A DNA stretch of 64,000 nucleotides from Scenedesmus sp. PABB004 (taxonomy: Eukaryota). The position numbers were made by a program, and so were the translations under genes. Shown piece by piece: positions 1-64,000 of this stretch (positions are counted from its first letter, which is position 1; each line of letters starts with the position of its first letter). The notes beneath the pieces are model-generated. The model made no database searches and was not told the DNA's origin. It saw only the letters and a list, made by a program, of their open reading frames with translations. Location of the stretch: NCBI GenBank assembly GCA_014905635.1, contig JABVCE010000004.1, positions 992,001-1,056,000 of the forward strand, given 5' to 3'.

Positions 1-98
1 GGGTGCGCGGCGTGGACGGCGCGCGGCGGCGCCGGCGCGCCGCCTCGCGGCGGCTTGCGCGGGGTGTGTCGTCCGCGCGCCGTGCCGCGCGCCCACAG

Positions 99-2390
99 CG
101 GGTCCACCGCCCCGCCCGCACCGCCGCCAGGCATCACGCTCGTGGGCAGCGGCGAGGCGCTGCGCAGCGGCCGGCCGCGCAAGCGCCCCGCCGACGGCGA
201 CGGCGACAACGACGGCAGCGGGCTCTGGAACGCCCAGCCCTTCCGCGCCGCCCGGCCGCCCGCGCCCATCCCGGCGCCGCCGGGCGGCTGCGCGCGCGCG
301 ACGCCGTTTGCGGGCGAGCGCGTGAGCCACGGCACGGGCACCGGCTGCACCACCACGGCGGGCTTCTGGATTCTGACGCAGGCCACCGCCGACGCGGTGG
401 CAGCGGGCGAGCTGGCGTGCGTGGGCGCGTCGTCGGACTGGCAGGGCCAGACCGGCGCCGGTGCAGGCGGCGGCGACGGCGGCGGCGGTGGCGGCGGCGG
501 CGGCGGCGGCAGCAACGCCAGCCGCAAGCGCCGGCTCGCCAACAGCACCGCCGCCGCGGCGGCCACCTCGGGCAGGCCGCCCAAGCGGGCGCCGGGCGAG
601 GCGCCGCCGCGCGTGGCGCTGGCGCCGCTGCCGGAGGGCGTCGACGGCGAGGGCCGGCTGGCCATCGTGTGCAACGGCAAGCCGGCCGTCTTCCTGCTGC
701 GCCCGCAGCGCGTGCTGCTGGCGGGCGCGGAGCTGCCGCCCTCGCGGTTTGAGGCGCTGTGCGGCAAGGGTGACGCCAAGAAGTGGAAGGCCAGCCTCTG
801 GACGGCGGACGCCGACGGCGAGCCCGACGTGTGCATGGCCGACTGGCTCGCGGCGCGCGGGCTCGACCAGGCGGCGCTCAACGCGCTGTCGGCCAACTGG
901 GCGGCGCACCGCGCGCGCGCCGCGTGGGAGGCGGAGCACGGCGGCGGCGAGCCCGACGCGGCGGGCGCGGCGGACGGCGCCGGCGGCGCCGTCGCGGCGG
1001 ACCGCAGCGCGGTCGCCGGCGCGGCCGCCGCGGACGACGGCGCGGAGGTCGCCTCGCCGCCCGCGCGCGGCGGCGCCGGCGGCAGCGCGCGGAGGGAGGG
1101 GGACGAGCAGGTGCCAACGCCGAGATCATGGCGGCGGACGCGCTGTCGCAGCCGGCCTACCGCGTGCTGCGGCGGCGCGAGCTTACGCAGGAGCTCGCCG
1201 CGCGCGAGCGCGAGCGCTGGGCGCGGCGGCGCGACGAGCGCGGCGTCTGGCGCGCCGTGCTGCACCAGGCGCTGGCGCGCAGGCTCGCCGCGGCGGGCGG
1301 CGGCTCGGCCGAGCGCGACGCCGCGACGCAGGCCGCGGCCGCCGTGGCCGCCGCGGACGTGATGGCCGCGCTGCTGGCCGGGGACGGCGTCGACGACGGC
1401 GGCTACTACCCCTCGGAGGGCGGCGACAAGGCGGCCGCGGCGGCGGCGGCGGCGGCGGCGGCCGGCCTGCTGTGTGGATACGGCGGCGCGGGCGACGCCG
1501 GCGGCGGCGCCGGCGCGGGGGCCGCCGCCGGCGCCGCCGGAGGCGCCGCGGGGGCCTACGGCGCGGCGGCGGCGGCGGCGGGCTTTGACCAGCAGGCGGC
1601 CTATTACGACGCCTACGCTGCGGACGCGGCGGCGGCGGCGGCGATGCAGCAGCAGGGCGGCGGCATGGCGGCGCCCGACGCGGTCACACTGGCCGCGATG
1701 GCGGCGGCGGCGGCGATGCAGCAGGGCGGCCTCGCGCCCGTCTGGGACCCCGCCGCGGCCGCGAGCGCGGGCTGGGACGCGGCGGCGGCCGCCAGCGCGG
1801 GCTGGGACGTCTCGGCCTTCGCCGCCGAGCCCGAGCCCGCCGACGAGCCCGCGGCGGCCAGCGGCGGCAAGCGCGCGCGCGGCGGCAAGCGCGGCGGCGG
1901 CGGCGGCGGCGGCGGCAGGCGCGGCGGCCGCGGCGGCGGCCGCGGGCGCGGGCGCGGGCGCCGCGGCCGCGGGAGCTGGAGCAGCGACGACGACGAGAGC
2001 GCCGGCAGCGAGGAGAGCACGGAGGAGGAGGAGGACGATGATATGTCGGCGATGGATGACGACGACGACGACGAGCGGCCGCGTGGCGGCGGCAAGAAGC
2101 GGCGGGGCGGCGGCGGCGGCGGCGGGGCCCGCGGCGGCGGCGGCGCCAAGCGCGGCCGCGGCGGGGGCGCCAAGCGCAGCGGCGGCCGGCGGCGCGCGCC
2201 CGCGACCGGCAGCGAGGACGACGTCGGCGGCGCCGGCGAGAGCAGTGACATGGAGGACTGGGAGCTGGTGCAGCTGCGCGCGGCGATGCGCGCCTCAAAG
2301 CGCCAGCGCCGCGGCAGCGGCAGCGGCCGCAGCGCAGAGCCGGAGCAGCCGGAGTCGCAGCAGCAGCAGCAGCAGCAGGCCACTGACGCT

Positions 2391-2425
<35 letters not shown>

Positions 2426-2492
2426 AGCGGGCGTGCAGCACCAGCACCAGCAGCAGCAGCAGCAGCATCAGCTGGCGGGCGAGGACGGCTGA
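99..2492 (+). CDS. SAND-domain nuclear protein (5' partial; frame change near 1080-1110 is an intron or indel)
   Basis: IVCNGKPAVF...PSRFEALCGKGDAKKWKASLW...MADWL at ~660-850 is a SAND fold motif. The downstream frame (ORF 783-2492) gives Ala/Gly-rich, acidic and NLS-like segments and ends at TGA 2490-2492. Confidence 0.7.
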
Positions 2493-2752
2493 GCGAGCGA
2501 CCACCGGTTGTATGCGCGGTTGTTGTTGTTGTTGTTGTTGCACAGAGTTGGCCGCAGCCGGCCTCGCGGGCGCCGAGGTAACGAGGCCCCACCCCCAGGC
2601 GATCAGCCGTGCGCCCAGCAAAATCCGTGCTGCCCACAGAGCACAGGGCGCCGCCGCGGATGCGGTGCGAGGTCGGCGGCGCCGGGGGTGGCGTTGCTGC
2701 TGCGGACGAGCAGGAGCGCGTGCGTGCCGAGCTACAAGAACATCAACGGCAG

Positions 2753-2875
2753 CCGCGCTACTCACGTCGGTGCCAGAGCTACAAGAACATTGACGGCAGC
2801 CGCGCCGACGCGCCGACGCGAGTAGCGCGACTGCCGTCGATGTTCTCGTAGCTGGCACCGACGTGAGTCGCGCGG
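2753..2875. repeat. ~52-bp imperfect inverted repeat (hairpin) with an upstream partial tandem copy from 2729
   Basis: Arm 2753-2805 (ccgcgctactcacgtcggtgccagagctacaagaacattgacggcagccgcgc) matches the reverse complement of 2825-2875 with few mismatches. Confidence 0.85.
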
Positions 2876-3290
2876 GAGGTGGGTGCGGGGATCACTGCGA
2901 ACGATCACAGTCATCGTCACAGGGCGGCACGCACAGGTCCAAGCCATGCGGTTGGTTGCGTGTGCGCGTGCGTGCGAGTGCGAGTGCGAGTGCGTGCTGC
3001 GGCCCCGGCCGATGGTGATGGTGGCACGTGGGCCGGATCGCCGAATGCATGCTGGCGGTGTCGGCACACCAGACATAACACCCGCGGTACAAAACGATGG
3101 CACGCCAGAGCCTCTGCCTGCTGGGCCGGCGGCGGCGACGTGTGCGTGCCGCGCCACCTCAGTCTCTTTTGTTATTCTTCGTCCGTCAAAAGCCACGGCT
3201 GGCTGAGAGTCGCAGCGAGTCAAAGCGCGTCGCCGCAGCAGCTGCTTCTGCGCAGCGCGCGCCGGCAAGTGCCAGGCGCGGGGCCCCGCG

Positions 3291-4349
3291 TCACGCAGCG
3301 CCGCGCGCTGCGAGCGGGCCCGCGGCGGCGGCGGCGCCCGCGGGCTGCTTGCCGGCGCCGCCGGCGGCGGCCCCGGTCGCGGGCGCGTCGTCGATGAACG
3401 CCGCCGCGTCCGCGCCGCCGCGCGGCCCCTGGTCCCCGGGGCGCGGCAGGTCGTCGTCGGCGTCCTCCGCGCCGTCGTCGGCGTCGCCGCTGCTCAGCGG
3501 CGAGCTCGTACCGCTGTGGTAAACGCTCGGGCAGTCAGAGCCCGCCTCTGAGGCGGCGCCCGCGCCGCTGCCGCAGGCCTGCTGCCCCTGCTGCCCCTGC
3601 TGCTGCTGCTGCTGCTGCGGCTGCGCCCCCGCCGGCTGCTGCTCCTCCTCCTCGGCCAACGCGTCGTCCGCCAGCGCGTGGCACCGCACCGACTGCGCGC
3701 GGCGCAGCGCCGCCTGCAGCAGCTTGAAGCTGCCCCCGCTCCTCGCCACCTCGCCGGCGGCCTCGCGCACCGCCGCCGCGACGCCGGCGGCCCCGGGCCG
3801 GACCTGCGGCGCGCGCAGCGCAGCGGGACGGACGGACGTCGGCGGCGGCGCCGGGCGGCCCCCCGCTGAGCCTCGCGCGCCGCTGCCCCCGCCCCCCGGC
3901 CCGTCGTCGCCCGCACACTACTGCCACATTCGTTCATTCTTTTGCCGTCCCTTGTCACCTTTGCAGCGACGTATTGAACCTTATCGAGCAGCTGCCCCGC
4001 CTCCCGGCCCGCCGCGCCCCGCACGGCGTCCAGCAGCCCGGGCATGTAGCGCAGCGCCGGCGGCACGCCTGCGCGGGGCGGGGCGCGGCGGCGCCGCCGC
4101 GTCGGCGGCGCGGCCCGGAGCGCGGCTGCTCTCTGCGCGCCGCGCTGCGCGCTGTGCGCTGCGCCCACCCACCCTTGGGCCACATGGCAAAGCGGTACTC
4201 CACGTGCGTCGACGGCGAAATCGCGCCGGGGCCCGCCGGCGCGAGCCGCCGCAGCTCCCAGCTGCCCTCCAGCGCCGACATGAGACCCTGCACCGCGCGG
4301 GCAGGAGAGAGGCGAGGGGCGATTCCGTGGGCCGGGGTCCGGCAGCGCG

Positions 4350-4382
<33 letters not shown>

Positions 4383-4916
4383 GGTGGCCGCTCTCTCGGC
4401 GCACGGCGCAGCGCTGCGCGGCCGCCGCACCGACGAGGCCAGCTTGAAGTCTACGGTGAGCCGTGCGGGGTCGCTGGCGTCCACGCGCTGCTCGACGCGC
4501 GTGCGCGACCACGCCTTCCAGAACAGCACGCGCACGCCGGCCAGGAACACCACGGCCTCGCGCCAGCGCTGCCCCGCGCCGTCGCACTCGAGCTGCTGCC
4601 GCGACTCGACGCGGAAGATGTCGGCGCCGTCTGCAGCGGCGACAGCGGCGGCGGGGCCGAGTGCATCAGGAGGCCACGCGCAGCGGGCATGCCGCGCGGC
4701 GTGCATGGGCGGCGGCGCCTCCGCGGGTGTGGAGCGGAGCAGCGCCTTTGCCTCCGCCGCCGCAGCCGCCGACGCGGGCTGGGCCTCACCTGGAAGCGTG
4801 AGCAGGTCCCAGACCTGGCGGGGGGTCAGCCCTGCGACCACGGTCGTCGCCACGGCCCTCACGCGCCCGCCCTCGACCGAGACCTCGATGTGGTGCTACT
4901 GGCTGGCCTCCATCAT
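3291..4916 (-). CDS. SRPBCC/START-like (polyketide cyclase-like) protein; in-frame TAG at codon 7, possible pseudogene
   Basis: Spliced exons read IEVSVEGGRVRAVATTVVAGLTPRQVWDLLTLP / DGADIFRVESR...VDFKLASS / GLMSALEGSWEL...HVEYRFAMWPK. ATG at 4916, TAG at 4898-4896, terminal stop at 3291. Confidence 0.6.
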
Positions 4917-5372
4917 CGCGCCCCCGCTGCTGCAGCGCCCACCCGCTCTCCCAGAGGCTGGCGGGGCTGCCCTCTGCTCCCACAGCTGGCCTCACGCCGC
5001 GATGGCGGGCCCCTGCGAGCCCTGCTGCCGCGCGGCTCTCGGCCTCGCCAAGACGGGCCCTGGCCGGCGCGTGCGAGCCGCGCCTCCAGCAGGGCGCACG
5101 TGCGTAGGGAGCTTTGCGCAATCAGGCAGCCAGCGACCGGCCTTTGTGGAGCCGGGGCGCTGCGGCGCCGCGGCGTCACGGCGGCGGCGCGGCCTCGCGT
5201 TGACGCGCCCCCCGCGCCCTCGTGCCCGCGGCGCCGCCACGCGCGCAGCTGCTTCAGGGCTGACCGGGCAAGGCCGGGGGTGCTGCCCGGACGGCGCGAT
5301 GGGCGTTCCAGCGTGTGCGCGGAGGTGCGTCAGCCGCGCCTCCGTTCATGACCGCCGCCGCGCCGCTGCGCC
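4638..5372. repeat. Direct repeat copy 1 (promoter, exon 1 and part of intron 1 of the SRPBCC gene)
   Basis: Near-identical to 12729-13465 by eye. Confidence 0.9.
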
Positions 5373-5430
5373 GCGCGCCGCGCGCGCCGCTCCCTTGCGG
5401 GTCGCTGCCGGCTGTGCAGGACAAGCTGAC

Positions 5431-6520
5431 TCAGGCCTTCCTTCCCCTCGGCCTTCTCTTTGGCGGCCGCCCAGGCGGGGGCGAAGGCCGCGGCGGGCAT
5501 GCGCTTGCCGGCAGGAAGTTTCCCGAGCACTTGGCGAAGGTCGTCATCGTGCACGTTGGCGGGCTGCCCATCCAACACGCGCCCGTCTGCGGCAGGCGAG
5601 GTGAGTGGAGGAGGCGGCAGGGCAGCAGAGCAGCAAGGGGCGCGGGGCCAGGCGAGTGAGCACGCGGGGCGTCCGCGGGCGCGCGCGGCTCCTCTCGTCG
5701 CCTCCGGCCGCCGCGTGCGCGCTCACCCAGCCGGGGCACAGCGCCCCCATGAGCTTGCGCCCCCGCATCGAGCCCCAGCCGGTGACGGCGTCCCAGCCGG
5801 GGCCGGCCGAGTAGGCGCCGTTGCTGCCCTTGGTGGCGTCGTTATAAGCTCCCCCCGCCTCGCCAGCCGCGTACAAGGCGCCGTTGGCCGGGCCCAGAGC
5901 AGTGAGGTTGGCCGTCAGCGCTCGGCACTGGTTGACGGCCGCCAAGAAGCCCGCCCAGACGGCCGCGGCCGCCGCCGTGCCGCCGGTGGTGACGAACGCG
6001 CCGGCCGCGTAGATCTCGTGCGGCCAGCGGCTGCTGTTGGCCGCGAGCGAGACGTCCGGCACGTTCCGGCCGCGCCTGCTGGCGAGCGTGCGCACGCTCT
6101 GCTGGTAGTCAGGCAGAGGCACCGCCTCGCTGACGCCGCCCCCGCTGTCGCCCCAGGCCGCCTCGGCGGCGACGCTCTCGGGGCAGCAGAACGTGAGCGC
6201 GGGGGTCGTGCCGCCGGCTGCCGTGACGGTCGGAAGGTTGGCCGGGAAGCTCACGCCCGTGCTCTCTCCGCACGTGCCCCCTTGGGCTTGGCCTTTGTCG
6301 TCCGCCGCGCCGTCGCTGTCGTCGCCGCTGGCCGCGGAGCTGGAGACCCACGGCCTGGGCCCGCAGTCCCCGGACGCGGCGACGAGCCCCTGGCCCTGCA
6401 CGGTCATCTGCTGGATGACGGACGCGAGCGGGCTGCTGGCGTCATCCGGCCGCTCCTCCCGCGACCTGCCACCAGGGCGCGCGCGCGCACACACACAGCG
6501 GCCGGCAGCAGGGTGGGCAA

Positions 6521-6555
<35 letters not shown>

Positions 6556-8048
6556 TCCCCTCCCTCCGGCGGCGCCTCACCAGGTGTGCAGGACGACAGG
6601 CAGGACGAATGACACATGGTAATCCCTGATTGTCTCAAACATCAGCAGCTGCTCTGCCTCAGTGTCCTGTCCTAAGAACACCTGGTGATGACATGTCATG
6701 ATGGCGGCGCGGGCGAGCAGAGCAGCGAGAGTCGGAAGGCAGACGGACCCAAACTGGCATGATGCACCGCAGCCCGTCACCGAGCCCCCCCCCCCCCCCG
6801 CGCACCCACCCAGATCGTCGCCTTGGGCGCCGCCGCGAGCAGCAGCTGCAGGTTGACGAGCGTGGGCAGCGGGTCGTCGTAGCCCGGCTCGCCAAAGCCC
6901 GTGAAGATGTCGACGAGTTGCGGGTACTGCTGGACGTCGTCAGTCAGGTTGTCGGCCAAGGCGTACTCCTGCACATCTAGAGCATCGTAGAACTGAAAGG
7001 CCGCCACGGCCACGTTCTGCCCGGCGCCGTCGAACTGAGCCCTGGGCATGTCGTAGGCGCTGGCCAGGCGGCTCGCGGTGAGGTAAAACCTGTTCTTGCC
7101 AGAGTCGTGCAGGAGCGAGCGCGCTGCGCCGAGGCGACGCTCGCCGCGCGACTGGAGGCGACGCTCGCCGCGCGACTGGAGGCGGCGCGTGCCGCCGCCC
7201 CCCGGCTCCTGCTGCTGCTGCTGCTGCGTCGCGAGCCGGGCCTGCACCTGGCGCCGCCGCCGCCGGCCCGCGCTCTGCACCTCCTGCAAGCTGAGCGGCG
7301 CTCGCAGCGACGCCGCTGCCTGGATGCCCGCCGCCGCTGCGTCGCCCTGCTGCCAGGCTGGCAGCGCCCCCTCTGCGTCCAGCTGCTTCAGCGCCGCCGC
7401 TGCCGCCGGTGCGTCCTCCGGGCGCCAGCCGAGGGGCATGTTATCTAGGCCGGCGATCCACGCGACGGACGCGGCCAGCTGGGCCGGCAGCTTTGGCTGC
7501 TCGCCGGGCGCAAACAGCACCCTCGCCGGCCGCCCTCGCCTGGCCGGGACGGCGCCGACGCGGACGACCGGCGCGCGGACCGCCGCGCTGACCGCCGCGG
7601 CTGGCCCGACGACGAGCACCGACAGGCGGCTGCTCCTCACCTGCACCTCGAGACCTGCAGCCTCAAAGTGCGCGGCCACGGCGGCCAGCGCCGCAGGCTC
7701 GGCGCCGAACGCGGCCGCCAGCTGCGCGGCCGTCAGGAAGCGCTGGTAGTGCGCGCTGGCTGGGTTGCCGACGGCGGCCGAGAGGGCGCCGAGGCCCGTC
7801 TGGTTCCGCGAGCGCAGGCCCACCACCAGCCGCAGCGGCTGGGCCGCCGGCAGCGCGAGCGGCGTGCCGGCGGCGGTGCCGGGGCCCGACGAGGTAGCCG
7901 CCGCCACGAGGGAGCTGCCCAGGGGCGCCAAGTGGCTGACGCGCACGGGCACCCAGGGGGCACCATCAGAGGGCGCCGCTGCTGCCGCTGCCGCCGCTGC
8001 CACGCCAGAGAGCAGCAGCAGCAGCAGCAGAGGCAGCAGCGACTTCAT
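5431..8048 (-). CDS. Secreted sedolisin/kumamolisin-like (peptidase S53) protein with prodomain, probably catalytically inactive
   Basis: Signal peptide MKSLLPLLLLLLLSG. Prodomain LVVGLRSRN...YQRFLTAAQLAAAFG. Motifs AASGDCG, FPANLPTVTAAGGT, RNVPDVS and GWDAVTGWGS. Four exons joined by GT-AG; the last exon is Cys-rich. Confidence 0.85.
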
Positions 8049-8399
8049 AGCGGTCAGGGCTGAAGCCTCTGATCGCGCGAGCGCCCCCGCAGCGCGCAGG
8101 GCGCGAGCGTGGACGAGTGCGGCGGGCGGGTCTTTGGTCAGCAGCGCGGCTCGTGGGGCGGCCAATCAATGGAGCCGCGTGCTGCCTGATTTGTTAGTTG
8201 AAAGCTTACCGCCAATCGCGCGAGCCGCGTGCCGCAGCATGCGGGTTCTGGGGCGCGGTGACCGAGCGCACTGATCACCGCAGGCTGTACCGGGGCGCGT
8301 GCGGGCGCCGTGCGGCGCGTCGTCCCGCCCATCGCGCCTCCTGAATCTGCTGCATTCACCGGCCCTGATCAGATCCCTGTAGCTGCCCAGACGCCGCAG

Positions 8400-11585
<3,186 letters not shown>

Positions 11586-11996
11586 ATGCAATTCACACCA
11601 ACGTGCCTCTCTCTTGCGAACGAAACTCTGATGTGCGCGCGCGTGCGCGGGAACCTGATTCGTTACACCTCTTGCTCGCATGCGCGTGTGCGCGCGCGCG
11701 CAGCCGGCCGCGCGGCCGCAATTCGGTGCGAGGCGGGAGAAGCGCGGCGAGAAGCCAAGAGACAGACAGACAGACAGACGGTTACACCTTGCGCTCGCAC
11801 GCATAGGACCCGCGCCCTTTAAGGGCGGCGCTCGACTTGGGCCAGTGTGACCTCATTGCGGTGGCCCAACCAGGCCAAGAGAGGACGTGGTTGAGTTGCA
11901 ACTCAATTGTTGTTTCTGTCTGGGCTTGAGTTTTGCTAGCACGCAAGCAAAGACAGCAACCATCGCCGCAGAACAGCGCTGGTGCGTGGCGCACGC

Positions 11997-12474
11997 TCAG
12001 CACTTGCGCGTCGTGGCGCAAGCCAGCCGGCTCGAACCGCTCCTCGAGCTCGAGCTCTTGCTGGGCCTGCCACCGCCAGAATTGCCGCCAGAGCCGCCGC
12101 CGTGCCCCGAGTGCTTCAGGGTGCGCGTGGAGCCGTCCACGGCGAGGGAGGAAGGCAGCGCCAGCATCCGCCGCAGAGGCCGCGCCAGCCTGCGACGCAG
12201 CATGCGGGCGGCGGCGGCGGCGGCGCGGGCCTCTGCGATCAAGCTCATGCCCCACTGATGACCGCAATGCCGTGCGCGCGGCCCCCCGCAATGCCGTGCG
12301 CGGCCCCCGCGCACGCACGCGCTGCTCTATCACAGATCCCACCACGGACCGGGCCGCCCTGCACGCGCCCGCTCACCGCGCCACGGGGGGATCCCTCTTC
12401 TCTGCAGCCGCCTCCGCGACAGCGCTGGTGCAAAGCAGCGCCAGGACGGCCAGGGAGAGCAGAGCTTTGCGCAT
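11997..12474 (-). CDS. Putative small secreted protein (exon structure unresolved)
   Basis: MRKALLSLAVLALLCTSAVAEA signal peptide followed by a GTGAG donor. A downstream segment is Gly/Ser-rich, and TGTAA lies on the minus strand near 11785. The splice phase could not be closed. Confidence 0.35.
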
Positions 12475-12728
12475 GTTCCTCGGTGTCTGTGCGGCCCCGA
12501 TGCGCACGATGGGGATACAATCAATTCGTCGCGCGCTTGGCAATGCCGAAGCACGGCACTGCGCGGACAGGCGTTCGGCAGGCCGCGGGGGCTCCTCCTC
12601 GCGGCGCACGGTACAGGGCGGCAGCGCAGCAATACGGCGCGCCGCGCTCCCTGAGCGCGGCCGGCACAGGGCCGGGACAGGGCGCCCTGGGCACTGGCGT
12701 CGCTAGGGCTGAAGGTATTGGCACGTCA

Positions 12729-13465
12729 GCGACAGCGGCGGGACCGAGTGCATCAGGAGGCCACACGCGGCGGGCATGGCGCGCGGCGGCGTGGCCCGCG
12801 CGAGGCGCGGGTGTGGCTGCGGAGCAGCGCCTTTGCCTCCGCCGCCGCAGCCGCCGACGCGGGCTGGGCCTCACCTGGAAGCGTGAGCAGGTCCCAGACC
12901 TGGCGGGGGGTCAGCCCTGCGACCACGGTCGTCGCCACGGCCCTCACGCGCCCGCCCTCGACCGAGACCTCGATGTGGTGCTGCTGCTGGCTGGCCTCCA
13001 TCATCGCGCCCTCTCGCTGCTGCAGCGCCCACCCGCTCGCCCTGAGGCTGGCGGGGCTGCCCTCTGCTCCCACAGCTGGCCTCACGCCGCGATGGCGGGC
13101 CCCTGCGAGCCCTGCTGCCGCGCGGCTCTCGGCCTCGCCAAGACGGGCCCTGGCCGGCGCGTGCGAGCCGCGCCTCCAGCAGGGCGCACGTGCGTAGGGA
13201 GCGTTGCGCAATCAGGCAGCCAGCGACCGGCCTTTGTGGAGCCGGGGCGCTGCGGCGCCGCGCGTCACGGCGGCGGCGCGGCCTCGCGTTGACGCGCCCC
13301 CCGCGCCCTCGTGCCCGCGGCGCCGCCACGCGCGCAGCTGCTTCAGGGCTGACCGGGCAAGGCCGGGGGTGCTGCCGGGGGTGCCCGGACGGCGCGATGG
13401 GCGTTCCAGCGTTCGCGCGGAGGTGCGTCAGCCGCGCCTCCGTGACCGCCGCCGCGCCGCTGCGC
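12729..13465 (-). pseudogene. Direct repeat copy 2: orphan promoter and intact exon 1 (13004-12875) of the SRPBCC gene
   Basis: MMEASQQQHHIEVSVEGGRVRAV... with no stop. Homology ends inside intron 1 and no downstream exons follow. Confidence 0.8.
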
Positions 13466-13662
13466 CGCCGCCGCATGGGCCGCGGCCGGCCCGCCCACGC
13501 GCTACACTGGTCGCAGAGGGACGTCACAGGTGCCGGACGCTCAAGGAGGGACAGGCGGCCCGCCAGTTTATAGATGGGCTCGCTCGCGCTCGGCAGCTGC
13601 GGCTGGTGCGGGCCGCGTCTGGGAGCGAGCCGCCGCGTGGCGCGCGTGGGAGGGCGGGCGCG

Positions 13663-15097
13663 ATGGACATCGTCCGGCCCAACACTGACGGTGAGGCTTG
13701 CAGGCATCGCTGTCCCGCGGCGGGCACGCCACGCGTCAGCTCTCCTGCGCCATCACGCGTGCCGTCTTCGCAGCCCCGTCGTCTCCGGCACGCTTGCCGG
13801 CGCGGAGCGGGCCCGCGCGCGCCGCTCAGCGGCAGCGGGACGCGCGGCCACGTCCACGCAGCAACGCCGCGCCTCCTCGCGCTCGCCCCCGCCGCAGACT
13901 TTAGCGTGTTCGTGGGCGACCTGGCGCCCGAGGTGACGGACTTTGTGCTGCAGCAGGCCTTCCAGCAGTTCTACGCCTCGGTCCGCTCCGCCAAGGCGAG
14001 CTCACGGCGCGGCGCGCGCGGCAGCGGGGGCCCCGGGCTGCGCCCCGGGCCCCGGGCGCGCGCGCGGCGCGCGCAGCGGCGGCGGCGGCCTGGCGGCAGC
14101 TGCGCGTCGCGACCCCGCCCGCCGCCCGCCGCCCGCGCACCCACCCGCGCAGGTCATCGTCGACCCTGCGACTGGCCGGTCCAAGGGCTACGGCTTTGTG
14201 CGGTTCAGCAGCGAGGCGGAGCGCGACCGCAGCCTGGAGATGCAGGGCTTCACGCTGAGCAACCGCCCGATCCGCGTCAGCCTGGCGACGGCGCGGCGCA
14301 GCCCCTCGGCGGGCATGCCCGGCACGCACCCGGCCGAGCTCGACCCCACCAACACCACGCTCTTCATCGGCGGCCTCTCCGCCGGCGTGAGCGAGGACCA
14401 GCTGCGCGCGATATTCGTGCGGTTCGGAGAGGTGGTCTACACTAAGATCCCGCAGGGCAAGGGCTGCGGTTTTGTGCAGTACGTGAACCGCCCCGACGCT
14501 GAGGCCGCCATGGCAGAGATGAACGGGCAGATGGTCGGCGCCTCGGCCATCCGCATCTCCTGGGGCCGCTCCACCTCGCGCGCCGCCGCGCTGCACGCGC
14601 GGCCGCTCGGCGCGCCGCTCGCCGCGTTCGGCGCCGCCGCGCCGGGGCTCGACGCCGGCGGCGGCGCGTTCGCGGTGGGCGGCGCCGCGGGCGCGTTCGT
14701 CGCGGCGCCAGGCGGCGGCGCGTTTGTCGCGGCCGACCCCGGCGGCGGCGCGGCCGTGGTGGCGGCGAGCGGCGGCTTTGACGCCTGCGCCGGCGGCGGC
14801 GGCGGCGGCGTCTATGCCTACCCCGCCTATGGCCTGCAGCAGGCGCAGCCCGGCTTTGCCGGCGGGCAGCTGCTGACCTTTGGCGGCCAGCCGGCGCTCG
14901 TGCTGCAGCAGCAGCAGCAGCAGCAGCAGCAGCCGCAGCAGGGCGGCGGCGCTCAGCAGCCGCAGTACGTGCTGGACCCTCTGGGGGGCATGGGAGGCAT
15001 GGACCTCAGCAAGCTCAGCGCCCTCCTGATGCAGCAGCAGCACTACCAGCAGCCCGGCCTCGCGGGCGCTGTCATGCCGCGCCCGCTGGGCATGTGA
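13663..15097 (+). CDS. RBP45/RBP47/Nam8-like RRM RNA-binding protein (two RRMs)
   Basis: FSVFVGDLAPEVTD, TGRSKGYGFVRF, DPTNTTLFIGGL, KGCGFVQY, IRISWGR. Intron 2 is GC-AG (13996-14152). Confidence 0.9.
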
Positions 15098-16708
15098 GCT
15101 CGCGGGCGCCCACGCGCCTGCGAGAGGGGGCAGGGGACGGTGTCGGAGCCGCTGCTTTGGTCTTTGGTCCCGCTTGCATTGATGCTCGCTCTTCGCTGTC
15201 GCCTCCAGCTTTGCTGCTTTCGCACAACTCCCAACGCACACAGCACTGACGACTGACACTCAGGCAACGCACACTCAGGCAACGCCAACAGGCGCTCCCT
15301 CTGCGACGACGACTCTGGCTCATTTCGCAAGCCGTTGCGCAGCATCTGGTCTCATGCTGAGGCGAGGAGGGCTCGCGGCCCGCTTTGCCGCTTGCCAGCA
15401 CAATCAACCAACACACCTGGGACGATGATGATCACCATCAATGTGTGCGTCTTGGGCTCTCACTCCCACGTGGCGCCACGGGGCGGGCCGAATGGACGAC
15501 GAACACGGAGCACTGCTGGCTGATCCATCCAGCTGCGCGGAGCACCGCCATTGTCAACAACAGTACTAACAACAGCAGTACAGCATGGGCAGCATGGTAT
15601 ACTCATGATGGCGCCGTGCTTGGAGGCGTGTGTGGCCTGGGCACCGCCGCAGCGCGCCCGAGGGCCGAGCGCGGAATCATCATGCTATCCGTCTGGGGAC
15701 GCGCCACCGCCCCGGCTGCCCTGCCTCGTCGCCGCCTGCCGGGCGACGCGCTGCGGCAGCCGCTGCTGCCGCCGCGCGGGCGCGCGCCGCGGCCTGCACG
15801 CACTGGCGGCAGCAGGTGGCCGTCCTCCTGCCCTTTGCCTTTCTGCACGACAAACAGCACGCTTTGCTTGTTTCGTACTAGGGGGGAGCCTCGGGTCGGT
15901 GCACAACAACACAGACAACAAGCGTGGTGGTGGCAAAGGGGCTCCTGTCCTTTCCTGTCTCTCTCTCTGCCGGCTGCGCAGCCGGCGGCTGTGGCGCACA
16001 CTGGCGTACCGTCTTGCTGACACACACCAGCACCAACACACTAACACACCCAAGCGAATGCATGCGTGCGAGCGGGTCTGGGCGAGGAGGCAGGCAAGGG
16101 TCGCGCGCGCGTGCGGCGCGGCCCTCCCCCCCCGCCATCCAGCCGGATCCAAACGCCAGAGGTCTTCCTTCTAGAGCCTTGTGTGCTCTTCGTGCAAGCA
16201 AAACTGGAGAGACCACCACTGGCGATGCGATGGCGGCAGCCACCGCGCGATGATGACGACGGCGCGCGCGCGGCCTTGCGGCGGGTGTGTAGAAACTGGG
16301 CGTGAGGGACGCGCTGCTGCTCCTGCTGATCGTTGTGCGCGGCCCGAGTCGGTTCCCCGTTTGGGTTGATGCATCCGCACGCTCGCTCAACTTGCGATGA
16401 TGGCGGCGATGGTGAGCACCAGCTCCTCGCTCCATCGCAGATACGTTGCACGCTAATAACAAAAGGCACTGCTTTCTGGGGCACGACAGGCGTCTGTCCA
16501 CCCGCCGCGATGAGTGCGGCGGCGGCACGCTGCTGGGTGTGTGCGGCGTGCGTGTGGAGCGTCGTCGTTGACGGTCGCCGTCCATGTGTGACGGGCATCG
16601 AGGCTCCCGGCAGGGCCGCGCGTCGAGCAGCCAGTCCAGTGCACACACACGCCAGCCGCACCGTCGTTGTGCGCGCAGCTAGCTAGCAGCCAGCGTCGCG
16701 CGTCGATC

Positions 16709-17554
16709 ATGGCCGCCGCGGCGGCGGGCAGCTCGTCCTCGCAGGCGGGCGACAGCTCCGCGCCAGGAGACGCCGTGCTCGACCTGCTGGCGCAGGTGCG
16801 CAGGAAAAAGGCGACCGCTCGCCGCCGCTGCAACCGCCCGCTGCTGCTGCTGCTCCGGCGCTGCAACCGCCCGCTGCTGCTGCTCCGCCTGCAACCGCCC
16901 GCCGCTGCTGCAACCGACGCCGTCCGCCCCTCGCGCCGGCCCGCCCTCCCGCGACCACCAGGGTCTGCTTCAGCTGGGCCGGCCGTCGTTGCTCGCCGCT
17001 CGCGGCGTGTCCCGGCACTGGCGCGACTGTATCGGCGCGATGCAGGAGCTTCTGGTGCTTCCTCACGACGCTTGGGCCGGCTGCGCCGCCGGCGGCAACC
17101 GAGGCAAGCGCCGGGCCGCGCTGGCCGCGGCGGAGGGTGAGGCGGGCGAGCAGGAGGAGGAGGACGAGGCACCGCCGGCGGCTGCCGACAGCGACGATGG
17201 CGAGTTTGTGCCGACAGTCGTCCCCGGGATGGCCCGCTCGGCAGCTCGCTGGCTCAAGGCGCAGCAGCGCAAGCAGGCCGCGGCGGCGCGAGAGGCGCAG
17301 CGCGCGCCGAAGCGCAGGCGCGCCGCGCAGCCCGGCGCGGCGGCGGACGCCTGCACGCCGTCCGGGGCGGGCGGCAGCCGCTCCCCCGCGCAGCCGGAGC
17401 AGGTGGATGAGGCAGCAGAGGACGGCGCCGCGGGTGGCGACGCGGCCGCCGCTGCCGGCGAGGGGCAGCAGCACGGCGAGCAGGCGCGCGCTGAGCCGCA
17501 CTGGGAGCCCACCGCGCTGGTGCAGCAGCAGCAGGAGGACGGGGAGGGCCTGGC

Positions 17555-17614
<60 letters not shown>

Positions 17615-18677
17615 GCAGCCGCCCGAGCAGCCGCCGCAGCGGCGCCACCCCCTGGCCTCGCTGCCGCACAGCTTCCCCAACTGCCGCGAGGTGACGCTGC
17701 AGTGCCGAGGCATCGGCGCCGGCATCGGCGGCGGCGGCGGCGTGGGCGGCCACGCCGAGCGCGTGATGGCAGAGAGCGTGGCGCTGCTCGCGGAGCTGCC
17801 TCGCCTGCGGGTGTTGGCGGTCAGCGGCTGGATCCGCGCCCTCGCCTGGCGGCCGGTCGCGGCGGCGCTTGCGGCGCACGAGGCGAGCCTGGGCGCGCGG
17901 CTGCACACGCTTCGCCTGGCCGGGGTGGAGCTGCCCCACCCGGCGGAGCTGCAGGCGCTGGCGGTCACGCCGGGGCTGCGCGAGCTCAGCATCCAGGCAG
18001 GCGTCAACAGCCAGATGCTGCAGCCGTCGCACCTGTCGGCGCTGGCGGCGGGAAGCCAGCTCACCTCGCTTTGCCTCAGCGTCTACCAGTGCGGCGGCAG
18101 CAGGCTGCCCCTTGACGCCCTGCTCGACCTCACAGGCCTGCGGGACTTGGACATCACGTACAGCGGTGAGAGGCCAGGAGAGAGCGGGAGGAGGGGTGTC
18201 TGCTTGGCCGCTTGGCCGCTTGGCCGCTTGGCCGCTTGGCCGCTTGGCCGCTTGGCCGCTTGGCCGCTTGGCCGCTTGGCCGCTTGGTGTCTGCTTGGCC
18301 GCTTGGCCGCGGGCAGGAAGGGCCCTCGCCTCAGCCCTCGGCGGGCGCCCCGCAGCGCTCGTTGACGACGAGGGCCGCGAGAGGGCCGTGGGCGGCCGCC
18401 ACGCTGCTGACGCCCCGCCCCGCCCGCCCGTCCCGCTGCCGCTGCTGCTGCCACCCCGCCAGGCATATTCAAGGATCAGCGCCCGGCGCTGAGCTGCGAC
18501 GGCCTCAGCCGCCTTTGCCGCCTCACGCGGCTCGCGACTCACCAGCTCGCCTCGCCGGCGCTGCCTCGCGCCGAGCTTCCGGAGAGGCGCTGCAGCCGCA
18601 GCGCCCGACCACGCACGCAGCAGCCGGGGCGGCGAGCAGCTCGCCCGAGGAGCCGGCGGCCAAGCGGCAGCGGCTGA
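16709..18677 (+). CDS. F-box-like/leucine-rich-repeat protein (3' end uncertain)
   Basis: LLAARGVSRHWR resembles an F-box end. LRR-like units LPRLRVLAVSG, LHTLRLAG, LRELSIQ, LTSLCLS, LTGLRDLDIT and LSRLCRLTRL. PolyQ tract. Confidence 0.55.
18203..18309. repeat. (CTTGGCCG)n 8-bp minisatellite in an intron
   Basis: About a dozen tandem units with one interruption. Confidence 0.95.
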
Positions 18678-19436
18678 GCGGCGGCGGGCCCGGCAGCAGC
18701 GTGGCCAGCCCCGCGCCGTCAGCCGGCGCCGGCGGCAGCCAGCGGGGCAGCCAGCAGCCGTCGCGCGGCAGCACGCCGGCCGGCGGCGCGTCGGCCGGTG
18801 ACGCCGCGGCGCCCGGCAGCCGCGAGGGCTCGGCGCACCCCGCCGCCGACGGCGACGGCGTCGCGGCGGCAGCGGCCGGCGCGGCTGCCGACGACGCGGC
18901 TGTCGAGCGGCGCCGCAAGGGCCTGGTGCTGCTGTTCAGGCTTCCCTTCAAAGACATGCCAGAGCGCTACCGCCTGCACCCGGCCTCGCTGCCGCGCGAG
19001 GCCGCCGCCGCGTCGGCGGCCGCGCTGCTGCAGGAGCTGCGCGCGGAGCGGGAGCGCGCCGCGGCCGGCGCGCCGGCGGCAGGGCAGCCCGCCGCCGCGC
19101 CGCCGCCGGGCCGCCCGTCGTCGCGCCGTCGCCGCCGCCGCCCGAGCCGGCGCCGTCGGCGGCCGGCGCGCCGTGGCTGGCGGTGGGGCGCTGCGTGCGC
19201 GTGTTCTGGCCCGACGACGTCGCGTGGTACGCGGCGGACGTGCGCGGCTTTGACCCCGCGACCCGGCGGCACACGCTGTGGTACCACGCGGATGAGGTCA
19301 GTGAGCAGCTCGACCTGGCGGCCGAGGACGCGGCGGGCCGCGTGCAGTGGCTGCCGCCGACGGACAGCAGCCGCTGGCCGCCGCCGCCGGCGCCGCCCGA
19401 GCCGGCCGGCGGCGCGTGGGGCGCGGCCGCGCCGGC

Positions 19437-19483
<47 letters not shown>

Positions 19484-21840
19484 TTGCGGCGCCGCCGCCC
19501 GAGCCGGAGCCGCCGCGGCCCGAGGCGGTGCCGCCGGGCTTCCCGCGCCTGACCGCGATGCTGCGCGACCCCACGGCGCCCGGCAGCGTCGACCTCGTCG
19601 GCCTGGCGGCGTCGGGCGCGCCGCTGCGGGAGCAGCTGGCGCGCCTGCTGCGCGCGCAGCGGGACGCGCACGCCGTGCACGGCCGCGCGCAGCCGTCGCT
19701 CGCGCAGCTGCCGTCGGGCGCGGGCCTCGTCGGCTGGCGGCTCGGCGTGTTCTGCGCCCCGGCGGGCGTCTTTTACTACGGCCACCTCACCACGTACCCT
19801 GGCAGCGGGCAGCACGCGATGTGCTTCGACGACGGCGTCGCGTGCGCCATCTCGCTGCCCGCGGAGCGCCTCGACTGGGTCGCCAGCGGCGGCCAGGCCG
19901 CGACTGCGGCGGCGCAGGGCGCGCACGCGGCGTACATGCAGCGCCGCGCGGCGGCCGCCGCCGCGCACGCGGCGTGGCAGCAGCGCCGGGCGCTGAGCGC
20001 CGCCGCCGCCGGCGGCGGCGGCGAGCACCTGGCGCGCCTGCTGGCGGCGCAGGTGCAGCAGGTGCAGGGCGAGCTCGCCGCGCTGGGCTGGCGGCAGGGC
20101 ATGCCGGTGCCGCTGCACGTGCAGGCGCGCATGGCGCAGCTCGCGGCGCTGCAGACGCAGATCGCGGGCGCCGCCGCTGCCGCGGGCGGCGGCGCGGCGG
20201 CGCCGCTGCCGGCGCACGCCGCGCACGCCGCGCCGCGCGCCAGCGGCGGCAGCGGCGGCGGCGGTCCGCGCCCCGGCGCGCCGACGCGCGTCGACGTCGT
20301 GTGCGGGGCGCACATGGGCCAGTTTGACTGCCTGCGCTCGGCGGTGTCGCTGCCGTCGGGCGCGGTGGTCAGCCCGACCGAGTTTGAGCGCCTCAGCGGC
20401 AAGGGCGCGAGCAAGAAGTGGCGCGCCACCATCCGCGTGCGCAAGGCCAACGGCCTGCCCGGCATCACCCTCGGCGACTGGCTGCTGCAGCAGGGCTACG
20501 ACGCGCCCGCGAGCGCCGCGGGCGGCGGCGCCGCCGCCGCCGGCCGCGGCGGCGGCGGCAGCCTCAACGACATCCGCCGCAGCCAGCAGCAGCGCAAGGC
20601 CGCCGCGCAGGCGGGGCTCGGCGGCGCGCACCGCGCGGGCTGCCTGTGCGTGGCGTGCAAGGCCGCGCGGCGCCGCGGCGGCGCGCCGCCGGCCCCCGCC
20701 GCCGCCGCGGCGCCGGCCGCCGCCGGCGTCGGCTACAAGCCGCTGCCGCTGCGCAGCGCCCCCGGCGGCGCGGCGCCGCTGGGCGAGTCCGCGCGGCGCC
20801 GCGCCAAGCTGCTGCCCGCGCTGCTGCTGGGCAAGCGCGCGTACGTGTCGGCGGTGCCGCACCTCGTGCGCGGGCCGGCGGTGCACAGGCCCTGGCAGCT
20901 GCCGGAGAGCCGGGCCTACTCGGCCGACGAGTGGGAGGCGCGCCAGCGCGGCGGCGGCGGCGCGGCGGCCTCGGACGGCCCCGCCGCGGGCAGCGCCGGC
21001 GAGGGCGGCGGCCGCGCGGGCACGCCCGGCGCGGGCGGCAGCCGGCCGGGCACGCCGGCGGCGTCGGGCGGCGATGGCGGCGGCGGCGGGTGCGGCGACG
21101 CCATGGCGGTCGACAGCGCCGCCGTGGACAGCAACGCGGCGGCGTCCCAGCAGGCGGCCGCGGCGGCGGCGGCGGCGGCGGCGGCGCTGCCGGGCGGGAC
21201 GCCGCCGCCGGCGGCGGGCGCGGACCGCGGCGGCGAGAAGCGCGGCAGCCGCGCGCAGACGCTGCGCGAGCGCCTGCGCGCGTGCCGCGCGCTCGAGCCC
21301 CGCCGCATCACGTTTGGCAAGAGCGGCATCCACGGCTGGGGCGTCTTTGCGCGCGCGGCCATCCCCGCGGACGCGATGGTCACCGAGTTTCGCGGCGAGC
21401 TCGTGCGCACGGTGCTCGCGGACGTGCGCGAGGCGGCGTACCGCAAGCAGGTCTGTGCGCGCCCGCGCCCGGCGGCGGCGGTGGCTGAGCCCCCGCCAAC
21501 CCGTTCAGCCCCTGAGCCCCGACGCCGCCGCCGCCGCCGCCCCGCGCCGCCGCTCTGCACACAGGCGCGCGACTGCTACATGTTTCACGCCGCCGACGCG
21601 ACGGTCATCGACAACACGGGCGCCGGCAACCACGCGCGCTTCACCAACCACTGCTGCGCGCCCTGCCTCTACGCCAAGCCGCTGGAGCTGGGCGGCGACG
21701 TGCACCTCGCCTTCTTCGCGCGCGCTGACATTGCGCCCGGGCAGGAGCTCACGTTTGACTACCGATTCAAGGAGGAAGACACCGAGCACAAGGTCCTCTG
21801 CCACTGCGGCGCGCCCAACTGCAAGGGCACGCTCAACTGA
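18535..21840 (+). CDS. ATX3/4/5-like (trithorax) histone H3K4 methyltransferase: Tudor-like, SAND, SET and post-SET; start not found
   Basis: GRCVRVFWPDDVAWY (Tudor-like); SPTEFERLSGKGASKKWRATI (SAND); FGKSGIHGWG, ARFTNHCC, ELTFDYRF, CHCGAPNCKG (SET/post-SET). In-frame intron 21451-21564; frame change near 19115. Confidence 0.85.
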
Positions 21841-22162
21841 AGTTTTGCATCGCGTTTTCGCGCGTCCGGCTCGCGTGGAGCGCCGGCTCGGCGGCAGCGG
21901 CGGCGGCAGATGGCCGGCGGCGCGCGCCGGCACGGCGGCGCGGCGCGGCGCGGCGGGCGGTGTCTAGTCTGTTGCAGCGCGGCGGCGGTAGACCAGCGCG
22001 CGTGCGGGCACGCTGCCGCGGCAGCCCGAGAGGCGGAGAACAAGCCGCGGGCGCCATGCCGGAGTCGGCAACCTCGCGCGCAGGAAGCACATGCCCCCGC
22101 GCCGCGCTGGCCAGTTTCCCGCGCACTCACGCACGCTCCGCGCCCGTCAGGACGCCGCCAGC

Positions 22163-22420
22163 ATGGGCGAGGGCGGCAGCAGCGCCGCCTGCCCTGCAGG
22201 CACCACCATCTGCTGCGCGCTGGACGGCCCGCCCAGCTCGCGGGAGGGCCTGCGGTGCCGCTTCCCCGGCGCAGGCGACGTTCCAGCGTCGGTGTGCGGC
22301 AGCACCGTGTGCTGCACGCCGCCGCCGGGCGCGGTGCGCGGCGCCCGCTGCTGCCGCTGCCGCGGGAGGCTGCTGCGGAGGCAGCGGCGGCTGCTCCGCG
22401 CTGCTGCTGGCCCCTGGGCG
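22163..22420 (+). pseudogene. Third, diverged copy of the Cys-rich exon 1 (22163-22333) plus part of its intron
   Basis: [57 protein letters not shown] followed by a GTGCG donor. No exon 2 found. Confidence 0.7.
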
Positions 22421-22565
22421 TCAGCGACGGCAGCCGACCAGCACAGCGGAAGCGCTGCGCCGGGGCCGTTCGATGACACCTGGATTACGTCTTGGCGGTT
22501 TGACCAGCGACGACGCGTTTTACAGCGCTGCCCGCTTCCAACCCCGCCGCTGCGGCCACGCCGGC

Positions 22566-25500
22566 TCATCGCACGAGCGTGAGGCACGGGCCGCAGCGCA
22601 GGCCGCCGACGTCGTCGCGCAGGAAGGCGGTGATCGCGGTCGCGGCCGCGGAGCACGCGACCGACGCGACGAAGCACCACCCCAGCCCCGCGGCGGGCGT
22701 CCCGCCGGCGTAGGTGTAGAGCGCACCGGACGCCAGCGTGCCGGCGAGGCGGCCGCCAGCATTGGCGAAATAGTAGAAGCCCACCTGTGGACATTGCACG
22801 GGCGTGGGCCGGGGCGCGAGCGGTGCCGCCGACCCGCCGCCGCAGGTTGGCGCCCCCCAGGTTGGGCGCGGTGGGGCGCGGCGGCGGAGGGCGGTTCAAG
22901 CGCCCACGGCAGCCCACCGTCATGGCGGCCTTGTCGCCCTGCGCGTAGCGCACGATGAGGTACGAGTGCACCGCCGAGTTGACCGCAAAGAGCACGCAGT
23001 ACACGACCAGGCCCGAGAGCAGCACGCCCGCCATCGCGCGCACGTCGCGGCCCGCAAACACGGGGCTGCCCAGCACCACGGCCGCGAGGTAGGCCGGCGC
23101 GAGCGTGAGCAGGCCGTTCCAGAGCAGCTCCGTGTACTTGTTGGCCGGGCTCTGCCGCAGCGGCTGCAGCACGAGCTGCGGCGTCCAGCTCTGCACCTGG
23201 CCGTAGAGGATGATGAAGCCCTGTCGCGTGGGAGGGAGGTGCGAGGGAGGTGCGAGGGAGGCGAGGGGGTCGTAGGGCGAGGGCGAGCGCGGGCGCGCCG
23301 CCGAGGCGCGCGGCCCCGCGCGCGCGCCGCGCCGCGCCGCGCCGCGCCGGACGCACCGCGAGCACCGCGCCGACGGCGACGCGCTGCCAGCCGAGGCCGT
23401 GGGCCGCGTCGCGGAGGAAGAAGGGCAGCGGCACCTCGAACCAGCAGTCGCGCGAGCCAAAGAGGAAGAAGCGCGCCGCGCTCAGCACGTTGACGTTGTA
23501 GCGCTGCCGCAGGAGCTTGGAGAGCTTCACGTTCTCCTTGCGCGCCCTGCGGCGCAGCGGGGCGGCGCGCTCGGCGCGCGCGGCAGCTGCGGCGCGCCCA
23601 GCGCTCGCGGCGCGCCCCGGGCCGCGCCCCGCTGAGCCCTGCGCCGCGCCGCGCGCGCGCGCCTGCCGAGCTGGTTGGACAGACCCACGACCGCCCACGG
23701 CATCGCCGCCGCGACGAGCACGAGCAGCACGCCCAGCGCAAAGTTGTACGACTGACGCGCGGGCAGGCGGCAGGGAGGCGGCGCGGCGCGCGGCTGGGTG
23801 GCCTGCTGCGCCAAGCGAGCGAGCGGCGCGAGCCCGCGGCGGGGGTGGCCGCGGCCGCGGCCTGCGCCGCGGCCGCAGCAGCCGCGCCGCGTTCGCGACC
23901 CCGCGCGCGCGCGCGCCGCACCAGCGTGAGCGCCGCGGCCCCGATGAAGTACCCCACGCCCTTCATGCTGTTCTTCCAGCCGGTGATGAACGACACGACC
24001 TTGAACAGCCGGCTCTGAGAGTGAAGGACGCGGGGGCGAGCGGGCGCGGCGGGTGGCGGCGGTGAGAGGGCGCGAGGCGGCGCGGAGAAGGGCAGGGGGA
24101 AGGGAGGCGGCCGCGCGCCGCGGCGCGCCTGCTGCTCCTCGGGCGTGACGAGCTTGGTGACCGTCTTGCCGCCGAGCTTGGTGAGGTCCTTTGCCACGCC
24201 GCAGAGCATCTGCGCGGCGGTCACAAACACGACGCCCTTGGCCTGCTGCGACGGCTGCGCCCACGCGTCCTGCCAGCCGAAGAGCATGCCGATGCCCGCG
24301 AGCTGCAGCGTCAGCCCTGCGGCGGCGGCAGCGCGCGTTCGCGCCCAGCGCGGGCTGCCCGCGCGCGCCGCCGCCCGCGCCGCCGCCCGCCGAGCGCCGA
24401 GCGCGCGGCGCGGCGGCGCACCGGTGAGGAGCGTGGTCTTGATGCCCCAGCGCGCGCCCATGAGTCCGGCAAGCAGGTTGGTCACGACGCCGGCGAGCTC
24501 GTAGAAGGAGAACATGATCGCGGTCTGCCACGCGCTGAACCCAAGGTGGTAGGCGTGCAGCAGCACGATCATGCTGCGCCGCGCCAGAGCGGCGGCGGCC
24601 GGCGGCGGCGGGGACGGGCGTCGGGGGCGTGGCGGGCGGCGCGCGGCTGCCGCGCCGCGCCGCGTGCCCCGCCCCCGCGCGCCGGGACGGGGGGGAGGGG
24701 ACGGGGCGCTGCCGTGCCGCACCGCACTGCGCCGTCTGTGGTGGTGAAGAGGAGGTATGAGAGGGAGATGATGACAAAGGGCTTCAGCGCAGAGTACTCG
24801 CGCCGCAGGTACCTGGGCGCAGCGCGGCGAGACGCGCGGCACGCGGCGCCAGGCCGCGCGCGGCGCGGGGCCCAGGGTCGGCGGGGACGGGCGGCAGCGG
24901 CAGGGCCGCGGGCGGCGGCCGCGGCGGAGCGCGCGCGGCACCCGCGTGCGCGCACTCGCTGCGGGTCTCGTCTGCGCGGCGGCCGAAGTCGGCGCCGCCG
25001 GTGGCGGCCTGTGCGTCGTCTTTGGCGCAGCTGGCTGGCGCGGCCTCTTCGAGCAAACTGCGGCAGGTGGTGCGGCTGCGCTTCAGCGCGTGGAGAGCGC
25101 CGAGCCTCAGGTGCCTGGCCGCGGCAGCTCCCCCCCCCTGCCCTCCACTGCCCAGCGGCGCAGCGCGCGCACCTCTGGTGCTGCGCCTCATAGCTGGGGC
25201 TCTGATAGATGGCCCGGTCTGCGGCGTCCACGACCGCGAAGCAGTCCCCTACCTCATCCTGCGCGTGCCGCGGTGGCAGCGCGCGGCGTGAGCTGTGACG
25301 GCACCAGCTGCCCCCCCTGGCGCCGGGGCCAGCAGCAGCGCGGGGCAGCCTCCAGCGGCAGCGGCGCAGCCGCGTCGGCAGCGGCAGCAGCGGGCGCGGC
25401 GCACCGCGCCCGGCGGCGGCGTGCAGCACACGGCGCTGCCGCACACGGACGCTGGCACGTCCCCTGCGCCGGGGAAGCGGCAGCGCAGGCCCTCCCGCGA

Positions 25501-25572
25501 GCTGGGCGGGGCGTCCAGCGCGCAGCAGATGGTGGCGCCCGCGGGGCAGGGGGCGCTGTCAGTCTCGCCCAT
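22566..25572 (-). CDS. arsJ: ArsJ-like organoarsenical efflux MFS transporter with Cys-rich N-terminal extension
   Basis: YLLFTTTDGAVRMIVLLH, FYELAGVVTNL, GVAKDLTKLGGK, TGWKNSMKGVGYFIG, LSAARFFLFGSRDCWFEVPLP, FAVNSAVHSYLI, VGFYYFANAGGRLAGT. Exons join in phase, including two GC donors. TGTAA at 22524-22520. Confidence 0.9.
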
Positions 25573-25880
25573 GCTGCCGGCTGTCTGACCGCGTGGAGGG
25601 AGCGGCGAGCTGCCCAGCGCGGCAGGCGCGCACTGGCCGAGTTCCGAGACCCGGGACGCATATGCCGCCCCCTCGATTCCCGTCAGCCCCGCGACACACC
25701 GCGCGACGCCGCTGCCGCCGGACCGACACCGCGATCGCCCCGCCGCCGCACGCACCGCGCCGTGCCAGCAGTGCCGCCCGCCGTGGCCGCTGCCGCTGCC
25801 GCTGCCGCTGCCGCCGCGCCCGCACGCGCCGCCATGCCGGTCAGGGTCGCGATCAACGGCTGCGGCCGCATCGGTGAGAT
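25130..25880. repeat. Inverted repeat, left arm (arsJ exons 1-2, bidirectional promoter, orphan GAPDH exon 1 at 25834-25873 on +)
   Basis: Near-identical reverse complement of 28018-28750. Confidence 0.92.
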
Positions 25881-26092
25881 TACAGACGTGGCGTCCGGCC
25901 CACGTGTTGAGGCTGCCGCAAGTGCCGGCGCCTGGTCAACCGCAATGACAGAGTTCAGGGCGCGACGCCGGCGCGCTGGTGCGGAGTTTGGTGTCTTGGT
26001 TGTTGGTTGGTTCCACGCGCTGCTCGCAACCGGGCTGGCTCCACGACCCGCCGCGTCACTGCCACGCGCCGGCGCTCATGTGCCGGGCCGCG

Positions 26093-26135
26093 TCACGCCT
26101 GGCCCTTGGCCACGATGGCCGCGAGGTCGACCATG

Positions 26136-26168
<33 letters not shown>

Positions 26169-28064
26169 GCGTAGATCTTGACCATGCTGCCGTCAATCAC
26201 CTGCAGAGCGCCGTCCAACGCGGCGGCGCGGCGGCGCCGGCGGCGTCAGCGCGCGCCTGTCGGCGCCCTCTGTGCGCGAGGAGCGGCGGCCTCACGCGCC
26301 TGCCCGCGCGCCCGCCCCACCTGCGTGCACGCCGCGTCCACGATGGAGCTGCGTGCGTCGTTCACGTAGTCGGTGCTCACCAGCGGCCGCTCCTCAAAGC
26401 CCAGGATGCCGCGCAGGTAGGTCGCCGACGCCTCCTGCGGTGTGGTGTGTGGGTGTGGGTGTGGGTGTGGGTGTGGGTGTGGGTGGAAGCCGCGTGCGTG
26501 GCGCGGCGCGGCGGCTGGCGCCGCGCCGCCGCGCCTTGAGCAGCGCGTTGACCTCCTCCGCGCTGGTGCCGCGCTTGACCTCAAACACGCAGTCCGTGAT
26601 GGAGCTGTTGGTGAGCGGCACGCGCACGGCGAGGCCGTTGAGCTTGCCCTTGAGCTCAGGGAAGATCAGGGCGATCGCGGTCGCGCTGCCCGTGCTCGTG
26701 GGCGCGAGGTTGACCAGCCCCGACCTGCGCGCGCGCGCGCGCGGGGCGGGCGGGCGGCGGCCGCGAGGTCGGACGGCGGCCGCGCCGTCGCGCCCCCGCG
26801 GCTGCGCCCCGCGGCGCGGCGCGGCGCGGCGGCGCCCCGCGCGCGCGCACCGCGCGCGGCGCAGGTCTGTCTTCTTGGTGTTGGGTGCGTCGACGAGCGT
26901 CTGCGTGTTGGTGAGGTTGTGGATGGTCGTGATGCAGCCGTGCACGATGCCGAGCTTCTCCTGGATGACCTTGACCACCGGCGCGAGGCAGTTGGTCGTG
27001 CACGACGCGGCGGTGACGATGTCGTCGACCTCAGGCTTGTACAGGTGCTGGCGCCAGTCACGGGCGGGCGGGTGGGCGGCCGGGCGGGTGGCGGCGGGCG
27101 GCGGCGGGCAGCGGCGGCCGGCGTGGGGCGGCGCGGCGGCGGCCGGCCGGCGCGGCGCCACGCGTGCAGCTGCCGATCGGGCGGCGGCGGCGGCGGCGGC
27201 GGCGGCGCACGTCGTTCACGCCGACCACGACGTTGAGCACGGGGTTTGGGTCCTTGACCGGCGCGCTGACCACGACCTTGCGCACGCCCTTCTCAAAGTA
27301 TGGCGCCAGCGCGGCGCGCGTGAGGAAGGCGCCCGTGCACTCCCAGACCTGGTCCAACTTGCCCAGGCCGGCATAGTCCAGCTGCACCGGCGGCAGCGCG
27401 GGCGGCAGCGGCGGCGCGGCGGGGCAGGGTCGCCCGGCGCGGCCGGGCGCGCGGCCGGCGTGGCGCGCGGGGGCAGCGCACGGCGCCGCACCTCGGCCGG
27501 CGTCTTGGCCTGGGTGTAGGGGATGCGCGCCACGCGCTCGCCAGCCGTGACCACGATGCAGCCGCCCTCCACGGTCACACCGTGCCCCGCCCAGGTGCCT
27601 GCGCCGCGCGCCGGCGCCCGGTGAGCGGCGGTGAGCGGCGGCGAGCGGTCGCGGCTGCGCGAGGCTCGGCGGCAGCGGCGCCCGCGCACCGTGCACGCTG
27701 TCAAACTGGATGAGGTACGCGGTGGACTCGGCGGACGCGAGGTCGTTCAGGTGCACAAACTCAAACTCGCCCGGCCGGTCGAACGCCACCCGGAACGCGA
27801 GGCGGCCTGCGGCGCGCGGCGCAGGTGCGCGGCACGCAGTGCGCGGCGCGCGGTGCGGTCTCAGCGGCGGCGGCATCAGGCGGCGGGGGACTGCACCCTG
27901 CTGGCCTGCTGCGGGGCGTGCTGGTGGTGCTGCTGCCGCTGCTGCTGGTGCCGCCTCTTGCTGCTGCCGGTACTTCGCCCCTGCGCGCGGGATCTGGGCC
28001 CTCCACGTGTGTTATGCATCTCACCGATGCGGCCGCAGCCGTTGATCGCGACCCTGACCGGCAT
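26093..28064 (-). CDS. Glyceraldehyde-3-phosphate dehydrogenase, ArsJ-associated type
   Basis: [102 protein letters not shown]. These resemble bacterial ars-operon GAPDH more than GapA/GapC. TGTAA at 25884-25880. Confidence 0.92.
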
Positions 28065-28750
28065 GGCGGCGCGTGCGGCGCGGCGGCAGCGGCAGCCGCC
28101 GCGGCGGGCGTCACTGCTGGCACGGCGCGGTGCGTGCGGCGGCGGGGCGATCGCGGTGTCGGTCCGGCGGCAGCGGCGTCGCGCGGTGTGTCGCGGGGCT
28201 GACGGGAATCGAGGGGGCGGCATATGCGTCCCGGGTCTCGGAACTCGGCCAGTGCGCGCCTGCCGCTGGGCAGCTCGCCGCTCCCTCCACGCGGTCAGAC
28301 AGCCGGCAGCATGGGCGAGACCGACAGCGCCCCCTGCCCCGCGGGCGCCACCATCTGCTGCGCGCTGGACGCCCCGCCCAGCTCGCGGGAGGGCCTGCGC
28401 TGCCGCTTCCCCGGCGCAGGGGACGTGCCAGCGTCCGTGTGCGGCAGCACCGTGTGCTGCACGCCGCCGCCGGGCGCGGTGCGCCGCGCCCGCTGCTGCC
28501 GCTGCCGACGCGGCTGCGCCGCTGCCGCTGGAGGCTGCCCCGCGCTGCTGCTGGCCCCGGCGCCAGGGGGGGCAGCTGGTGCCGTCACAGCTCACGCCGC
28601 GCGCTGCCACCGCGGCACGCGCAGGATGAGGTAGGGGACTGCTTCGCGGTCGTGGACGCCGCAGACCGGGCCATCTATCAGAGCCCCAGCTATGAGGCGC
28701 AGCACCAGAGGTGCGCGCGCCGCTAGGGGCAGCAGAGGGGGCAGGGGGGC
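28018..28750. repeat. Inverted repeat, right arm (GAPDH exon 1, bidirectional promoter, PGK-like exons 1-2)
   Basis: Near-identical reverse complement of 25130-25880. Confidence 0.92.
28065..28310. promoter_or_regulatory. Putative bidirectional promoter between GAPDH and PGK-like (second copy at 25573-25833)
   Basis: 246 bp between divergent ATGs at 28064 and 28311. Confidence 0.7.
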
Positions 28751-30424
28751 GTGCGGCAGCCGCGCACAGCTCAGCCTCGCCACCGCCGCCGCCGCCTGGC
28801 AGGCTCGCGCAGGCGGGTGCGTCCAGCACCCTCGACAGCTGCATTGAGACCCTGCTGTCGCCGCGCCTGGACCTGGCGGCGCTGCCAGCGGGCGCGCTGC
28901 GCGGCAAGCGCGTGCTGCTGCGCGCCGACCTCAACCTGCCGCTCGGGCCGGGCGGCGGCGTGACCGACGCCACGCGGCTCGAGTCGCTGCTGCCGACGCT
29001 GCGGCTGCTGCTGGCGGGCGGCGCGCGCGTCGCGATCGCGTCGCACTTAGGCCGGCCTGAGCCGGCGCGCCAGAGCGAGGAGGAGATGCGTCGGCGCTTC
29101 AGCCTCGCGCCCGTCGCCGCGCTGCTGGAGCGGCTGCTGCCGGCCGGCGCGTTCGCGGGCCTGGCGCCCGACTGCGTCGGCCCCCAGGCCGCCGCGGCCG
29201 TCGACGCGCTGCAGCCCGGGCAGGTGCGGGTGGGCAGCGGCAGCGGCGGCCCGCGCCGCCGACGCCGTTGCCGACGCGCTGCCGCCGCTGCCGACACGCC
29301 GCCGCCGCCGCTGCGTCGCGGCAGGCGTGCCTGCTCGAGAACCTGCGCTTCCACGCGGGCGAGGCGAGCAACGACCCTGCCTTTGCGGCGTCGCTCGCAG
29401 CGCTGGGTGACGTGTGCGTGAACGACGCGTTCGGCGTCGTCCACCGCGACCAGGCCAGCGTCACGGTGCGCGGCGCGGCCGCCGCCGCGCCGCTGCCGCA
29501 CGGCCGCCGCTGCGCGACTGCAGGCGCGGCCGCCGACGCGGCCGCCGCCCGCTTGCCCGCGCGCGCAGGGCGTGCTCTGCCACCTGCGCGGGTACCCAGG
29601 GATGCTGCTGCGCGCGGAGCTGCGCCACCTGCACGGCGTGCGCGCCGCGCCGGCGCGCCCGTTTGCTGTCGTGCTGGGCGGCGCCAAGGTGAAGGACAAG
29701 CTCCCCGTGCTGGCCGCCCTGATCGCGCAGCAGCACGCGCCCGACCTGCTGCTCGTCGGCGGCCGCATGGCGTTCACCTTCCTCGCCGCCGAGGGCGTCG
29801 CCGTGGGCGCGACCCAGGTCGAGGGCGAGTGGTTGCAGGCCTGCCGCGACATGCGCGGCGCGGCGGCGGCGCGCGGCGTGCGCCTGCTGCTGCCGCGCGA
29901 CGCGGTCGTCGCGCGGTCGCTGGACGACGACCGCGGCTGCTGCACCGTGCCGCTCACGCGCGGCTGCTGCAGCGCCGACGCGCCGTGCGTGCCCGCGGGT
30001 GAGCGGCCAGTCACGCGCGCGCGCTCGCCGGCCGCGCGCGCACGTCGCTCAGCGCGCCCCGCCCCGCCGCGCGCCGCGCCGCGCAGGCTGCCACGGGCTG
30101 GACATTGGCCCGGCGAGCGCCGCCGCGTTTGCCGAGGCGCTGGTGGGCTGCCGCACCGTCTTTTGGAACGGCCCGATGGGCCGCTTCGAGGTGCCCGGCT
30201 TTGCCGCGGGCACCGCCGCGCTCGCGCGCGCCGTGGGCGCCGCGACCGAGGCCGGCGCGACGACCGTGATCGGCGGCGGCGACTCGGTCGCCGCGCTCAA
30301 CCAGCTGCGCCCGCGGCCGGCGGTCAGCTTTGTGAGCACCGGCGGCGGCGCCAGCCTGGAGCTCATCCAGGGCCGCCTGCTGCCGGGCCTGCGCGCGCTC
30401 GCCGACGACGGCCGCGCAGCGTGA
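28311..30424 (+). CDS. Phosphoglycerate kinase-like protein with Cys-rich N-terminal module
   Basis: [71 protein letters not shown]. Exons 28311-28478 and 28625-28710 splice in phase to 28803. TGTAA near 30436. Confidence 0.9.
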
Positions 30425-30509
30425 GCTGCAACGCCTGTAACCCGCTGCGTGCCCACCACCCCGATCTCCCGAGCGCACGCGGCCCAGTCGGCCGTCCCCT
30501 CGCTCAAGC

Positions 30510-31157
30510 ATGGCGCTCACCATCAGCACCGCCGCGCCGCGCCGGGCCGCCGTCGCCGCGCGGCGCGTGCCGGCGGCGCCGCCGCGCCGCACCGCGGTCG
30601 CTGTGCGCGCCTCCGCCTTCCAGGCGCCCTCCCACGGGGCCGCCCGCGCTATGGCAGGGGCGGCGGCGGTGGCCGCGGCGGCGGCGCTGCTGCTGTCCAG
30701 CCCGCCCGCGCTCGCAGCGGTGCCGTCCCCGGCCGAGGGCGCCACGCGCGAGGCCACCCGCGGCCTCGCGCCCCGCCGCGGCGCCCTGGCACCCGACGTG
30801 GCCGGCCAGGAGCGTGAGTGGCGCACGCTGGCGGCGGGCGCGCGCGCGCTGCAGGCGCGACCCGCGGTGCGCGCGCCGCCCGCGCCCGCAGGCGCGGGCC
30901 AGCCCGGCGCGGCGGCGCGCACGGCCGCGATGCGCCGCACGTTTGTCGCGGCCAGCAAGGAGAACCAGGACTTCGCGATGCAGGCGCGGCCGGGTGGCAG
31001 GCGGCGGCGGGCGAGGCCCGGCGATCGCGCGCGGCCCCTGCGCGGGCGCGCCCCCACGCCGCCCGCTCCCTGCCGCGCCCCGCAGAAGTACCCGGAGAGC
31101 GGCGTGCGCTGGCGCCGCGGCTGGCCCAACACCGAGGGCGCGGAGGGCCCGCAGTGA
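30510..31157 (+). CDS. Small plastid protein, possibly thylakoid lumen, of unknown function
   Basis: Transit-like leader (VAVRAS), then hydrophobic AAAAALLLSSPPALA. Two in-frame introns, the second with a GC donor at 30984. Confidence 0.6.
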   Translation: MALTISTAAPRRAAVAARRVPAAPPRRTAVAVRASAFQAPSHGAARAMAGAAAVAAAAALLLSSPPALAAVPSPAEGATREATRGLAPRRGALAPDVAGQEREWRTLAAGARALQARPAVRAPPAPAGAGQPGAAARTAAMRRTFVAASKENQDFAMQARPGGRRRRARPGDRARPLRGRAPTPPAPCRAPQKYPESGVRWRRGWPNTEGAEGPQ

Positions 31158-31499
31158 GCCCAGCACGCGCGGTGCGGCCGCTGGCGTCGCCGACGCGAGT
31201 TGGAGATTGCGTCGCGCGAGGCCGCTCGAGTTGCAACACGGAACCGCGCAGCCACGCGGCCCTGCAGCCGTCGTTCGCTAGCGCCGCCAATGCGGCAGCG
31301 CACAGCCCGCAGCAAGCCCTGCCCGATCACCTGGTCCAAAACTGCGGCCGGCCGCCGCGCGACAGCAGGCGCCGCAGCGCCGCACCAAAAAGAAGGGGGA
31401 GGCGCGCGCCTTGCCGCCCGGGCGCCCGCGGCGGGCGGGGCGCCCCAAAATCGCAGTCCAGGCAGGCCGGGTGTGGCGCGCGTGCCGGCGGCGGGGCGC

Positions 31500-32209
31500 T
31501 CACCACTCCCGCTTTGCAAAGCGCTGCTTGAGCGCGGCGCCCGTGTTGTTGGGCCGCCCCTTGACGACGCCCTTGTAGACCTTGAACCTGCGGCACGGCG
31601 GGGGCCGCGGCAGGGGCGCAGCGCGGCGCGGTCGGCGCGGTCAGGCGTCAGGGCCGCCGCCGCCGCCGCTGCCGCCAGCGCCTCGGCCGCCGCCGGCGAC
31701 GGACGGACCGGCTCTTGGGGCTCGAGCACACGGGGCACTTGAACGAGCCGGGGGCCTTTTTGATGTCGCCGTCAGGGTAGATCCACCCGCAGTCGATGCC
31801 TGCGAGCGGAGGCGGTAGGCTGGCGGTCAGCCAGCTCCAGAGCCAGCACAGGCGGCCGTGGACGGCGGCAGCACGCACAGATGAAGTAATTCGGGCTGGC
31901 GGCGCGGCCGCCGGCGCCGCCGCTCTCGGCCTTCTTGCCGCCGAACAGGCCCCCAAAGAGCGCCTGCGGCACCGCGGCCTTGCGGGAGACGCTGGGGCGC
32001 GACAGGGGCACGACCTGCGGGCGGCGAGCGTCGCATCTGCTGCTGCTGCTGCTGCTGCTGCTGCTCGCCCGCGCTGCGCGCATTGGACCGCGCTCCATTC
32101 CCGCGCTCCACCTCCCAGCATCACCGCTGTAGCCGGCCCGCACCTTGCCGCGCAGCAGCGCTGAGCGGCCTGCGGCGGCAGCCGCACTCGGCACCCGGAG
32201 CGCCTGCAT
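31500..32209 (-). CDS. Plastid rubredoxin-like protein
   Basis: Spliced FICIDCGWIY...FKCPVCSSPKSRFK gives two CxxC motifs. Transit-like N-terminus. Confidence 0.85.
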
Positions 32210-32625
32210 CGGTTCCTGCGGCGGCTGGTCGGGAAGGGAGGGGCCGGGTGTGTCTTAACTGCTGCGGCCAGCAGCGCGGCCGCCCGGGCGTTAACCGCTG
32301 CGTGCGCGCGTGGCGCAGCGACCGCTGCACCCCGCGTCAATGACGTTCCCTGCGCGTCGGCCGCCGCCCATGCCCGCTGCTGCCCTCACACCGGCCACAC
32401 CCTCTGTCCCGCACGCCGCCGCGGCCGGAGCCGCCAGCTGCCCTCGCCACGCCGTCGGCGGCGCTGCTCGACAGCGCTGCTATCCCAGGCTCCGAGCGCC
32501 GCAGCTCGCGCACCGCACTCTCACACACCGATCGAGACTGCAGCCGCGGCCATGCAGGCCGCGCGGCGGGACTAGGCGCAGCCGGGGCGCGGCAGGGGCG
32601 CGCGCATCACATCGCGAGCAGCAGC

Positions 32626-33648
32626 ATGGCCGCCCCGGAGCACATCGCCGACGCCCCTGAGCTGGAGGCCTTTGCGGCGTGCCCTCCTGAGAGCCGCGTC
32701 GTGAGCGACCGCCTGCGCGGCGTGCTGGCCGAGACGGCCTGCACCGGCGTCGTCCGCTTCCGCTGGCCGCTGCTGCGGCCGCTGCTCGCGCACCTGCTGG
32801 AGGCGCAGCTGCGTGAGTTCGAGGCCGCCGAGCACGTGGAGGTGGGCCCCGCGCGCCCGCTGCTGGCGGGCGACGAGGACGTGGCGGCGCTCGCGGAGCG
32901 CTTCGGCGCGCTGCTGCGCGGCTTTGCGGCGCCGCCGTGGACGCTGCAGCGGCTCTGCGAGCTCGCGCTCGAGCCGCGGAAGCAGTACAAGCGCCTGCAC
33001 AAGCTCGCGCTGGCGCTGGAGAAGCTGCTGCTCGTCACGGGCGAGGCGGCGGTCACGGCGCAGCCGCCGCCGCCGCCGCTGCTGAGCGCGCTGGCGCGCG
33101 TCAACGAGCCGCCGCCCGGCGCTGCAGCGGCAGCCGGCGGCGGCGCGCCGGGCGTGGGCCAGAAGCGGCCGCGCGAGGGCGACGGCGGCGGCCTCGCCGC
33201 GGCGGCGCTCACGGTGAAGCAGCAGCAGCCGGAGCAGGGCGCCGGCGCGGCGCCAGCGGGCGCGGCGCCGGCCGCGGGCGCGGCGCCAGCAGGCGCGGCG
33301 CCGGCCGCGGGCGCGGCCGCAGCGGCAGCCGCGCCCGCGGCGGGCGACGCAGCGGCAGCGGCACCGGCGGCGGCGGCCGCTGACGCGGACGCGGCGGCCG
33401 AGCCCGGCGGCAGCGACGCCGACGGCGGCGGTGCGGCGGCGGGCCCTGCGCCGGAGGCGGCCCCGGCCGCGGCGGACCGGCAGCCTGGCGCCGCGCTCGA
33501 AGCTGGCGCGCCGGCGGAAGCGGCGGCGGCGGCGGCGGCGGAGGGCGCGCCCATGGAGGTGGACGCGGCAGCTGCGCGCAAAGCGGGCGGCGCGGCTAAC
33601 GCGGGCCCCTCGCCAGCCGCGGCGGCGCCCGCCAACGGCGCCGCGTGA
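32626..33648 (+). CDS. PPP4R2: Protein phosphatase 4 regulatory subunit 2 (PP4R2)
   Basis: RWPLLRPL and FAAPPWTLQRLCELALEPRKQYK...LALEKLLLVT. Single exon. Confidence 0.85.
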   Translation: MAAPEHIADAPELEAFAACPPESRVVSDRLRGVLAETACTGVVRFRWPLLRPLLAHLLEAQLREFEAAEHVEVGPARPLLAGDEDVAALAERFGALLRGFAAPPWTLQRLCELALEPRKQYKRLHKLALALEKLLLVTGEAAVTAQPPPPPLLSALARVNEPPPGAAAAAGGGAPGVGQKRPREGDGGGLAAAALTVKQQQPEQGAGAAPAGAAPAAGAAPAGAAPAAGAAAAAAAPAAGDAAAAAPAAAAADADAAAEPGGSDADGGGAAAGPAPEAAPAAADRQPGAALEAGAPAEAAAAAAAEGAPMEVDAAAARKAGGAANAGPSPAAAAPANGAA

Positions 33649-34016
33649 GCTCACTCGAGCCTGACTCGGCCGTCGAACAGCGGAAGTTCCGGTAACACTG
33701 CTCCGCCGCGCCCGTGGCCGCACGCTGCAACGCCTGCGCCAGCCACCGCGCGGCCCGCCGCCACAAAGCAAGCAGAGCGGGTTCCCAAAGCGATAAAGAC
33801 AGATCAGCCATTGCGCTGTGCGGCAGGCGCTCAGGCGCCCGCGGCCAGCCAGCCAGAGCGCTGGCGCCAGGCCGCGGCACAGGTCGCGCGCGGCCCCGAG
33901 CCACTCGAGCGGAATCCCTCCCCGAGACGCACACACGCACCGCCCCGCACCCTCCCCATCCGATCTGGTCCGCGCCCCGACGAGGCTGCGCCGCGCCGCG
34001 CCGCGCGCCTCGCGCC

Positions 34017-34838
34017 TCACGCGTTGCTGTCCGAGTCGCGGCTCGGCGCGGCGTAGAGCGCGCCGGGGCCGCCCAGGCTGCCGCGCGGGAGGCTGCCGCG
34101 CGTGAAGGAGCGGCTGTAGCTGCCGCTGACCATCGTCATCGTCGACTTGAAGCTCCCGCGCACCACGATCGGCTCGCTCGGCGCGCCCAGGCCCGCCGCG
34201 CCGATGGGCAGCGCGCCGCCGCGCGGCGCGGCCGGCGACAGCAGCGGCGCGACCTCGGCGCCGGCCGCCGGGCCGGCGAGCGCCTCGGTGACCGCCGCGG
34301 AGAGCGCCGCCTTGCTGCCCTCCTCGTCGCCGCGGCCGTACACGACCGTGCCCGCCACGAGCACGACGAAGCTGCGCCGCGGCGGGAGGGAGGGGGGCGG
34401 GAGCGGGCGCGTGTGGGCCGGCGGCGCTCGGCGAGGCGGGCGCGTGCGCGCTGCCCCACGCAGCTCGCACGTAACCCGCCGCCGTGGTCACCGCCACCGC
34501 CTGCGGCGCCGCGCCGCGCGCGCGCGCGGCCCCGCGCGGCGCGCCGCACCCCGCGGCCTGCAGGTAGCTCCACTCCGTCCACGACTCGCCGAGCTGGCCC
34601 ATGCCGAGCGGTGTGTAGAAGAGCAGCAGGCCGAGCAGCCAGACGAAGAGCGTGCGCATGGTCTCGAGCACGGTGCGGAAGACTGCGCCGAGGTGGTCGG
34701 TGACCATCATGCCAGACATGTTGTACGCGAGCAGCGCAAACATGTCGATGCCCAGCACCGCCTGGGGAGAGTGGGGGGGGGGGGTAGAGTGTGTGGAGAG
34801 TGTGGGGCATTGTGTGGTGGGTGTGGGGGGGCGTGTGC

Positions 34839-34879
<41 letters not shown>

Positions 34880-37065
34880 CGGGAGAGAGAGAGGGAGAGA
34901 GAGAGGGAGAGAGAGAGGGAGAGAGCGGGAGAGAGAGAGGGAGGGAGGGAGAGAGGGAGAGAGAGAGGGAGGGTGAGAGAGGGAGGGAGAGAGAGGGAGG
35001 GAGGGAGAGGGAGGGAGAGAGGGCGAGCCAGCAGCGGCGGCGCGGCGCGGCGCGCGCCTGCAGTGGCGGCGAGCTGCGGATCATCGCGACCGTGTCAAAC
35101 GTGTCCTCGTGCAGCCCCAGGCCCTCCGGCCCGGGCAGCCAGTACGCGGCGGGCAGCAGGAGCAGCAGCATGAACGCGCTGCGCGGCAGAGGATGGGGGG
35201 GGGGGGGGGGGGGGGAGCGGTGGGCGGGCGGGCGGGGGGGGGAGGTGGGCGGGCGGAGCGCGGCAGCCGGAGGCCAGCCGCCGCCGCCGGCGCGCGCCGC
35301 GCACGGGCCCCGCCGCGCCGCAGGCCGCCTGTGCCGCTGCCGCGCCTGCCAAAGACGCCCTCGAAGCCCACGATCTTGAGCGGCTCCATCGCGAGGTCGG
35401 CCATGAAAAAGTCCTCAAACGTCAGCTGCGCCGCCTGCACCGCCTGGGTGTGTGTGTGGTGTGGTGTGGTGGTGGTGGTGGGGGGGGGTCAGGGGGTCGG
35501 GGCGCCGGCGCGCGCGCGAGGCGCGCGGGGGGTCGGGGCCGGCGCGCGCGCCGCCGCCCCGGCGGGCGGCGCCGTGCGGCTGCCTCGCCCGCCGCCCCGC
35601 GCGAGGAGGACCTCGGGGCGGACAGCGAGACAGCCGCACGGAGCCGCCCGCCGAGGGCGGCGCCCGGACCACGCCCCGCCCGCCCGCCCCCAGTCACCGC
35701 CCCCGCGCCCGCACGCGCGCACCTGGGAGAGCACGATCAGACCCATGCCCATGAGCATCTCCCGCGTCGACACCACGTGCGTGGCGCTGCCCTCGCCGCC
35801 GAGCACGCTCGACAGGCCGACCATGCAGATGCCCGCCTGCGCGCGCGCACGCACGCGCGCGGCGGCAGCGGCGGCGGCGGCGGCGGTCGTGCGGCGCCGT
35901 CGGCCACGTTCCTGGGGCTCCCGGCCGCCGCCCGTGGCCCACACGCCACGCGCGCGACCAACGCCACGCCGGCCGCGGGCCGGCCAAGCGTCAGTCAACC
36001 CAGCCCCCTCCCCACCCCCCTCACACACGCACGCACGCCGCCGCGCCGCCGCCGCGCGCCGCCGCGCGCCGCCGCACCGCGCAGCAGGCGATGCCGTAGT
36101 AGTGGAAGCGGTTGAGCGTGCGGTGCAAGAACGCGACGGCAAAGAGCGCGGCGAAGAGCATCTCCGCGCCGCGCATCATCTGGTACACGCTCGCGGTCAC
36201 GCTGAGGAGGCCGACGTTCATGAGCACCGTCGCAACGAGGTCAAAGAACGAGGGAATCGCGAGCAGCGCCGTCTCGCGCGCGCTGCCCTTGGCCACGCGG
36301 CCCGCCTGCGTGGCGCGGCGCGGGGTGTGGGGCGGCGCGGGGGGTGGGGCGGCGCGGGGGTGGGGCGGCGCCGCGGCGGCGGCGGCGGCCAACGCGGCGC
36401 GGCGCCGAGCGCGCACCGGGAGCAGCGGCTCCGCGAGGCCCGCGCCGCGCTTCTCCTTCTCCTCCTTCCACTCCTTGTAGTACGCCACCGGCAGGCAGAA
36501 GGTCATGCCTGCGCGCCGCGCGCGGCGGCGTCGAGCGTCGGCGCGCGCCTGGAGCCGCGCCGCGCGCTGCCGCCTGCTGCCGCGCGCTGCGCCGCGCGCT
36601 GCGCCGCGCGCTGCGCCGCGCGCTGCCGCGCGCTGGCGCCCGCCGCCGCGCGCCGGCGCACCCATGAACATAATCGTCGTCATCGCCCAGGGCTTCTGGA
36701 AGAGCTTCTCCTTGCCGTCCAGGCCGACGCCCTTGAGCTCATACACTGCGCGAGGCGGCGCGGAGCAGTGTGAGTGAGGCGGCGGGTCCGGCGCTGCGCC
36801 GTGGCGCGCCGCGCCGCGCGGGCGCCCGCGCGCTGCTCGCCGCGGCGGCGGCCGCCACGGCTGCCGCCGCCGCTGCCACGGCCGCCGCCGCCACGGCCGC
36901 CGCTGCTGCCGCGACCGCCGCTGCAGAGCCTGATCGCGGGCGCTGCTGCCGCCGCGACCGCCGCTGCGACCGCCGGCGCCGCCACGCACCGACTTTGGCG
37001 AAGAGCGATGTGATGGTGCCGAACAGGATCAGGCCGCCCACGGAGAGCGACTTGCCGAGATGCAT
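34017..37065 (-). CDS. SLC35F-like/nucleotide-sugar (DMT) transporter
   Basis: FQKPWAMTTIMFMGM, IPSFFDL, ASVYQMMRGA, PLKIVGFEGVFG, FRTVLETMRTLFVW. Multi-exon with two GC donors. Confidence 0.85.
34842..35021. repeat. (GA)n-rich microsatellite, intronic
   Basis: Visible directly in the sequence. Confidence 0.9.
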
Positions 37066-37412
37066 GGCTGCGAGAGCGCGCCGGCCGCCGCTGCACAAGC
37101 CCTAGGCGCGATTCAGGCCTCCGCGCCTGCTGCTCTCGCGCACGGCGATGTCGGGAGCGCCTGGGCGGATGCGCGGGGCCCCGTGAGGGCGCTGCTCGCG
37201 CCGGCAGGCGCGAGTTTGTCACTTTGTCTGCGTGGTCCCGCGCCCCGATCGCGCCAGAGCCGCTCCCCGTGGACGCTCTCCTTTCACACGCGCTCTCGCC
37301 ACACGCGCCCGCGCGCGCTTCAGGCCCGGCCCGCCGCGCACGCCGACAGCGCGCCGCTGCCGCCCGCTGCTGCCGCGCGCGGCCAGCCCGCCTCCTGCTT
37401 GGGAGGGCCAAG

Positions 37413-38116
37413 ATGCAGCCCGACCAGCACGCACAGCAGGAGCAGCAGCAGGAGCCACCGCCCGGCGATGGCGCGGCGCCCGCGGGCAGCGAAGCCGCCG
37501 CCACCGCCCGCGAGCAGCAGCAGCAACCGCCACCCGGCGCCGGCGGCGCGGCGCCGGACGGCGGCAGCGCGCCGGCGCCGCCGGCGCCGCCGGCGTACAG
37601 CCTGGACGCGCGCGGCAAGATCGAGAACTACGACGAGGCCGACTGGTTTGTGCCGGCCGACCCGCCCTTCAAGCGCCGCGCCGGCGTCGCCGCGGCGATG
37701 GCGGGGCCGACCAAGCCGCATATCTGGAAGCGCGTCAAGCAGCTCGTCGCCGCGGAGAACTACGCCGCGCTGCCCGCGGGTGCGGCGCGGCGCGGCTGCC
37801 TGCGGCGCGGCCGGGCGCGGCCTGCGACGCACGCGGGCGGCCGCCCGCCGCCGGCGCCGACGCCCACGCGGCGTCGGCGCGGCCGCCGGCGCGCGGCGCC
37901 GCAGACGTGCCGACGCACGCGAGCCTGGACGCGCCGCCGAGCATGTACCCGGCCAAGGCCTACTGCGACATCACCGGCCTCGCCGCCCCCTACACCGACC
38001 CGCGCACGCGCCTGCGCTACGCGGGCGCCGACGCGTTCCGCGCCGCGCGGAGCCTCACCGCCGACGAGGTGCAGGCCCGCCTCGCGGTGCGCGGCGCGGC
38101 GACGGTGCTCAAGTGA
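37413..38116 (+). CDS. IES6: INO80 complex subunit C / Ies6 (YL1-C domain)
   Basis: WKRVKQL, SLDAPPSMYPAKAYCDITGLAAPYTDPRTRLRY. One intron. TGTAA near 38386. Confidence 0.9.
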
Positions 38117-38615
38117 GCCGGCGGCGCCCCGGCACCCGCCCCACCCGCTCCACCACCGGCACGGCGGCGCGCGCCCGTCGCGCCGCGGTGCCCGCTCCCG
38201 GCGCGCCGCCGCCGGCTCCGCGCCCGCGCCCCCGGCACGCCGCCATCACGCGCTGCTCCGCCGGCTCGCTGCCGCCCCGCCCGGCGGGGCTGCGGGTCCG
38301 CGCGGCGCGCGCCCGCGCGCCTGGCGGCCGATGACGGCCGCAGCCGGAGTCTGAAGCAGGCGCACTGCCCGCTGCACGGCGCGCCTGTAACCTCTGTCGT
38401 GCCCCCGAGGTGATCGCCCCCCGCCCGCACGTGTGCTGGGGTTCAGGCGCGGCGTGCGAGCGCGGTTGCGGTAGGTGCGGCGGCAGAGGTCACACACGCT
38501 AGCCGCCACCCCGCGCCAACCCTCCTGCAGCCTGCCTCAACTCAGCAATCCCCCCACCGCCGCACGCGCCTCGCTCAACGCTCCTGCACCGCCCCCGCCC
38601 CCTCGCTCCGCCGCC

Positions 38616-41395
38616 TCACTCCGCGGGCACGGTGGCGGCGCCGACGCCGGCGGCGCCGACGCCGGCGGCGGCGCGGCCGCCGCCGCCCCGCTGCGCCGCG
38701 CGCGCAGCCTCCTGGTGCAGCGCCTCGGCCGCCTGGATGTGGGCAACGAGCGCGGCGCCCGCGCGGCCGCCCATGAAGCGGTCCTGGTCGTAGCCCAGCA
38801 GCAGCTGCCACGCGTCGCGGGGGTACCTGCAACGGCAGCAGCGGGCGGGACGCCGCGGGTGTCTGCGGCCGGCGCGCCGCGCGCTCGCGGCGCGGTGACG
38901 AGGCTCGCGGCGCGGCCCCGGCGCGCTCACAGGTCAACGAGCGGCAGCGCCACGTCCTCCAGGCACTGCCGGCCGTGGCGCTCGTCCTCCTTGATGTGGA
39001 GCTCCCAGTAGCCGCCCACGTCCGCGCCCAGGCCGCACCGCCGCGCGGCCGCGAGGTACGTCTGCGCGCGCAGCGCCGCCGCGGCGCGCGGCGCGCGTCG
39101 GCCCCCTCTGCCGCCGGCGCCGCCCGCGCTGGCGCCGCAGCAGCAGCGTCAGGCAGCCGGCCGCGCGCGGCCGCGCGGCGGGCCTTATACACGGAGGGCC
39201 CGTTGATCTCGAAGAACGTCAGCGCGCCGGCGTAGCGCAGGTAGTGCGCGCGGCGCTCGGTGAGCAGGAAGTTGGCGTTGGCGCCCGCGAGCCAGGCCCA
39301 GGGCAGCAGCGACAGGTAGCCCTCCTCGCCTGCGCGGCGGCGGCGCGTGCACCGCGCCGGCGCGGTGCGGCGGCGGCGGCGGCGGTGGCCGCGCGGCTGG
39401 CAACGCGCGCGGCGGCGCGCGCGCACGCGGGCGGAGAGGGGGCGGCGGTGCGCCGCGCCGCGCCGCACGCGTGTCGAGGCCGAGCTGGGCCATCATGGTC
39501 TTGTAAAAGGTGGAGTGCTTGCGGGGCAGCCGGCCGCCGCCATACTCCTCCATGAGCACCCTGCCGCGGCGCGCGGCGACGCGCGCGGCTGCCTGAGCGC
39601 AGGCGGTGTGAGCGCGGCGCGCGCGGCGGCGGGCGCGGCGCGGCGGCGGGCCGGCCGCCGGGGCAGCGGCAGCGGCAGGAGAGGCGAGACCTGAAGATGG
39701 CGCAGGAGACCTCGTTGGCGGCGCCCGCGCACACGCGGCTCTGGCGGCTCGCCTCGACCAGGCCGTCCACGCTGCCCACCGCCAGCAGGTGCGCGTAGCC
39801 CTGTGTGTGCAGCGGCGGCGGCAGCAGCCTGGAGGTTGGGCAAAGCTGGCGACGACGTGCCGCGCGCGCGCACCAGCGGGCCCATCTCGTTTGCCACGTA
39901 CTCCTGCGCGCGGCTGAGCGGCGGGTCGACGTCGCGCGCAAACCTGCGGCCAGGGCGGTGGGCGGTCAGAGCCGGCACCTGCGCCGCACCGTGCCTGCGC
40001 CGCGCCGCAGCCCCGCCGCACCGCGCACGCACCGCGCGCGCAGCGCCTGCTTGATCTGCTCCGGCGTCAGCGCGCGGTACGCCTCGGCGCCCGCGAGCGG
40101 CGCGGCGAGGTCGCCGGGCCCGCCGGCGCGCTCGCACTCGGCGGCCGCCGCGTCAGCCATCTGGCCCGCCTCCCAGGCCTGCCAGGGCTCCTCGATCGAC
40201 TCGCGCAGCGCAGCCAGCCACAGGCTGCGCTCGTTGGCATACGCGGCAAGGTCGTCGTACCTGGACGCGGCGCGGCGCGGCTGGCCGCGTGAGTGACTGG
40301 GGCGGCGGCGCACGTCCGGGGGGCTGCGCGCGGGCGCGGCGGCAGGCCAGAGCCAGCTGCAGCGAAAGCGCGGCGGCGCGCACCAGAAGTGGGAGAGGCG
40401 GTTGATCTTGTAGAGCGTGCGCTGCAGGAAGAGGTGCGCGGCCGACGCGGCCGGCGCCTCGCCCGTGGCCGCCGCCACCGCGCCGCCGCCCGCCGCCGCG
40501 AGGCCGTCGGCGGAGCCGAGGCTGCTGCCGCGCCCGGCGAGCGGCGCGCGCTCGCCGTCCCCGGTCGCGGCCTCGGCGCCAAACAGCGCGTCCCAGTCGA
40601 CCTCGCAGCCGTCGTCGCCGTCGTCAGGGCAGCCGCCGGCGGCAGCGGCGCCGCCGCCACTTGTGGGCGCGCCGCGCGGCGCGGCGGCCGGCGCGGCGGC
40701 GCCGCCGCTCGCGCGCGCCGCGCCCACCGCGCCCATGCCGTCGCTCCAGTCGGCCATGCGCGCAAACGCGTCGAGCGTGCTCAGCGGGCTCGGCTGCGGC
40801 GAGCTCGAGCTCGACCCGCTGCCCGGACCGGCCGCCCAGGTGGGGCTGGCGGCGGGGCTGGCGGCGCGGGCAGGGCTCTCGCCCCGAAACGCAACGCCCA
40901 CGGCCGCCGCGACGGCGCCCTCAACGGCCGCCGCCGCCCAGCGCGCGCCCGCGTCGCCGGCCGCCAGGCGCTTGTCCAGGTCGGGCGTGGCGATGAGCTG
41001 GTCCAGCAGGCCCTCCTGAGCTGCGTACTGCGGCCGCGTGCGCGGGCGGGCACGGGCACGGCGCGCTGGTGTCCGGCCGCTGCGGCGCAGCACGGCAGCG
41101 CTCGCGGGCGCCGGCGGCGCGCAGCAGCGAGCGGCAAATGGCAGCGCACCATCTGCAGCGCCTGGCGCGACAGGGGCGTGGCGCAGGCCACGAGGTAGGC
41201 AGCGGCGCGGCCGGGCTGCAACGCCGGCGCCGCTGTCGCGGGCTGCTCGGCCGCGAACGCGGCCACGCGCACCGCGCGCGCACGGCCTGGGGGCGAACCC
41301 GCCGGTCGCGACGCGCAAAGAGCGCGCGGGCGTGGCGCGCCGCCGCCGGCGGGCGCGGCGGCGGCCGCTCGGGCTTGGGCGGCGCGACGGAGCAT
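38616..41395 (-). CDS. Heme-oxygenase-like diiron enzyme (iron-containing redox enzyme family), cyanobacterial type, with transit-like leader
   Basis: HLFLQRTLYKINRL..FWYDDL, DGLVEASRQSR, VLMEEYGGGRLPRKHSTFY, YAGALTFFE, YWELHIKEDERHG. The E...H, E and H..ED.RH pattern fits diiron ligands. Confidence 0.8.
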
Positions 41396-41633
41396 CGTGG
41401 GCGCGCCGGCGGCGTGTGGGTGGGGCGGAGGGTGTGAGGGCAGGCCGCACGGGCTCCGGGATTCATGCTGGCCGACGCCGTCGCGTGACGACGCGCGCAC
41501 GCGCTGCTCCACCGCGCGTTCTCCCACAGCCTCGCAGCTGCCCTCGTTGCCCCCGCCGCCGCATCGCTCGCCCGCAGCCCCGCCTCGGCCGCCTGCCGCA
41601 CGCGCGCGCACTCGCGCGCGTAGCGCACGTACA

Positions 41634-43098
41634 ATGCGCGCCGCCGGGTCAGCTGCGCCAGCCACGCGCAGCGCCGCCGCGCCGCCGGCCGCCGCCGCCA
41701 GCGCCAGCGCCGGCGGCCGCGGCGCGCGCGCGCGGCCAGCCGCGGCGGCGGCCGCCGCCAGCGCCGACGGCAACGGCAACGGCCGCGCCGCGGCGCTGAG
41801 CCAGGAGGCGGAGGTCTTTGTCTGCCCGGTGCGCGCGGCGGGCGCTCCCGCGGCCCCGCCAACGCGCAGCCCACCAGGCCCCGCGCACCCGGCGCCGCGC
41901 ACCCCCAGGAGGAGAGCCTGCTCTACAGCCAGTGCATTGAGAAGCTGGTGCTGAGCAGGCGCGCGCGCGGCACGCTGCGGCGCGGGCTGGCCGGGCAGCG
42001 CGCGCAGCGCGGTGCGCGCCGCGCGCGCCGCCGCCGCCGGCAGCGGCCCACGCGCGCCGCCGCCGCCGCCGCGCCCGCGCCGCCGCGCAGGCCGGGCGCG
42101 CCGGCGCGGCTCGTCGAGTTTGGCGCGGGCGACGGCGGCCCGGTGCTGGCGGCGCTCGCGCGCGCGCCGCGCGGCCGGCACACCGTGCACGCCTACGAGC
42201 TCGGCGGCCAGGCGGCGGCGCTCGCGGCCGCGCGCGCGGCGTCGGCGGGCCTCGCTGACGAGTACGTCGTGCACCACGGCTGCGCGTGGGCGGGCTTTGC
42301 GGCCCAGCGCGCGTCGCCGGGCGCCGCGAGCTGCCTCATCTCCAACCCGCCCTACCTCCCCGCGCCAGGCGCGCGCGCGCGCGCCGCGCACCGCGCGCCG
42401 CCGCGCGCCGCCGCGCAGCACGGGCGCAGCTCGCGCGGGTCTCGCGCCGCGGCCACGACCTCGGCCGCCGCCGCTGCCGCCGCTGCCTGGCGCAGACGCC
42501 GACATCCTCATGCCGGACCTCTGGGGCGGCCCCGACGGCGCGGGCCTGACGCGGCAGCTGCTCAGCACCGGCTTCGACACCGCGATGCTCATGGTGTCGG
42601 GTGCGCTGCGCAGCGCACCAGCTGCCCGCGCGTGCGCGCAGCAGCACGGCCCGCGCCGCCGCCGCCCGCGCCGCCGCCGCCCGGCCGCCGCCGCGATTGC
42701 GGCGCCCGCCGCGCGCTCGCTGCCGCCGCCGCCGCGGCGCCAGCCGTCTCCAACCCCGCGGCCACGCTGCGCCATGCGGCGGCCGAGGGCTACGCCGTCG
42801 CCGACTTCGCCGTCGCGCCGCTGGCCTTTGGGCGGTACAGCAGCGAGCCCAAGGTGTCGGCCTGCATCGCGGTCATGGCCCGCCGCGGCGAGGCGTTCTA
42901 CAGCGAGGCCAGCCGCACCTACCTGCTCGCGGGTGCGCGGCGCGGGCGCGCGCCGGCGGGCAGCCGGTGCCGGCGTGCCAGGGCCGGCGCCGCCCGCCGC
43001 CGCCGCCGCCGCTCGCAGGTGTGCTCTTTGAGAAGCGCAGCGGGGCTGCGGGCGGGCCAGACCTGCGCGACGAGCTGCTGCGCGTGCTCACCGCCTGA
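41634..43098 (+). CDS. Class I SAM-dependent methyltransferase (HemK-like, NPPY motif), cyanobacterial type
   Basis: FVCPEESLLYSQCIEKLV, VEFGAGDG (motif I), VHAYEL, LISNPPYLPAP, LWGGPDG, FGRYSSEPKV, YLLAGVLF. Ala/Arg-rich leader; two GC donors. Confidence 0.85.
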
Positions 43099-43814
43099 GC
43101 GGCGGCGCCGGGTGGGAGCTGGTGGGAGCGGAGGCGACCACTTGACTTGTGGGGGCAAGTTGGTGGTTGGATTTGGGAGATGGCGAGGCTGGCCAGCTGC
43201 GCCCGGTGAGGCGTGCGCTGCGTGCTCGGCGGCCGTGGCGGCCGCCATGGCAGCCTGCGCCGCGGTCGGTTCGACTTGAACAGCGGCTGTAAGGCTTCCG
43301 GCCGAGCACCGGAGCCGGGAGCCGCGCGTGCAGGAACATAAGCCCGCAACTGAGCGCATAACAAGTCGCCCGTCGAATGACTCGCACGATACGCCGCCCC
43401 GTTCCCAATCACCGTGCTCGAGAGCTCAGGCCGACCGCTCCGGCCTTCGGCAGGCAGCCGCGCGCGCTCAGCGCGCGCAGCTCGCGACGAACCTGCGGCC
43501 GCCCCCGCGCGGTGGCCCGCAGCGCTAACCAGGCACCCCCAGGCTCATTGCTCCGTCCCGACAGCAGCTGTAGCCACCAACAGCAGCCTGCAGAGCAGGG
43601 GGCTGAGCGGGGCCGGCCGGCAGGCTGCTGCTGCCGCCGGTGCCGCCGCGCCCGCGGCGCGCAGCCTGCAGGAAGCCCGCGCAGGCTGGTGACGGTGGGC
43701 AGCAGGCAGGTGCGGCCGTCACATGCGCGGCACCGCACGGCCGCAGCCGCCGCCGCTGCGCTGAACGCCCCGCTGCAGCTCCGCCGCCCACGCGTTCTGC
43801 TGCCCCCACGCAGG

Positions 43815-45511
43815 ATGTATCTGGCCAAGGTCGTGTCGCATCGGCAGTCTGACACGGACGTCATTCGGCGTCTGAAAAAGTCGCTGTGCGCCAAGCGGCG
43901 CCAGCTCAGCCAGCTGGAGGTGCGCGCGGCGCACGTGTCGCGCGCCCGCCGCCAGCCGCGCACTGTGCCGCAGCTCAGCGCCGTGCTGCTGCTCTGCCGC
44001 CGCGGCGACCTTGCCGCAGGCGCAGCACAGCCAGCTGGAGCAGGAGCACCACGTGCTGGTGTGCTTCTGCGACGCGCTGCGCCGCGTGCGCGAAGAGCAC
44101 GGGCAGCTGCTGGCCGGGGCCGACCTGATGGACGCAGAGGTGGAGGAGCTCGCCATGGACGCTGAGCAGGCGCTGCTGCAGGAGCTGGCCGGCGTGCCGT
44201 ATGACGGCGGGCCGGCGGCGGCCCCCTCACCGGAGCCATTGCCCGTCGACAGCAGCAGCGGTGCTGCCGACGACGACAGCGACGTGCCGCTCGCCCAGCG
44301 GCCCTGCGCGCCCGCACATGACCCCTGGTGGCTGCTGCACCGCGCGCTGGCTGCGTATGACGGCCCGGCACCGGCCAGCCTCACGTGTGCGCACCTGCAG
44401 GAGGCGTGCCAAGCTGCGGAGCGCGAGTTACTGCCGCACTTGGCCAACTTTGACGCGCTGACCGCGGGCCAGGCCGCCGGGGCGGCGGTGCAGCCGGGCG
44501 GCGCGCAGGTGCTGCTGGACAAGCTGCAGCGTGTGTTCGAGCGGTTGCTCAGTCGTTTGGTACTGGGAGCTCTTGTGCGCCCAGAGCTGGCGGTGCTCCG
44601 CGTGGTGAGGGCTCGCGCCGCTTCAGGGCGGCTGCTGGCCGTGGACGCAGCCCAAGCTGGCACCGCCGGGTACTCTGCCGTGCCGCCTGACCGCCCGACT
44701 GTGCGCGCACACACGCAGACCAACCTCGTCACCGGCGAGATGCTGACCGAGCCCAGCAAGGAGCGCCACGCGTGGTGAGTGCGTGGGCGCGCGCCTGCCA
44801 GGCGGTGCGGCCCGTGCGTCCGCCATGCGCAGGGCCAGACACGCCCGCTGCCGCCGCAGGGTGCTCCCGCAGCTGCAGCTCTCGCCAGCACAGGAGCGCC
44901 AGATTGCGCTGAGCGTTGGGCTCTTCCAGCGGCTGTGGCAGCGTCTTTGTGAGGAGCGCCGCCTGCTGCAGACGCAGCAGCAGGACAGCGGCGCCGGCGC
45001 GAGCAGCGCCGACGGCGGCGACGAGGCCATCGACGGCCTGCCCCAGCCTTTCACGCACGGCCGCCTGCTGGAGGAGCGGGCGAAGCGCTCCGCGCGCCTT
45101 GAGCTGCTGCTGCAGAAGGTGCGCCCCGCGCAGCACCCGCGCCGCGCGGCGCGGCCGCCTGTCGCCTGCCGGCGCCGGCCGGCCGCTCCTCACTCGCGGC
45201 GGCGCCTCCCCTGCCCTCATCAGGAGGCGGTCATGCACATCTGCTTTACCTGCTATTTCCTCGGCTGCCTCTCCTGGGTGCAGATCGCCCGCATGCACGT
45301 GAGCGCCGGCGCCGCGCGCGGCCGCAGCGCGGCGGCGCGCCCGCTCCCGTGCCCGGCCGGCCCACCCCGCGCCCTCCTCCCGGCGCGCCGCGCGCAGGTC
45401 CTCATGCACCCCTGGTTCACGGTGCCGTGGCTGCTGTACTCCCTGATCGCCGAAAAGGTGGACGCCGAGCAGCGGGCCGCCGGCGGCACCGGGCGGCCGC
45501 AGCAGCCGTAG
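43815..45511 (+). CDS. bZIP-like/coiled-coil algal family protein, copy A
   Basis: Basic region followed by heptads (IRRLKKSLCAKRRQLSQLEAQHSQLEQEH), then a helical C-terminal domain. Six coding exons; ends at TAG. Confidence 0.65.
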
Positions 45512-46775
45512 CGGGGCGCCGGCGTCGCCACGGAGTGTCAGTGTATGCATAATCCAACACACACAGTCGGATAACCAGTGGTTTGCCGCGGCCGTGACAC
45601 TTTCGCGTGCAGGAGCACGCACACGGGGTCATCGCCAATCTGAACCACGTGGCGGAGCTGCGTGCCGGGTGTCGGGTGCTGGTATCGGTCATCATCTGAG
45701 GGTGACCTGCTCCACGAATCTTGCTCCAGCGGGCACCACCACTTCTGCTGCGCAGCGGCTGCCCCGCCTGCGGCACGAGCGGCTGCAGCTGCGGGCTCGG
45801 GTGAAGGGTCGCGCGGCGTCGGCTTGCAGTGAGCGGCGGGGGTGGGGCGGGGACTTTGCCGCCAGTGTGGCAAAGTCTGGGAGTTGATGATGTGGCACAA
45901 CCATGCGCTGGCCTGGCGGCGCGCGTCAGCTCGGGCGCCTGCTCGAACTGTCGGCGGCGGCGTGCCAAGGTTCTTGAATCGCTGCTCCGAGGCAAGCAAC
46001 CGGCTTGCCGCTGCACCAGCCCGCGCCCTCAAGACCACGCCGCCACGTGGTCAGCGGCGCCTGCGCAGCCTCGCTCGGCGTGGTGAGGCCGCCTTTGCTC
46101 GCCTCGTGCGTCAGCGCGTGGTGCACGCGGTGGCGAGCCACCTGGGCGCCTTCAGACGCGCGCGCCGCGGGCGGCCGCTTCGCGCGTCCGGCGCGTCCGG
46201 CTCGGCAGGCCGCGGCGCCGCCATGACAGCGCCTGCCCCAGGGCCGGTAAGACTTGACCAGCCCCCCCCGTAGCAAGGTGCCGGTCGACCGCCGGCGGGG
46301 CTTTTGCTGTGCGCCGCTGCACAGGGTTCCGCGCCGCCGGCTGTGATGAGCGCAGGCCGCGCCGCTCACAATCACAGAAGGCCGCGCGCTCAGGCGGCAA
46401 GCACCCGCCCCGGGAGGCCGCGCGCGCCCGGCGCGTGCAGCTCCGCGAGCCTGCCGCCCCGTGCGTGGCGCGCAGCGCCAGGCAGGCGAGCAGCTCCAGG
46501 CTTGTGCAGCGCTCCGTCACGACAGCAGCTCCGGCCGCACGCAGCAGCCTGCAGAGCAGGCAGCCGAGCGGGCCGGCCGGCTGCTGCTGCTGCCGCCGGT
46601 GCCGCCGCGCCCGCGGCGCGCAGCCTGCAGGAAGCCCGCGCAGGCTGGTGACGGTGGGCAGCAGGCAGGTGCGGCCGTCACATGCGCGGCACCGCACGGC
46701 CGCAGCCGCCACCGCTGCGCCGAACGCCCCGCTGCAGCTCCGCCGCGCCCACGCGCCCCGCTGCCCCCACGCAGG

Positions 46776-48492
46776 ATGTATCGGGCCAAGGTCGTGTCCA
46801 ATCGATTATATGACAAGGACCTCATTCGGCGTCTGAAAAAGTCGCTGTGGGCCAAGAGACGCCAGCTCAGCCAGCTGGAGGTGCGCGCGGCGCACGTGTC
46901 GCGCGCCCGCCCGCCAGCGACGCGCGCTGCCGCAGCTCAGCGCCGTGCTGCTGCTCTCCCGCCGCGGCGACCTTGCCGCAGGCGCAGCACAGCCAGCTGG
47001 AGCAGGAGCACCACGTGCTGGTGTGCTTCTGCGACGCGCTGCGCCGCGTGCGCGAAGAGCACGGGCAGCTGCTGGCCGGGGCCGACCTGATGGACGCAGA
47101 GGTGGAGGAGCTCGCCATGGACGCTGAGCAGGCGCTGCTGCAGGAGCTGGCCGGCGTGCCGTATGACGGCGGGCCGGCGGCGGCCCCCTCACCGGAGCCA
47201 TTGCCCGTCGACAGCAGCAGCGGTGCTGCCGACGACGACAGCGACGTGCCGCTCGCCCAGCGGCCCTGCGCGCCCGCACATGACCCCTGGTGGCTGCTGC
47301 ACCGCGTGCTGGCTGCGTATGACGGCCCGGCACCGGCCAGCCTCACGTGTGCGCACCTGCAGGAGGCGTGCCAAGCTGCGGAGCGCGAGGCATCGCTCCA
47401 CTTGGCCAGCTTTGACGCGCTGACCGCGGGCCAGGCCGCCGGGGCGGCGGTGCAGCCGGGCGGCACGCAGGTGCTGCTGGACAAGCTGCAGCGTGTGTTC
47501 GAGCGGTTGCTCAGTCGTTTGGTACTGGGATCTCTTGTGCGCCCAGAGCTGGCGGTGCTCCGCGTGGTGAGGGCTCGCGCCGCTTCAGGGCGGGCTGCTG
47601 GCCGCGGACGCAGCCCAAGCTGGCACCGCCGGGTACTCTGCCGTGCCGCCTGACCGCCCGACTGTGCGCGCACACACGCAGATCAACCTCGTCACCGGCG
47701 AGATGCTGACCGAGCCCAGCAAGGAGCGCCACGCGTGGTGAGTGCGTGGGCGCGCGCCTGCCAGGCGGTGCAGCCCGTGCGTCCGCCATGCGCAGGGCCA
47801 GACACGCCCGCTGCCGCCGCAGGGTGCTCCCGCAGCTGCAGCTCTCGCCAGCACAGGAGCGCCAGATTGCGCTGAGCGTTGGGCTCTTCCAGCGGCTGTG
47901 GCAGCGTCTTTGTGAGGAGCGCCGCCTGCTGCAGACGCAGCAGCAGGACAGCGGCGCCGGCGCGAGCAGCGCCGACGGCGGCGACGAGGCCATCGACGGC
48001 CTGCCCCAGCCTTTCACGCACGGCCGCCTGCTGGAGGAGCGGGCGAAGCGCTCCGCGCGCCTTGAGCTGCTGCTGCAGAAGGTGCGCCCCGCGCAGCACC
48101 CGCGCCGCGCGGCGCGGCCGCCTGTCGCCTGCCGGCGCCGGCCGGCCGCTCCTCACTCGCGGCGGCGCCTCCCCTGCCCTCATCAGGAGGCGGTCATGCA
48201 CATCTGCTTTACCTTCTACTTCCTTGGCTGCCTCTCCTGGGTGCAGATCGCCCGCATGCACGTGAGCGCCGGCGGGCGGTGACCACGCTCCGCCGCGCGC
48301 GGCCGCAGCGCGGCGGCGCGCCCGCTCCCGTGCCCGGCCGGCCCACCCCGCGCCCTCCTCCCGGTGCGCCGCGCGCAGGTCCTCATGCACCCCTGGTTCA
48401 CGGTGCCGTGGCTGCTGTACTCCCTGATCGCCGAAAAGGTGGACGCCGAGCAGCGGGCCGCCGGCGGCACCGGGCGGCCGCAGCAGCCGTAG
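46776..48492 (+). CDS. bZIP-like family protein, copy B (tandem duplicate of A)
   Basis: Same exon and intron structure as copy A and near-identical sequence, including the 3' flank. Confidence 0.65.
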
Positions 48493-49014
48493 CGGGGCGC
48501 CGGCGTCGCCACGGAGTGTCAGTGTATGCATAATCCAACACACACAGTCGGATAACCAGTGGTTTGCCGCGGCCGTGACACTTTCGCGTGCAGGAGCACG
48601 CACACGGGGTCATCGCCAATCTGAACCACGTGGCGGAGCTGCGTGCCGGGTGTCGGGTGCTGGTATCGGTCATGATCTTGAGATGGTATGGCCTACAAAA
48701 TCATGCTGTGGGGCGCACCACCACTTCTGCTGCGCAGCAGCTGCCCCGCCTGCGGCACGAGCGGCTGCAGCTGCGGGCTCGGGTGAAGGATCGTGCGGGA
48801 TCGGCTCGCTTCACAGCAAGCTCGCTGTGAACAGGAGATGGGGCGGAGGGGGGGGTGCCAATGCAGGACTGGGAGTTCATGTTTGGCAGGTGCGCGCGCC
48901 AGCTCGGGCGTCTGTTCGCGTCTGTCCTATCGGTGGCGTGCCAAGGGCCAAGATTCGTAAATCTCTGCTGCTCCGGAGCAACCGGCCTGCCGCTGCACCA
49001 GCCCGAGGCCGCCC

Positions 49015-50557
49015 TCAAAACCACGCCACGTGCGCGGCCGCGCGGCGCAGCAGCGCGTACGCAGCCTCCAGCTCCCGCTCGCCCACGCCGCCGCCGCCGC
49101 CGCCGCCCGCCGCCCGCGCCGCGAGGGCCGCGGCGTCCAGCAGCTGCCCCAGGCCCGGCTGCTGCCCGGCCAGCGCGCGCCGGACGACGCCGAGCTCCTC
49201 GCGGTGCCGCGCGAGCGCCGCCTCTGTGTGCTCGTTGGCGGGGTGGCTTTCGCGAATGGAGCGCTCCCACTCCTCTGCGCCGGGGGGCGGCGGGCGCTCG
49301 CCGCGGCGGCGGCGGCGGCGCGCGAGCGGGCAGGGGGCAGGCAGCGCGCCGCGCGGGCCGCCGCCGCACCCGCGTGCGCGAGCTTGCAGACGTGCTGCCG
49401 CACCGTCGGCTGCATGAGGAAAGCCAGCAGCTCGTCGCTGAGCCGGCCCGCCGCGTCGCCGCGCGGCGGCGGCACGCGCGCGGCGCCGCCCGCCGCCGCG
49501 GCGCCGCCGCGCGCGCGGCCCTCCGAGAGCCAGACCGTCAAGCAGCTGCGCGGCGCGGCGCTCGGCAGGACGCGGTGCAGCATCCGCGTCGATGAGAAGA
49601 GGACAAGGCGGTCTGCGAGCGGCTCGACGTCCAGCGGCGGCGCGGGGAAGGGGTACAGGCGCAGCTGCCCGCCGTGCTCGGGCCGCCAGTTCGCGTTGAG
49701 GTACAAGATGGCCTGCGGAGGAGGAGCAGGCGGCCCCGCACGGAGGGGCAGGCGGCGCTAGGCCCCCGCAGCACAGCCGCGCAGGCGCAGCAGGGCGCGG
49801 CAGGGCGCGGCAGGGCGCAGCAGGGCGCCGCACCGTGACGCGGCGGCCGTCGAGGCCGTCGTCCGAGTCAAAGTGCATGGGGAAGCATCCTCCGCCCCCT
49901 GCGAGCGTCGGGCGGCGGGGCCGGGCGGCTGGCTGCCACGCAGCCAGCGCAGCGGCGCTGCGGCCCCGCGCACAGGTGCGCACCCTCATTGTGCTGCAGC
50001 TTGATCGCGTGCGACTCTAGCCGCAGCGCCGGCAGCAGCAACGAGAGCATCGTCGCGAGCGTGCGGTCGCCGTCGAGCTGCGCCAGCAGCGGCGCCGCGC
50101 GCCGCACGGCCGCGTCGAGGCTCAGCTCGGCCTCCATAATCGCCGCCTTGGCCAGGAGCGACGTCCCGCCGCGCGCGTCGACCAGGTGCGTGTGGTTGGC
50201 GTGCATCAGCCCCCGCGCGTGCAGGCCGCGCAGCTCCGCCTCGAGCGCCGCCGCCGCCGGCGCGCCGAGCACGCCGTCGACGACCGTGTGGCCGCGCGCC
50301 GCGAGGGCCTCGCACACGGACGGCGTGAGCGCCGCCTGCAGCCGCTCGAGCGGCAGCCGCTGCGTGTGCTGTCGCCGCCACTGCTGCTGCTGCGGCGGCT
50401 GGTGCTGGTGCTGCTGGTGGTGGTGCTGCTGCGTCGCCGCCGCCGCTGCTGCCGCTGCCGCCGCTGGCGACGCCGCGCCCGGAGCGGCCGCGTGCGCCAG
50501 CAGCAGCAGGCCCGGCGGCGGCGCCGCGCCGCCTCGCCGCAGCGCGGCGCGCATCAT
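49015..50557 (-). CDS. 2OG-Fe(II) oxygenase (prolyl-hydroxylase/EGLN-like)
   Basis: FPMHFD (HxD), ILYLNANW..EHGGQLRL, DRLVLFSSTRMLHRVLPS..PR. Confidence 0.88.
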
Positions 50558-50848
50558 TATCGTGGCTTGATGATGGGCTGCACGGCACGACGCGGCGGTG
50601 GACACCGGGCGTGTTGTGCGGCACGGCCGGCGCGCGCGGCGCCGGGGCCCCGGCGCTTGTGCCGCAGCGGCGGCAGCACTGACAAAGACCCGGCGCGGTG
50701 GGGCACCGGAAGCCGGCCGGTACGACGCGCGTGGAGAGACAAGCGGGACTCGCGATCGCGACGCGCAGGCACCAGGGCAGGCACTTGACTCGATCATCTG
50801 CCCGCTCTCACCGCGCGGCGCGCCTCGCCGGGCCTGGGCGCGCCCGGC

Positions 50849-52009
50849 ATGGCGCTGCGATCGCTGCGCTCGCGCTGCTGCGCCGGCGCGCTGCGCTGGC
50901 AGCTGGCCGGCCAGGCGGCGGCGGCGGAGCAGCGGCCGGGCGCGGCGCACCCGCTCTTTGCGCAGCTGCTGGCCGGCCTGCGCCTGGCGTCGGGCGCGGC
51001 CTTCCAGCCCAGCCGGCTGTACCCGAAGCAGCACAGCGCGGGCGAGGCGGCGGCTTTCTGGGGGCTGCTCGCGCTGAACGTCGGCGCCGCGGCCGCCGCC
51101 AAGGCGGGCCCGCCGGAGCTGCGCGAGGCGCTGCTCACGCACGCGCGCGCGTCGGTCGACGCGCTGGCGGCGGGGCGCTGGCACACGCTGCTGGCGAGCG
51201 GCGTGGTGCACACGAGCGCGGTGCACTGCGGCCTCAACCTGCTGATGCTGCTGCTCTACAGACGCACGCAGCCGCTCAGCGCGCGCGAGGTGCGGCGCGC
51301 GCGCCCCGGCAGCGGCCGCCGGCGGCGACGCATGCGCGCCGGCGAGGCCCCGCGCGTCGCCGCCGCCGTCCGCAGCTGCTGGTGCTGTACGCGCTGGGCA
51401 GCCTGGCGGGCAGCCTCACGCACGTGGCGTGGTGCTGGTGGGACGCGTCAGGTGCGCAGGCAGCAGCCGCGCCGGCGGCCGCGCGCGCCGCATGGGCCTC
51501 CTCACCGCCCGCGCCGCCCCGCCGCGCGCGCCGCCGCCCCGCAGGCCCCGAGTTCGGGCTGCGCTACGCGGCCAACACGCCGGGCGTGCTCGGCGCGTCG
51601 GGCGGCGTCGCCGCGGTGTGCGCGTTCAAGGCCGCGCTGCAGCCGCTCGGCGTGCCGCACCTCGGCGTGCCGCTGCCGCTGCCGATCGTGCTCGCGACCG
51701 CCGTGTACTGCTGCACCTACGTCCGCGAGGCGGTGCGCGCGCGGGGACGGCGGGCGGCGCGGGCGCGCGGGCGCCGCCGCGGCGGGCGTGCGCGGCGCGT
51801 GCAGGGCGGGGCGCCGAGTGCCTCGTCGCGCCGAGGCTGACGCGGCGGCTGTCGCCGCCCCCCGCTGCGCCCGCCACATGCGCCCCGCGCCCCGGGGCGG
51901 GGCGGCGCAGGAATACAGCGACTACAGCGGCAAGTTTGGCGCAGCCGCGGTCGGCGTGCTCGCCGCGCTCTTCGCGGTCGGCGCGGGGCGGCGGCGCGTG
52001 TTGTGGTAG
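50849..52009 (+). CDS. Rhomboid-family membrane protein (catalytic His apparently absent)
   Basis: GRWHTLLASGVVH..HCGLN, LYALGSLAGS, VLGASGGV. Confidence 0.75.
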   Translation: MALRSLRSRCCAGALRWQLAGQAAAAEQRPGAAHPLFAQLLAGLRLASGAAFQPSRLYPKQHSAGEAAAFWGLLALNVGAAAAAKAGPPELREALLTHARASVDALAAGRWHTLLASGVVHTSAVHCGLNLLMLLLYRRTQPLSAREVRRARPGSGRRRRRMRAGEAPRVAAAVRSCWCCTRWAAWRAASRTWRGAGGTRQVRRQQPRRRPRAPHGPPHRPRRPAARAAAPQAPSSGCATRPTRRACSARRAASPRCARSRPRCSRSACRTSACRCRCRSCSRPPCTAAPTSARRCARGDGGRRGRAGAAAAGVRGACRAGRRVPRRAEADAAAVAAPRCARHMRPAPRGGAAQEYSDYSGKFGAAAVGVLAALFAVGAGRRRVLW

Positions 52010-52152
52010 CTAGCGTGGAGCTTCTGGGGGGGCTCGCTGCAACATGCGGGCCCGTGCGCAGGGCTCGACCGCAGGGCTCAAGCGGACACCGCGCCGCCGG
52101 CGCATGAAAGTGGGCCGCCGCCGCTCCGCTGCCCCGCCTTTTCTGCGTGTCC

Positions 52153-55100
52153 ATGATCAGGAGCACCCGACGCCTCGCGATGCTGGCCCGCAACGCCACC
52201 CGCGCCGCGGCGAGCCAGGTGCGACCGGCGCCCGCGGCGCCGACGAAGCTCCGCACCTCTCATTGGTCGCGCTCGTATCGCGCGCGCTCACAGGCGCGCC
52301 GCCGGCCGCAGGTGAAGCCTGGCGCCGCCGCCCGGGCGCTCCCATGCCTGCGCAGCAGCAGCACCGCCGCGCGCCCTGGCGTGGCGCGCAGTCTGCTCGC
52401 CGTGCCGCGCGTCGCGGAGCACCTGCAATCCTTTGCCAGCCGCCGCTCGGTCGCGGCCTCAGGTGCGCGGGCGGGGCCGGCGCGGGCGGCGGCAGCAGCG
52501 GAAGCCGCCGGAGTCTCCGCCGCGCCGCGGCAGCCGCATGGCGCTGCAGCGCGGCGGCCCGGATCGGGCGAGCAGTGCGAGGACCTCCCGGCGCCGCGCC
52601 GCCCCCGGCAGCGCCCCGCATGGCGAGCCGCCGGCCCGCACGGCCGTGCGCCCGCGCTGCCGACCGCCGGCCGCCGACCGCGCCCGCGCCCGCCGCTGCC
52701 CGCCCCGCCCCCAGCGGCCGTCGCCGCGGCGGAGGAGACCTTCACCTACCAGGCCGAGGTGCGCCGCGCCGCGCCCCGGCCGCCCCGCGCCGCAGCCACC
52801 GCGTGGCTGCGGCCGCACGCGCAGCCTTGCCGGCGCGGCCGCGGCGGCGGCCGGCGCGCGCTCACGCCCTGTGCTGCTCCGCCCCGCCTGCCGCCCCCGT
52901 GGGCGTGCAGGTTGACCGGCTGATGGACATGATCGTGAACAGCCTCTACTCCAACCGCGAGGTCTTCCTGCGCGAGCTCATCAGCAACGCGAGCGACGCG
53001 CTCGACAAGGTGCGCCGCCCCCCGCGCCCCGCGGCAGCGGCAGCCGCGCCGGCGGCGGCAGGCGGCAGCGGCAGCGACAGGCAGCAGCAAGTGCCCGCAT
53101 CGCGCATGGGGCGCTGTGGCGCGCGGCAGGCGCTCGAGCCCGCCGCCGCCCGCCGCCCGCCGCGTCGTGGTGCCGCAGGTGCGCTTCGTCGGCCTCACCG
53201 ACCCCAAGGCGCTGGAGGGGCGTGAGGAGCTGGAGATCCTCATCAAGGCCGACAAGGACGCGCGCACGATCACGATTGAGTGAGCGCCGCGCCGCGCCGC
53301 GCGCGCCGCCGGGGCGCCGGGCTGCAGCGCGCCGCGCGCGTTGCGTCGTGTGCGCGCCGCCGCGCGCGCCGCCCGCCGCTGGCACCGGCGGTGAGGAGAG
53401 AACCGATGACCAAATCACTCGCCGAACACAACCGCGTGTGGAACTCCTTTTCAGCCTTGTCTGAGCCGTGCCCCCGGGCTGGGCTGCGCGCGCGCGCGTG
53501 CCTTGCTGTGTCGTGCGCTTGCGCGTGTCGCGCCTCTCGTGCCGTGTGTGCTGGCGCGGGGATGACCAAACAACGAGTACCATCAAATTCCGACCAACCC
53601 GTGGCGGACTCCTTTCAGCCTTGTCTGAGCCCCAGCACACTCACCGCGTGTCGTGCTGCCTGCCTGCCCGCCTGCGCGCCCGTGGTGGCCCGCACGCCGC
53701 CGCCGGCCTGACCGCCCCCGCGCCGCGCCGCACGCCGCGCGCCGCCGCAGGGACTCTGGCATCGGCATGACGCGCGAGCAGCTGCTGAGCAACCTCGGCA
53801 CCATCGCGCGCTCCGGGACGCGCAAGTTCATGGAGGTGCGCCGCCCCGCCGCCGCCCCTGCCGCGCGCCGCGCCCTCCCTCCCGCCCGGCCCCCGCCGCC
53901 GCGCCGCGCCGCGCCGGGGCCGGCCGCGCCCCCGCGCGCACCCCCGCATCCCCGCACATACACACACACACTCACCCACACCCACGCCGCCGCACACGCC
54001 GCCGCCGCCGCTGCCCTGACCGCCCCAGGCGGTGAAGGAGGCCAAGGGCGACGCCAACCTGATCGGCCAGTTTGGCGTCGGCTTTTACTCGGCCTTCCTC
54101 GTCGCCGACCGCGTGAGCGTGGTGACCAAGAGCCACGAGGAGGACGCGCAGTGGGTGTGGCAGAGCAGCGTGGGCAGCCACCAGTACACGATCAAGGAGG
54201 ACGACGGCCCCGACCGCCTCGCGCGCGGCACGCGCGTCGTGCTGCACCTCAAGGCGCGTGGGGCTGGCCGTGGTTCAGGGTTCAGGGCTTAGGCTCGCGC
54301 ACACCCCGGCGGCTGGCGCGCCCCGCGCCCCGCGACGTCCGCGCGCTCACGCCGCCCAACACCGCCCCCTCCCGTGCCCCGCGCCGCCGCGCAGGAGGAT
54401 GCGGTGGAGCTGGCCGACCCGGTGCGCCTGGCCAAGCTGATCAAGCAGTACAGCCAGTTCATCCAGTTCCCCATCAAGCTCTACTCCTCGCGCAAGGAGC
54501 CCAAGACGCTCGTCGACGACGCCGCGACGGCGAAGAAGCAGGAGGAGGCGGACAAGGCCGCGCAGAGCAAGGGCGAGGAGAAGGCCGACGCGGTGCGTGG
54601 GCCCTGCCGCCGCGCCGCCCGCTGCCGCGTCCGCCCGCGTCCTCTCCCGCCCTCAACCCTCAACCCTGAACCCTGAACCCTGGCCCCAACCGCGCCTCGG
54701 CCCCCGCAGGTCGAGCCGGTGATGAAGACGGAGTACGAGGACGTGTGGGACTGGCGCGTGGAGAACGAAAACAAGCCGCTCTGGACGCGGGCGCCGCGCG
54801 ACGTGGCCGAGGCCGACTACAACGACTTTTTCAAGCAGGCGCGCGCGGCGCGGGGTTCAGAACTCGCTTTTTCTGTTGGGAGGGAGGGGTAGAGGAGGGC
54901 GGGCAGCGGGGCTGAGAGTGCGAGCGTTGAGCGGCCGCGCCCCCGCCCCCTGCGCGCCGGCGGCGCCGCGCCGACCCCGCCGCCCCCTCTGCCTGCCTGC
55001 CTCCCCTCTCTCAACGCAGACCTTTGGCGAGTTCCTCGACCCGCTCGCGCATGTGCACTTCAACGTGGAGGGCACGATCGAGTTCACGTCCATGCTCTTC

Positions 55101-57296
55101 ATCCCCGGCATGGCGCCGTTTGAGCAGCAGAACTGGGCCGCCAAGTCGCGCAGCATCAAGCTCTACGTGCGCCGCGTCTTCATCAGCGACGAGTTCGACG
55201 AGAACCTCATGCCCCGGTGAGGCACGGAGGCGCGCCGCCGCCGCGCTGGGCTCAGTGGCGCCCCGCCGCGCGGGCGGCTGCGGCCGGCGCGGCCGCGTCG
55301 CGTCGCGCGCCTCGCCGCGCGCTCCCCCGCCCACGCCTGCCTCCCCGCCCTCCGCCCTCCCTCTCCCTTCCCCTCTCCCTCTCCCTCGGCCTCCCCCTGG
55401 CGCCCTTAACCCTAAACCCTAAACCCTAGCTACCTGTCGTTCATCAAGGGCGTCGTCGACAGCAGCGACCTGCCCCTCAACGTGAGCCGCGAGATCCTGC
55501 AGGAGTCGCGCATCGTGCGCGTCATCCGCAAGCAGCTCATCCGGCGCAGCCTCGAGATGATCGAGGCCCTCGCGGCCAAGGAGGGCGGCGAGGACTACAA
55601 GACCTTCTGGGAGAGCTTCGGGCGCAACATCAAGGCGCGGCGGGCTTAGGGGCCGCGGGGGCGCGCGCCGCGGGGGCGCGCGCCGCGCGGCGGGGCAGAG
55701 GGCGGGGCCGGGCGGCGGGCCGGGGCGGGCGGCGGGGCGGCAGGGCAGGCGCCGCGCGCCGGCCCGGCGGCAGGGCGCGCGCCGCGCGCCGCGCGGCGGA
55801 GCCGGCCTCACGCGCGTGCGCGCGTGCCCGCGTGTGCGCGCGCGCAGGTGGGCGTGATCGAGGACACCGAGAACCGCGAGCGCCTGTCCAAGCTGCTGCG
55901 CTTCCACTCGTCCGTGAGCGAGGAGGGCATGACGGGCCTGGGCGACTACGTGGGCCGCATGAAGGACGGCCAGAAGGGCATATTCTACATGGTGCGGCGG
56001 ACGCGGGGGGAGGCAGGGAAAGAGGGAGGGGCAGCCGGGCAGGGGGCGAGGGGGGCAGAGAGGGAGAGGCAGGGTCCGCGCGCGGCAGCGCCCGCTCGCA
56101 GCGGCACACGCAGCGCGGCGCCCACGCCCGCGCGCCGCCGCGCCCGCGTCCGCGCCCGCACCCCCGCGCGCCGCCGCGCGGCGTTCTGCAGGCGGCCGAC
56201 AGCGTGGATGTCGCGCGCGCGGCGCCGTTTGTGGAGAAGCTCGTCGCCGACGGCTACGAGGTGCTCTACCTCACCGAGGCGATTGACGAGGCCGTGGTCA
56301 CCAACCTCGCCAAGTTTGGCGACGTGGAGCTCGTCGACGTGAGCAAGGAGGGACTCACCCTCGACAGCGACGACGCCGCAAAGGTGCGTGCGCGTGTGCC
56401 CGCGCGCGCCTGGGCTGCCGCCGCCGCCCCGCCGCCGCGCGGCGCTGCTGCCGCCGCGGCCGCCCGCGCCGCGTCGCGCGCGCAGCGCCGCGTCACGCGG
56501 CGCCGCCGCCGCCCCCGCTGCCGCCGCCCGCAGCTGGAGGAGGCGAGCAAGGAGCTCGGCGGCCTGCTGTCGTTCCTCAAGGAGTCGCTCTCGGACCGCG
56601 TCGAGAAGGTCACGCTCACGAGCCGCCTGCTCGACTCGCCGTGCGCGCTCGTGACGAGCAAGTTTGGGTGGAGCGCCAACATGGAGCGTATCATGCGCAG
56701 CCAGGCCATGGGCGACGCGCGCGCGATGGAGTACATGCGGGGGCGCAAGATCCTGGAGGTCAACCCGGGGCACGAGGTCGTGCGCGGCATCAAGGTGCGC
56801 GCGCGGCGGGGCTGCGGCGCGCAGCCCGGCACGCAGCCCGGCACGGCGCGCGGCACGGCGCGCGCCGCGGAGGCCCGCGCGCGACGCGGCCGCCCGCGCC
56901 GCGGCGCGGCCGCAGGTGCTGCTGGACGAGGACGACAAGGAGCGCGCGCGCGACCTCGCGGAGCTGCTGTACGAGACGAGCCTGCTCACGAGCGGCTTTG
57001 CGCTCGAGGCGCCCAAGGACTACGCGTCAAAGGTTTACACGCTCATGAAGATCGCGCTCGGCTACGACGCAGGCGACGCGCCCGCGGCGCCCGCGGCGCC
57101 CGCGGCGGCGGCGGCGGCGCAGGCCGCGCCCGCGGCGGCGGCGGCGGCGCCCGCGGCCGACGCGGCGGCGCAGCAGCAGCAGCCGGGGGCGGAGCCCGCG
57201 GCGGGCGGCGGCGCGGCGTCGGAGGCGGTCGAGGCGGACGTGGTGGTGGAGGGCAAGGGCGGCGACCCCTGGGGCGCCGGCGGCAAGCAGGCGTGA
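52153..57296 (+). CDS. HSP90C: Organellar HSP90 (HSP90C type)
   Basis: [86 protein letters not shown] and C-terminal DPW. N-terminal targeting peptide. Confidence 0.95.
53381..53472 (+). ncRNA. Intronic box C/D snoRNA 1 (D guide complementary to 18S rRNA GCAAGGCUGAAA)
   Basis: Terminal stem ggcaccggc/gccgtgcc; box C GTGAGGA 53391-53397; guide tttcagccttgt; box D CTGA 53461-53464. Confidence 0.8.
53546..53640 (+). ncRNA. Intronic box C/D snoRNA 2 (double guide, both to 18S rRNA)
   Basis: Terminal stem gtgtgctggcgc/gccccagcacac; box C GGGATGA 53559-53565; D' guide gtaccatcaaat before CCGA; D guide tttcagccttgt before CTGA 53625-53628. Confidence 0.85.
55403..55429. repeat. Telomere-like (CCCTAAA) repeats ending in a 3' splice site
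   Basis: cccttaaccctaaaccctaaaccctag|c. Related units at 54271-54293 and 54651-54682. Confidence 0.75.
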
Positions 57297-58113
57297 GCCC
57301 CGCGGGCTCTGCTGTGGGCCTGCCGCGGGGGCAATAACGCAGAGTCGGATCGGCGCTGCCGCGCGGGCTGTCGTCATGCTGTTGTCATGCTGCGCCGTGT
57401 GCGGTGCGAGGCGTGGGCGCAGCGCGCTGTACATGTGGTGATGCTTGCTGGCTGGCGCGGTGCGCGCGCGCGCGTTGACGTCCGAGCTGTGCGCGACGCC
57501 GCCGCATTGGCGGTGCTCCGCGGGGTGCCCAGTTACTCTCGGAACCCACTCGGACCCACGGTGGATCGGCCGCCCGGCTCCGCGAGCCCCGCCCGCAGCA
57601 CCTCCTGCCAGCCCGCCGCACCGCCATGGCCCAGGTCCCATGTTGTCACCCGCCCGCAACCCCTCGCTTGCCATGGAGTCATCATCAATCCACTCGGAGC
57701 CAAACGCGACGCCGCAGACAGTTGCAAATGTGGGATGCACAACGAACAGGGCAAGTGCTCGGGCAGGGTGCACGGTGCAAAGTTGCTCATTCATTGGCTG
57801 GGCGGCCGGGCCACAGGTCGTCGCGCCGCCCACCCCGCCCGCAGGCATGCGTCGGAAAAATCGATCAGCGCTGCCGCGCTGACACACTGGAGCAGGCACC
57901 CGCCGAGCGCCGTTCGGCGCCGGCGCCGGTCAGCAAGGCACGAGTGCGAGTCCGTGCACACGACGCACGCACTGCGTGCGCTGGCGACCCAGCAGCAGCG
58001 ACTGCCATTGCAAGTGCGCGTCTCATGTTGATCACGCGCGAGCTGCATGCGTTGCATTGCGAGGCACCACGCCAGCGGCGCCAGCACGGCGGCGCGCGCG
58101 CTGCGCCGCTCGC

Positions 58114-60056
58114 CTAGGAGACCCGCCCCGCGCTGGCGCCGCCGCTGACGCCGGCGCCGCTCGCGCCGGGCGTGAGCGTGCGCTCGCGCAGCAGCTGCGC
58201 CACGGCCCTGAACGTCAGCGCGGGGCCTGGGGCGTACGGACTCATCAGCACCTGCGCACGGCAGCGGCGGCGCGCGGCAGCGGGTCGGCGGCGGCGGCGG
58301 GCGCGCGGGGGCGGGCCCGGGCGAGGCGCGCGCACGCGCGCGCCGGCGCGGGCGCCGCGCGGCGCGCGCGGCGCGGGCGGCTCACGTGCAGCTTGGCGAG
58401 CTGGGGCCAGGTCATGCACCCGTACGCGAAGCAGCCGCCGTAGATGCGCAGCAGCATGTCCTGCGCGCGGTCGCCAGCGGCGGCTCACGGAGCTGCACGC
58501 GCCCGGAGGGAGGGAGCCACGCCGCGGGCTCGGTGCGCGCGCGCGCGCGCGCGCGCGCGCGCGCCCCACCTTTGCCAGCAGCTCCTTGAGCCGCCGCTCG
58601 CGCTGCCGCTGCTCCTCCAGCAGCTCCTCCCACGGTAGCGCGCCGCCGCCACCGCCGCCGCCGCCGTCGCCGCCGCCGCCGCCGCCGCCGCCGTCACCGC
58701 CCGCGGCGCGCGCGCCGCCGCTGCACTCCAGCGCGGCCATGTCGGCGACCTGCTGCTGCTGCAGCGCCGACATCTGCTGCATCACCGGCGCGACGAGGCG
58801 CTGCAGGATCTCCAGCCCCGCCGCGATGCGCTGCATCTGCTCCAGCGACAGCCCCAGCTGCCGCACCGCCCAGTCGTGGTGCTCCTGGCTCGGCTCGTGC
58901 AGCTTCTCCCCCGTCTCGGCGTTGGCCTGCGCGGCGCCCGGCGGCGGGCGCCGCGGCGGCGTGGGCGGGCGCGGCGTGTGCGCGGCGCGGGCGCCCCCGC
59001 TTCCGGCGGCGCTGGCTGGGCGTATGAGCGCTGAGGGAGGCAGCACTCACCACGACGTACTGGAACAGCAGCTCGGCCCGCCCGCTGAGCTGCAGCGTGA
59101 CCAGGCACTGGAAGTGGCGGCACATGATTTCTTGAATGCGCGCAATCGGCGGCGCGGCGCACGGCAGCGCGGGCCGCTCGCCGCCCGGCTGCGCGCCGTG
59201 CGCGGCGGTCGCCTCGTGCAGCTGCAGCTGCAGCGCGACCTCGCGGATGGTCGCTGCGGCGGCGGCGCGGCGCGGGCGTCGTGCGCCGGCCGCGGCGCGC
59301 CCGGCGCGGCGCGGCGCGCGCGGCTGCGGCGCGCCCGGCGCGGCGCGGCGCGGCCGGCGCGGCGCGCACCCGTGTAGTCGGCGCAGAGGGCGGGCAGGTC
59401 GATGGCGGCCGCGCCGGGGAAGGGCGGCATGCTGAGGAGGTGCTTGAAGAGCGCGAGGGGCTCGCGCGGGTGCGCGACCGTCGCGAGGCCGTGCTCCTCC
59501 CAGATGCTCGACTCGCTGCTCTCCCCGCTCGACGCCGGCGACGCGGCACCCGGCGGCTCGACCGCGTCGTAGGGCAGCGCCGTGAGCTGCTGGAGCAGCT
59601 CGAGCTCCGCGCTGCCTGCCAGCAGCGCGCAGGCGGCCAGCGGCAGCTCCGCAGCGCCGCCGCCGCCGTCGGCGCGCTGCTGCTGCCGCAGCCAGCCCAG
59701 GCTGTCGCACAGGGCCACCAGGAAGCGGTGGTGGTAATGCAGGCGCTGGTGCTCGTCCTGCGGCACACGGGCGGGCGGCCGGCGTCGGCAGCAGCGCCGG
59801 CGGCGGCAGCGCTCGTGGCCGCCGCACGCGCGGTGCGCCGGCGCCGCTGTCGCTGCAGCGGCGCCCCCGAGACGTCCACGCCGGGGAGGAGCGCCCCCGC
59901 GGCGTCCACGCCCAGGCAGCGCGCCCCGCGGCGCGCCTTGAGCCGGCGCAGCTCCGTGGCCTTGGCGCTCAGCGTGCCGGACAGCTTCTGGATGACCGTC
60001 TTGAGGCTGGTCTTCTTCCGCCGCCGCTCGGTGGTGTGGTTGATGAACACGGGCAT
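58114..60056 (-). CDS. bZIP-like family protein, diverged paralog D
   Basis: ERRRKKTSLKTVIQKLSGTLSAKATELRRLK, FLVALCDSL, NAETGEKLHEPSQEHHDWAVRQLGLSLEQ, CMTWPQLAKLHVLMSPY. These parallel copies A-C motif for motif. Confidence 0.65.
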
Positions 60057-60857
60057 CGCGCCGCGCGCGGGGGGCCCCTTCGCTCAAGACATCGTCTTGG
60101 CTAAGCGAGGCCCGGCCTCGCTGTGGGCGGCCCGCCGCGAGAACCTCCGAGCGACCGTGTCAGCCGCGACCGAGGGGCCGGGCAGGCACGCAGACGCGAA
60201 GCCGGGCCAGAGAGGTTCAGCGGACGGCTGAGTTCGCAGTGGGGAACGGCGCTGGGCGCGTGGTCGTGAGCTGCGCTGGTAGCGCGGTGGGCGTTGGGCG
60301 CGGGCCTGCGGCCGCGGCGTGGCCGGCGCCGGGCACGGGCGGCGGCGGCGGGCGAGCGGTGACGCGGCTGCGGGAAAGCAGTGACGCCGCCGGACGGGGA
60401 GTTTCCATACCCAGTTTGGGCTCGCTCAAAGTGCCAGCAAGATAGGACCACCGAGCGCGCGAGGCAGGGGCATCACGCGCCGCCGCGCGCGCACGACCGA
60501 GAGAGGGGTTAGGACCGAGCACGACCGAGAGAGCCGGTCGCCCCGGGCGTGCAGGTGCGCTGCTGAGTGCGGGCCAGCGCCAAGTGAGTGTGCAGTCCTG
60601 CGCGCGTGCAACCAACTCACCGACAAAAGCTCGGCCTGTGGGTTCAATCGCGTGCCCGGTTCACAAGGGCGCCGACTGCAGGTTGGCGCCAACGCGCTGG
60701 CGCCGCCGCACCCCAGGGAAGCGTCGCCGCACCCCTGAAATACGTCGCCAGTTGACCCGGAAATAGCGTGCCGATAACCGTTTTGGTCCGCCAAGTCGGC
60801 GCAGTCCGTTGAGTTTGCGCTCAAGGCCTATGCCCGCCGCCGCGGGCGCGACAAAGG

Positions 60858-62608
60858 CTACGGCTGCCGCTGCTGCGGCCGCCCGGTGCCGGCGGCGGCC
60901 TGCTGCTCGGCGTCCACCTTGTCTGCGACCATGGGGTACAGCACCCACGGCACCGTGAACCAGGGGTGCATGAGGACCTGCGTGCGCGGCGCCGGGAGGA
61001 GAGCGCAGGGTGGGCCGGCCGGCCACGGGAGCGGGCGCGCCGCCGCGCTGCGGCCGCGCGCGGCGAAGCGTGGTCACCGCCCGCCGGCGCTCACGTGCAT
61101 GCGGGTGATCTGCACCCAGGAGAGGCAGCCGAGGAAGTAGAAGGCGAAGCAGGCGTGCAGCGTGAAATCCTGCGCGATAGGCGTCTGGGCAGTTGAGGTG
61201 CTGCCGCGGGTGAGGAGCCGGCGGGCGCCGGCAGGCGACAGGCGGCCGCGCCGCGCGGTGCGGGTGCTGCGCGGAGCAAACCTTTTGCAGCAGCAGCTTG
61301 AGGCGTGCGGAGCGCTTCGCCTGCTGCTCGAGCAGGCGGCCGTGCGTGAAAGGCTGAGGCAGGCCGTCGACGGCCTCGTCGCCGCCGTCGGCGCTGCTGG
61401 CGCCGGCGCCGCCGTCCTGCTGCTGCGTCTGCAGCAGGCGCTGCTCCTCGCAAAGGTGTTGCCGCAGCCGCATGAAGATCTTGGCGCTGCTTGCAATGCG
61501 CTGCTCTTGCGCTGCCGAGAGCTGCAGCTGCGGGAGCACCCTGCGGCGGCAGCGGGCGTGTCTGGCCCTGCGCATGGCGGACGCACGGGCCGCGCCGCCT
61601 GGCAGGCGCGCGCCCACGCACTCACCACGCGTGGCGCTCCTTGCTGGGCTCGGTCAGCATCTCGCCGGTGACGACGTTGGTCTGCGTGCGTGCACGCACA
61701 GCCGGGCGGTCAGGCGGCATGGCAGAGCGCCCGGCGATGCCAGCTGGGTCTGCCAGCGGCTGCTGGCCTGCCGCGTGCAAGCGGCTTGGCGCGAGCCCTC
61801 ACCAGGCGCAGCACCGCCATGATGTCCGGGCGCACGAAGGAGCCCACCGCGATCATGCTCAGGCACTGAATGGCCACCCGCTGCAGCGGCACCAGCAACG
61901 CCGCCACCCGTGCGCCGCCCGGCTGCACCGCCGCCCCGGCGGCCTGGCCCGCGGTCAGCGCGTCAAAGTTGGCCAAGTGCGGCAGTAACTCGCGCTCCGC
62001 GGCTTGGGAAACCCGCTGCACGTACGCCAGTGTGAGGCCGGCTGGCGCCGGGCCGTCGTACGCAGCCAGCGCGCGGTGCAGCAGCCGCCAGGGGTCGTGT
62101 GCGGGCGCGCAGGGCCGCTGCGCGTGCGGCACGTCGCTGTCGTCGTCGTCGTCGGCACCGCTGCTGCTGTCGCCGGGCGGCGGCTCCGGCGAGCAGGGGG
62201 GTGCCGCCGGCCCGCCGTCGTACGGCACGCCGTCCAGCTCCTGCAGCAGTGCCTGCTCAGCGTCCAGGGCGAGCTCCTCCACCTCTGCGCCCATCAGGTC
62301 GGCCCCGGCCAGCAGCTGCCCGTGCTCGTCGCGCACGCGGCGCAGCGCGTCGCAGAAGCACACCAGCACGTGGTGCTCCTGCTCCAGCTGGCTGTGCTGC
62401 GCCTGCGGCAAGGTCGCCGCGGCGGCAGAGCAGCACGGCGCTGAGCTGCGGTTGCGCGCACCGCGGCTGGCGGGCGGGCACGCGACACGTGCGCCGCGCG
62501 CACCTCCAGCTGGTTGAGCTGGCGCCGCTTGGCCCACAGCGACTTTTTCAGGCGCCGAATGACGTCCGTGTCAGACCGCCGATGCGACACGACCTTGGCC
62601 AGATACAT
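60858..62608 (-). CDS. bZIP-like family protein, copy C (inverted duplicate of A)
   Basis: Same exon structure; upstream homology to 43240-43815 extends to about 63200. Confidence 0.65.
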
Positions 62609-63259
62609 CCTGCGTGGGGGCAGCAGAACGCGTGGGCGGCGGAGCTGCAGCGGGGCGTTCGGCGCAGCGGCGGCGGCTGCGGCCGTGCGGTGCCGCGCAT
62701 GTGACGGCCGCACCTGCCTGCTGCCCACCGTCACCAGCCTGCGCGGGCTTCCTGCAGGCTGCGCGCCGCGGGCGCGGCGGCACCGGCGGCAGCAGCAGCC
62801 TGCCGGCCGGCCCCGCTCAGCCCCCTGCTCTGCAGGCTGCTGTTGGCGGCTACAGCTGCTGTCGGGACGGAGCAATGAGCCTGGGGGTGCCTGGTTAGCG
62901 CTGCGGGCCACCGCGCGGGGGCGGCCGCAGGTTCGTCGCGAGCTGCGCGCGCTGGGCGCGCGCGGCTGCCTGCCGATGCGGTCGGCCTGAGCGCTGTGAC
63001 CGCGGTGGTGTTGAGCAGGGCGGGTAATCGTGCGAGTCACTCGACGGGCCAATGTGTTACGCGCTGAGCTTGGCAGGGCTGACGCGCGCGCCAACGCGTC
63101 GCCCGGCTCCGGCGCTTGGCCAGGAGCCTCACAACTGCTGTTCAAGTCGACTGCAAAAGGACTGGCATGCGGCGCTGCCGTGGCGGCGCCGTCCGCTCCG
63201 CCGAGCGCGGCGCGCCGGGCGGCCCACTCGCGCCACGGATGGCGCCCGTGTGCCCCGCC

Positions 63260-63960
63260 TCAGAAGGCGCCCAGGTGGCCCGCCACCTCGTGCACCACGC
63301 GCTGACGCACGAGGCGTGCAAAGGGCCGGCTCACCACGCCGCCGACCGCGAGCAGGCGCCCCAGCAGCGCGTCGCGCGCGCCGCCACCGCCGCCGCTCCC
63401 GCCGACCGCGCCGTGCACGACCGGCGCGCTGCCCGACGGCGCGTGCGGGCCCCCCTCCTCTGCCGCCCCAGCCACGCTGGCCACCGCGTCCGCGGCGGCG
63501 CCGAGGCCCCTGGCCACGCCGCGCTCCACCTCTGCCGCGACGCGCCCGAGCGACCCGCGGCGCGCCCCCGCGCTGCTGCGCCCGCCGCCGCCGCGCCGCC
63601 AGGGGGCCAGTAGCTGCGCGAGCGCCACGGCAACGCCCCAGCCCGCCAGCGCGAGCCCCGCGCTGCGCAGCAGGCGCCGATGGCTGCCGGCTGCGCGGGG
63701 GCGGGGCTGCGGCGCCGCCGGGCGCAGCTGCACCAGGGCCGTGTCGCGGCCAGCGAGCTGCGCATAGCAGTCCAGCAGGCCCTGGCGCAGCGAGACGCCG
63801 CCTAGGTCGTAGGTGGACCCCAGCGCCTGGCTCACCTGCCGGCCGGGGCAGCGGCGGCAGGGCCGGCTCGGCACCGCCGGCCGACGGCGCGCTCCCCCAG
63901 CGCCAGCGCCGGCGCAGGTGGCGCCCAGGTGTGGGAGGCGGCGCCCCGCTCACCTGCATT
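63260..63960 (-). CDS. 3' end of an unidentified gene (continues beyond the window)
   Basis: Terminal exon VSQALGSTYDLGGVSLRQGLLDCY...VAGHLGAF*, preceded by a GT-AG intron. Confidence 0.5.
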
Positions 63961-64000
63961 GCCAGCCGCCAGCGCGCGCCCCGCGCGAGCTCGCAGCGGC

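Follow-up and report, generated by a model that had tools for sequence, protein, structure and literature searches.

The question raised by this locus is how three neighbouring arsenate-detoxification genes of Scenedesmus sp. PABB004 come to stand behind copies of one promoter, with two of them, the transporter gene arsJ and a gene for a phosphoglycerate kinase (PGK)-like protein, both apparently beginning with the same two exons. The window analysed here is a stretch of 64,000 nt of contig JABVCE010000004.1, and all positions refer to it. Matches to all three gene families identify the locus as the green-algal ArsJ-GAPDH3-PGK3 arsenate-detoxification neighbourhood. NF033734 MFS_ArsJ was the sole NCBIfam match of the arsJ exon open reading frames (ORFs; E 3.1e-33 and 1e-18), the bit scores falling short of the whole-protein cut-off since exons were scored one by one, and the gene is collinear with the ArsJ proteins P0129 and P0145 over residues 112-585, in seven tblastn pieces of 53-86% identity. 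The GAPDH gene contains the Pfam domains Gp_dh_N and Gp_dh_C and the catalytic SCTTNC motif, with NF033735, 'ArsJ-associated GAPDH', being the best family for its two large ORF pieces (8.4e-60 and 1.1e-21) and the second best for its last exon. The third gene matches PF00162 (5e-23 and 7.5e-33), its nearest relatives being PGK-like proteins of Scenedesmus, Haematococcus, Monoraphidium, Raphidocelis, Chlamydomonas and Volvox (51-66% identity). The green-algal ArsJ-GAPDH3-PGK3 cluster has already been published (Foflonker and Blaby-Haas, Mol Biol Evol, PMC7826186); the main text of that study describes Chlamydomonas arsJ and pgk3 insertion mutants as arsenate-sensitive, whilst its authors state that what the alga-specific PGK-like gene does enzymatically in arsenate resistance is unknown. 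The features of the locus are as follows.

22163 to 22460, plus strand: third, older partial copy of the cassette (blastn and alignment to the arms)
22566 to 24812, minus strand: arsJ body, from the TM1 region (YLRREYSALKPFVIISLSYLLFTTTDGAVR) to the stop codon at 22566-22568 (NF033734; tblastn)
24813 to 25172, minus strand: predicted arsJ intron 2, 360 nt, GT..AG
25134 to 25880, unstranded: left arm of the inverted repeat, 747 nt (alignment)
25173 to 25258, minus strand: module exon 2, arsJ copy, ending with 2 additional nt; aligns to the same region of ArsJ P0129 and P0145
25405 to 25572, minus strand: module exon 1, arsJ copy, with its start codon at 25572-25570
25573 to 25833, unstranded: left copy of the divergent promoter and 5'UTR region (alignment)
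25834 to 25873, plus strand: orphan copy of GAPDH exon 1 with a GT donor
26093 to 28064, minus strand: GAPDH3, an ArsJ-type GAPDH, with exon 1 at 28025-28064, the body from about 27808 and the stop codon at 26093-26095
28018 to 28749, unstranded: right arm of the inverted repeat, 732 nt (alignment)
28065 to 28310, unstranded: right copy of the divergent promoter and 5'UTR region, from GAPDH ATG to module ATG, 246 bp
28311 to 28478, plus strand: module exon 1, PGK copy, 168 nt, 56 codons
28625 to 28710, plus strand: module exon 2, PGK copy, 86 nt
28803 to 30424, plus strand: PGK3-type phosphoglycerate-kinase-like body, about four exons (PF00162; homology)

The GAPDH body is flanked by two inverted arms (25134-25880 and 28018-28749), for which gapped global alignment gave 721 matching and 6 mismatching positions, plus about 25 nt in indels. 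This amounts to 6 substitutions in 727 aligned positions (99.2% identity in aligned columns) and 8 indels; the gapless blocks measure 486 nt (97%), 202 nt (95%) and 61 nt (100%). The arms agree fully in GAPDH exon 1, module intron 1 and module exon 2, whilst two differences fall in module exon 1 (one synonymous and one T/A replacement), two in the promoter and two in the outer 34 nt. The distance from the GAPDH ATG to the module ATG is 261 bp in the left arm and 246 bp in the right. Permissive blastn of the right arm against the rest of the window gave a background of about 57-62% identity, with the arms far higher, and the third partial copy was the only further occurrence of the cassette in the 64 kb. 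Between the arms lies a unique, non-palindromic spacer of 2137 nt. Both ends of the repeat are intronic, at some 8 nt past the donor of GAPDH intron 1 and 37 nt past that of arsJ intron 2, so that the duplicate would act as an exon-shuffling cassette. The orphan GAPDH exon 1 (25834-25873, plus strand) faces the GAPDH 3' end and has no downstream exons on the same strand.

The module exons carry the splice sites G/GTGCGC, GCAG/G and CAGAG/GTGCGC. In the right arm the acceptor TGGCAG/G at 28802/28803 is in phase with the PGK frame, and in the left arm the donor at 25173/25172 joins the acceptor CCCAG/G at 24813/24812, again in phase, reading ..HQ-R-YLRREYSALKPF... All three predicted junctions are GT..AG, with flanks like those of the other introns of the locus. 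The stretch 28711-28803 lacks an ATG, and the PGK-like gene has its first in-frame Met only within the PGK core, after the RxDLNxP and SHLGRP motifs. A database protein, P0001 'pgk [Scenedesmus sp. PABB004]' (689 aa), consists of exactly module exon 1, module exon 2 and PGK, being an automatic annotation and not independent proof of splicing; the PGK3 ortholog P0007 aligns at 28852-30403. No arsJ protein of this genome was found in the protein database, the best match to an arsJ exon being 83% identical, and the module-bearing arsJ model therefore rests on sequence reading and homology to P0129 and P0145. The 360 nt of arsJ intron 2 are open in frame, and part of this intron could instead encode a linker. 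The exon structures read here support the conclusion that arsJ and the PGK-like gene can both only start with the same two exons.

Much of this had been anticipated by the original prediction. Its inverted repeats of about 0.74 kb on either side of GAPDH are borne out, as is the content that it assigned to each arm, namely GAPDH exon 1 pointing inward, a divergent promoter of about 250 bp (here 246 bp) and two exons pointing outward. The 85-aa module with 8 Cys that it saw in these two exons was recovered as 84 residues plus a shared junction Arg. Its further proposals hold at the level of sequence: from the same donor, the predicted junctions carry the left arm in phase into ArsJ and the right arm into the PGK-like kinase, whose next exon indeed lacks an ATG ahead of the core, and two near-identical copies of one bidirectional promoter precede arsJ, GAPDH and the PGK-like gene.

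The prediction had left it to a search among algal orthologs to reveal which gene first owned the module, and this search points to ArsJ. In a phmmer search against 1.84 billion representatives, module exon 1 matched five proteins, P0001 and four short proteins of other organisms, two of which continue into the ArsJ TM1 motif GLKPFAIMC. A profile of the module (A1), built from 24 N-termini, matched 32 of 120 ArsJ-type proteins, in each case at the N-terminus (23 of the 32 had been used in building the profile and nine had not), and one of 120 PGK-type proteins, P0001 of the window. None of the 24 closest PGK relatives (P0006-P0029) carries the module; all are PGK-sized except P0027 (1031 aa), and the 21 PGK relatives aligned to their start begin about 17-55 residues ahead of the GKRVLLRxDLNVP motif. 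Judged by this distribution, the module is a native, conserved N-terminal domain of green-algal ArsJ.

How the cassette came to be copied is probably, if far from certainly, explained by a single inversion of GAPDH3 with a staggered break, which duplicated the cassette, brought PGK3 under the shared promoter and fused it to the ArsJ domain, a putative docking module. Ancestrally, arsJ and GAPDH3 would have shared one bidirectional promoter in head-to-head orientation, PGK3 being assumed to lie downstream of GAPDH3, and the first two exons of arsJ would have encoded an N-terminal Ig-like (IPT/TIG-type) domain. The left break of the inversion would have been staggered over 0.74 kb, comprising arsJ exons 1-2, the promoter and GAPDH3 exon 1, with one copy of the cassette remaining on arsJ and the other moving, inverted, to the PGK3 side. 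In consequence arsJ would have retained its promoter and domain, and GAPDH3 its own exon 1 and promoter, the left arm being left with the orphan GAPDH exon 1, whilst PGK3 would have lost its own 5' end and come to be driven by the copied promoter, with two arsJ exons spliced in phase onto its own. With a cassette copy on the PGK3 side, all three genes would stand behind copies of one promoter and PGK3 would be a chimera with the ArsJ domain. We infer the inversion mechanism, the actual splicing and expression, and the function of the domain. PMC1885836 documents arrangements of the form L-A-inv(M)-inv(A)-R, in which a single breakpoint region is present twice, as products of staggered-break inversion, and gives a median of 321 bp and a maximum of about 1.9 kb for breakpoint duplicates in Drosophila.

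Head-to-head GAPDH and ArsJ genes occur in 12 of 80 metagenomic algal loci of distant marine algae; at the same 80 loci it is PGK, not GAPDH, that is head to head with ArsJ in 29, and ArsJ stands alone in 39. Gene identifiers indicate that gene order in the cluster differs among Chlamydomonas, Volvox and Ostreococcus. Since the arms differ at only 6 of 727 positions the event would be very recent, unless gene conversion keeps the arms alike, and if it is very recent the intact PGK reading frame says nothing on whether the chimera works. If the inversion is true, one staggered-break event can copy a bidirectional promoter, shuffle exons between neighbours and keep a metabolic cluster co-regulated.

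The third copy of the cassette holds a module exon-1-like ORF of 57 codons (22163-22333, plus strand) and part of intron 1. The ORF retains all seven exon-1 Cys, with one in-frame 3-nt indel and with six synonymous and six non-synonymous differences (pN/pS 0.37). Identity to both arms is 94-95% in the segment 22180-22362 and falls to 77% in the 52 nt that follow, with flanks close to background, the overall value being 73.5% over 596 nt against 57-62% background. This copy (22163-22460) is oriented into the arsJ 3' end, and no downstream exon was found for it. Its preserved exon 1 amid decayed flanks is unexplained by a simple one-inversion story. Neither this third copy of module exon 1 nor the occurrence of the module in ArsJ of many other algae featured in the original prediction.

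The duplication might also be real and the arsJ exons ahead of PGK3 nonetheless unused, PGK3, its 5' end lost in a very recent rearrangement, being a young pseudogene or starting elsewhere and the copy contributing only a promoter or nothing, which we regard as unlikely. The lack of an in-frame ATG from 28711 to the PGK core, with the first Met only behind RxDLNxP and SHLGRP, tells against this reading, but the PGK exon still spans nearly the whole N-terminus of the orthologs, so that the old start probably lay only a few codons upstream of 28803. Likewise, the three GT..AG junctions with flanks as in the other introns of the locus favour use of the exons, whereas these junctions are predicted, phase alone would give in-phase joining with a chance of 1 in 3, and among the 120 PGK-type proteins the domain is found only in the window's own. 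With arms 99.2% identical, too little time would have passed for a dead gene to decay; however, loss of the gene would probably be costly, given the arsenate sensitivity of the Chlamydomonas pgk3 mutant described in the main text of PMC7826186.

Under the favoured staggered-break inversion, what PGK3 would have gained is a domain of predicted all-beta structure. The AlphaFold2 model of the window module is all-beta with a pLDDT of 75, and that of the Chlamydomonas schloesseri domain has a pLDDT of 80.8. VIA-align comparison of both models against 48,161 chains gave the same four top entries, with Z of 4.7-5.1 for the window and 6.1-6.9 for C. schloesseri, all under 8: the CAMTA1 TIG domain (Z 4.9 and 6.9, rmsd 2.4 and 2.6), plexin A2 (5.1 and 6.6), plexin A4 (4.7 and 6.2) and BCAP DBB (4.7 and 6.1), followed by the IPT domains of EBF, Rel and NFAT. 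Foldseek gave no match at E <= 0.001, and the window module had no Pfam match. Over the 24 members, Pfam returned TIG_plexin for five (best E 0.0054), TIG_2 for two, TIG for one and other families once each, with the Pfam TIG gathering cut-off not reached (13.3 bits for TIG_2 vs 23.4). A PDB profile search placed plexin A2 and A1 at the top (E 0.2-0.44), the motifs LxCxF and VxCxxP aligning with plexin A2 IPT1 such that C31 meets a plexin Cys and C50 a Ser, and the InterPro list in the supplement of PMC7826186 gives IPR013783 and Gene3D 2.60.40 in its Chlamydomonas/Volvox ArsJ row. These middling scores point to an Ig-like IPT/TIG-type fold for the module.

Two earlier statements about the module are not supported. 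It had not been recognised as belonging to any family, and is the N-terminal domain of green-algal ArsJ, with a predicted Ig-like IPT/TIG-type fold; and its vicinal Cys pairs had been taken as a sign of arsenic binding. The module has Cys at positions 9, 16, 17, 31, 44, 49, 50 and 62. Across the 24 aligned domains, C16 is Cys in 23, C31 in 24 and C50 in 24, whilst C17 is Cys in 10 and C49 in 4 of 24, and C9, C44 and C62 in 3, 5 and 2, leaving C16, C31 and C50 as the only conserved Cys. L29, C31 and C50 are invariant in the 24 sequences, and C16, P53 and V65 at least 90% conserved. Scenedesmaceae forms have four to five more Cys, seven being invariant among four sequences. Pfam families of ArsD/ArsR type were absent at E <= 10 for all 24 members. 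Green-algal ArsJ proteins carry what appears to be an undescribed N-terminal domain, Ig-like by prediction and with three invariant cysteines.

A thiol-based As(III) binding or sensing function, as put forward in the original prediction, which would be compatible with an Ig-like fold and, once shared, would give transporter and kinase a joint arsenic response, seems distinctly doubtful. An As(III) site in ArsR, ArsD and ArsA usually consists of three thiolates. Here, the three conserved Cys lie on three separate predicted strands (15-18, 29-33 and 47-50), and three separate strands of an Ig sandwich could be neighbours within one sheet; the extra Cys of the Scenedesmaceae forms and the identity of the native owner, an arsenic transporter, favour such a function too. 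However, the vicinal pairs are not conserved, no Pfam match links the module to the ArsD- or ArsR-type families, and C31 and C50 stand in the plexin A2-aligned LxCxF and VxCxxP among the conserved hydrophobics L29, F33 and V48, a setting that suggests core positions. Moreover, according to PMC7826186, what ArsJ transports is an ester of As(V) and not As(III). The three invariant Cys, for their part, leave room for a thiol-based function.

We infer that the domain more probably mediates docking between proteins than binds metalloid through a Cys cluster, an idea in line, by analogy, with the roles of cytosolic TIG domains in other settings. In that case the chimera would put PGK3 where the ArsJ N-terminus normally docks, and the apparent fusion of ArsJ domain and kinase offers a testable lead, namely that the domain gathers proteins at one site or on one partner. 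A bolder and, in our view, improbable version is that the ArsJ domain is a docking handle holding the enzymes that make or recycle the short-lived 1-arseno-3-phosphoglycerate at the transporter mouth, with the three Cys maybe forming an arsenic- or redox-sensitive switch, and that the inversion copied this handle onto PGK3. Were it true, the locus would present a natural 'Rosetta stone' fusion with PGK3 physically at ArsJ, and the algal addition of a kinase to the bacterial two-gene system would be explained. On this bolder view, since each arm bears an inward-pointing GAPDH exon 1, recombination between the arms could also flip the GAPDH segment, which would be functional either way.

That one arm alone is real and the second stems from mis-joined reads or haplotypes is highly improbable, since the arms, near-identical as they are, differ by 6 substitutions and 8 indels and enclose 2137 nt of unique spacer, both outer junctions run on in phase into intact genes, two simple inversion haplotypes would both lack the junction of the left arm with the GAPDH 3' flank, the contig is stated as 1.79 Mb, and the third, diverged copy indicates earlier copying of the cassette here.

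Among known systems, the IPT/TIG domains (plexin, CAMTA, EBF, Rel/NF-kB and BCAP DBB) resemble the module in its predicted beta sandwich and similar size; the module differs in scoring below the family thresholds, in sitting at the cytosolic N-terminus of a transporter and in its three invariant Cys, which are unusual for a cytosolic TIG domain. In the bacterial arsJ-gapdh pair, reportedly described by Chen et al. in 2016, a study cited in PMC7826186, GAPDH would produce the 1-arseno-3-phosphoglycerate that ArsJ exports. The NCBIfam models of this pair are the best matches for the genes here, which, unlike it, are eukaryotic and intron-bearing and have a PGK-like partner, and in a non-systematic look the N-terminal Ig-like domain was not seen in ArsJ matches of bacterial length (about 390-450 aa).

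As in the published green-algal cluster, three genes adjoin here, one for an MFS transporter of ArsJ type, one for an ArsJ-associated GAPDH and one PGK-like gene that is alga-specific and of the core-chlorophyte group, and the order ArsJ-GAPDH3-PGK3 is that of the Chlamydomonas gene identifiers in PMC7826186. In contrast to the cluster as that source presents it, both intergenic regions here are copies of one bidirectional promoter, GAPDH3 lies between inverted repeats and PGK3 apparently bears the ArsJ N-terminal domain. The main text of PMC7826186 (figures aside) uses 'N-terminal' once, in another context, contains neither 'bidirectional' nor 'head-to-head', and discusses neither an ArsJ N-terminal domain nor promoter sharing; no discussion of such a domain was found in the other literature searched. 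Finally, in the inversions described by Ranz et al. (2007; PMC1885836), as here, a single breakpoint region is duplicated and a non-repetitive segment lies once at each end in opposite orientation, the 0.74 kb segment of this locus falling within the size range reported there; what distinguishes the present case from those inversions is that it would be a micro-inversion, involving a single gene body of 2.1 kb within a gene cluster.

The arsenate gene trio lies in a very GC-rich region (72-86% per 500-base window) of intron-bearing genes, which were called from Pfam and NCBIfam scans of long open frames and are laid out with the repeat copies as follows.

18802-21840, plus strand: long open frame upstream of the third cassette copy
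22163-22460, plus strand: third, partial cassette copy, just past the arsJ stop
22566-25572, minus strand: MFS transporter, ArsJ (sole NCBIfam match NF033734, E 3.1e-33 and 1e-18 for exon ORFs)
25134-25880: left arm of the inverted repeat
26093-28064, minus strand: GAPDH (top model NF033735, 'ArsJ-associated GAPDH', 8.4e-60)
28018-28749: right arm of the inverted repeat
from 28803, plus strand: phosphoglycerate-kinase-like (PGK) gene (PF00162)

In green algae the ArsJ, GAPDH and PGK-like trio has already been published as a conserved arsenate-detoxification neighbourhood, with arsenate sensitivity in Chlamydomonas arsJ and pgk3 mutants (PMC7826186), so the cluster as such is known. P0001, the database protein of the PGK-like locus (PGK3), extends ~170 residues beyond the PGK domain (residues about 520-689; 30425-31160, plus strand), orthologues stopping near 30403-30424; this extension, beginning MALTISTAAPRR, resembles the beginning of another, downstream gene that the annotation has fused to PGK. 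The C-terminus of the long frame upstream of the third copy (..FDYRFKEE..CHCGAPNCKGTLN) we take, from its motif, to be SET-domain-like, and a (GTGTGG)n-type microsatellite lies within a GAPDH intron (26438-26485).

Inverted arms around GAPDH, as originally predicted, were confirmed both by repeat search, in which three gapless inverted blocks (486 nt at 97%, 202 nt at 95% and 61 nt at 100% complementarity) jointly cover the two arms, and by gapped alignment (747 versus 732 nt), where 721 positions match against 6 mismatches and 8 small indels, most of the indels falling in a GC-rich promoter repeat and at the outer margin. When the right arm was compared with all 64 kb by permissive blastn, other places reached 57-62%, and the similarity of the arms is far above chance for this base composition. 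From inner to outer end, each arm holds ~8 nt of GAPDH intron 1, the 40-nt GAPDH exon 1, 246-261 bp until the next ATG, a 168-nt exon, a 146-nt intron, an 86-nt exon and ~37 nt of the following intron. The two outer exons encode the expected N-terminal module with eight Cys, as 84 residues. In the left arm this GAPDH exon 1 (25834-25873, plus strand) is an orphan, which lies behind a full promoter copy and faces the 3' end of the functional-length GAPDH gene; if active, antisense RNA across GAPDH would result.

All splice junctions joining the module to the two outward genes are predictions. On the right side, a donor (CAGAG|GT, 28710/28711) and an acceptor (CAG|G, 28802/28803) join the module to the PGK frame in phase; 28711-28803 contains no ATG, and the PGK frame has its first Met only after the conserved RxDLNxP and SHLGRP motifs. 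Exactly the same junctions are used in P0001 (689 aa, source name 'pgk [Scenedesmus sp. PABB004]', a public annotation). On the left side, the identical donor (25173/25172) and an acceptor (CCCAG|G, 24813/24812) would give ..AQHQ-R-YLRREYSALKPFVIIS, in which YLRREYSALKPFVIIS is the start of ArsJ membrane helix 1, as in relatives. The predicted arsJ intron between them (24813-25172, minus strand) is exactly 360 nt long, has no in-frame stop and would translate into an Arg-rich stretch, so part of it may code for a linker; its retention would leave the protein unbroken, and relatives have a 70-90-residue linker there. Searching the protein database brought up no arsJ protein of the PABB004 genome, the best match to an arsJ exon being 83% identical. 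The proposal that one cassette serves three genes is borne out in part: the cassette stands before all three, and both arsJ and PGK are predicted to need its exons.

Among 1.84 billion representative proteins, exon 1 had five matches at E <= 0.001: P0001 and, in other organisms, four short proteins, of which two run on into the ArsJ helix-1 motif. The arsJ-exon search returned 527 proteins, and among the best 120, which were examined, many green-algal ArsJ proteins (550-630 residues) start with the module domain, including those of Tetradesmus obliquus, several Chlamydomonas and Volvox species, Gonium, Astrephomene, Pleodorina, Chlorella sorokiniana, Parachlorella, Micractinium and Nannochloris. 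A profile HMM of 24 such N-termini (alignment A1, headed by the window module) matched 32 of these 120 ArsJ-type proteins, at the N-terminus in every case and with two tandem copies in one protein (23 of the 32 belong to the training set and 9 lie outside it), and only P0001 among the 120 best PGK-type proteins. The module was found in none of the 24 closest PGK relatives, and the 21 of them whose alignment reaches the N-terminus start about 17-55 residues ahead of the GKRVLLRxDLNVP motif. Because the domain is common at ArsJ N-termini and absent from PGK relatives, these sequence comparisons assign the module originally to ArsJ, from which the kinase of this alga would have acquired it, and so settle in favour of ArsJ the ownership check that the original prediction had proposed. 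In the closest ArsJ relatives (P0129 and P0145) the domain also spans exon 2, which supports that exon. A 536-aa ArsJ-type protein, P0171, has two tandem N-terminal domains (residues 13-86 and 132-202), indicating that duplication of the domain inside ArsJ has occurred elsewhere.

A homologous-protein search in 'longer' mode with exon 1 found P0001 only and is given low weight, since it missed ArsJ proteins plainly carrying the domain. In metagenomes, an alignment of four closely related sequences picked out 232 pattern matches, and tblastn confirmed none of them. The same kind of scan with an arsJ exon gave 80 loci of distant, mostly marine algae, in none of which tblastn with P0129 residues 1-85 (E <= 1e-5, a weak test) found the N-domain. 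On a metagenomic algal contig (L072, 7700-10500), whose ArsJ lacks the Ig-like N-domain, near-identical peptides (..LVPIRPRWRGERRSLRTF..) break both the GAPDH and ArsJ frames and appear to come from a single intron element present in several copies.

The window module (pLDDT 75) and the Chlamydomonas schloesseri domain (pLDDT 80.8) were both modelled as all-beta by AlphaFold2. In alignments with 48,161 chains of known structure, the two models shared their top four: the CAMTA1 TIG domain (Z 4.9 for the window module and 6.9 for the C. schloesseri domain), plexin A2 (5.1 and 6.6), plexin A4 (4.7 and 6.2) and the BCAP DBB domain (4.7 and 6.1), values below 8 being middling by the tool's own grading; EBF, Rel/NF-kB and NFAT IPT domains came next. 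Foldseek against the PDB gave no match at E <= 0.001, and the ESM Atlas no usable match by features for P0001 residues 1-85. Among the 24 members, Pfam found TIG_plexin in five, TIG_2 in two and TIG in one, all other families being single stray matches; a PDB profile search placed plexin A2 and A1 first (E 0.2-0.44), with the LxCxF and VxCxxP motifs aligned; and the supplementary InterPro list includes IPR013783 (Gene3D 2.60.40) in its Chlamydomonas/Volvox ArsJ row (PMC7826186). Each of these last three lines is weak, and they agree with one another on the fold. We read the modelled module as a probable Ig-like domain of IPT/TIG type lying below Pfam thresholds. What had been taken for a domain of no recognised family is ArsJ's own N-terminal domain.

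Across A1, L29, C31 and C50 are invariant and C16, P53 and V65 at least 90% conserved (numbering by module residues). Cys is present in 24/24 sequences at C31 and C50 and in 23/24 at C16, falling to 10/24 at C17, 5/24 at C44, 4/24 at C49, 3/24 at C9 and 2/24 at C62. The low counts at C17 and C49 make the two CC pairs a Scenedesmaceae feature and not a family-wide one, and the earlier view of the module as an unrecognisable Cys cluster is wrong. Cytosolic TIG domains elsewhere serve in dimerisation or partner binding, and by this analogy the predicted fold favours docking over metalloid binding; a thiol-based role is possible, given three invariant (C16 nearly so) Cys, which is unusual for a TIG domain. 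A complex prediction with two module copies, run with no controls, scored 0.00 and carries no weight either way. A CP12-like GAPDH-binding tail was also considered, and no matching motif was seen. An N-myristoylation/palmitoylation signal (MGxxxS) was rejected: the 24 domains do not share the MG, and Gly2 is followed by Glu, which the PROSITE pattern excludes.

As the module is ArsJ's, the left arm, where arsJ stands back to back with GAPDH exon 1, can be taken as the ancestral layout. Today the arsJ body is followed by the cassette, the GAPDH body and a second cassette, both of these inverted, and then PGK, and we infer an inversion with a staggered break as the origin of the arms: one break staggered across the cassette and a second between GAPDH and PGK would, after fill-in and rejoining of both, yield exactly this order. 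All products would still be spliceable because the duplicate begins and ends inside introns, a little past donor sites. The near-identity of the two main arms may reflect gene conversion; alternatively, the event may be very recent, in which case a functional chimera cannot be argued from the intactness of the PGK frame.

The third copy does not fit the inversion account. It is a plus-strand copy next to the arsJ stop, so that it and the left arm form inverted repeats on either side of the arsJ body. Over 183 nt its exon-1 part shows 94-95% identity with both arms and keeps all seven Cys, with one in-frame 3-nt indel and 6 synonymous versus 6 non-synonymous changes (pN/pS 0.37), and its flanks drop to 77% and then to background. 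A separate gene was rejected, as blastn found no third copy of exon 2 in the window and no downstream exon was found on its strand. Our guess is that an earlier inversion may have left it behind and that gene conversion has preserved its similarity.

Among the 80 metagenomic algal loci, GAPDH and ArsJ are head to head in 12, PGK and ArsJ head to head in 29, and ArsJ stands alone in 39; by gene identifiers, the order of the three genes also differs among Chlamydomonas, Volvox and Ostreococcus. These varied orientations and orders indicate a cluster that is rearranged internally yet stays together. In the searchable literature, neither the promoter-plus-exon duplication nor the ArsJ-domain/PGK3 chimera nor the domain itself appears to have been described. 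The staggered-break model has been proposed for Drosophila inversions, where inverted duplications of unique sequence were reported at 17 of 29 inversions, often at one breakpoint only, with a median length of 321 bp and a maximum of about 1.9 kb (PMC1885836).

What the first reader, a model, noticed from the sequence alone, without database searches (positions are those of the whole stretch)
22566..30424. Eukaryotic arsenate-detoxification neighbourhood: ArsJ, ArsJ-type GAPDH and PGK-like
Seen: three adjacent intron-containing genes. Known: in bacteria a gapdh-arsJ pair confers arsenate resistance by forming and exporting 1-arseno-3-phosphoglycerate. I recall an ArsJ/GAPDH/PGK-like neighbourhood being reported in green algae, so the cluster itself is probably not new, although its architecture here may be. 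Inference: the PGK-like enzyme recycles or processes the 3-phosphoglycerate/1,3-BPG side of the pathway. None of the three has an evident plastid leader, which suggests a cytosol/plasma-membrane location.
Basis: partly seen in the sequence, partly recalled or inferred. Interest (0 to 1): 0.75.

Follow-up and report, generated by a model that had tools for sequence, protein, structure and literature searches.

The report
Rearranged algal arsenate-export gene cluster
This is a green alga's copy of a known three-gene arsenate-resistance cluster, in which a small inversion appears to have copied the front end of the arsenic exporter gene onto the neighbouring enzyme gene, making a hybrid.

Summary
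The three genes are real, at the stated coordinates: ArsJ (11 exons), GAPDH3 (8 exons) and PGK3. They are the published green-algal arsenate cluster (PMC7826186), whose arsJ and pgk3 mutants are arsenate-sensitive in Chlamydomonas; this scan met the cluster before in another genome. A 750-bp inverted repeat (25133-25880 / 28018-28749, 96%) flanks the GAPDH3 body and holds ArsJ exons 1-2, the shared 260-bp promoter and GAPDH3 exon 1. So GAPDH3 looks inverted from the head-to-head layout of other algae, an orphan GAPDH3 exon remains, and PGK3, with no usable start codon of its own, gains ArsJ's 85-residue cysteine-rich, Ig/TIG-like N-terminus (0 of 119 other PGK hits carry it). Metagenome contigs of one study bridge three of the four junctions, so misassembly is unlikely. 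A 99.8% second copy of the cluster lies 32 kb upstream (duplication or haplotype). Family-wide, PGK3 has a Cys-Cys insert (37 of 39 versus 0 of 80). No RNA evidence: the hybrid protein is predicted, not shown. Verdict: new variant of a known system.

The parts
22566..25572 (-). ArsJ-type MFS exporter, 11 exons, 559 aa; exons 25405-25572, 25173-25258, 24956-25057, 24723-24812, 24422-24573, 24129-24316, 23922-24014, 23663-23751, 23357-23546, 22918-23220, 22566-22784
   Evidence: model; 71% identical to P0126 over 570 columns; NF033734 best on 6 of 6 exons scanned; tree
26093..28064 (-). GAPDH3 (ArsJ-associated GAPDH), 8 exons, 347 aa, catalytic ASCTTNC motif intact
   Evidence: model; NF033735 best on 4 of 5 exons scanned; 77% to Cre07.g354200; tree
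28311..30424 (+). Chimeric PGK3, 527 aa: copied ArsJ exons 1-2 (28311-28478, 28625-28710) spliced to the PGK3 body (28803-29223, 29325-29465, 29569-29998, 30087-30424)
   Evidence: model, equal to the start of public protein P0001; first ATG in the PGK frame is at 29086, inside the domain; catalytic columns conserved
25133..25880 (.). Left arm of the inverted repeat: ArsJ exons 1-2, promoter, orphan GAPDH3 exon 1
   Evidence: 95.9% over 752 columns; alignment; 5 substitutions and 3 inner indels in the core
28018..28749 (.). Right arm of the inverted repeat: working GAPDH3 exon 1, promoter copy, ArsJ exon 1-2 copy that now heads PGK3
   Evidence: weak likeness runs on to about 28780 (11 of 3000 control stretches score as high)
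25834..25873 (+). Orphan GAPDH3 exon 1, pointing into the 3' end of the inverted GAPDH3 body
   Evidence: identical to 28025-28064; carries an Ile-to-Asn change at 25871 in contigs of runs X1 and X2
25573..25833 (.). Head-to-head spacer (presumed bidirectional promoter), ArsJ side
   Evidence: between the two ATGs; promoter activity inferred
28065..28310 (.). Copy of the spacer, now between GAPDH3 and the chimeric PGK3
   Evidence: promoter activity inferred
22130..22434 (+). Third, older copy of ArsJ exon 1 (22163-22333) with part of intron 1; no exon 2 found; with the left arm it forms an inverted pair around the ArsJ body
   Evidence: 86% over 306 columns; 6 synonymous against 2 replacement changes in 48 codons, binomial P 0.0075
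29938..29988 (+). Cysteine-rich insert of PGK3 (two Cys-Cys pairs and a further Cys) before the DIG motif
   Evidence: Cys-Cys in 37 of 39 algal-type PGK3 hits, 0 of 80 lower hits
25880..25884 (-). TGTAA behind GAPDH3, lying at the inner edge of the left arm; others at 22520-22524 (minus, ArsJ) and 30436-30440 (plus, PGK3)
   Evidence: role as poly(A) signal is recalled

Best explanation
This is the green-algal ArsJ-GAPDH3-PGK3 arsenate-resistance cluster. GAPDH3 uses arsenate in place of phosphate to make unstable 1-arseno-3-phosphoglycerate, ArsJ exports it, and it falls apart outside (shown for the Pseudomonas pair, inferred here by orthology). PGK3 most likely re-phosphorylates 3-phosphoglycerate left by premature hydrolysis so that it can be recycled (hypothesis of PMC7826186; untested). 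In this lineage a recent inversion of the GAPDH3 body, with one staggered break across the ArsJ/GAPDH3 head-to-head region, duplicated that 750-bp region in inverted orientation. GAPDH3 kept a full 5' end, an orphan exon stayed behind, and PGK3 lost its own start and was captured by the copied ArsJ promoter and first two exons. All three genes now hang on near-identical promoter copies, and PGK3 is made as a hybrid that begins with ArsJ's soluble Ig/TIG-like, cysteine-rich domain. Shown: sequence, orthology, repeat, frames. Inferred: the inversion route, expression and splicing of the hybrid, function.
For: Orthology; mutant phenotypes in Chlamydomonas (PMC7826186 section 8). Ancestral layout: of 80 metagenome loci, 60 hold both ArsJ and a GAPDH; 10 are head-to-head and 50 are bacterial-type tandem; the 10 are about 6 distinct sequences, and 5 of the 6 tested GAPDHs fall among algal GAPDH3. 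The repeat itself holds the two 5' ends head-to-head. One-sided inverted duplications of 46 bp to 1.9 kb mark staggered-break inversions in Drosophila (PMC1885836 passages). Domain origin: a profile of it hits 30 of 120 ArsJ homologs (most were in its training set; 6 were not), 0 of 119 other PGKs and 0 of 120 GAPDHs. PGK3 still looks alive: intact frame, all tested catalytic columns kept, end branch 0.25 against 0.23-0.42 in its three nearest relatives, TGTAA 12 nt behind the stop, and no unfused PGK3 elsewhere in G000. Reality: arms differ by the same substitutions and indels in both G000 copies; contigs of X1 and X2 bridge 25880, 25133 and 28749.
Against: No transcript evidence for any splice. 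The in-frame acceptor (28802) has a competitor 10 nt downstream (28812) that is out of frame with exon 2. The repeat is so young (under 1% in the core) that a dead PGK3 would still look intact. I saw no gene orientation for a close relative (none of the head-to-head loci is from this family; the paper's figure is not held), and gene order varies among algae (Volvox GAPDH3-PGK3-ArsJ; L071 GAPDH-ArsJ-PGK). No remnant of PGK3's own first codons was found in the inverted segment. Bridging contigs are single, low-depth (3-5) and from one study; the inner right junction (28018) is not bridged in the rows shown. Algal ArsJ orthologs score 373-380 bits, under the 400-bit cut-off of the bacterial model.
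Confidence: 0.72

Rival explanations
1. Same cluster and repeat, but PGK3 was crippled by the event: transcripts mostly use the out-of-frame acceptor or skip exon 2, so little or no full hybrid is made, and the gene is a young pseudogene or carries only half the domain.
For: Exon 2 joined to 28813 stops after about 135 codons; exon 1 joined to 28813 is in frame but leaves out the last strands of the predicted fold. The event is too recent for decay to show.
Against: The nearer acceptor gives a 92-nt intron of usual size and an open frame; substitutions seen in the second G000 copy leave the proteins unchanged where checked; PGK3 loss is arsenate-sensitive in Chlamydomonas.
Confidence: 0.14
2. 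The repeat arose by copying (template switch or gene conversion), and recombination between its arms lets the GAPDH3 body flip; both orientations give a complete GAPDH3, so populations may hold both.
For: The geometry allows a silent flip; the core is near-identical while the outer edge has decayed, as gene conversion would leave it; a third copy flanks ArsJ the same way.
Against: Both G000 copies have the same orientation and the same arm-specific differences; no recombinase site or gene was looked for or seen; no listed contig spans a whole arm.
Confidence: 0.09
3. The repeat and the hybrid are assembly artefacts (fold-back or misjoined reads) and the true locus is an ordinary cluster.
For: The same contig holds a 99.8% second copy of the cluster, which may itself be an assembly error.
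Against: Arms are not identical, differ alike in both copies, and three junctions are bridged by contigs of other samples that carry their own variants.
Confidence: 0.04
4. The genes are a glycolytic GAPDH/PGK pair with a triose-phosphate or phosphoglycerate transporter, unrelated to arsenic.
For: Both enzymes keep their canonical catalytic residues; one MFS exon has a faint PgtP hit, E 0.005.
Against: G000 has separate GapA-like, GapC-like and further PGK genes; orthologs are needed for arsenate tolerance.
Confidence: 0.01

Closest known systems
Green-algal ArsJ-type neighbourhood: ArsJ, GAPDH3, PGK3 (Cre07.g354150/354200/354250; Foflonker and Blaby-Haas, PMC7826186)
   Same: Same three orthologous genes, adjacent, in the Chlamydomonas locus order ArsJ-GAPDH3-PGK3; GAPDH 77% identical to Cre07.g354200.
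   Different: Inverted repeat around GAPDH3, orphan first exons, PGK3 fused to ArsJ's N-terminal domain, second copy of the cluster in the assembly. The paper's main text has no hit for 'cystein', 'inversion', 'bidirectional' or 'immunoglobulin'; its supplement lists an automatic Ig-like-fold tag (IPR013783) for the ArsJ row.
Bacterial gapdh-arsJ pair (Pseudomonas aeruginosa DK2; NCBIfam NF033735, NF033734)
   Same: Same enzyme subfamily and exporter family; same presumed chemistry (described in PMC6947025).
   Different: Bacteria have an intronless tandem operon (50 of 60 two-gene loci), as a rule no PGK3, and no N-terminal Cys domain (no bacterial locus hit by the domain profile); eukaryotic ArsJ is a separate clade (100/100).
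Staggered-break inversions with inverted duplications (Ranz et al., PMC1885836)
   Same: Non-repetitive gene pieces duplicated in inverted orientation at the ends of an inverted segment, from one breakpoint only, within the reported size range.
   Different: Here the inverted segment is a single 2.1-kb gene body in an alga, and the copy supplies promoter and first exons to a neighbour.
IPT/TIG domains (plexin A2, CAMTA1)
   Same: Best structural matches of the predicted 85-residue domain: Z 5.4, rmsd 3.0, 67 aligned; Z 5.1, rmsd 2.7, 64 aligned; plexins also top Foldseek.
   Different: Scores are weak (Z under 8, Foldseek E 0.12 at best), no Pfam hit; the algal domain has 4 invariant-to-common cysteines, often as Cys-Cys pairs.

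Membership tests
Green-algal ArsJ-GAPDH3-PGK3 neighbourhood | GAPDH belongs to GAPDH3, apart from GAPA/B and GAPC | tested here: met
   Tree of 44 rows: with Cre07.g354200 in a starred set (97/88); split 100/99 from own GapA-like and GapC-like genes, which are partial rows on long branches
Green-algal ArsJ-GAPDH3-PGK3 neighbourhood | MFS transporter is an ArsJ ortholog | tested here: met
   NF033734 best on 6 of 6 exons scanned; 69% to C. reinhardtii P0144; in the chlorophycean group of the eukaryotic clade (no non-ArsJ outgroup)
Green-algal ArsJ-GAPDH3-PGK3 neighbourhood | PGK is of the non-canonical PGK3 subfamily | tested here: met
   35-row clade (100) with Chlamydomonas incerta, C. schloesseri and Volvox proteins, apart from 6 canonical PGKs; Cre07.g354250 itself was not among the named hits
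Green-algal ArsJ-GAPDH3-PGK3 neighbourhood | The genes are neighbours | tested here: met
   All three within 7.9 kb, no gene between
Green-algal ArsJ-GAPDH3-PGK3 neighbourhood | Loss of ArsJ or PGK3 gives arsenate sensitivity | not testable with these tools
   Shown only for C. reinhardtii orthologs
NCBIfam NF033735 G3PDH_Arsen | Whole-protein score of at least 450 bits | tested here: inconclusive
   The spliced protein could not be scanned whole; 5 exons (261 aa) sum to 326 bits; three orthologs score 459-491
NCBIfam NF033734 MFS_ArsJ (bacterial equivalog) | Whole-protein score of at least 400 bits | tested here: not met
   By proxy: three full-length algal orthologs score 373-380. It works like ArsJ but is filed under the eukaryotic ArsJ-like clade
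Phosphoglycerate kinase (PF00162) | Substrate-binding basic patch and nucleotide-site residues | tested here: met
   D, N, R, H, R, R, H, R, K, K, E, D, T columns match the family; Pfam 390 bits. Roles of the columns are recalled
IPT/TIG domain | Ig-like beta-sandwich with family-level sequence or structure match | tested here: inconclusive
   Six-strand model, pLDDT 77; best Z 5.4 and 5.1 to IPT/TIG domains, below the level that the tool calls clear; no Pfam hit

The most novel reading that the evidence does not exclude
The cysteine-rich Ig/TIG-like domain of algal ArsJ is a docking or arsenic-binding module that gathers GAPDH3 at the exporter so that the short-lived arsenylated product is channelled out. 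Here a single inversion gave PGK3 the same module and the same promoter, building a co-regulated three-protein complex, and the whole improved cluster was then duplicated. PGK3's Cys-Cys insert and two extra basic residues near the nucleotide site would mark a changed chemistry (handling an arsenylated substrate or As(III)) rather than plain 3-PGA recycling.
Probability: 0.12. Interest if true: 0.72.

Novelty: new variant of a known kind. Interest (0 to 1): 0.38.

Why it matters
The cluster is known, so the finding as given is ordinary. The local layout is a clean, very young example of a chimeric gene born from an inversion inside a functional eukaryotic gene cluster, with the donor copy, the orphan exons and wild variants still readable. 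It gives a natural experiment on two open points of the algal pathway: what PGK3 does, and what the N-terminal domain that algae added to ArsJ is for. The PGK3 signature residues found here are direct targets for mutagenesis in Chlamydomonas, where a pgk3 mutant already exists.

Tried and rejected
Expression: no RNA holder was listed, so splicing was not tested. Metallothionein reading of the cysteine-rich exon: dropped, since it is the N-terminus of ArsJ in many algae and models as a beta-sandwich. The short proteins P0002-P0005 are not evidence of a stand-alone gene: P0003 and P0004 run into the first ArsJ helix. The 689-aa public model P0001 joins PGK3 to the next gene (30510-31157); rejected because of the stop at 30424 and TGTAA at 30436. 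A first ArsJ model lacked exon 24956-25057 (mended). An old promoter copy upstream of the third exon: weak, 39 of 2000 control stretches score as high; extension of the repeat inwards: chance level, 738 of 3000. The 17.5-kb segment X missing from the upstream copy: no target-site duplication and only Pro-kumamolisin and RRM hits among its long ORFs, so not filed as a transposon. ESM Atlas gave no usable hit for the domain. A single-sequence fold of one PGK exon was poor (pLDDT 59) and not used. An SBF-family search for an ACR3 gene could not tell ACR3 from other members. The first syn/nonsyn count and one Pfam query (row 10) were off frame and were redone. Literature searches for the rearrangement or a follow-up returned no paper describing it; only open-licence papers and bioRxiv are covered.
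Full report
Observation. The window is very GC-rich (0.67-0.83 per 2-kb bin) and intron-rich; nearest homologs are from Scenedesmaceae, and the public protein that matches my PGK model is filed under the genus Scenedesmus. Reading both strands and splicing by coordinates gave three open genes: ArsJ (minus, 25572->22566, 11 exons, 559 aa), GAPDH (minus, 28064->26093, 8 exons, 347 aa) and PGK (plus, ending 30424). TGTAA (recalled as the algal poly(A) signal) occurs 9 times in the window, and 3 of these lie 42, 209 and 12 nt behind the three stops.

Identity. NCBIfam ranks the ArsJ-associated GAPDH model first on 4 of 5 GAPDH exons scanned and MFS_ArsJ first on 6 of 6 transporter exons scanned. 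The GAPDH is 77% identical to Cre07.g354200. In a 44-row tree it lies among chlorophycean GAPDH3s; these and 20 bacterial ArsJ-adjacent GAPDHs are split 100/99 from this genome's GapA-like (C20) and GapC-like (C1) genes, which entered as partial rows. The transporter groups with Tetradesmus, Raphidocelis and Chlamydomonas ArsJ within a eukaryotic clade; algal orthologs stay just under the bacterial cut-off (373-380 against 400 bits). The PGK lies in the PGK3 clade and keeps every catalytic column tested. This is the neighbourhood of PMC7826186 (seen: abstract, passages, part 2 of Results with the mutant section, part 1 of the Discussion, supplement search hits; figures are not held), where C. 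reinhardtii arsJ and pgk3 mutants are arsenate-sensitive. PMC9812998 (one passage) cites the cluster and adds lone arsJ in red algae. The scan noted the cluster before in another genome.

Positions 25133-25880 and 28018-28749 are 95.9% alike and enclose the GAPDH3 body. Each arm holds ArsJ exons 1-2 with intron 1, a spacer of about 250-260 nt, and GAPDH3 exon 1 facing the other way. The left arm serves ArsJ and leaves an orphan GAPDH3 exon; the right arm serves GAPDH3 and puts ArsJ's first exons in front of PGK3. The PGK frame has no ATG before 29086, well inside the domain; exon 2 spliced to 28803 gives an open 527-aa hybrid equal to the start of the public model P0001. In the 39 algal-type PGK3 hits the first conserved motif lies at residue 25-66 in 37 (one is a fragment, one a long fused model), against 124 here. 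The extra 85 residues are ArsJ's own: a profile of them hits 30 of 120 ArsJ homologs (30 of the 52 with a long N-terminus; 6 outside the training set), 0 of 119 other PGK hits, 0 of 120 GAPDH hits, and of 80 metagenome loci only L021 convincingly. The model is a six-strand sandwich (pLDDT 77) whose best matches are IPT/TIG domains at weak scores (Z 5.4 and 5.1; E 0.12); the paper's supplement carries an automatic Ig-like tag for ArsJ.

How it arose (inference). Of 80 metagenome loci, 60 hold ArsJ and a GAPDH: 50 in bacterial tandem order and 10 head-to-head. The 10 are about 6 distinct sequences and look eukaryotic (5 of 6 GAPDHs tested sit among algal GAPDH3; L021 does not). The repeat preserves just that head-to-head join. 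An inversion of the GAPDH3 body with one staggered break across the join explains both arms, the orphan exon and the capture of PGK3 in one step; such one-sided inverted duplications of 46 bp to 1.9 kb are described for Drosophila inversions (PMC1885836, passages). The core differs by 5 substitutions and 3 inner indels in about 715 nt, most on the GAPDH side of the spacer, so the event is young or kept alike by gene conversion. A third, older copy of exon 1 (22163-22333) faces the ArsJ 3' end and shows 6 synonymous against 2 replacement changes (P 0.0075); it may be the scar of an earlier event of the same kind or a small gene. I did not see gene orientation in any close relative.

Is it real? 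Contigs of runs X1 and X2 (two samples, one study) bridge the inner left junction (40/331 and 42/287 letters), the outer left junction (X1, 78/45) and the join of the exon-2 copy to PGK3 (X2, 96/80), each as one contig of depth 3-5; the inner right junction is not bridged in the 32 rows shown. They carry variants absent from both G000 copies, among them Ile-to-Asn in the orphan exon, as expected if that exon is free to decay. A second copy of window 18584-30880 lies 31,923 nt upstream, 99.84% alike with 10 substitutions, in a layout A-B-A-X-B with a 7-nt microhomology at the B/A join. It has the same repeat, orientation and arm differences. One of its alleles (28609 G) is seen in X2, the other in X4. 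I put real duplication and tandem-assembled haplotypes at about even odds. G000 holds no other ArsJ and no unfused PGK3 among the candidates scored.

Mechanism. By orthology, GAPDH3 forms unstable 1-arseno-3-phosphoglycerate and ArsJ exports it (as described for Pseudomonas in PMC6947025, passages; the primary paper was not read). PGK3's step is open; the published guess is recycling of 3-PGA. Two family traits bear on it: a Cys-Cys insert before the DIG motif in 37 of 39 PGK3 hits and 0 of 80 lower hits, and basic residues at GG[RK]M (39 of 39 against 1 of 80) and G[KR]FE (38 of 39 against 0 of 80 among the residues listed), motifs that I recall as lining the nucleotide site. Vicinal cysteines are a recalled hallmark of As(III)-binding proteins; nothing here tests binding. 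Since the GAPDH has no leader and the other two begin with the same soluble domain, a cytosol/membrane location is the simplest reading.

Verdict. New, as far as searches reach, are the inversion with its inverted repeat, the predicted ArsJ-PGK3 hybrid, and the PGK3 signature residues. Without RNA the hybrid stays a prediction, with a rival out-of-frame acceptor 10 nt away. New variant of a known kind; interest 0.38.

Noticed in passing
G000:C35:976497-990957 (upstream of the window): Second copy of the whole cluster (window 18584-30880, 99.84%) plus 2.2 kb; lacks the 17.5 kb of window 1114-18583; cuts the downstream gene at 30880. Real duplication or haplotype.
   Followed up: partly
window 22130-22434: Third copy of ArsJ exon 1 with an excess of synonymous changes; read through, a 139-aa cysteine-rich frame; present in X1 and X2 contigs.
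   Followed up: partly
P0185, P0192, P0194: Eukaryote-type ArsJ homologs in three hemichordates (Saccoglossus, Ptychodera, Glandiceps), on long contigs for two, and in diatoms; without the Cys domain.
   Followed up: partly
L021:8333-11665: ArsJ with the Cys domain sits head-to-head with a GAPDH that groups with GapC on a long branch, not with GAPDH3: possible replacement of the partner enzyme, or a long-branch artefact.
   Followed up: partly
P0166: An ArsJ homolog with two tandem copies of the cysteine-rich domain.
   Followed up: no
window 28025-28064: GAPDH3 has GCGRIG in place of the usual GFGRIG; Cys is at this place in 20 of the 50 GAPDH3 hits that hold the motif.
   Followed up: partly
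window 30510-31157: Small plus-strand gene starting 86 nt behind the PGK3 stop, with an N-terminus that looks like a transit peptide; no Pfam hit; fused to PGK3 in the public model, probably in error.
   Followed up: partly
window 18802-21840: SET-domain protein with a SAND-like region, inside the duplicated block.
   Followed up: no
window 43271-49051 and 60863-63360; 4639-5390 / 12729-13483: Three copies of a 2.3-2.7 kb repeat (83-91%; no Pfam hit in 9 frames scanned) and a 750-bp direct repeat at 94%.
   Followed up: partly
G000:C9:220201-220383: A lone match to the C-terminal part of PGK, apart from the C12 and C35 genes.
   Followed up: no

Follow-up and report, generated by a model that had tools for sequence, protein, structure and literature searches.

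A diiron oxidase of the heme-oxygenase-like kind (HDO) and an NPPY methyltransferase (MT), encoded head-to-head in Scenedesmus sp. PABB004, behave as one module, whose two genes are found in the same cyanobacterial genomes and remain linked in other algae. This points to a shared, still undescribed chemistry of the two enzymes, which is probably tied to stress protection. The reading that we favour, and to which we give an even chance, is that the pair carries out plastid-targeted N-oxygenation and N-methylation of one common nitrogen-bearing substrate, in the service of stress protection.

The divergent genes and their products

Within the window (the whole 64,000-nucleotide stretch that was analysed) the HDO gene lies on the minus strand at 38616..41395, with its ATG at 41395 and its stop at 38616, and encodes 625 aa in nine exons (41395-41150, 41027-40384, 40260-40033, 39943-39874, 39800-39691, 39560-39469, 39329-39184, 39061-38931 and 38826-38616). 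The MT gene lies on the plus strand at 41634..43098 (ATG 41634, stop 43098) and encodes a HemK2/Mtq2-like class I methyltransferase of 298 aa in six exons (41634-41828, 41909-41958, 42091-42368, 42496-42600, 42744-42932 and 43019-43098). Spliced, each gives an open frame ending in a single terminal stop; HDO has seven GT-AG introns and one GC-AG intron (after exon 7), and MT three GT-AG introns and two GC-AG ones (following exons 2 and 3). The pair is real, and these models confirm the full intron sets and the 238 bases between start codons that the initial annotation had described. A search of the organism's own genome matched both genes at the present locus only. Public annotation lists them as HT031_002013 (HDO, P0003) and HT031_002014 (MT, P0001); the latter is spliced differently and lacks NPPY. 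Because six of seven algal orthologs (alignment A1) keep that motif, the GC-AG model is supported, and it corrects a public gene model that misses the catalytic NPPY.

The spacer (41396..41633, 238 bp) is the whole gap between the start codons, so both 5′ UTRs and both promoters must fit inside it. No 7- or 8-mer was common to seven algal spacers above shuffles, and the sixteen 7-mers present in at least five of the seven (spacer limits being rough) do not exceed chance, shuffled sets giving a mean of 9 and a maximum of 18. The bidirectional promoter proposed initially gains no support from these motifs. Immediately to the left lies another divergent gene pair, with 347 bp between its members; by this one comparison, a spacing of 238 bp is by itself not unusual here.

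Both proteins begin with the Ala/Arg-rich leaders noted initially. HDO exon 1 (41150..41395, minus strand) carries an extension of ~80 aa, probably a chloroplast transit peptide and less probably a mitochondrial one, with no acidic residue and nine Arg in the first 45 aa; that of MT (~60 aa; 41634..41813, plus strand), also a probable transit peptide, has one acidic residue in its first 45. Comparable extensions are present in 5/6 other algal-clade HDOs and 6/7 other algal MTs examined. HDO exon 2 also contains an in-frame low-complexity insertion of ~140 aa (approximately 40450..40880, minus strand), which is absent from cyanobacterial HDOs and has similar counterparts in P0045, P0064, P0093 and P0142.

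Two HDO exons match PF14518, which scores 81.3 bits with the P0003 protein and 102.4 bits with a cyanobacterial ortholog (gathering cut-off 28.9); no NCBIfam family was found for HDO. The six core ligands of the form E-x9-H, E, H-x3-D-x2-H are all encoded on the minus strand: E438 and H448 of core helix 1 (39515..39547; RohS E124 and H134), E504 of core helix 2 (39208..39210; RohS E190), and H534, D538 and H541 of core helix 3 (38975..38998; RohS H218, D222 and H225). They are joined by E412 on the auxiliary helix (39753..39755, minus strand), the ‘seventh’ ligand, equivalent to RohS E98 and SznF E189. All seven are invariant in 64/64 alignment rows and map onto RohS and SznF, the only enzymes for which PMC13133933 reports the seventh Glu. 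The best PDB sequence matches are RohS (9e-22), SznF (2e-18; spanning only 177-345 of 471) and HrmI (6e-8). A predicted structure, made for the cyanobacterial ortholog from L011 (365 aa, pLDDT 89.6), is all-helical; its top Foldseek matches are HrmI, RohS, SznF and FlcD, the best being HrmI (TM 0.78/0.84), against query TM values of 0.43-0.49 for UndA, BesC, AetD and CADD. The Glu/His ligands of the initial annotation are thus all present, but of the HDOs that it named (UndA, SznF, BesC and CADD) only SznF is of the right type: ligands and sequence matches place HDO in the seven-ligand (three His, four carboxylates) SznF/RohS N-oxygenase type, as judged from sequence, and the substrate-triggered UndA/BesC/AetD type is ruled out by the invariant E412. 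Every characterised HDO is distant from it, at 17-22% identity, and a review warns that HDOs sharing primary ligands diverge in function (PMC13108848).

The family motif F-x-C-P-E-E-S of MT (41814..41917, plus strand) straddles intron 1 and agrees with a motif at the N terminus of HemK2/MTQ2 proteins from Streptomyces. SAM-binding motif I (aa 90-97; 42113..42136) and NPPY (aa 167-170; 42344..42355), both on the plus strand, are present as first described; E-F-G-x-G of the former is invariant in alignment A6, and NPPY is invariant in 59/59 of its rows. Class I fold, motif I and NPPY place MT in the HemK-like NPPY methyltransferases, and its best sequence matches are HemK/PrmC, GGxDG segment included; the closest folds are HEMK2 (Z 19.1, rmsd 2.4, 181 aligned), Mtq2 (Z 18.3), PrmC (Z 17.5) and the peptide amide methylase AerE (Z 16.9). 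All 59 members match the PrmC model weakly, and 35/59 match TIGR00537 weakly (best E 8e-8).

One could suppose that MT is an auxiliary plastid methylase of a translation factor or the ribosome (PrmC- or PrmB-like), or a DNA methylase, with HDO as its passenger. The Chlamydomonas ortholog, Cre03.g149750, is annotated ‘DMA2, putative DNA methylase, HemK family’, and its mutants are depleted in paromomycin (log2 -3.6, -3.1 and -6.6), a drug acting on translation. The DNA-methylase label rests on homology, however, and paromomycin resistance is, according to the library's description, the marker of the mutant collection; neighbours in the paromomycin cluster are mostly unrelated (dynein heavy chain, NimA kinase and scavenger receptor genes among them, with one ABC-F factor). 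Loss of marker expression is therefore the simpler cause, and we set this phenotype aside as a probable marker effect. Moreover, the first MT member scores far below the NCBIfam cut-offs (24 against 199.1 for the PrmC model TIGR03534, 18.6 against 229.7 for the PrmB model TIGR03533, and 24 against 115.5 for TIGR00536), alignment to PrmC begins at PrmC residue 86 and leaves out its release-factor-binding N-terminal part, and the gene is absent from 262/301 cyanobacteria. Such a function for MT is very improbable.

The pair in cyanobacteria, Streptomyces and algae

Of 301 cyanobacterial genomes, 39 carry HDO, the very same 39 carry MT, and the other 262 have neither; in 37 the two are adjacent on a single contig. 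One genome (G090) has two copies, both paired, another (G078) has HDO and MT both truncated and adjoining, and in a third (G294) they lie at two contig ends. Among the best 80 cyanobacterial matches to HDO, MT lies within 1 kb in 75 loci (48 tandem, 27 convergent and none head-to-head). The statement in the initial annotation that cyanobacterial homologs sit side by side thus proves right, but the head-to-head layout is not seen among these cyanobacterial loci. The two trees are concordant (Mantel rho 0.69, 52 cyanobacterial loci), so that the incongruence named beforehand as a possible refutation did not appear, although linked genes with shared ancestry give such agreement anyway. No third gene is conserved beside the pair in these 80 loci beyond genus-level synteny (the best, DUF3891, is at 15/80). 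Genes for ChaB, DUF4142, TspO and HLIP lie near some of the loci. Judging by record titles, some carriers belong to freshwater genera (Pseudanabaena and Anabaena, for example), making any habitat link a loose one.

The module extends beyond cyanobacteria: two Streptomyces loci (of six plasmid loci opened, among 30 matches) hold distant homologs of both enzymes, arranged as an MT-CDGSH-HDO trio, and one of these loci is flanked by SigB/SigF/SigG stress sigma-factor genes. Against the cyanobacterial profiles the Streptomyces MT and HDO score as homologs (hhalign 96-97%, ~24% identity), with the seven ligands visible in HDO. Both enzymes thus have homologs in the uncharacterised actinobacterial trio ‘HemK2/MTQ2 methyltransferase - CDGSH - iron-containing redox enzyme’, whose CDGSH protein is an addition relative to the phototrophs; the CDGSH motif was absent from the cyanobacterial loci, the algal loci and the window. 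MSMEG_1771-1773 of M. smegmatis, in the SigF regulon, may represent the same trio. No close copy of the Scenedesmus HDO or MT was found on plasmids.

In algae, 15 of 25 HDO contigs reach MT; all 15, which fall into six nucleotide groups, have it head-to-head with HDO. In Chlamydomonas the two orthologs follow each other directly (Cre03.g149700 and Cre03.g149750), which bears out the linkage expected in other algae, so that none of the three refuting results named beforehand appeared. Because bacterial pairs are tandem or convergent, the head-to-head layout arose in algae. In a tree whose cyanobacterial sample is biased to the best 80 matches, and which was assembled without name-based searches for red algae, glaucophytes or streptophytes, the algal HDOs group as one clade (SH-aLRT 99) next to the cyanobacteria sampled (90), and five proteins of bacterial type lie outside. 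We suggest that one ancestor of these algae may have acquired the two genes jointly, either from the plastid ancestor or by a later horizontal transfer, the donor being a cyanobacterium or a near relative; it would have brought them into the head-to-head order, which its descendants preserved. An apparent unlinked counter-example, L102, matches L095 at 99.9% identity as far as base 4004, within HDO, is unrelated thereafter, and is likely chimeric; L100, L105 and L110 were discarded as chance pattern matches.

The genes might instead be stress genes that were acquired jointly and stay linked through shared regulation while acting on different substrates. Bacterial stress islands do group unrelated genes, such as the four named above, divergent pairs with a short spacing are, on the one comparison made, nothing unusual here, and relatives keep wider synteny, L104 sharing three flank genes with the window. 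Yet other island genes come and go while HDO and MT are together in 39/39 genomes, the 27 of 75 bacterial pairs that are convergent remain adjacent where no shared transcript is possible, no other cyanobacterial neighbour gene was found elsewhere in the window, and the flanks of more distant algal loci have no orthologous match to those of the window. We consider such co-regulation improbable as the whole explanation. Wider synteny with algal loci of GC 0.50 was rejected, the only flank match joining different GAPDH paralogs. An ArsJ-type GAPDH gene lies ~12 kb from the pair; the arsenic role it might bring to mind was dropped, as no cyanobacterial locus family points there.

A proposed common substrate and its possible nature

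The favoured reading, of two enzymes working on one nitrogen-bearing substrate as an ancient stress-linked module, has a precedent in streptozotocin synthesis of Streptomyces achromogenes, where the methyltransferase SznE acts ahead of the HDO SznF on one substrate. The likeness lies in a methyltransferase joined to a seven-ligand PF14518 HDO whose ligands all align with those of SznF (the family of SznE was not compared). The present pair differs in having no surrounding cluster, in its ~20% identity, and in lacking the cupin domain of N-nitroso rearrangement: the C-terminal cupin of SznF proper was not found in the HDO model, which has no strands. RohS (azomycin) and the lysine N-oxygenases HrmI/BelK resemble HDO as stand-alone HDO N-oxygenases, RohS being the top sequence match and HrmI the top whole-length fold; they differ in their low identity, in HDO being paired here with a HemK2-type MT and, for HrmI, in a six-ligand site.

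By this reading, the diiron centre of HDO would bind O2, perhaps through a peroxo-diiron species that forms independently of the substrate, as in the SznF/RohS subgroup, and hydroxylate or further oxidise a substrate nitrogen (of an amine, amide or guanidine). MT would place a SAM-derived methyl group on one of that substrate's nitrogens, either before HDO acts, as SznE does ahead of SznF, or afterwards. Neither cyanobacteria nor algae show a third gene accompanying HDO and MT; from this we expect the substrate to be a common metabolite, perhaps a polyamine or a derivative of Lys, Arg or Gln, and the product may be an N-methyl, N-oxygenated small molecule protecting against drying or oxidative damage. 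Electrons may come, in Streptomyces, from the linked CDGSH iron-sulfur protein and, in phototrophs, probably from ferredoxin, which would fit import into the chloroplast.

Alternatively, and this main rival we hold possible though doubtful, the pair is a protein-modification module. MT would then add its methyl group to a protein side chain (Gln, Asn or Lys), of HDO itself or of a shared target, and HDO would oxidise this side chain or else depend on the methylation for its maturation or regulation, acting as a DtpC-like iron or peroxide sink or a CADD-like self-sacrificing enzyme. DtpC and CADD are precedents for the latter, and a protein substrate is favoured because the closest MT folds are protein or peptide methyltransferases. 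MT shares class I fold, motif I, NPPY and GGxDG with the N5-glutamine methyltransferases HEMK2/N6AMT1/Mtq2 and PrmC, but differs in falling below all curated cut-offs, in its patchy distribution and in standing beside HDO with no Trm112-like neighbour. HEMK2 and Mtq2 were, by their structure titles, solved as Trm112 complexes; because no such partner is conserved at these loci, HDO could fill that role, and the strict one-to-one pairing and joint decay of HDO and MT would agree with this. Against protein modification, the set of seven ligands is not known outside N-oxygenases of small molecules (PMC13133933), the dedicated Streptomyces CDGSH protein suggests turnover, and HemK-family folds serve small molecules too, as in AprI and Asc-Orf2.

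The small-molecule reading thus counts in its favour the shared 39/301 genomes, the linkage, the seven-ligand set, the SznE/SznF precedent, AprI and Asc-Orf2, the stress-gene context and DtpC. The last, an HDO-fold protein of Acinetobacter baumannii, protects against desiccation-induced oxidative stress by limiting peroxide build-up during drying, requires its metal ligands, and is encoded by a gene co-transcribed with catalase (PMC13232832). The likeness is one of fold and stress role, DtpC sequence not having been compared, and the main text of that paper mentions no methyltransferase, whereas HDO here is MT-paired. Counted against this reading are that difference, the protein or peptide substrates of the enzymes closest to MT in fold, the 17-22% identity, the six-ligand HrmI as best fold, the freshwater carriers, the lack of a clear defect of Chlamydomonas MT mutants in light, photoautotrophy, rose bengal and low-iron screens (drying was not among them), and the finding of Cre03.g149700 in the Zhang 2022 tables but not of Cre03.g149750 in the Zhang 2022 files searched.

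A candidate protective pathway of green algae

Literature searches on HDO/methyltransferase/cyanobacteria, CDGSH and PF14518 found no description of the pair among the papers listed, and nothing was found on Cre03.g149750 or a DMA2 methyltransferase in Chlamydomonas; matches to ‘g149700’, among those listed, concerned land plants throughout, and the files searched in the supplements of PMC11252407 and PMC8226298 gave no match. The HDOs named in the literature consulted are all bacterial, most within natural-product clusters. Going further, and more tentatively, we propose a two-enzyme N-oxygenation/N-methylation pathway common to actinobacteria, cyanobacteria and green-algal chloroplasts, which may make a protective metabolite so far undescribed (an N-methyl hydroxylamine, hydroxamate or hydroxyguanidine able to bind metal, quench radicals or release NO), and whose algal head-to-head cluster would predate the Chlorophyceae/Trebouxiophyceae split.

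If true, this would be a eukaryotic HDO pathway readily open to genetics through Chlamydomonas. The module is minimal and strictly paired; it reached eukaryotes, and in algal lineages far apart its genes have remained together as the flanks around them changed. Work on HDOs has repeatedly turned up new chemistry, and how such an enzyme guards cells against drying is left open in a 2026 paper; that question becomes testable in a model alga (Cre03.g149700, Cre03.g149750) and in transformable cyanobacteria.

The divergent gene pair and its predicted enzymes

The window, which lies on contig C35 of a 40 Mb genome in 80 contigs and has a GC content of 72-83% over most of its length, carries two intron-bearing genes whose exons we read from the sequence and joined by coordinates. 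Gene A, a diiron oxidase of heme-oxygenase-like type (HDO), runs from its ATG at 41395 to 38616 on the minus strand (9 exons, 625 codons); gene B, a methyltransferase (MT) with an NPPY motif, runs from its ATG at 41634 to 43098 on the plus strand (6 exons, 298 codons). Both splice to clean open frames, with the 238 bases between start codons that the initial annotation had reported, and GC donors occur in 3 of their 13 introns. Both genes have public proteins, under consecutive tags (HT031_002013, HT031_002014): that for gene A differs from our model at three residues, while that for gene B leaves one GC-AG intron unspliced, splices another wrongly and has lost NPPY, unlike six of seven algal MT orthologs. 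Each gene matches this locus alone within its own genome. On its own the 238-bp spacing is nothing unusual, because the next two genes leftwards diverge as well, 347 bp apart. They are a YL1_C-domain gene (Ies6/INO80 subunit C-like; 37413-38116, plus strand), whose stop is separated from that of the HDO by about 500 bp, and a transporter-like gene running leftwards from 37065 on the minus strand.

Elsewhere in the window, an ArsJ-associated-type glyceraldehyde-3-phosphate dehydrogenase (24500-27700, minus strand; NF033735 is the best NCBIfam model for two of its exons) stands beside a frame that by eye resembles an MFS transporter, and the two are possibly a bacterial-type arsenate-resistance cluster. 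Long near-verbatim repeats in several frames surround the dehydrogenase (~24700-25900 and 27750-30300), which suggests local duplication or an assembly repeat.

Gene A passes PF14518, and its profile retrieved RohS (9e-22), SznF (2e-18) and HrmI (6e-8) from the PDB. In the RohS structure six core ligands are joined by a seventh, a Glu found in RohS and SznF only and linked to substrate-free O2 activation (PMC13133933); SznF is described as 3His/4carboxylate in a review (PMC13108848). The HDO-type Glu/His ligands noticed initially are present in gene A as all seven (E412, E438, H448, E504, H534, D538, H541), invariant across 64 alignment rows, but UndA, BesC and CADD, named alongside SznF at that stage, are distant folds: with a model of a cyanobacterial ortholog (pLDDT 89.6) the best match was HrmI (TM 0.78/0.84, 17% identity), then RohS, SznF and FlcD, with UndA, BesC, AetD and CADD ranking lower (query TM 0.43-0.49). 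By profile and modelled fold, gene A is predicted to be an HDO of the N-oxygenase type, with the review's caution that ligands do not fix function (PMC13108848). The cupin domain of SznF is absent from it, and it has an insertion of ~140 residues common to other algal fragments. Several full-length HDO relatives have lost several iron ligands (proteins P0026, P0030, P0033, P0044, P0051, P0052, P0061 and P0082; likewise P0028, P0029 and P0048), with the PF14518 match retained in seven of eight tested; these are possible pseudo-enzymes.

The sequence of gene B matches HemK/PrmC. Its model (pLDDT 94.0) has human HEMK2 (Z 19.1, rmsd 2.4, 181 aligned) as its nearest match, with Mtq2 (Z 18.3, rmsd 2.0, 162 aligned), PrmC (Z 17.5, rmsd 2.9, 176 aligned), TrmM and AerE, a peptide amide methylase (Z 16.9, rmsd 3.2, 207 aligned), also among the closest; the small-molecule enzymes MmtN, PsiM and Asc-Orf2 (Z 15.9-14.8) follow. 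It scores under all curated family cut-offs shown, and is predicted to be a HemK2/Mtq2-like methyltransferase. The main alternative to a metabolite pathway, that the MT methylates a protein, perhaps the HDO itself, we hold to be possible though rather unlikely; since AprI of the HemK family acts on a small molecule (PMC9338882), the fold cannot settle between protein and metabolite.

In the window's MT, exons 4-5 (42600-42750, 42830-42870) encode Val at a position that is Tyr/Phe in 58 of 59 rows, and a Trp before the last helix, which the 13 other algal rows and some of the cyanobacterial ones share, is missing; relaxed constraint and GC pressure are candidate readings. Both window proteins have longish tree branches.

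Pairing in cyanobacteria and linkage in algae

A scan of species genomes gave at least 588 pattern matches, with at least 558 relatives, and the best 80 of these, nearly all labelled cyanobacteria, were kept. In 75 of these best 80 the HDO 3' end has an MT no more than 1 kb away (48 tandem, 27 convergent, 0 head-to-head), and four of the other five have less than 1 kb of contig remaining. In an even sample of 301 cyanobacterial genomes (E < 1e-20), HDO and MT each occur in 39, the identical 39, and are adjacent on one contig in 37, so that the side-by-side homologs named initially are indeed there. The 37 include G090, with two copies, each paired, and G078 (3.3 Mb), where a truncated HDO and a truncated MT stand side by side (C1:194480-195247), as if a single deletion took the HDO end and MT start. 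In G294 the genes lie at two contig ends; in G084 the HDO next to the MT is partial and a full copy stands elsewhere. Among the best 80 loci, the sole recurring gene between the two encodes DUF3891 (15/80), and ChaB, DUF4142, TspO and HLIP genes, which we take to mark general-stress islands, lie near some cyanobacterial ones. Three loci are labelled non-cyanobacterial (L011, Sericytochromatia; L064, Actinomycetota; L005, Chloroflexaceae). Of these, L011 and L064 fall inside the cyanobacteria in both trees, which points to mis-binning or transfer.

Six of 30 distant plasmid matches were opened. In two of these, from Streptomyces, the MT, CDGSH and HDO genes stand together, in one case between SigB/SigF/SigG genes, and both enzymes align to the cyanobacterial profiles (hhalign 96-97%). 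MT is absent from three of the six, and the CDGSH motif was not found in any cyanobacterial or algal locus examined. A Methylobacterium plasmid (L115:3507-7564) bears a separate, natural-product-like MT-HDO cluster, in which the methyltransferase is of another kind and the HDO is longer, and which includes a Rieske protein and an ATP-grasp ligase.

Algal MT orthologs occur in Chlamydomonas reinhardtii (CHLRE_03g149750), C. schloesseri, Gonium, Monoraphidium, Tetradesmus, Flechtneria and another Scenedesmus, and HDO orthologs in C. reinhardtii (CHLRE_03g149700), three Volvox species and Apatococcus lobatus. Metagenomes scanned with an HDO pattern biased towards algae yielded 28 loci (25 HDO genes, 3 chance matches). 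All 15 of the 25 contigs that include the MT, in six nucleotide groups, have the genes head-to-head, and the Chlamydomonas gene ids are consecutive (from ids alone), which upholds the proposed linkage in other algae. Nine of the other ten end too near the HDO 5' end, and L102 turns to unrelated sequence within the gene. At L104:9376-12372, an intron-free, GC-rich algal contig, the head-to-head start codons are ~250 bp apart and the pair adjoins HSP90C and rhomboid genes, both also at 49000-57000 of the window; a three-gene block is common to the two, with its position changed. No orthologous flank gene common to the window and the more distant algal loci was found.

A quick tree was built of 73 HDOs (of the 75 loci, 23 that were near-duplicate or broken were omitted; several branches are long; tblastn pieces make up seven algal rows). 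In it the 16 algal-type rows are a single clade (SH-aLRT 99) next to 52 cyanobacterial rows (90); five intron-free proteins fall outside. Locus L108 groups with Chlamydomonas and Volvox (99); support is weaker (87-90) for placing a GC-0.50 group, a GC-0.63 group and L088 near Apatococcus, from which we infer that they may belong to Trebouxiophyceae. The MT tree, built without an outgroup, splits algae from cyanobacteria at 99. HDO and MT patristic distances, compared across 52 loci, agree (rho 0.69, p 0.001) in the way that genes in linkage should, and the incongruent phylogenies that would have spoken against a shared history did not appear. The simple reading would be one joint acquisition of both genes by algae.

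A candidate two-step pathway

Yeast mtq2 mutants are paromomycin-sensitive, and a translation role of the MT therefore survives at low odds; that it is a translation or DNA methylase with the HDO a passenger strikes us as very improbable. Mutants of the Chlamydomonas MT gene g149750, named DMA2 in PMC9110296, drop strongly in paromomycin only (log2 -3.6, -3.1, -6.6, columns counted by hand), mildly at +10 degrees (-1.7) and with one compound (-1.6), and stay within ~0.6 in the light and photoautotrophy screens of that paper. The library marker is paromomycin resistance and the cluster neighbours of g149750 there are mostly unrelated (PMC9110296); we therefore read the paromomycin drop as a marker effect and set it aside as MT function. 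The HDO gene g149700 is expressed, in a module that peaks in recovery from heat (PMC9106746), and g149750 was not found in the supplement files of that paper covering g149700, which weakly argues against tight co-expression. That HDO and MT are co-regulated yet independent genes is, in our estimate, improbable.

Both protein families are already known, and our literature search of open-licence papers and preprints found no description of the pair. SznE and SznF of streptozotocin are a precedent for a methyltransferase working with an HDO (PMC11705231), alike in outline, although the pair does not belong to that system. PF14518 is among the stress-related families of a desert alga (PMC5509433). 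In dried cells of Acinetobacter the HDO-fold protein DtpC keeps peroxide down and depends on its ligands, its role being left by the authors among iron binding, scavenging and small-molecule synthesis (PMC13232832). What the analysis establishes for the pair is its parts, ligands, folds, pairing and linkage. We give about even chances to a two-step pathway in which the HDO would N-oxygenate, and the MT N-methylate, one common metabolite, reaction type and shared substrate being presumed. It would be sited in the chloroplast, a putative location with an equally putative electron source, and its product may be protective, giving the pair a probable role in stress.
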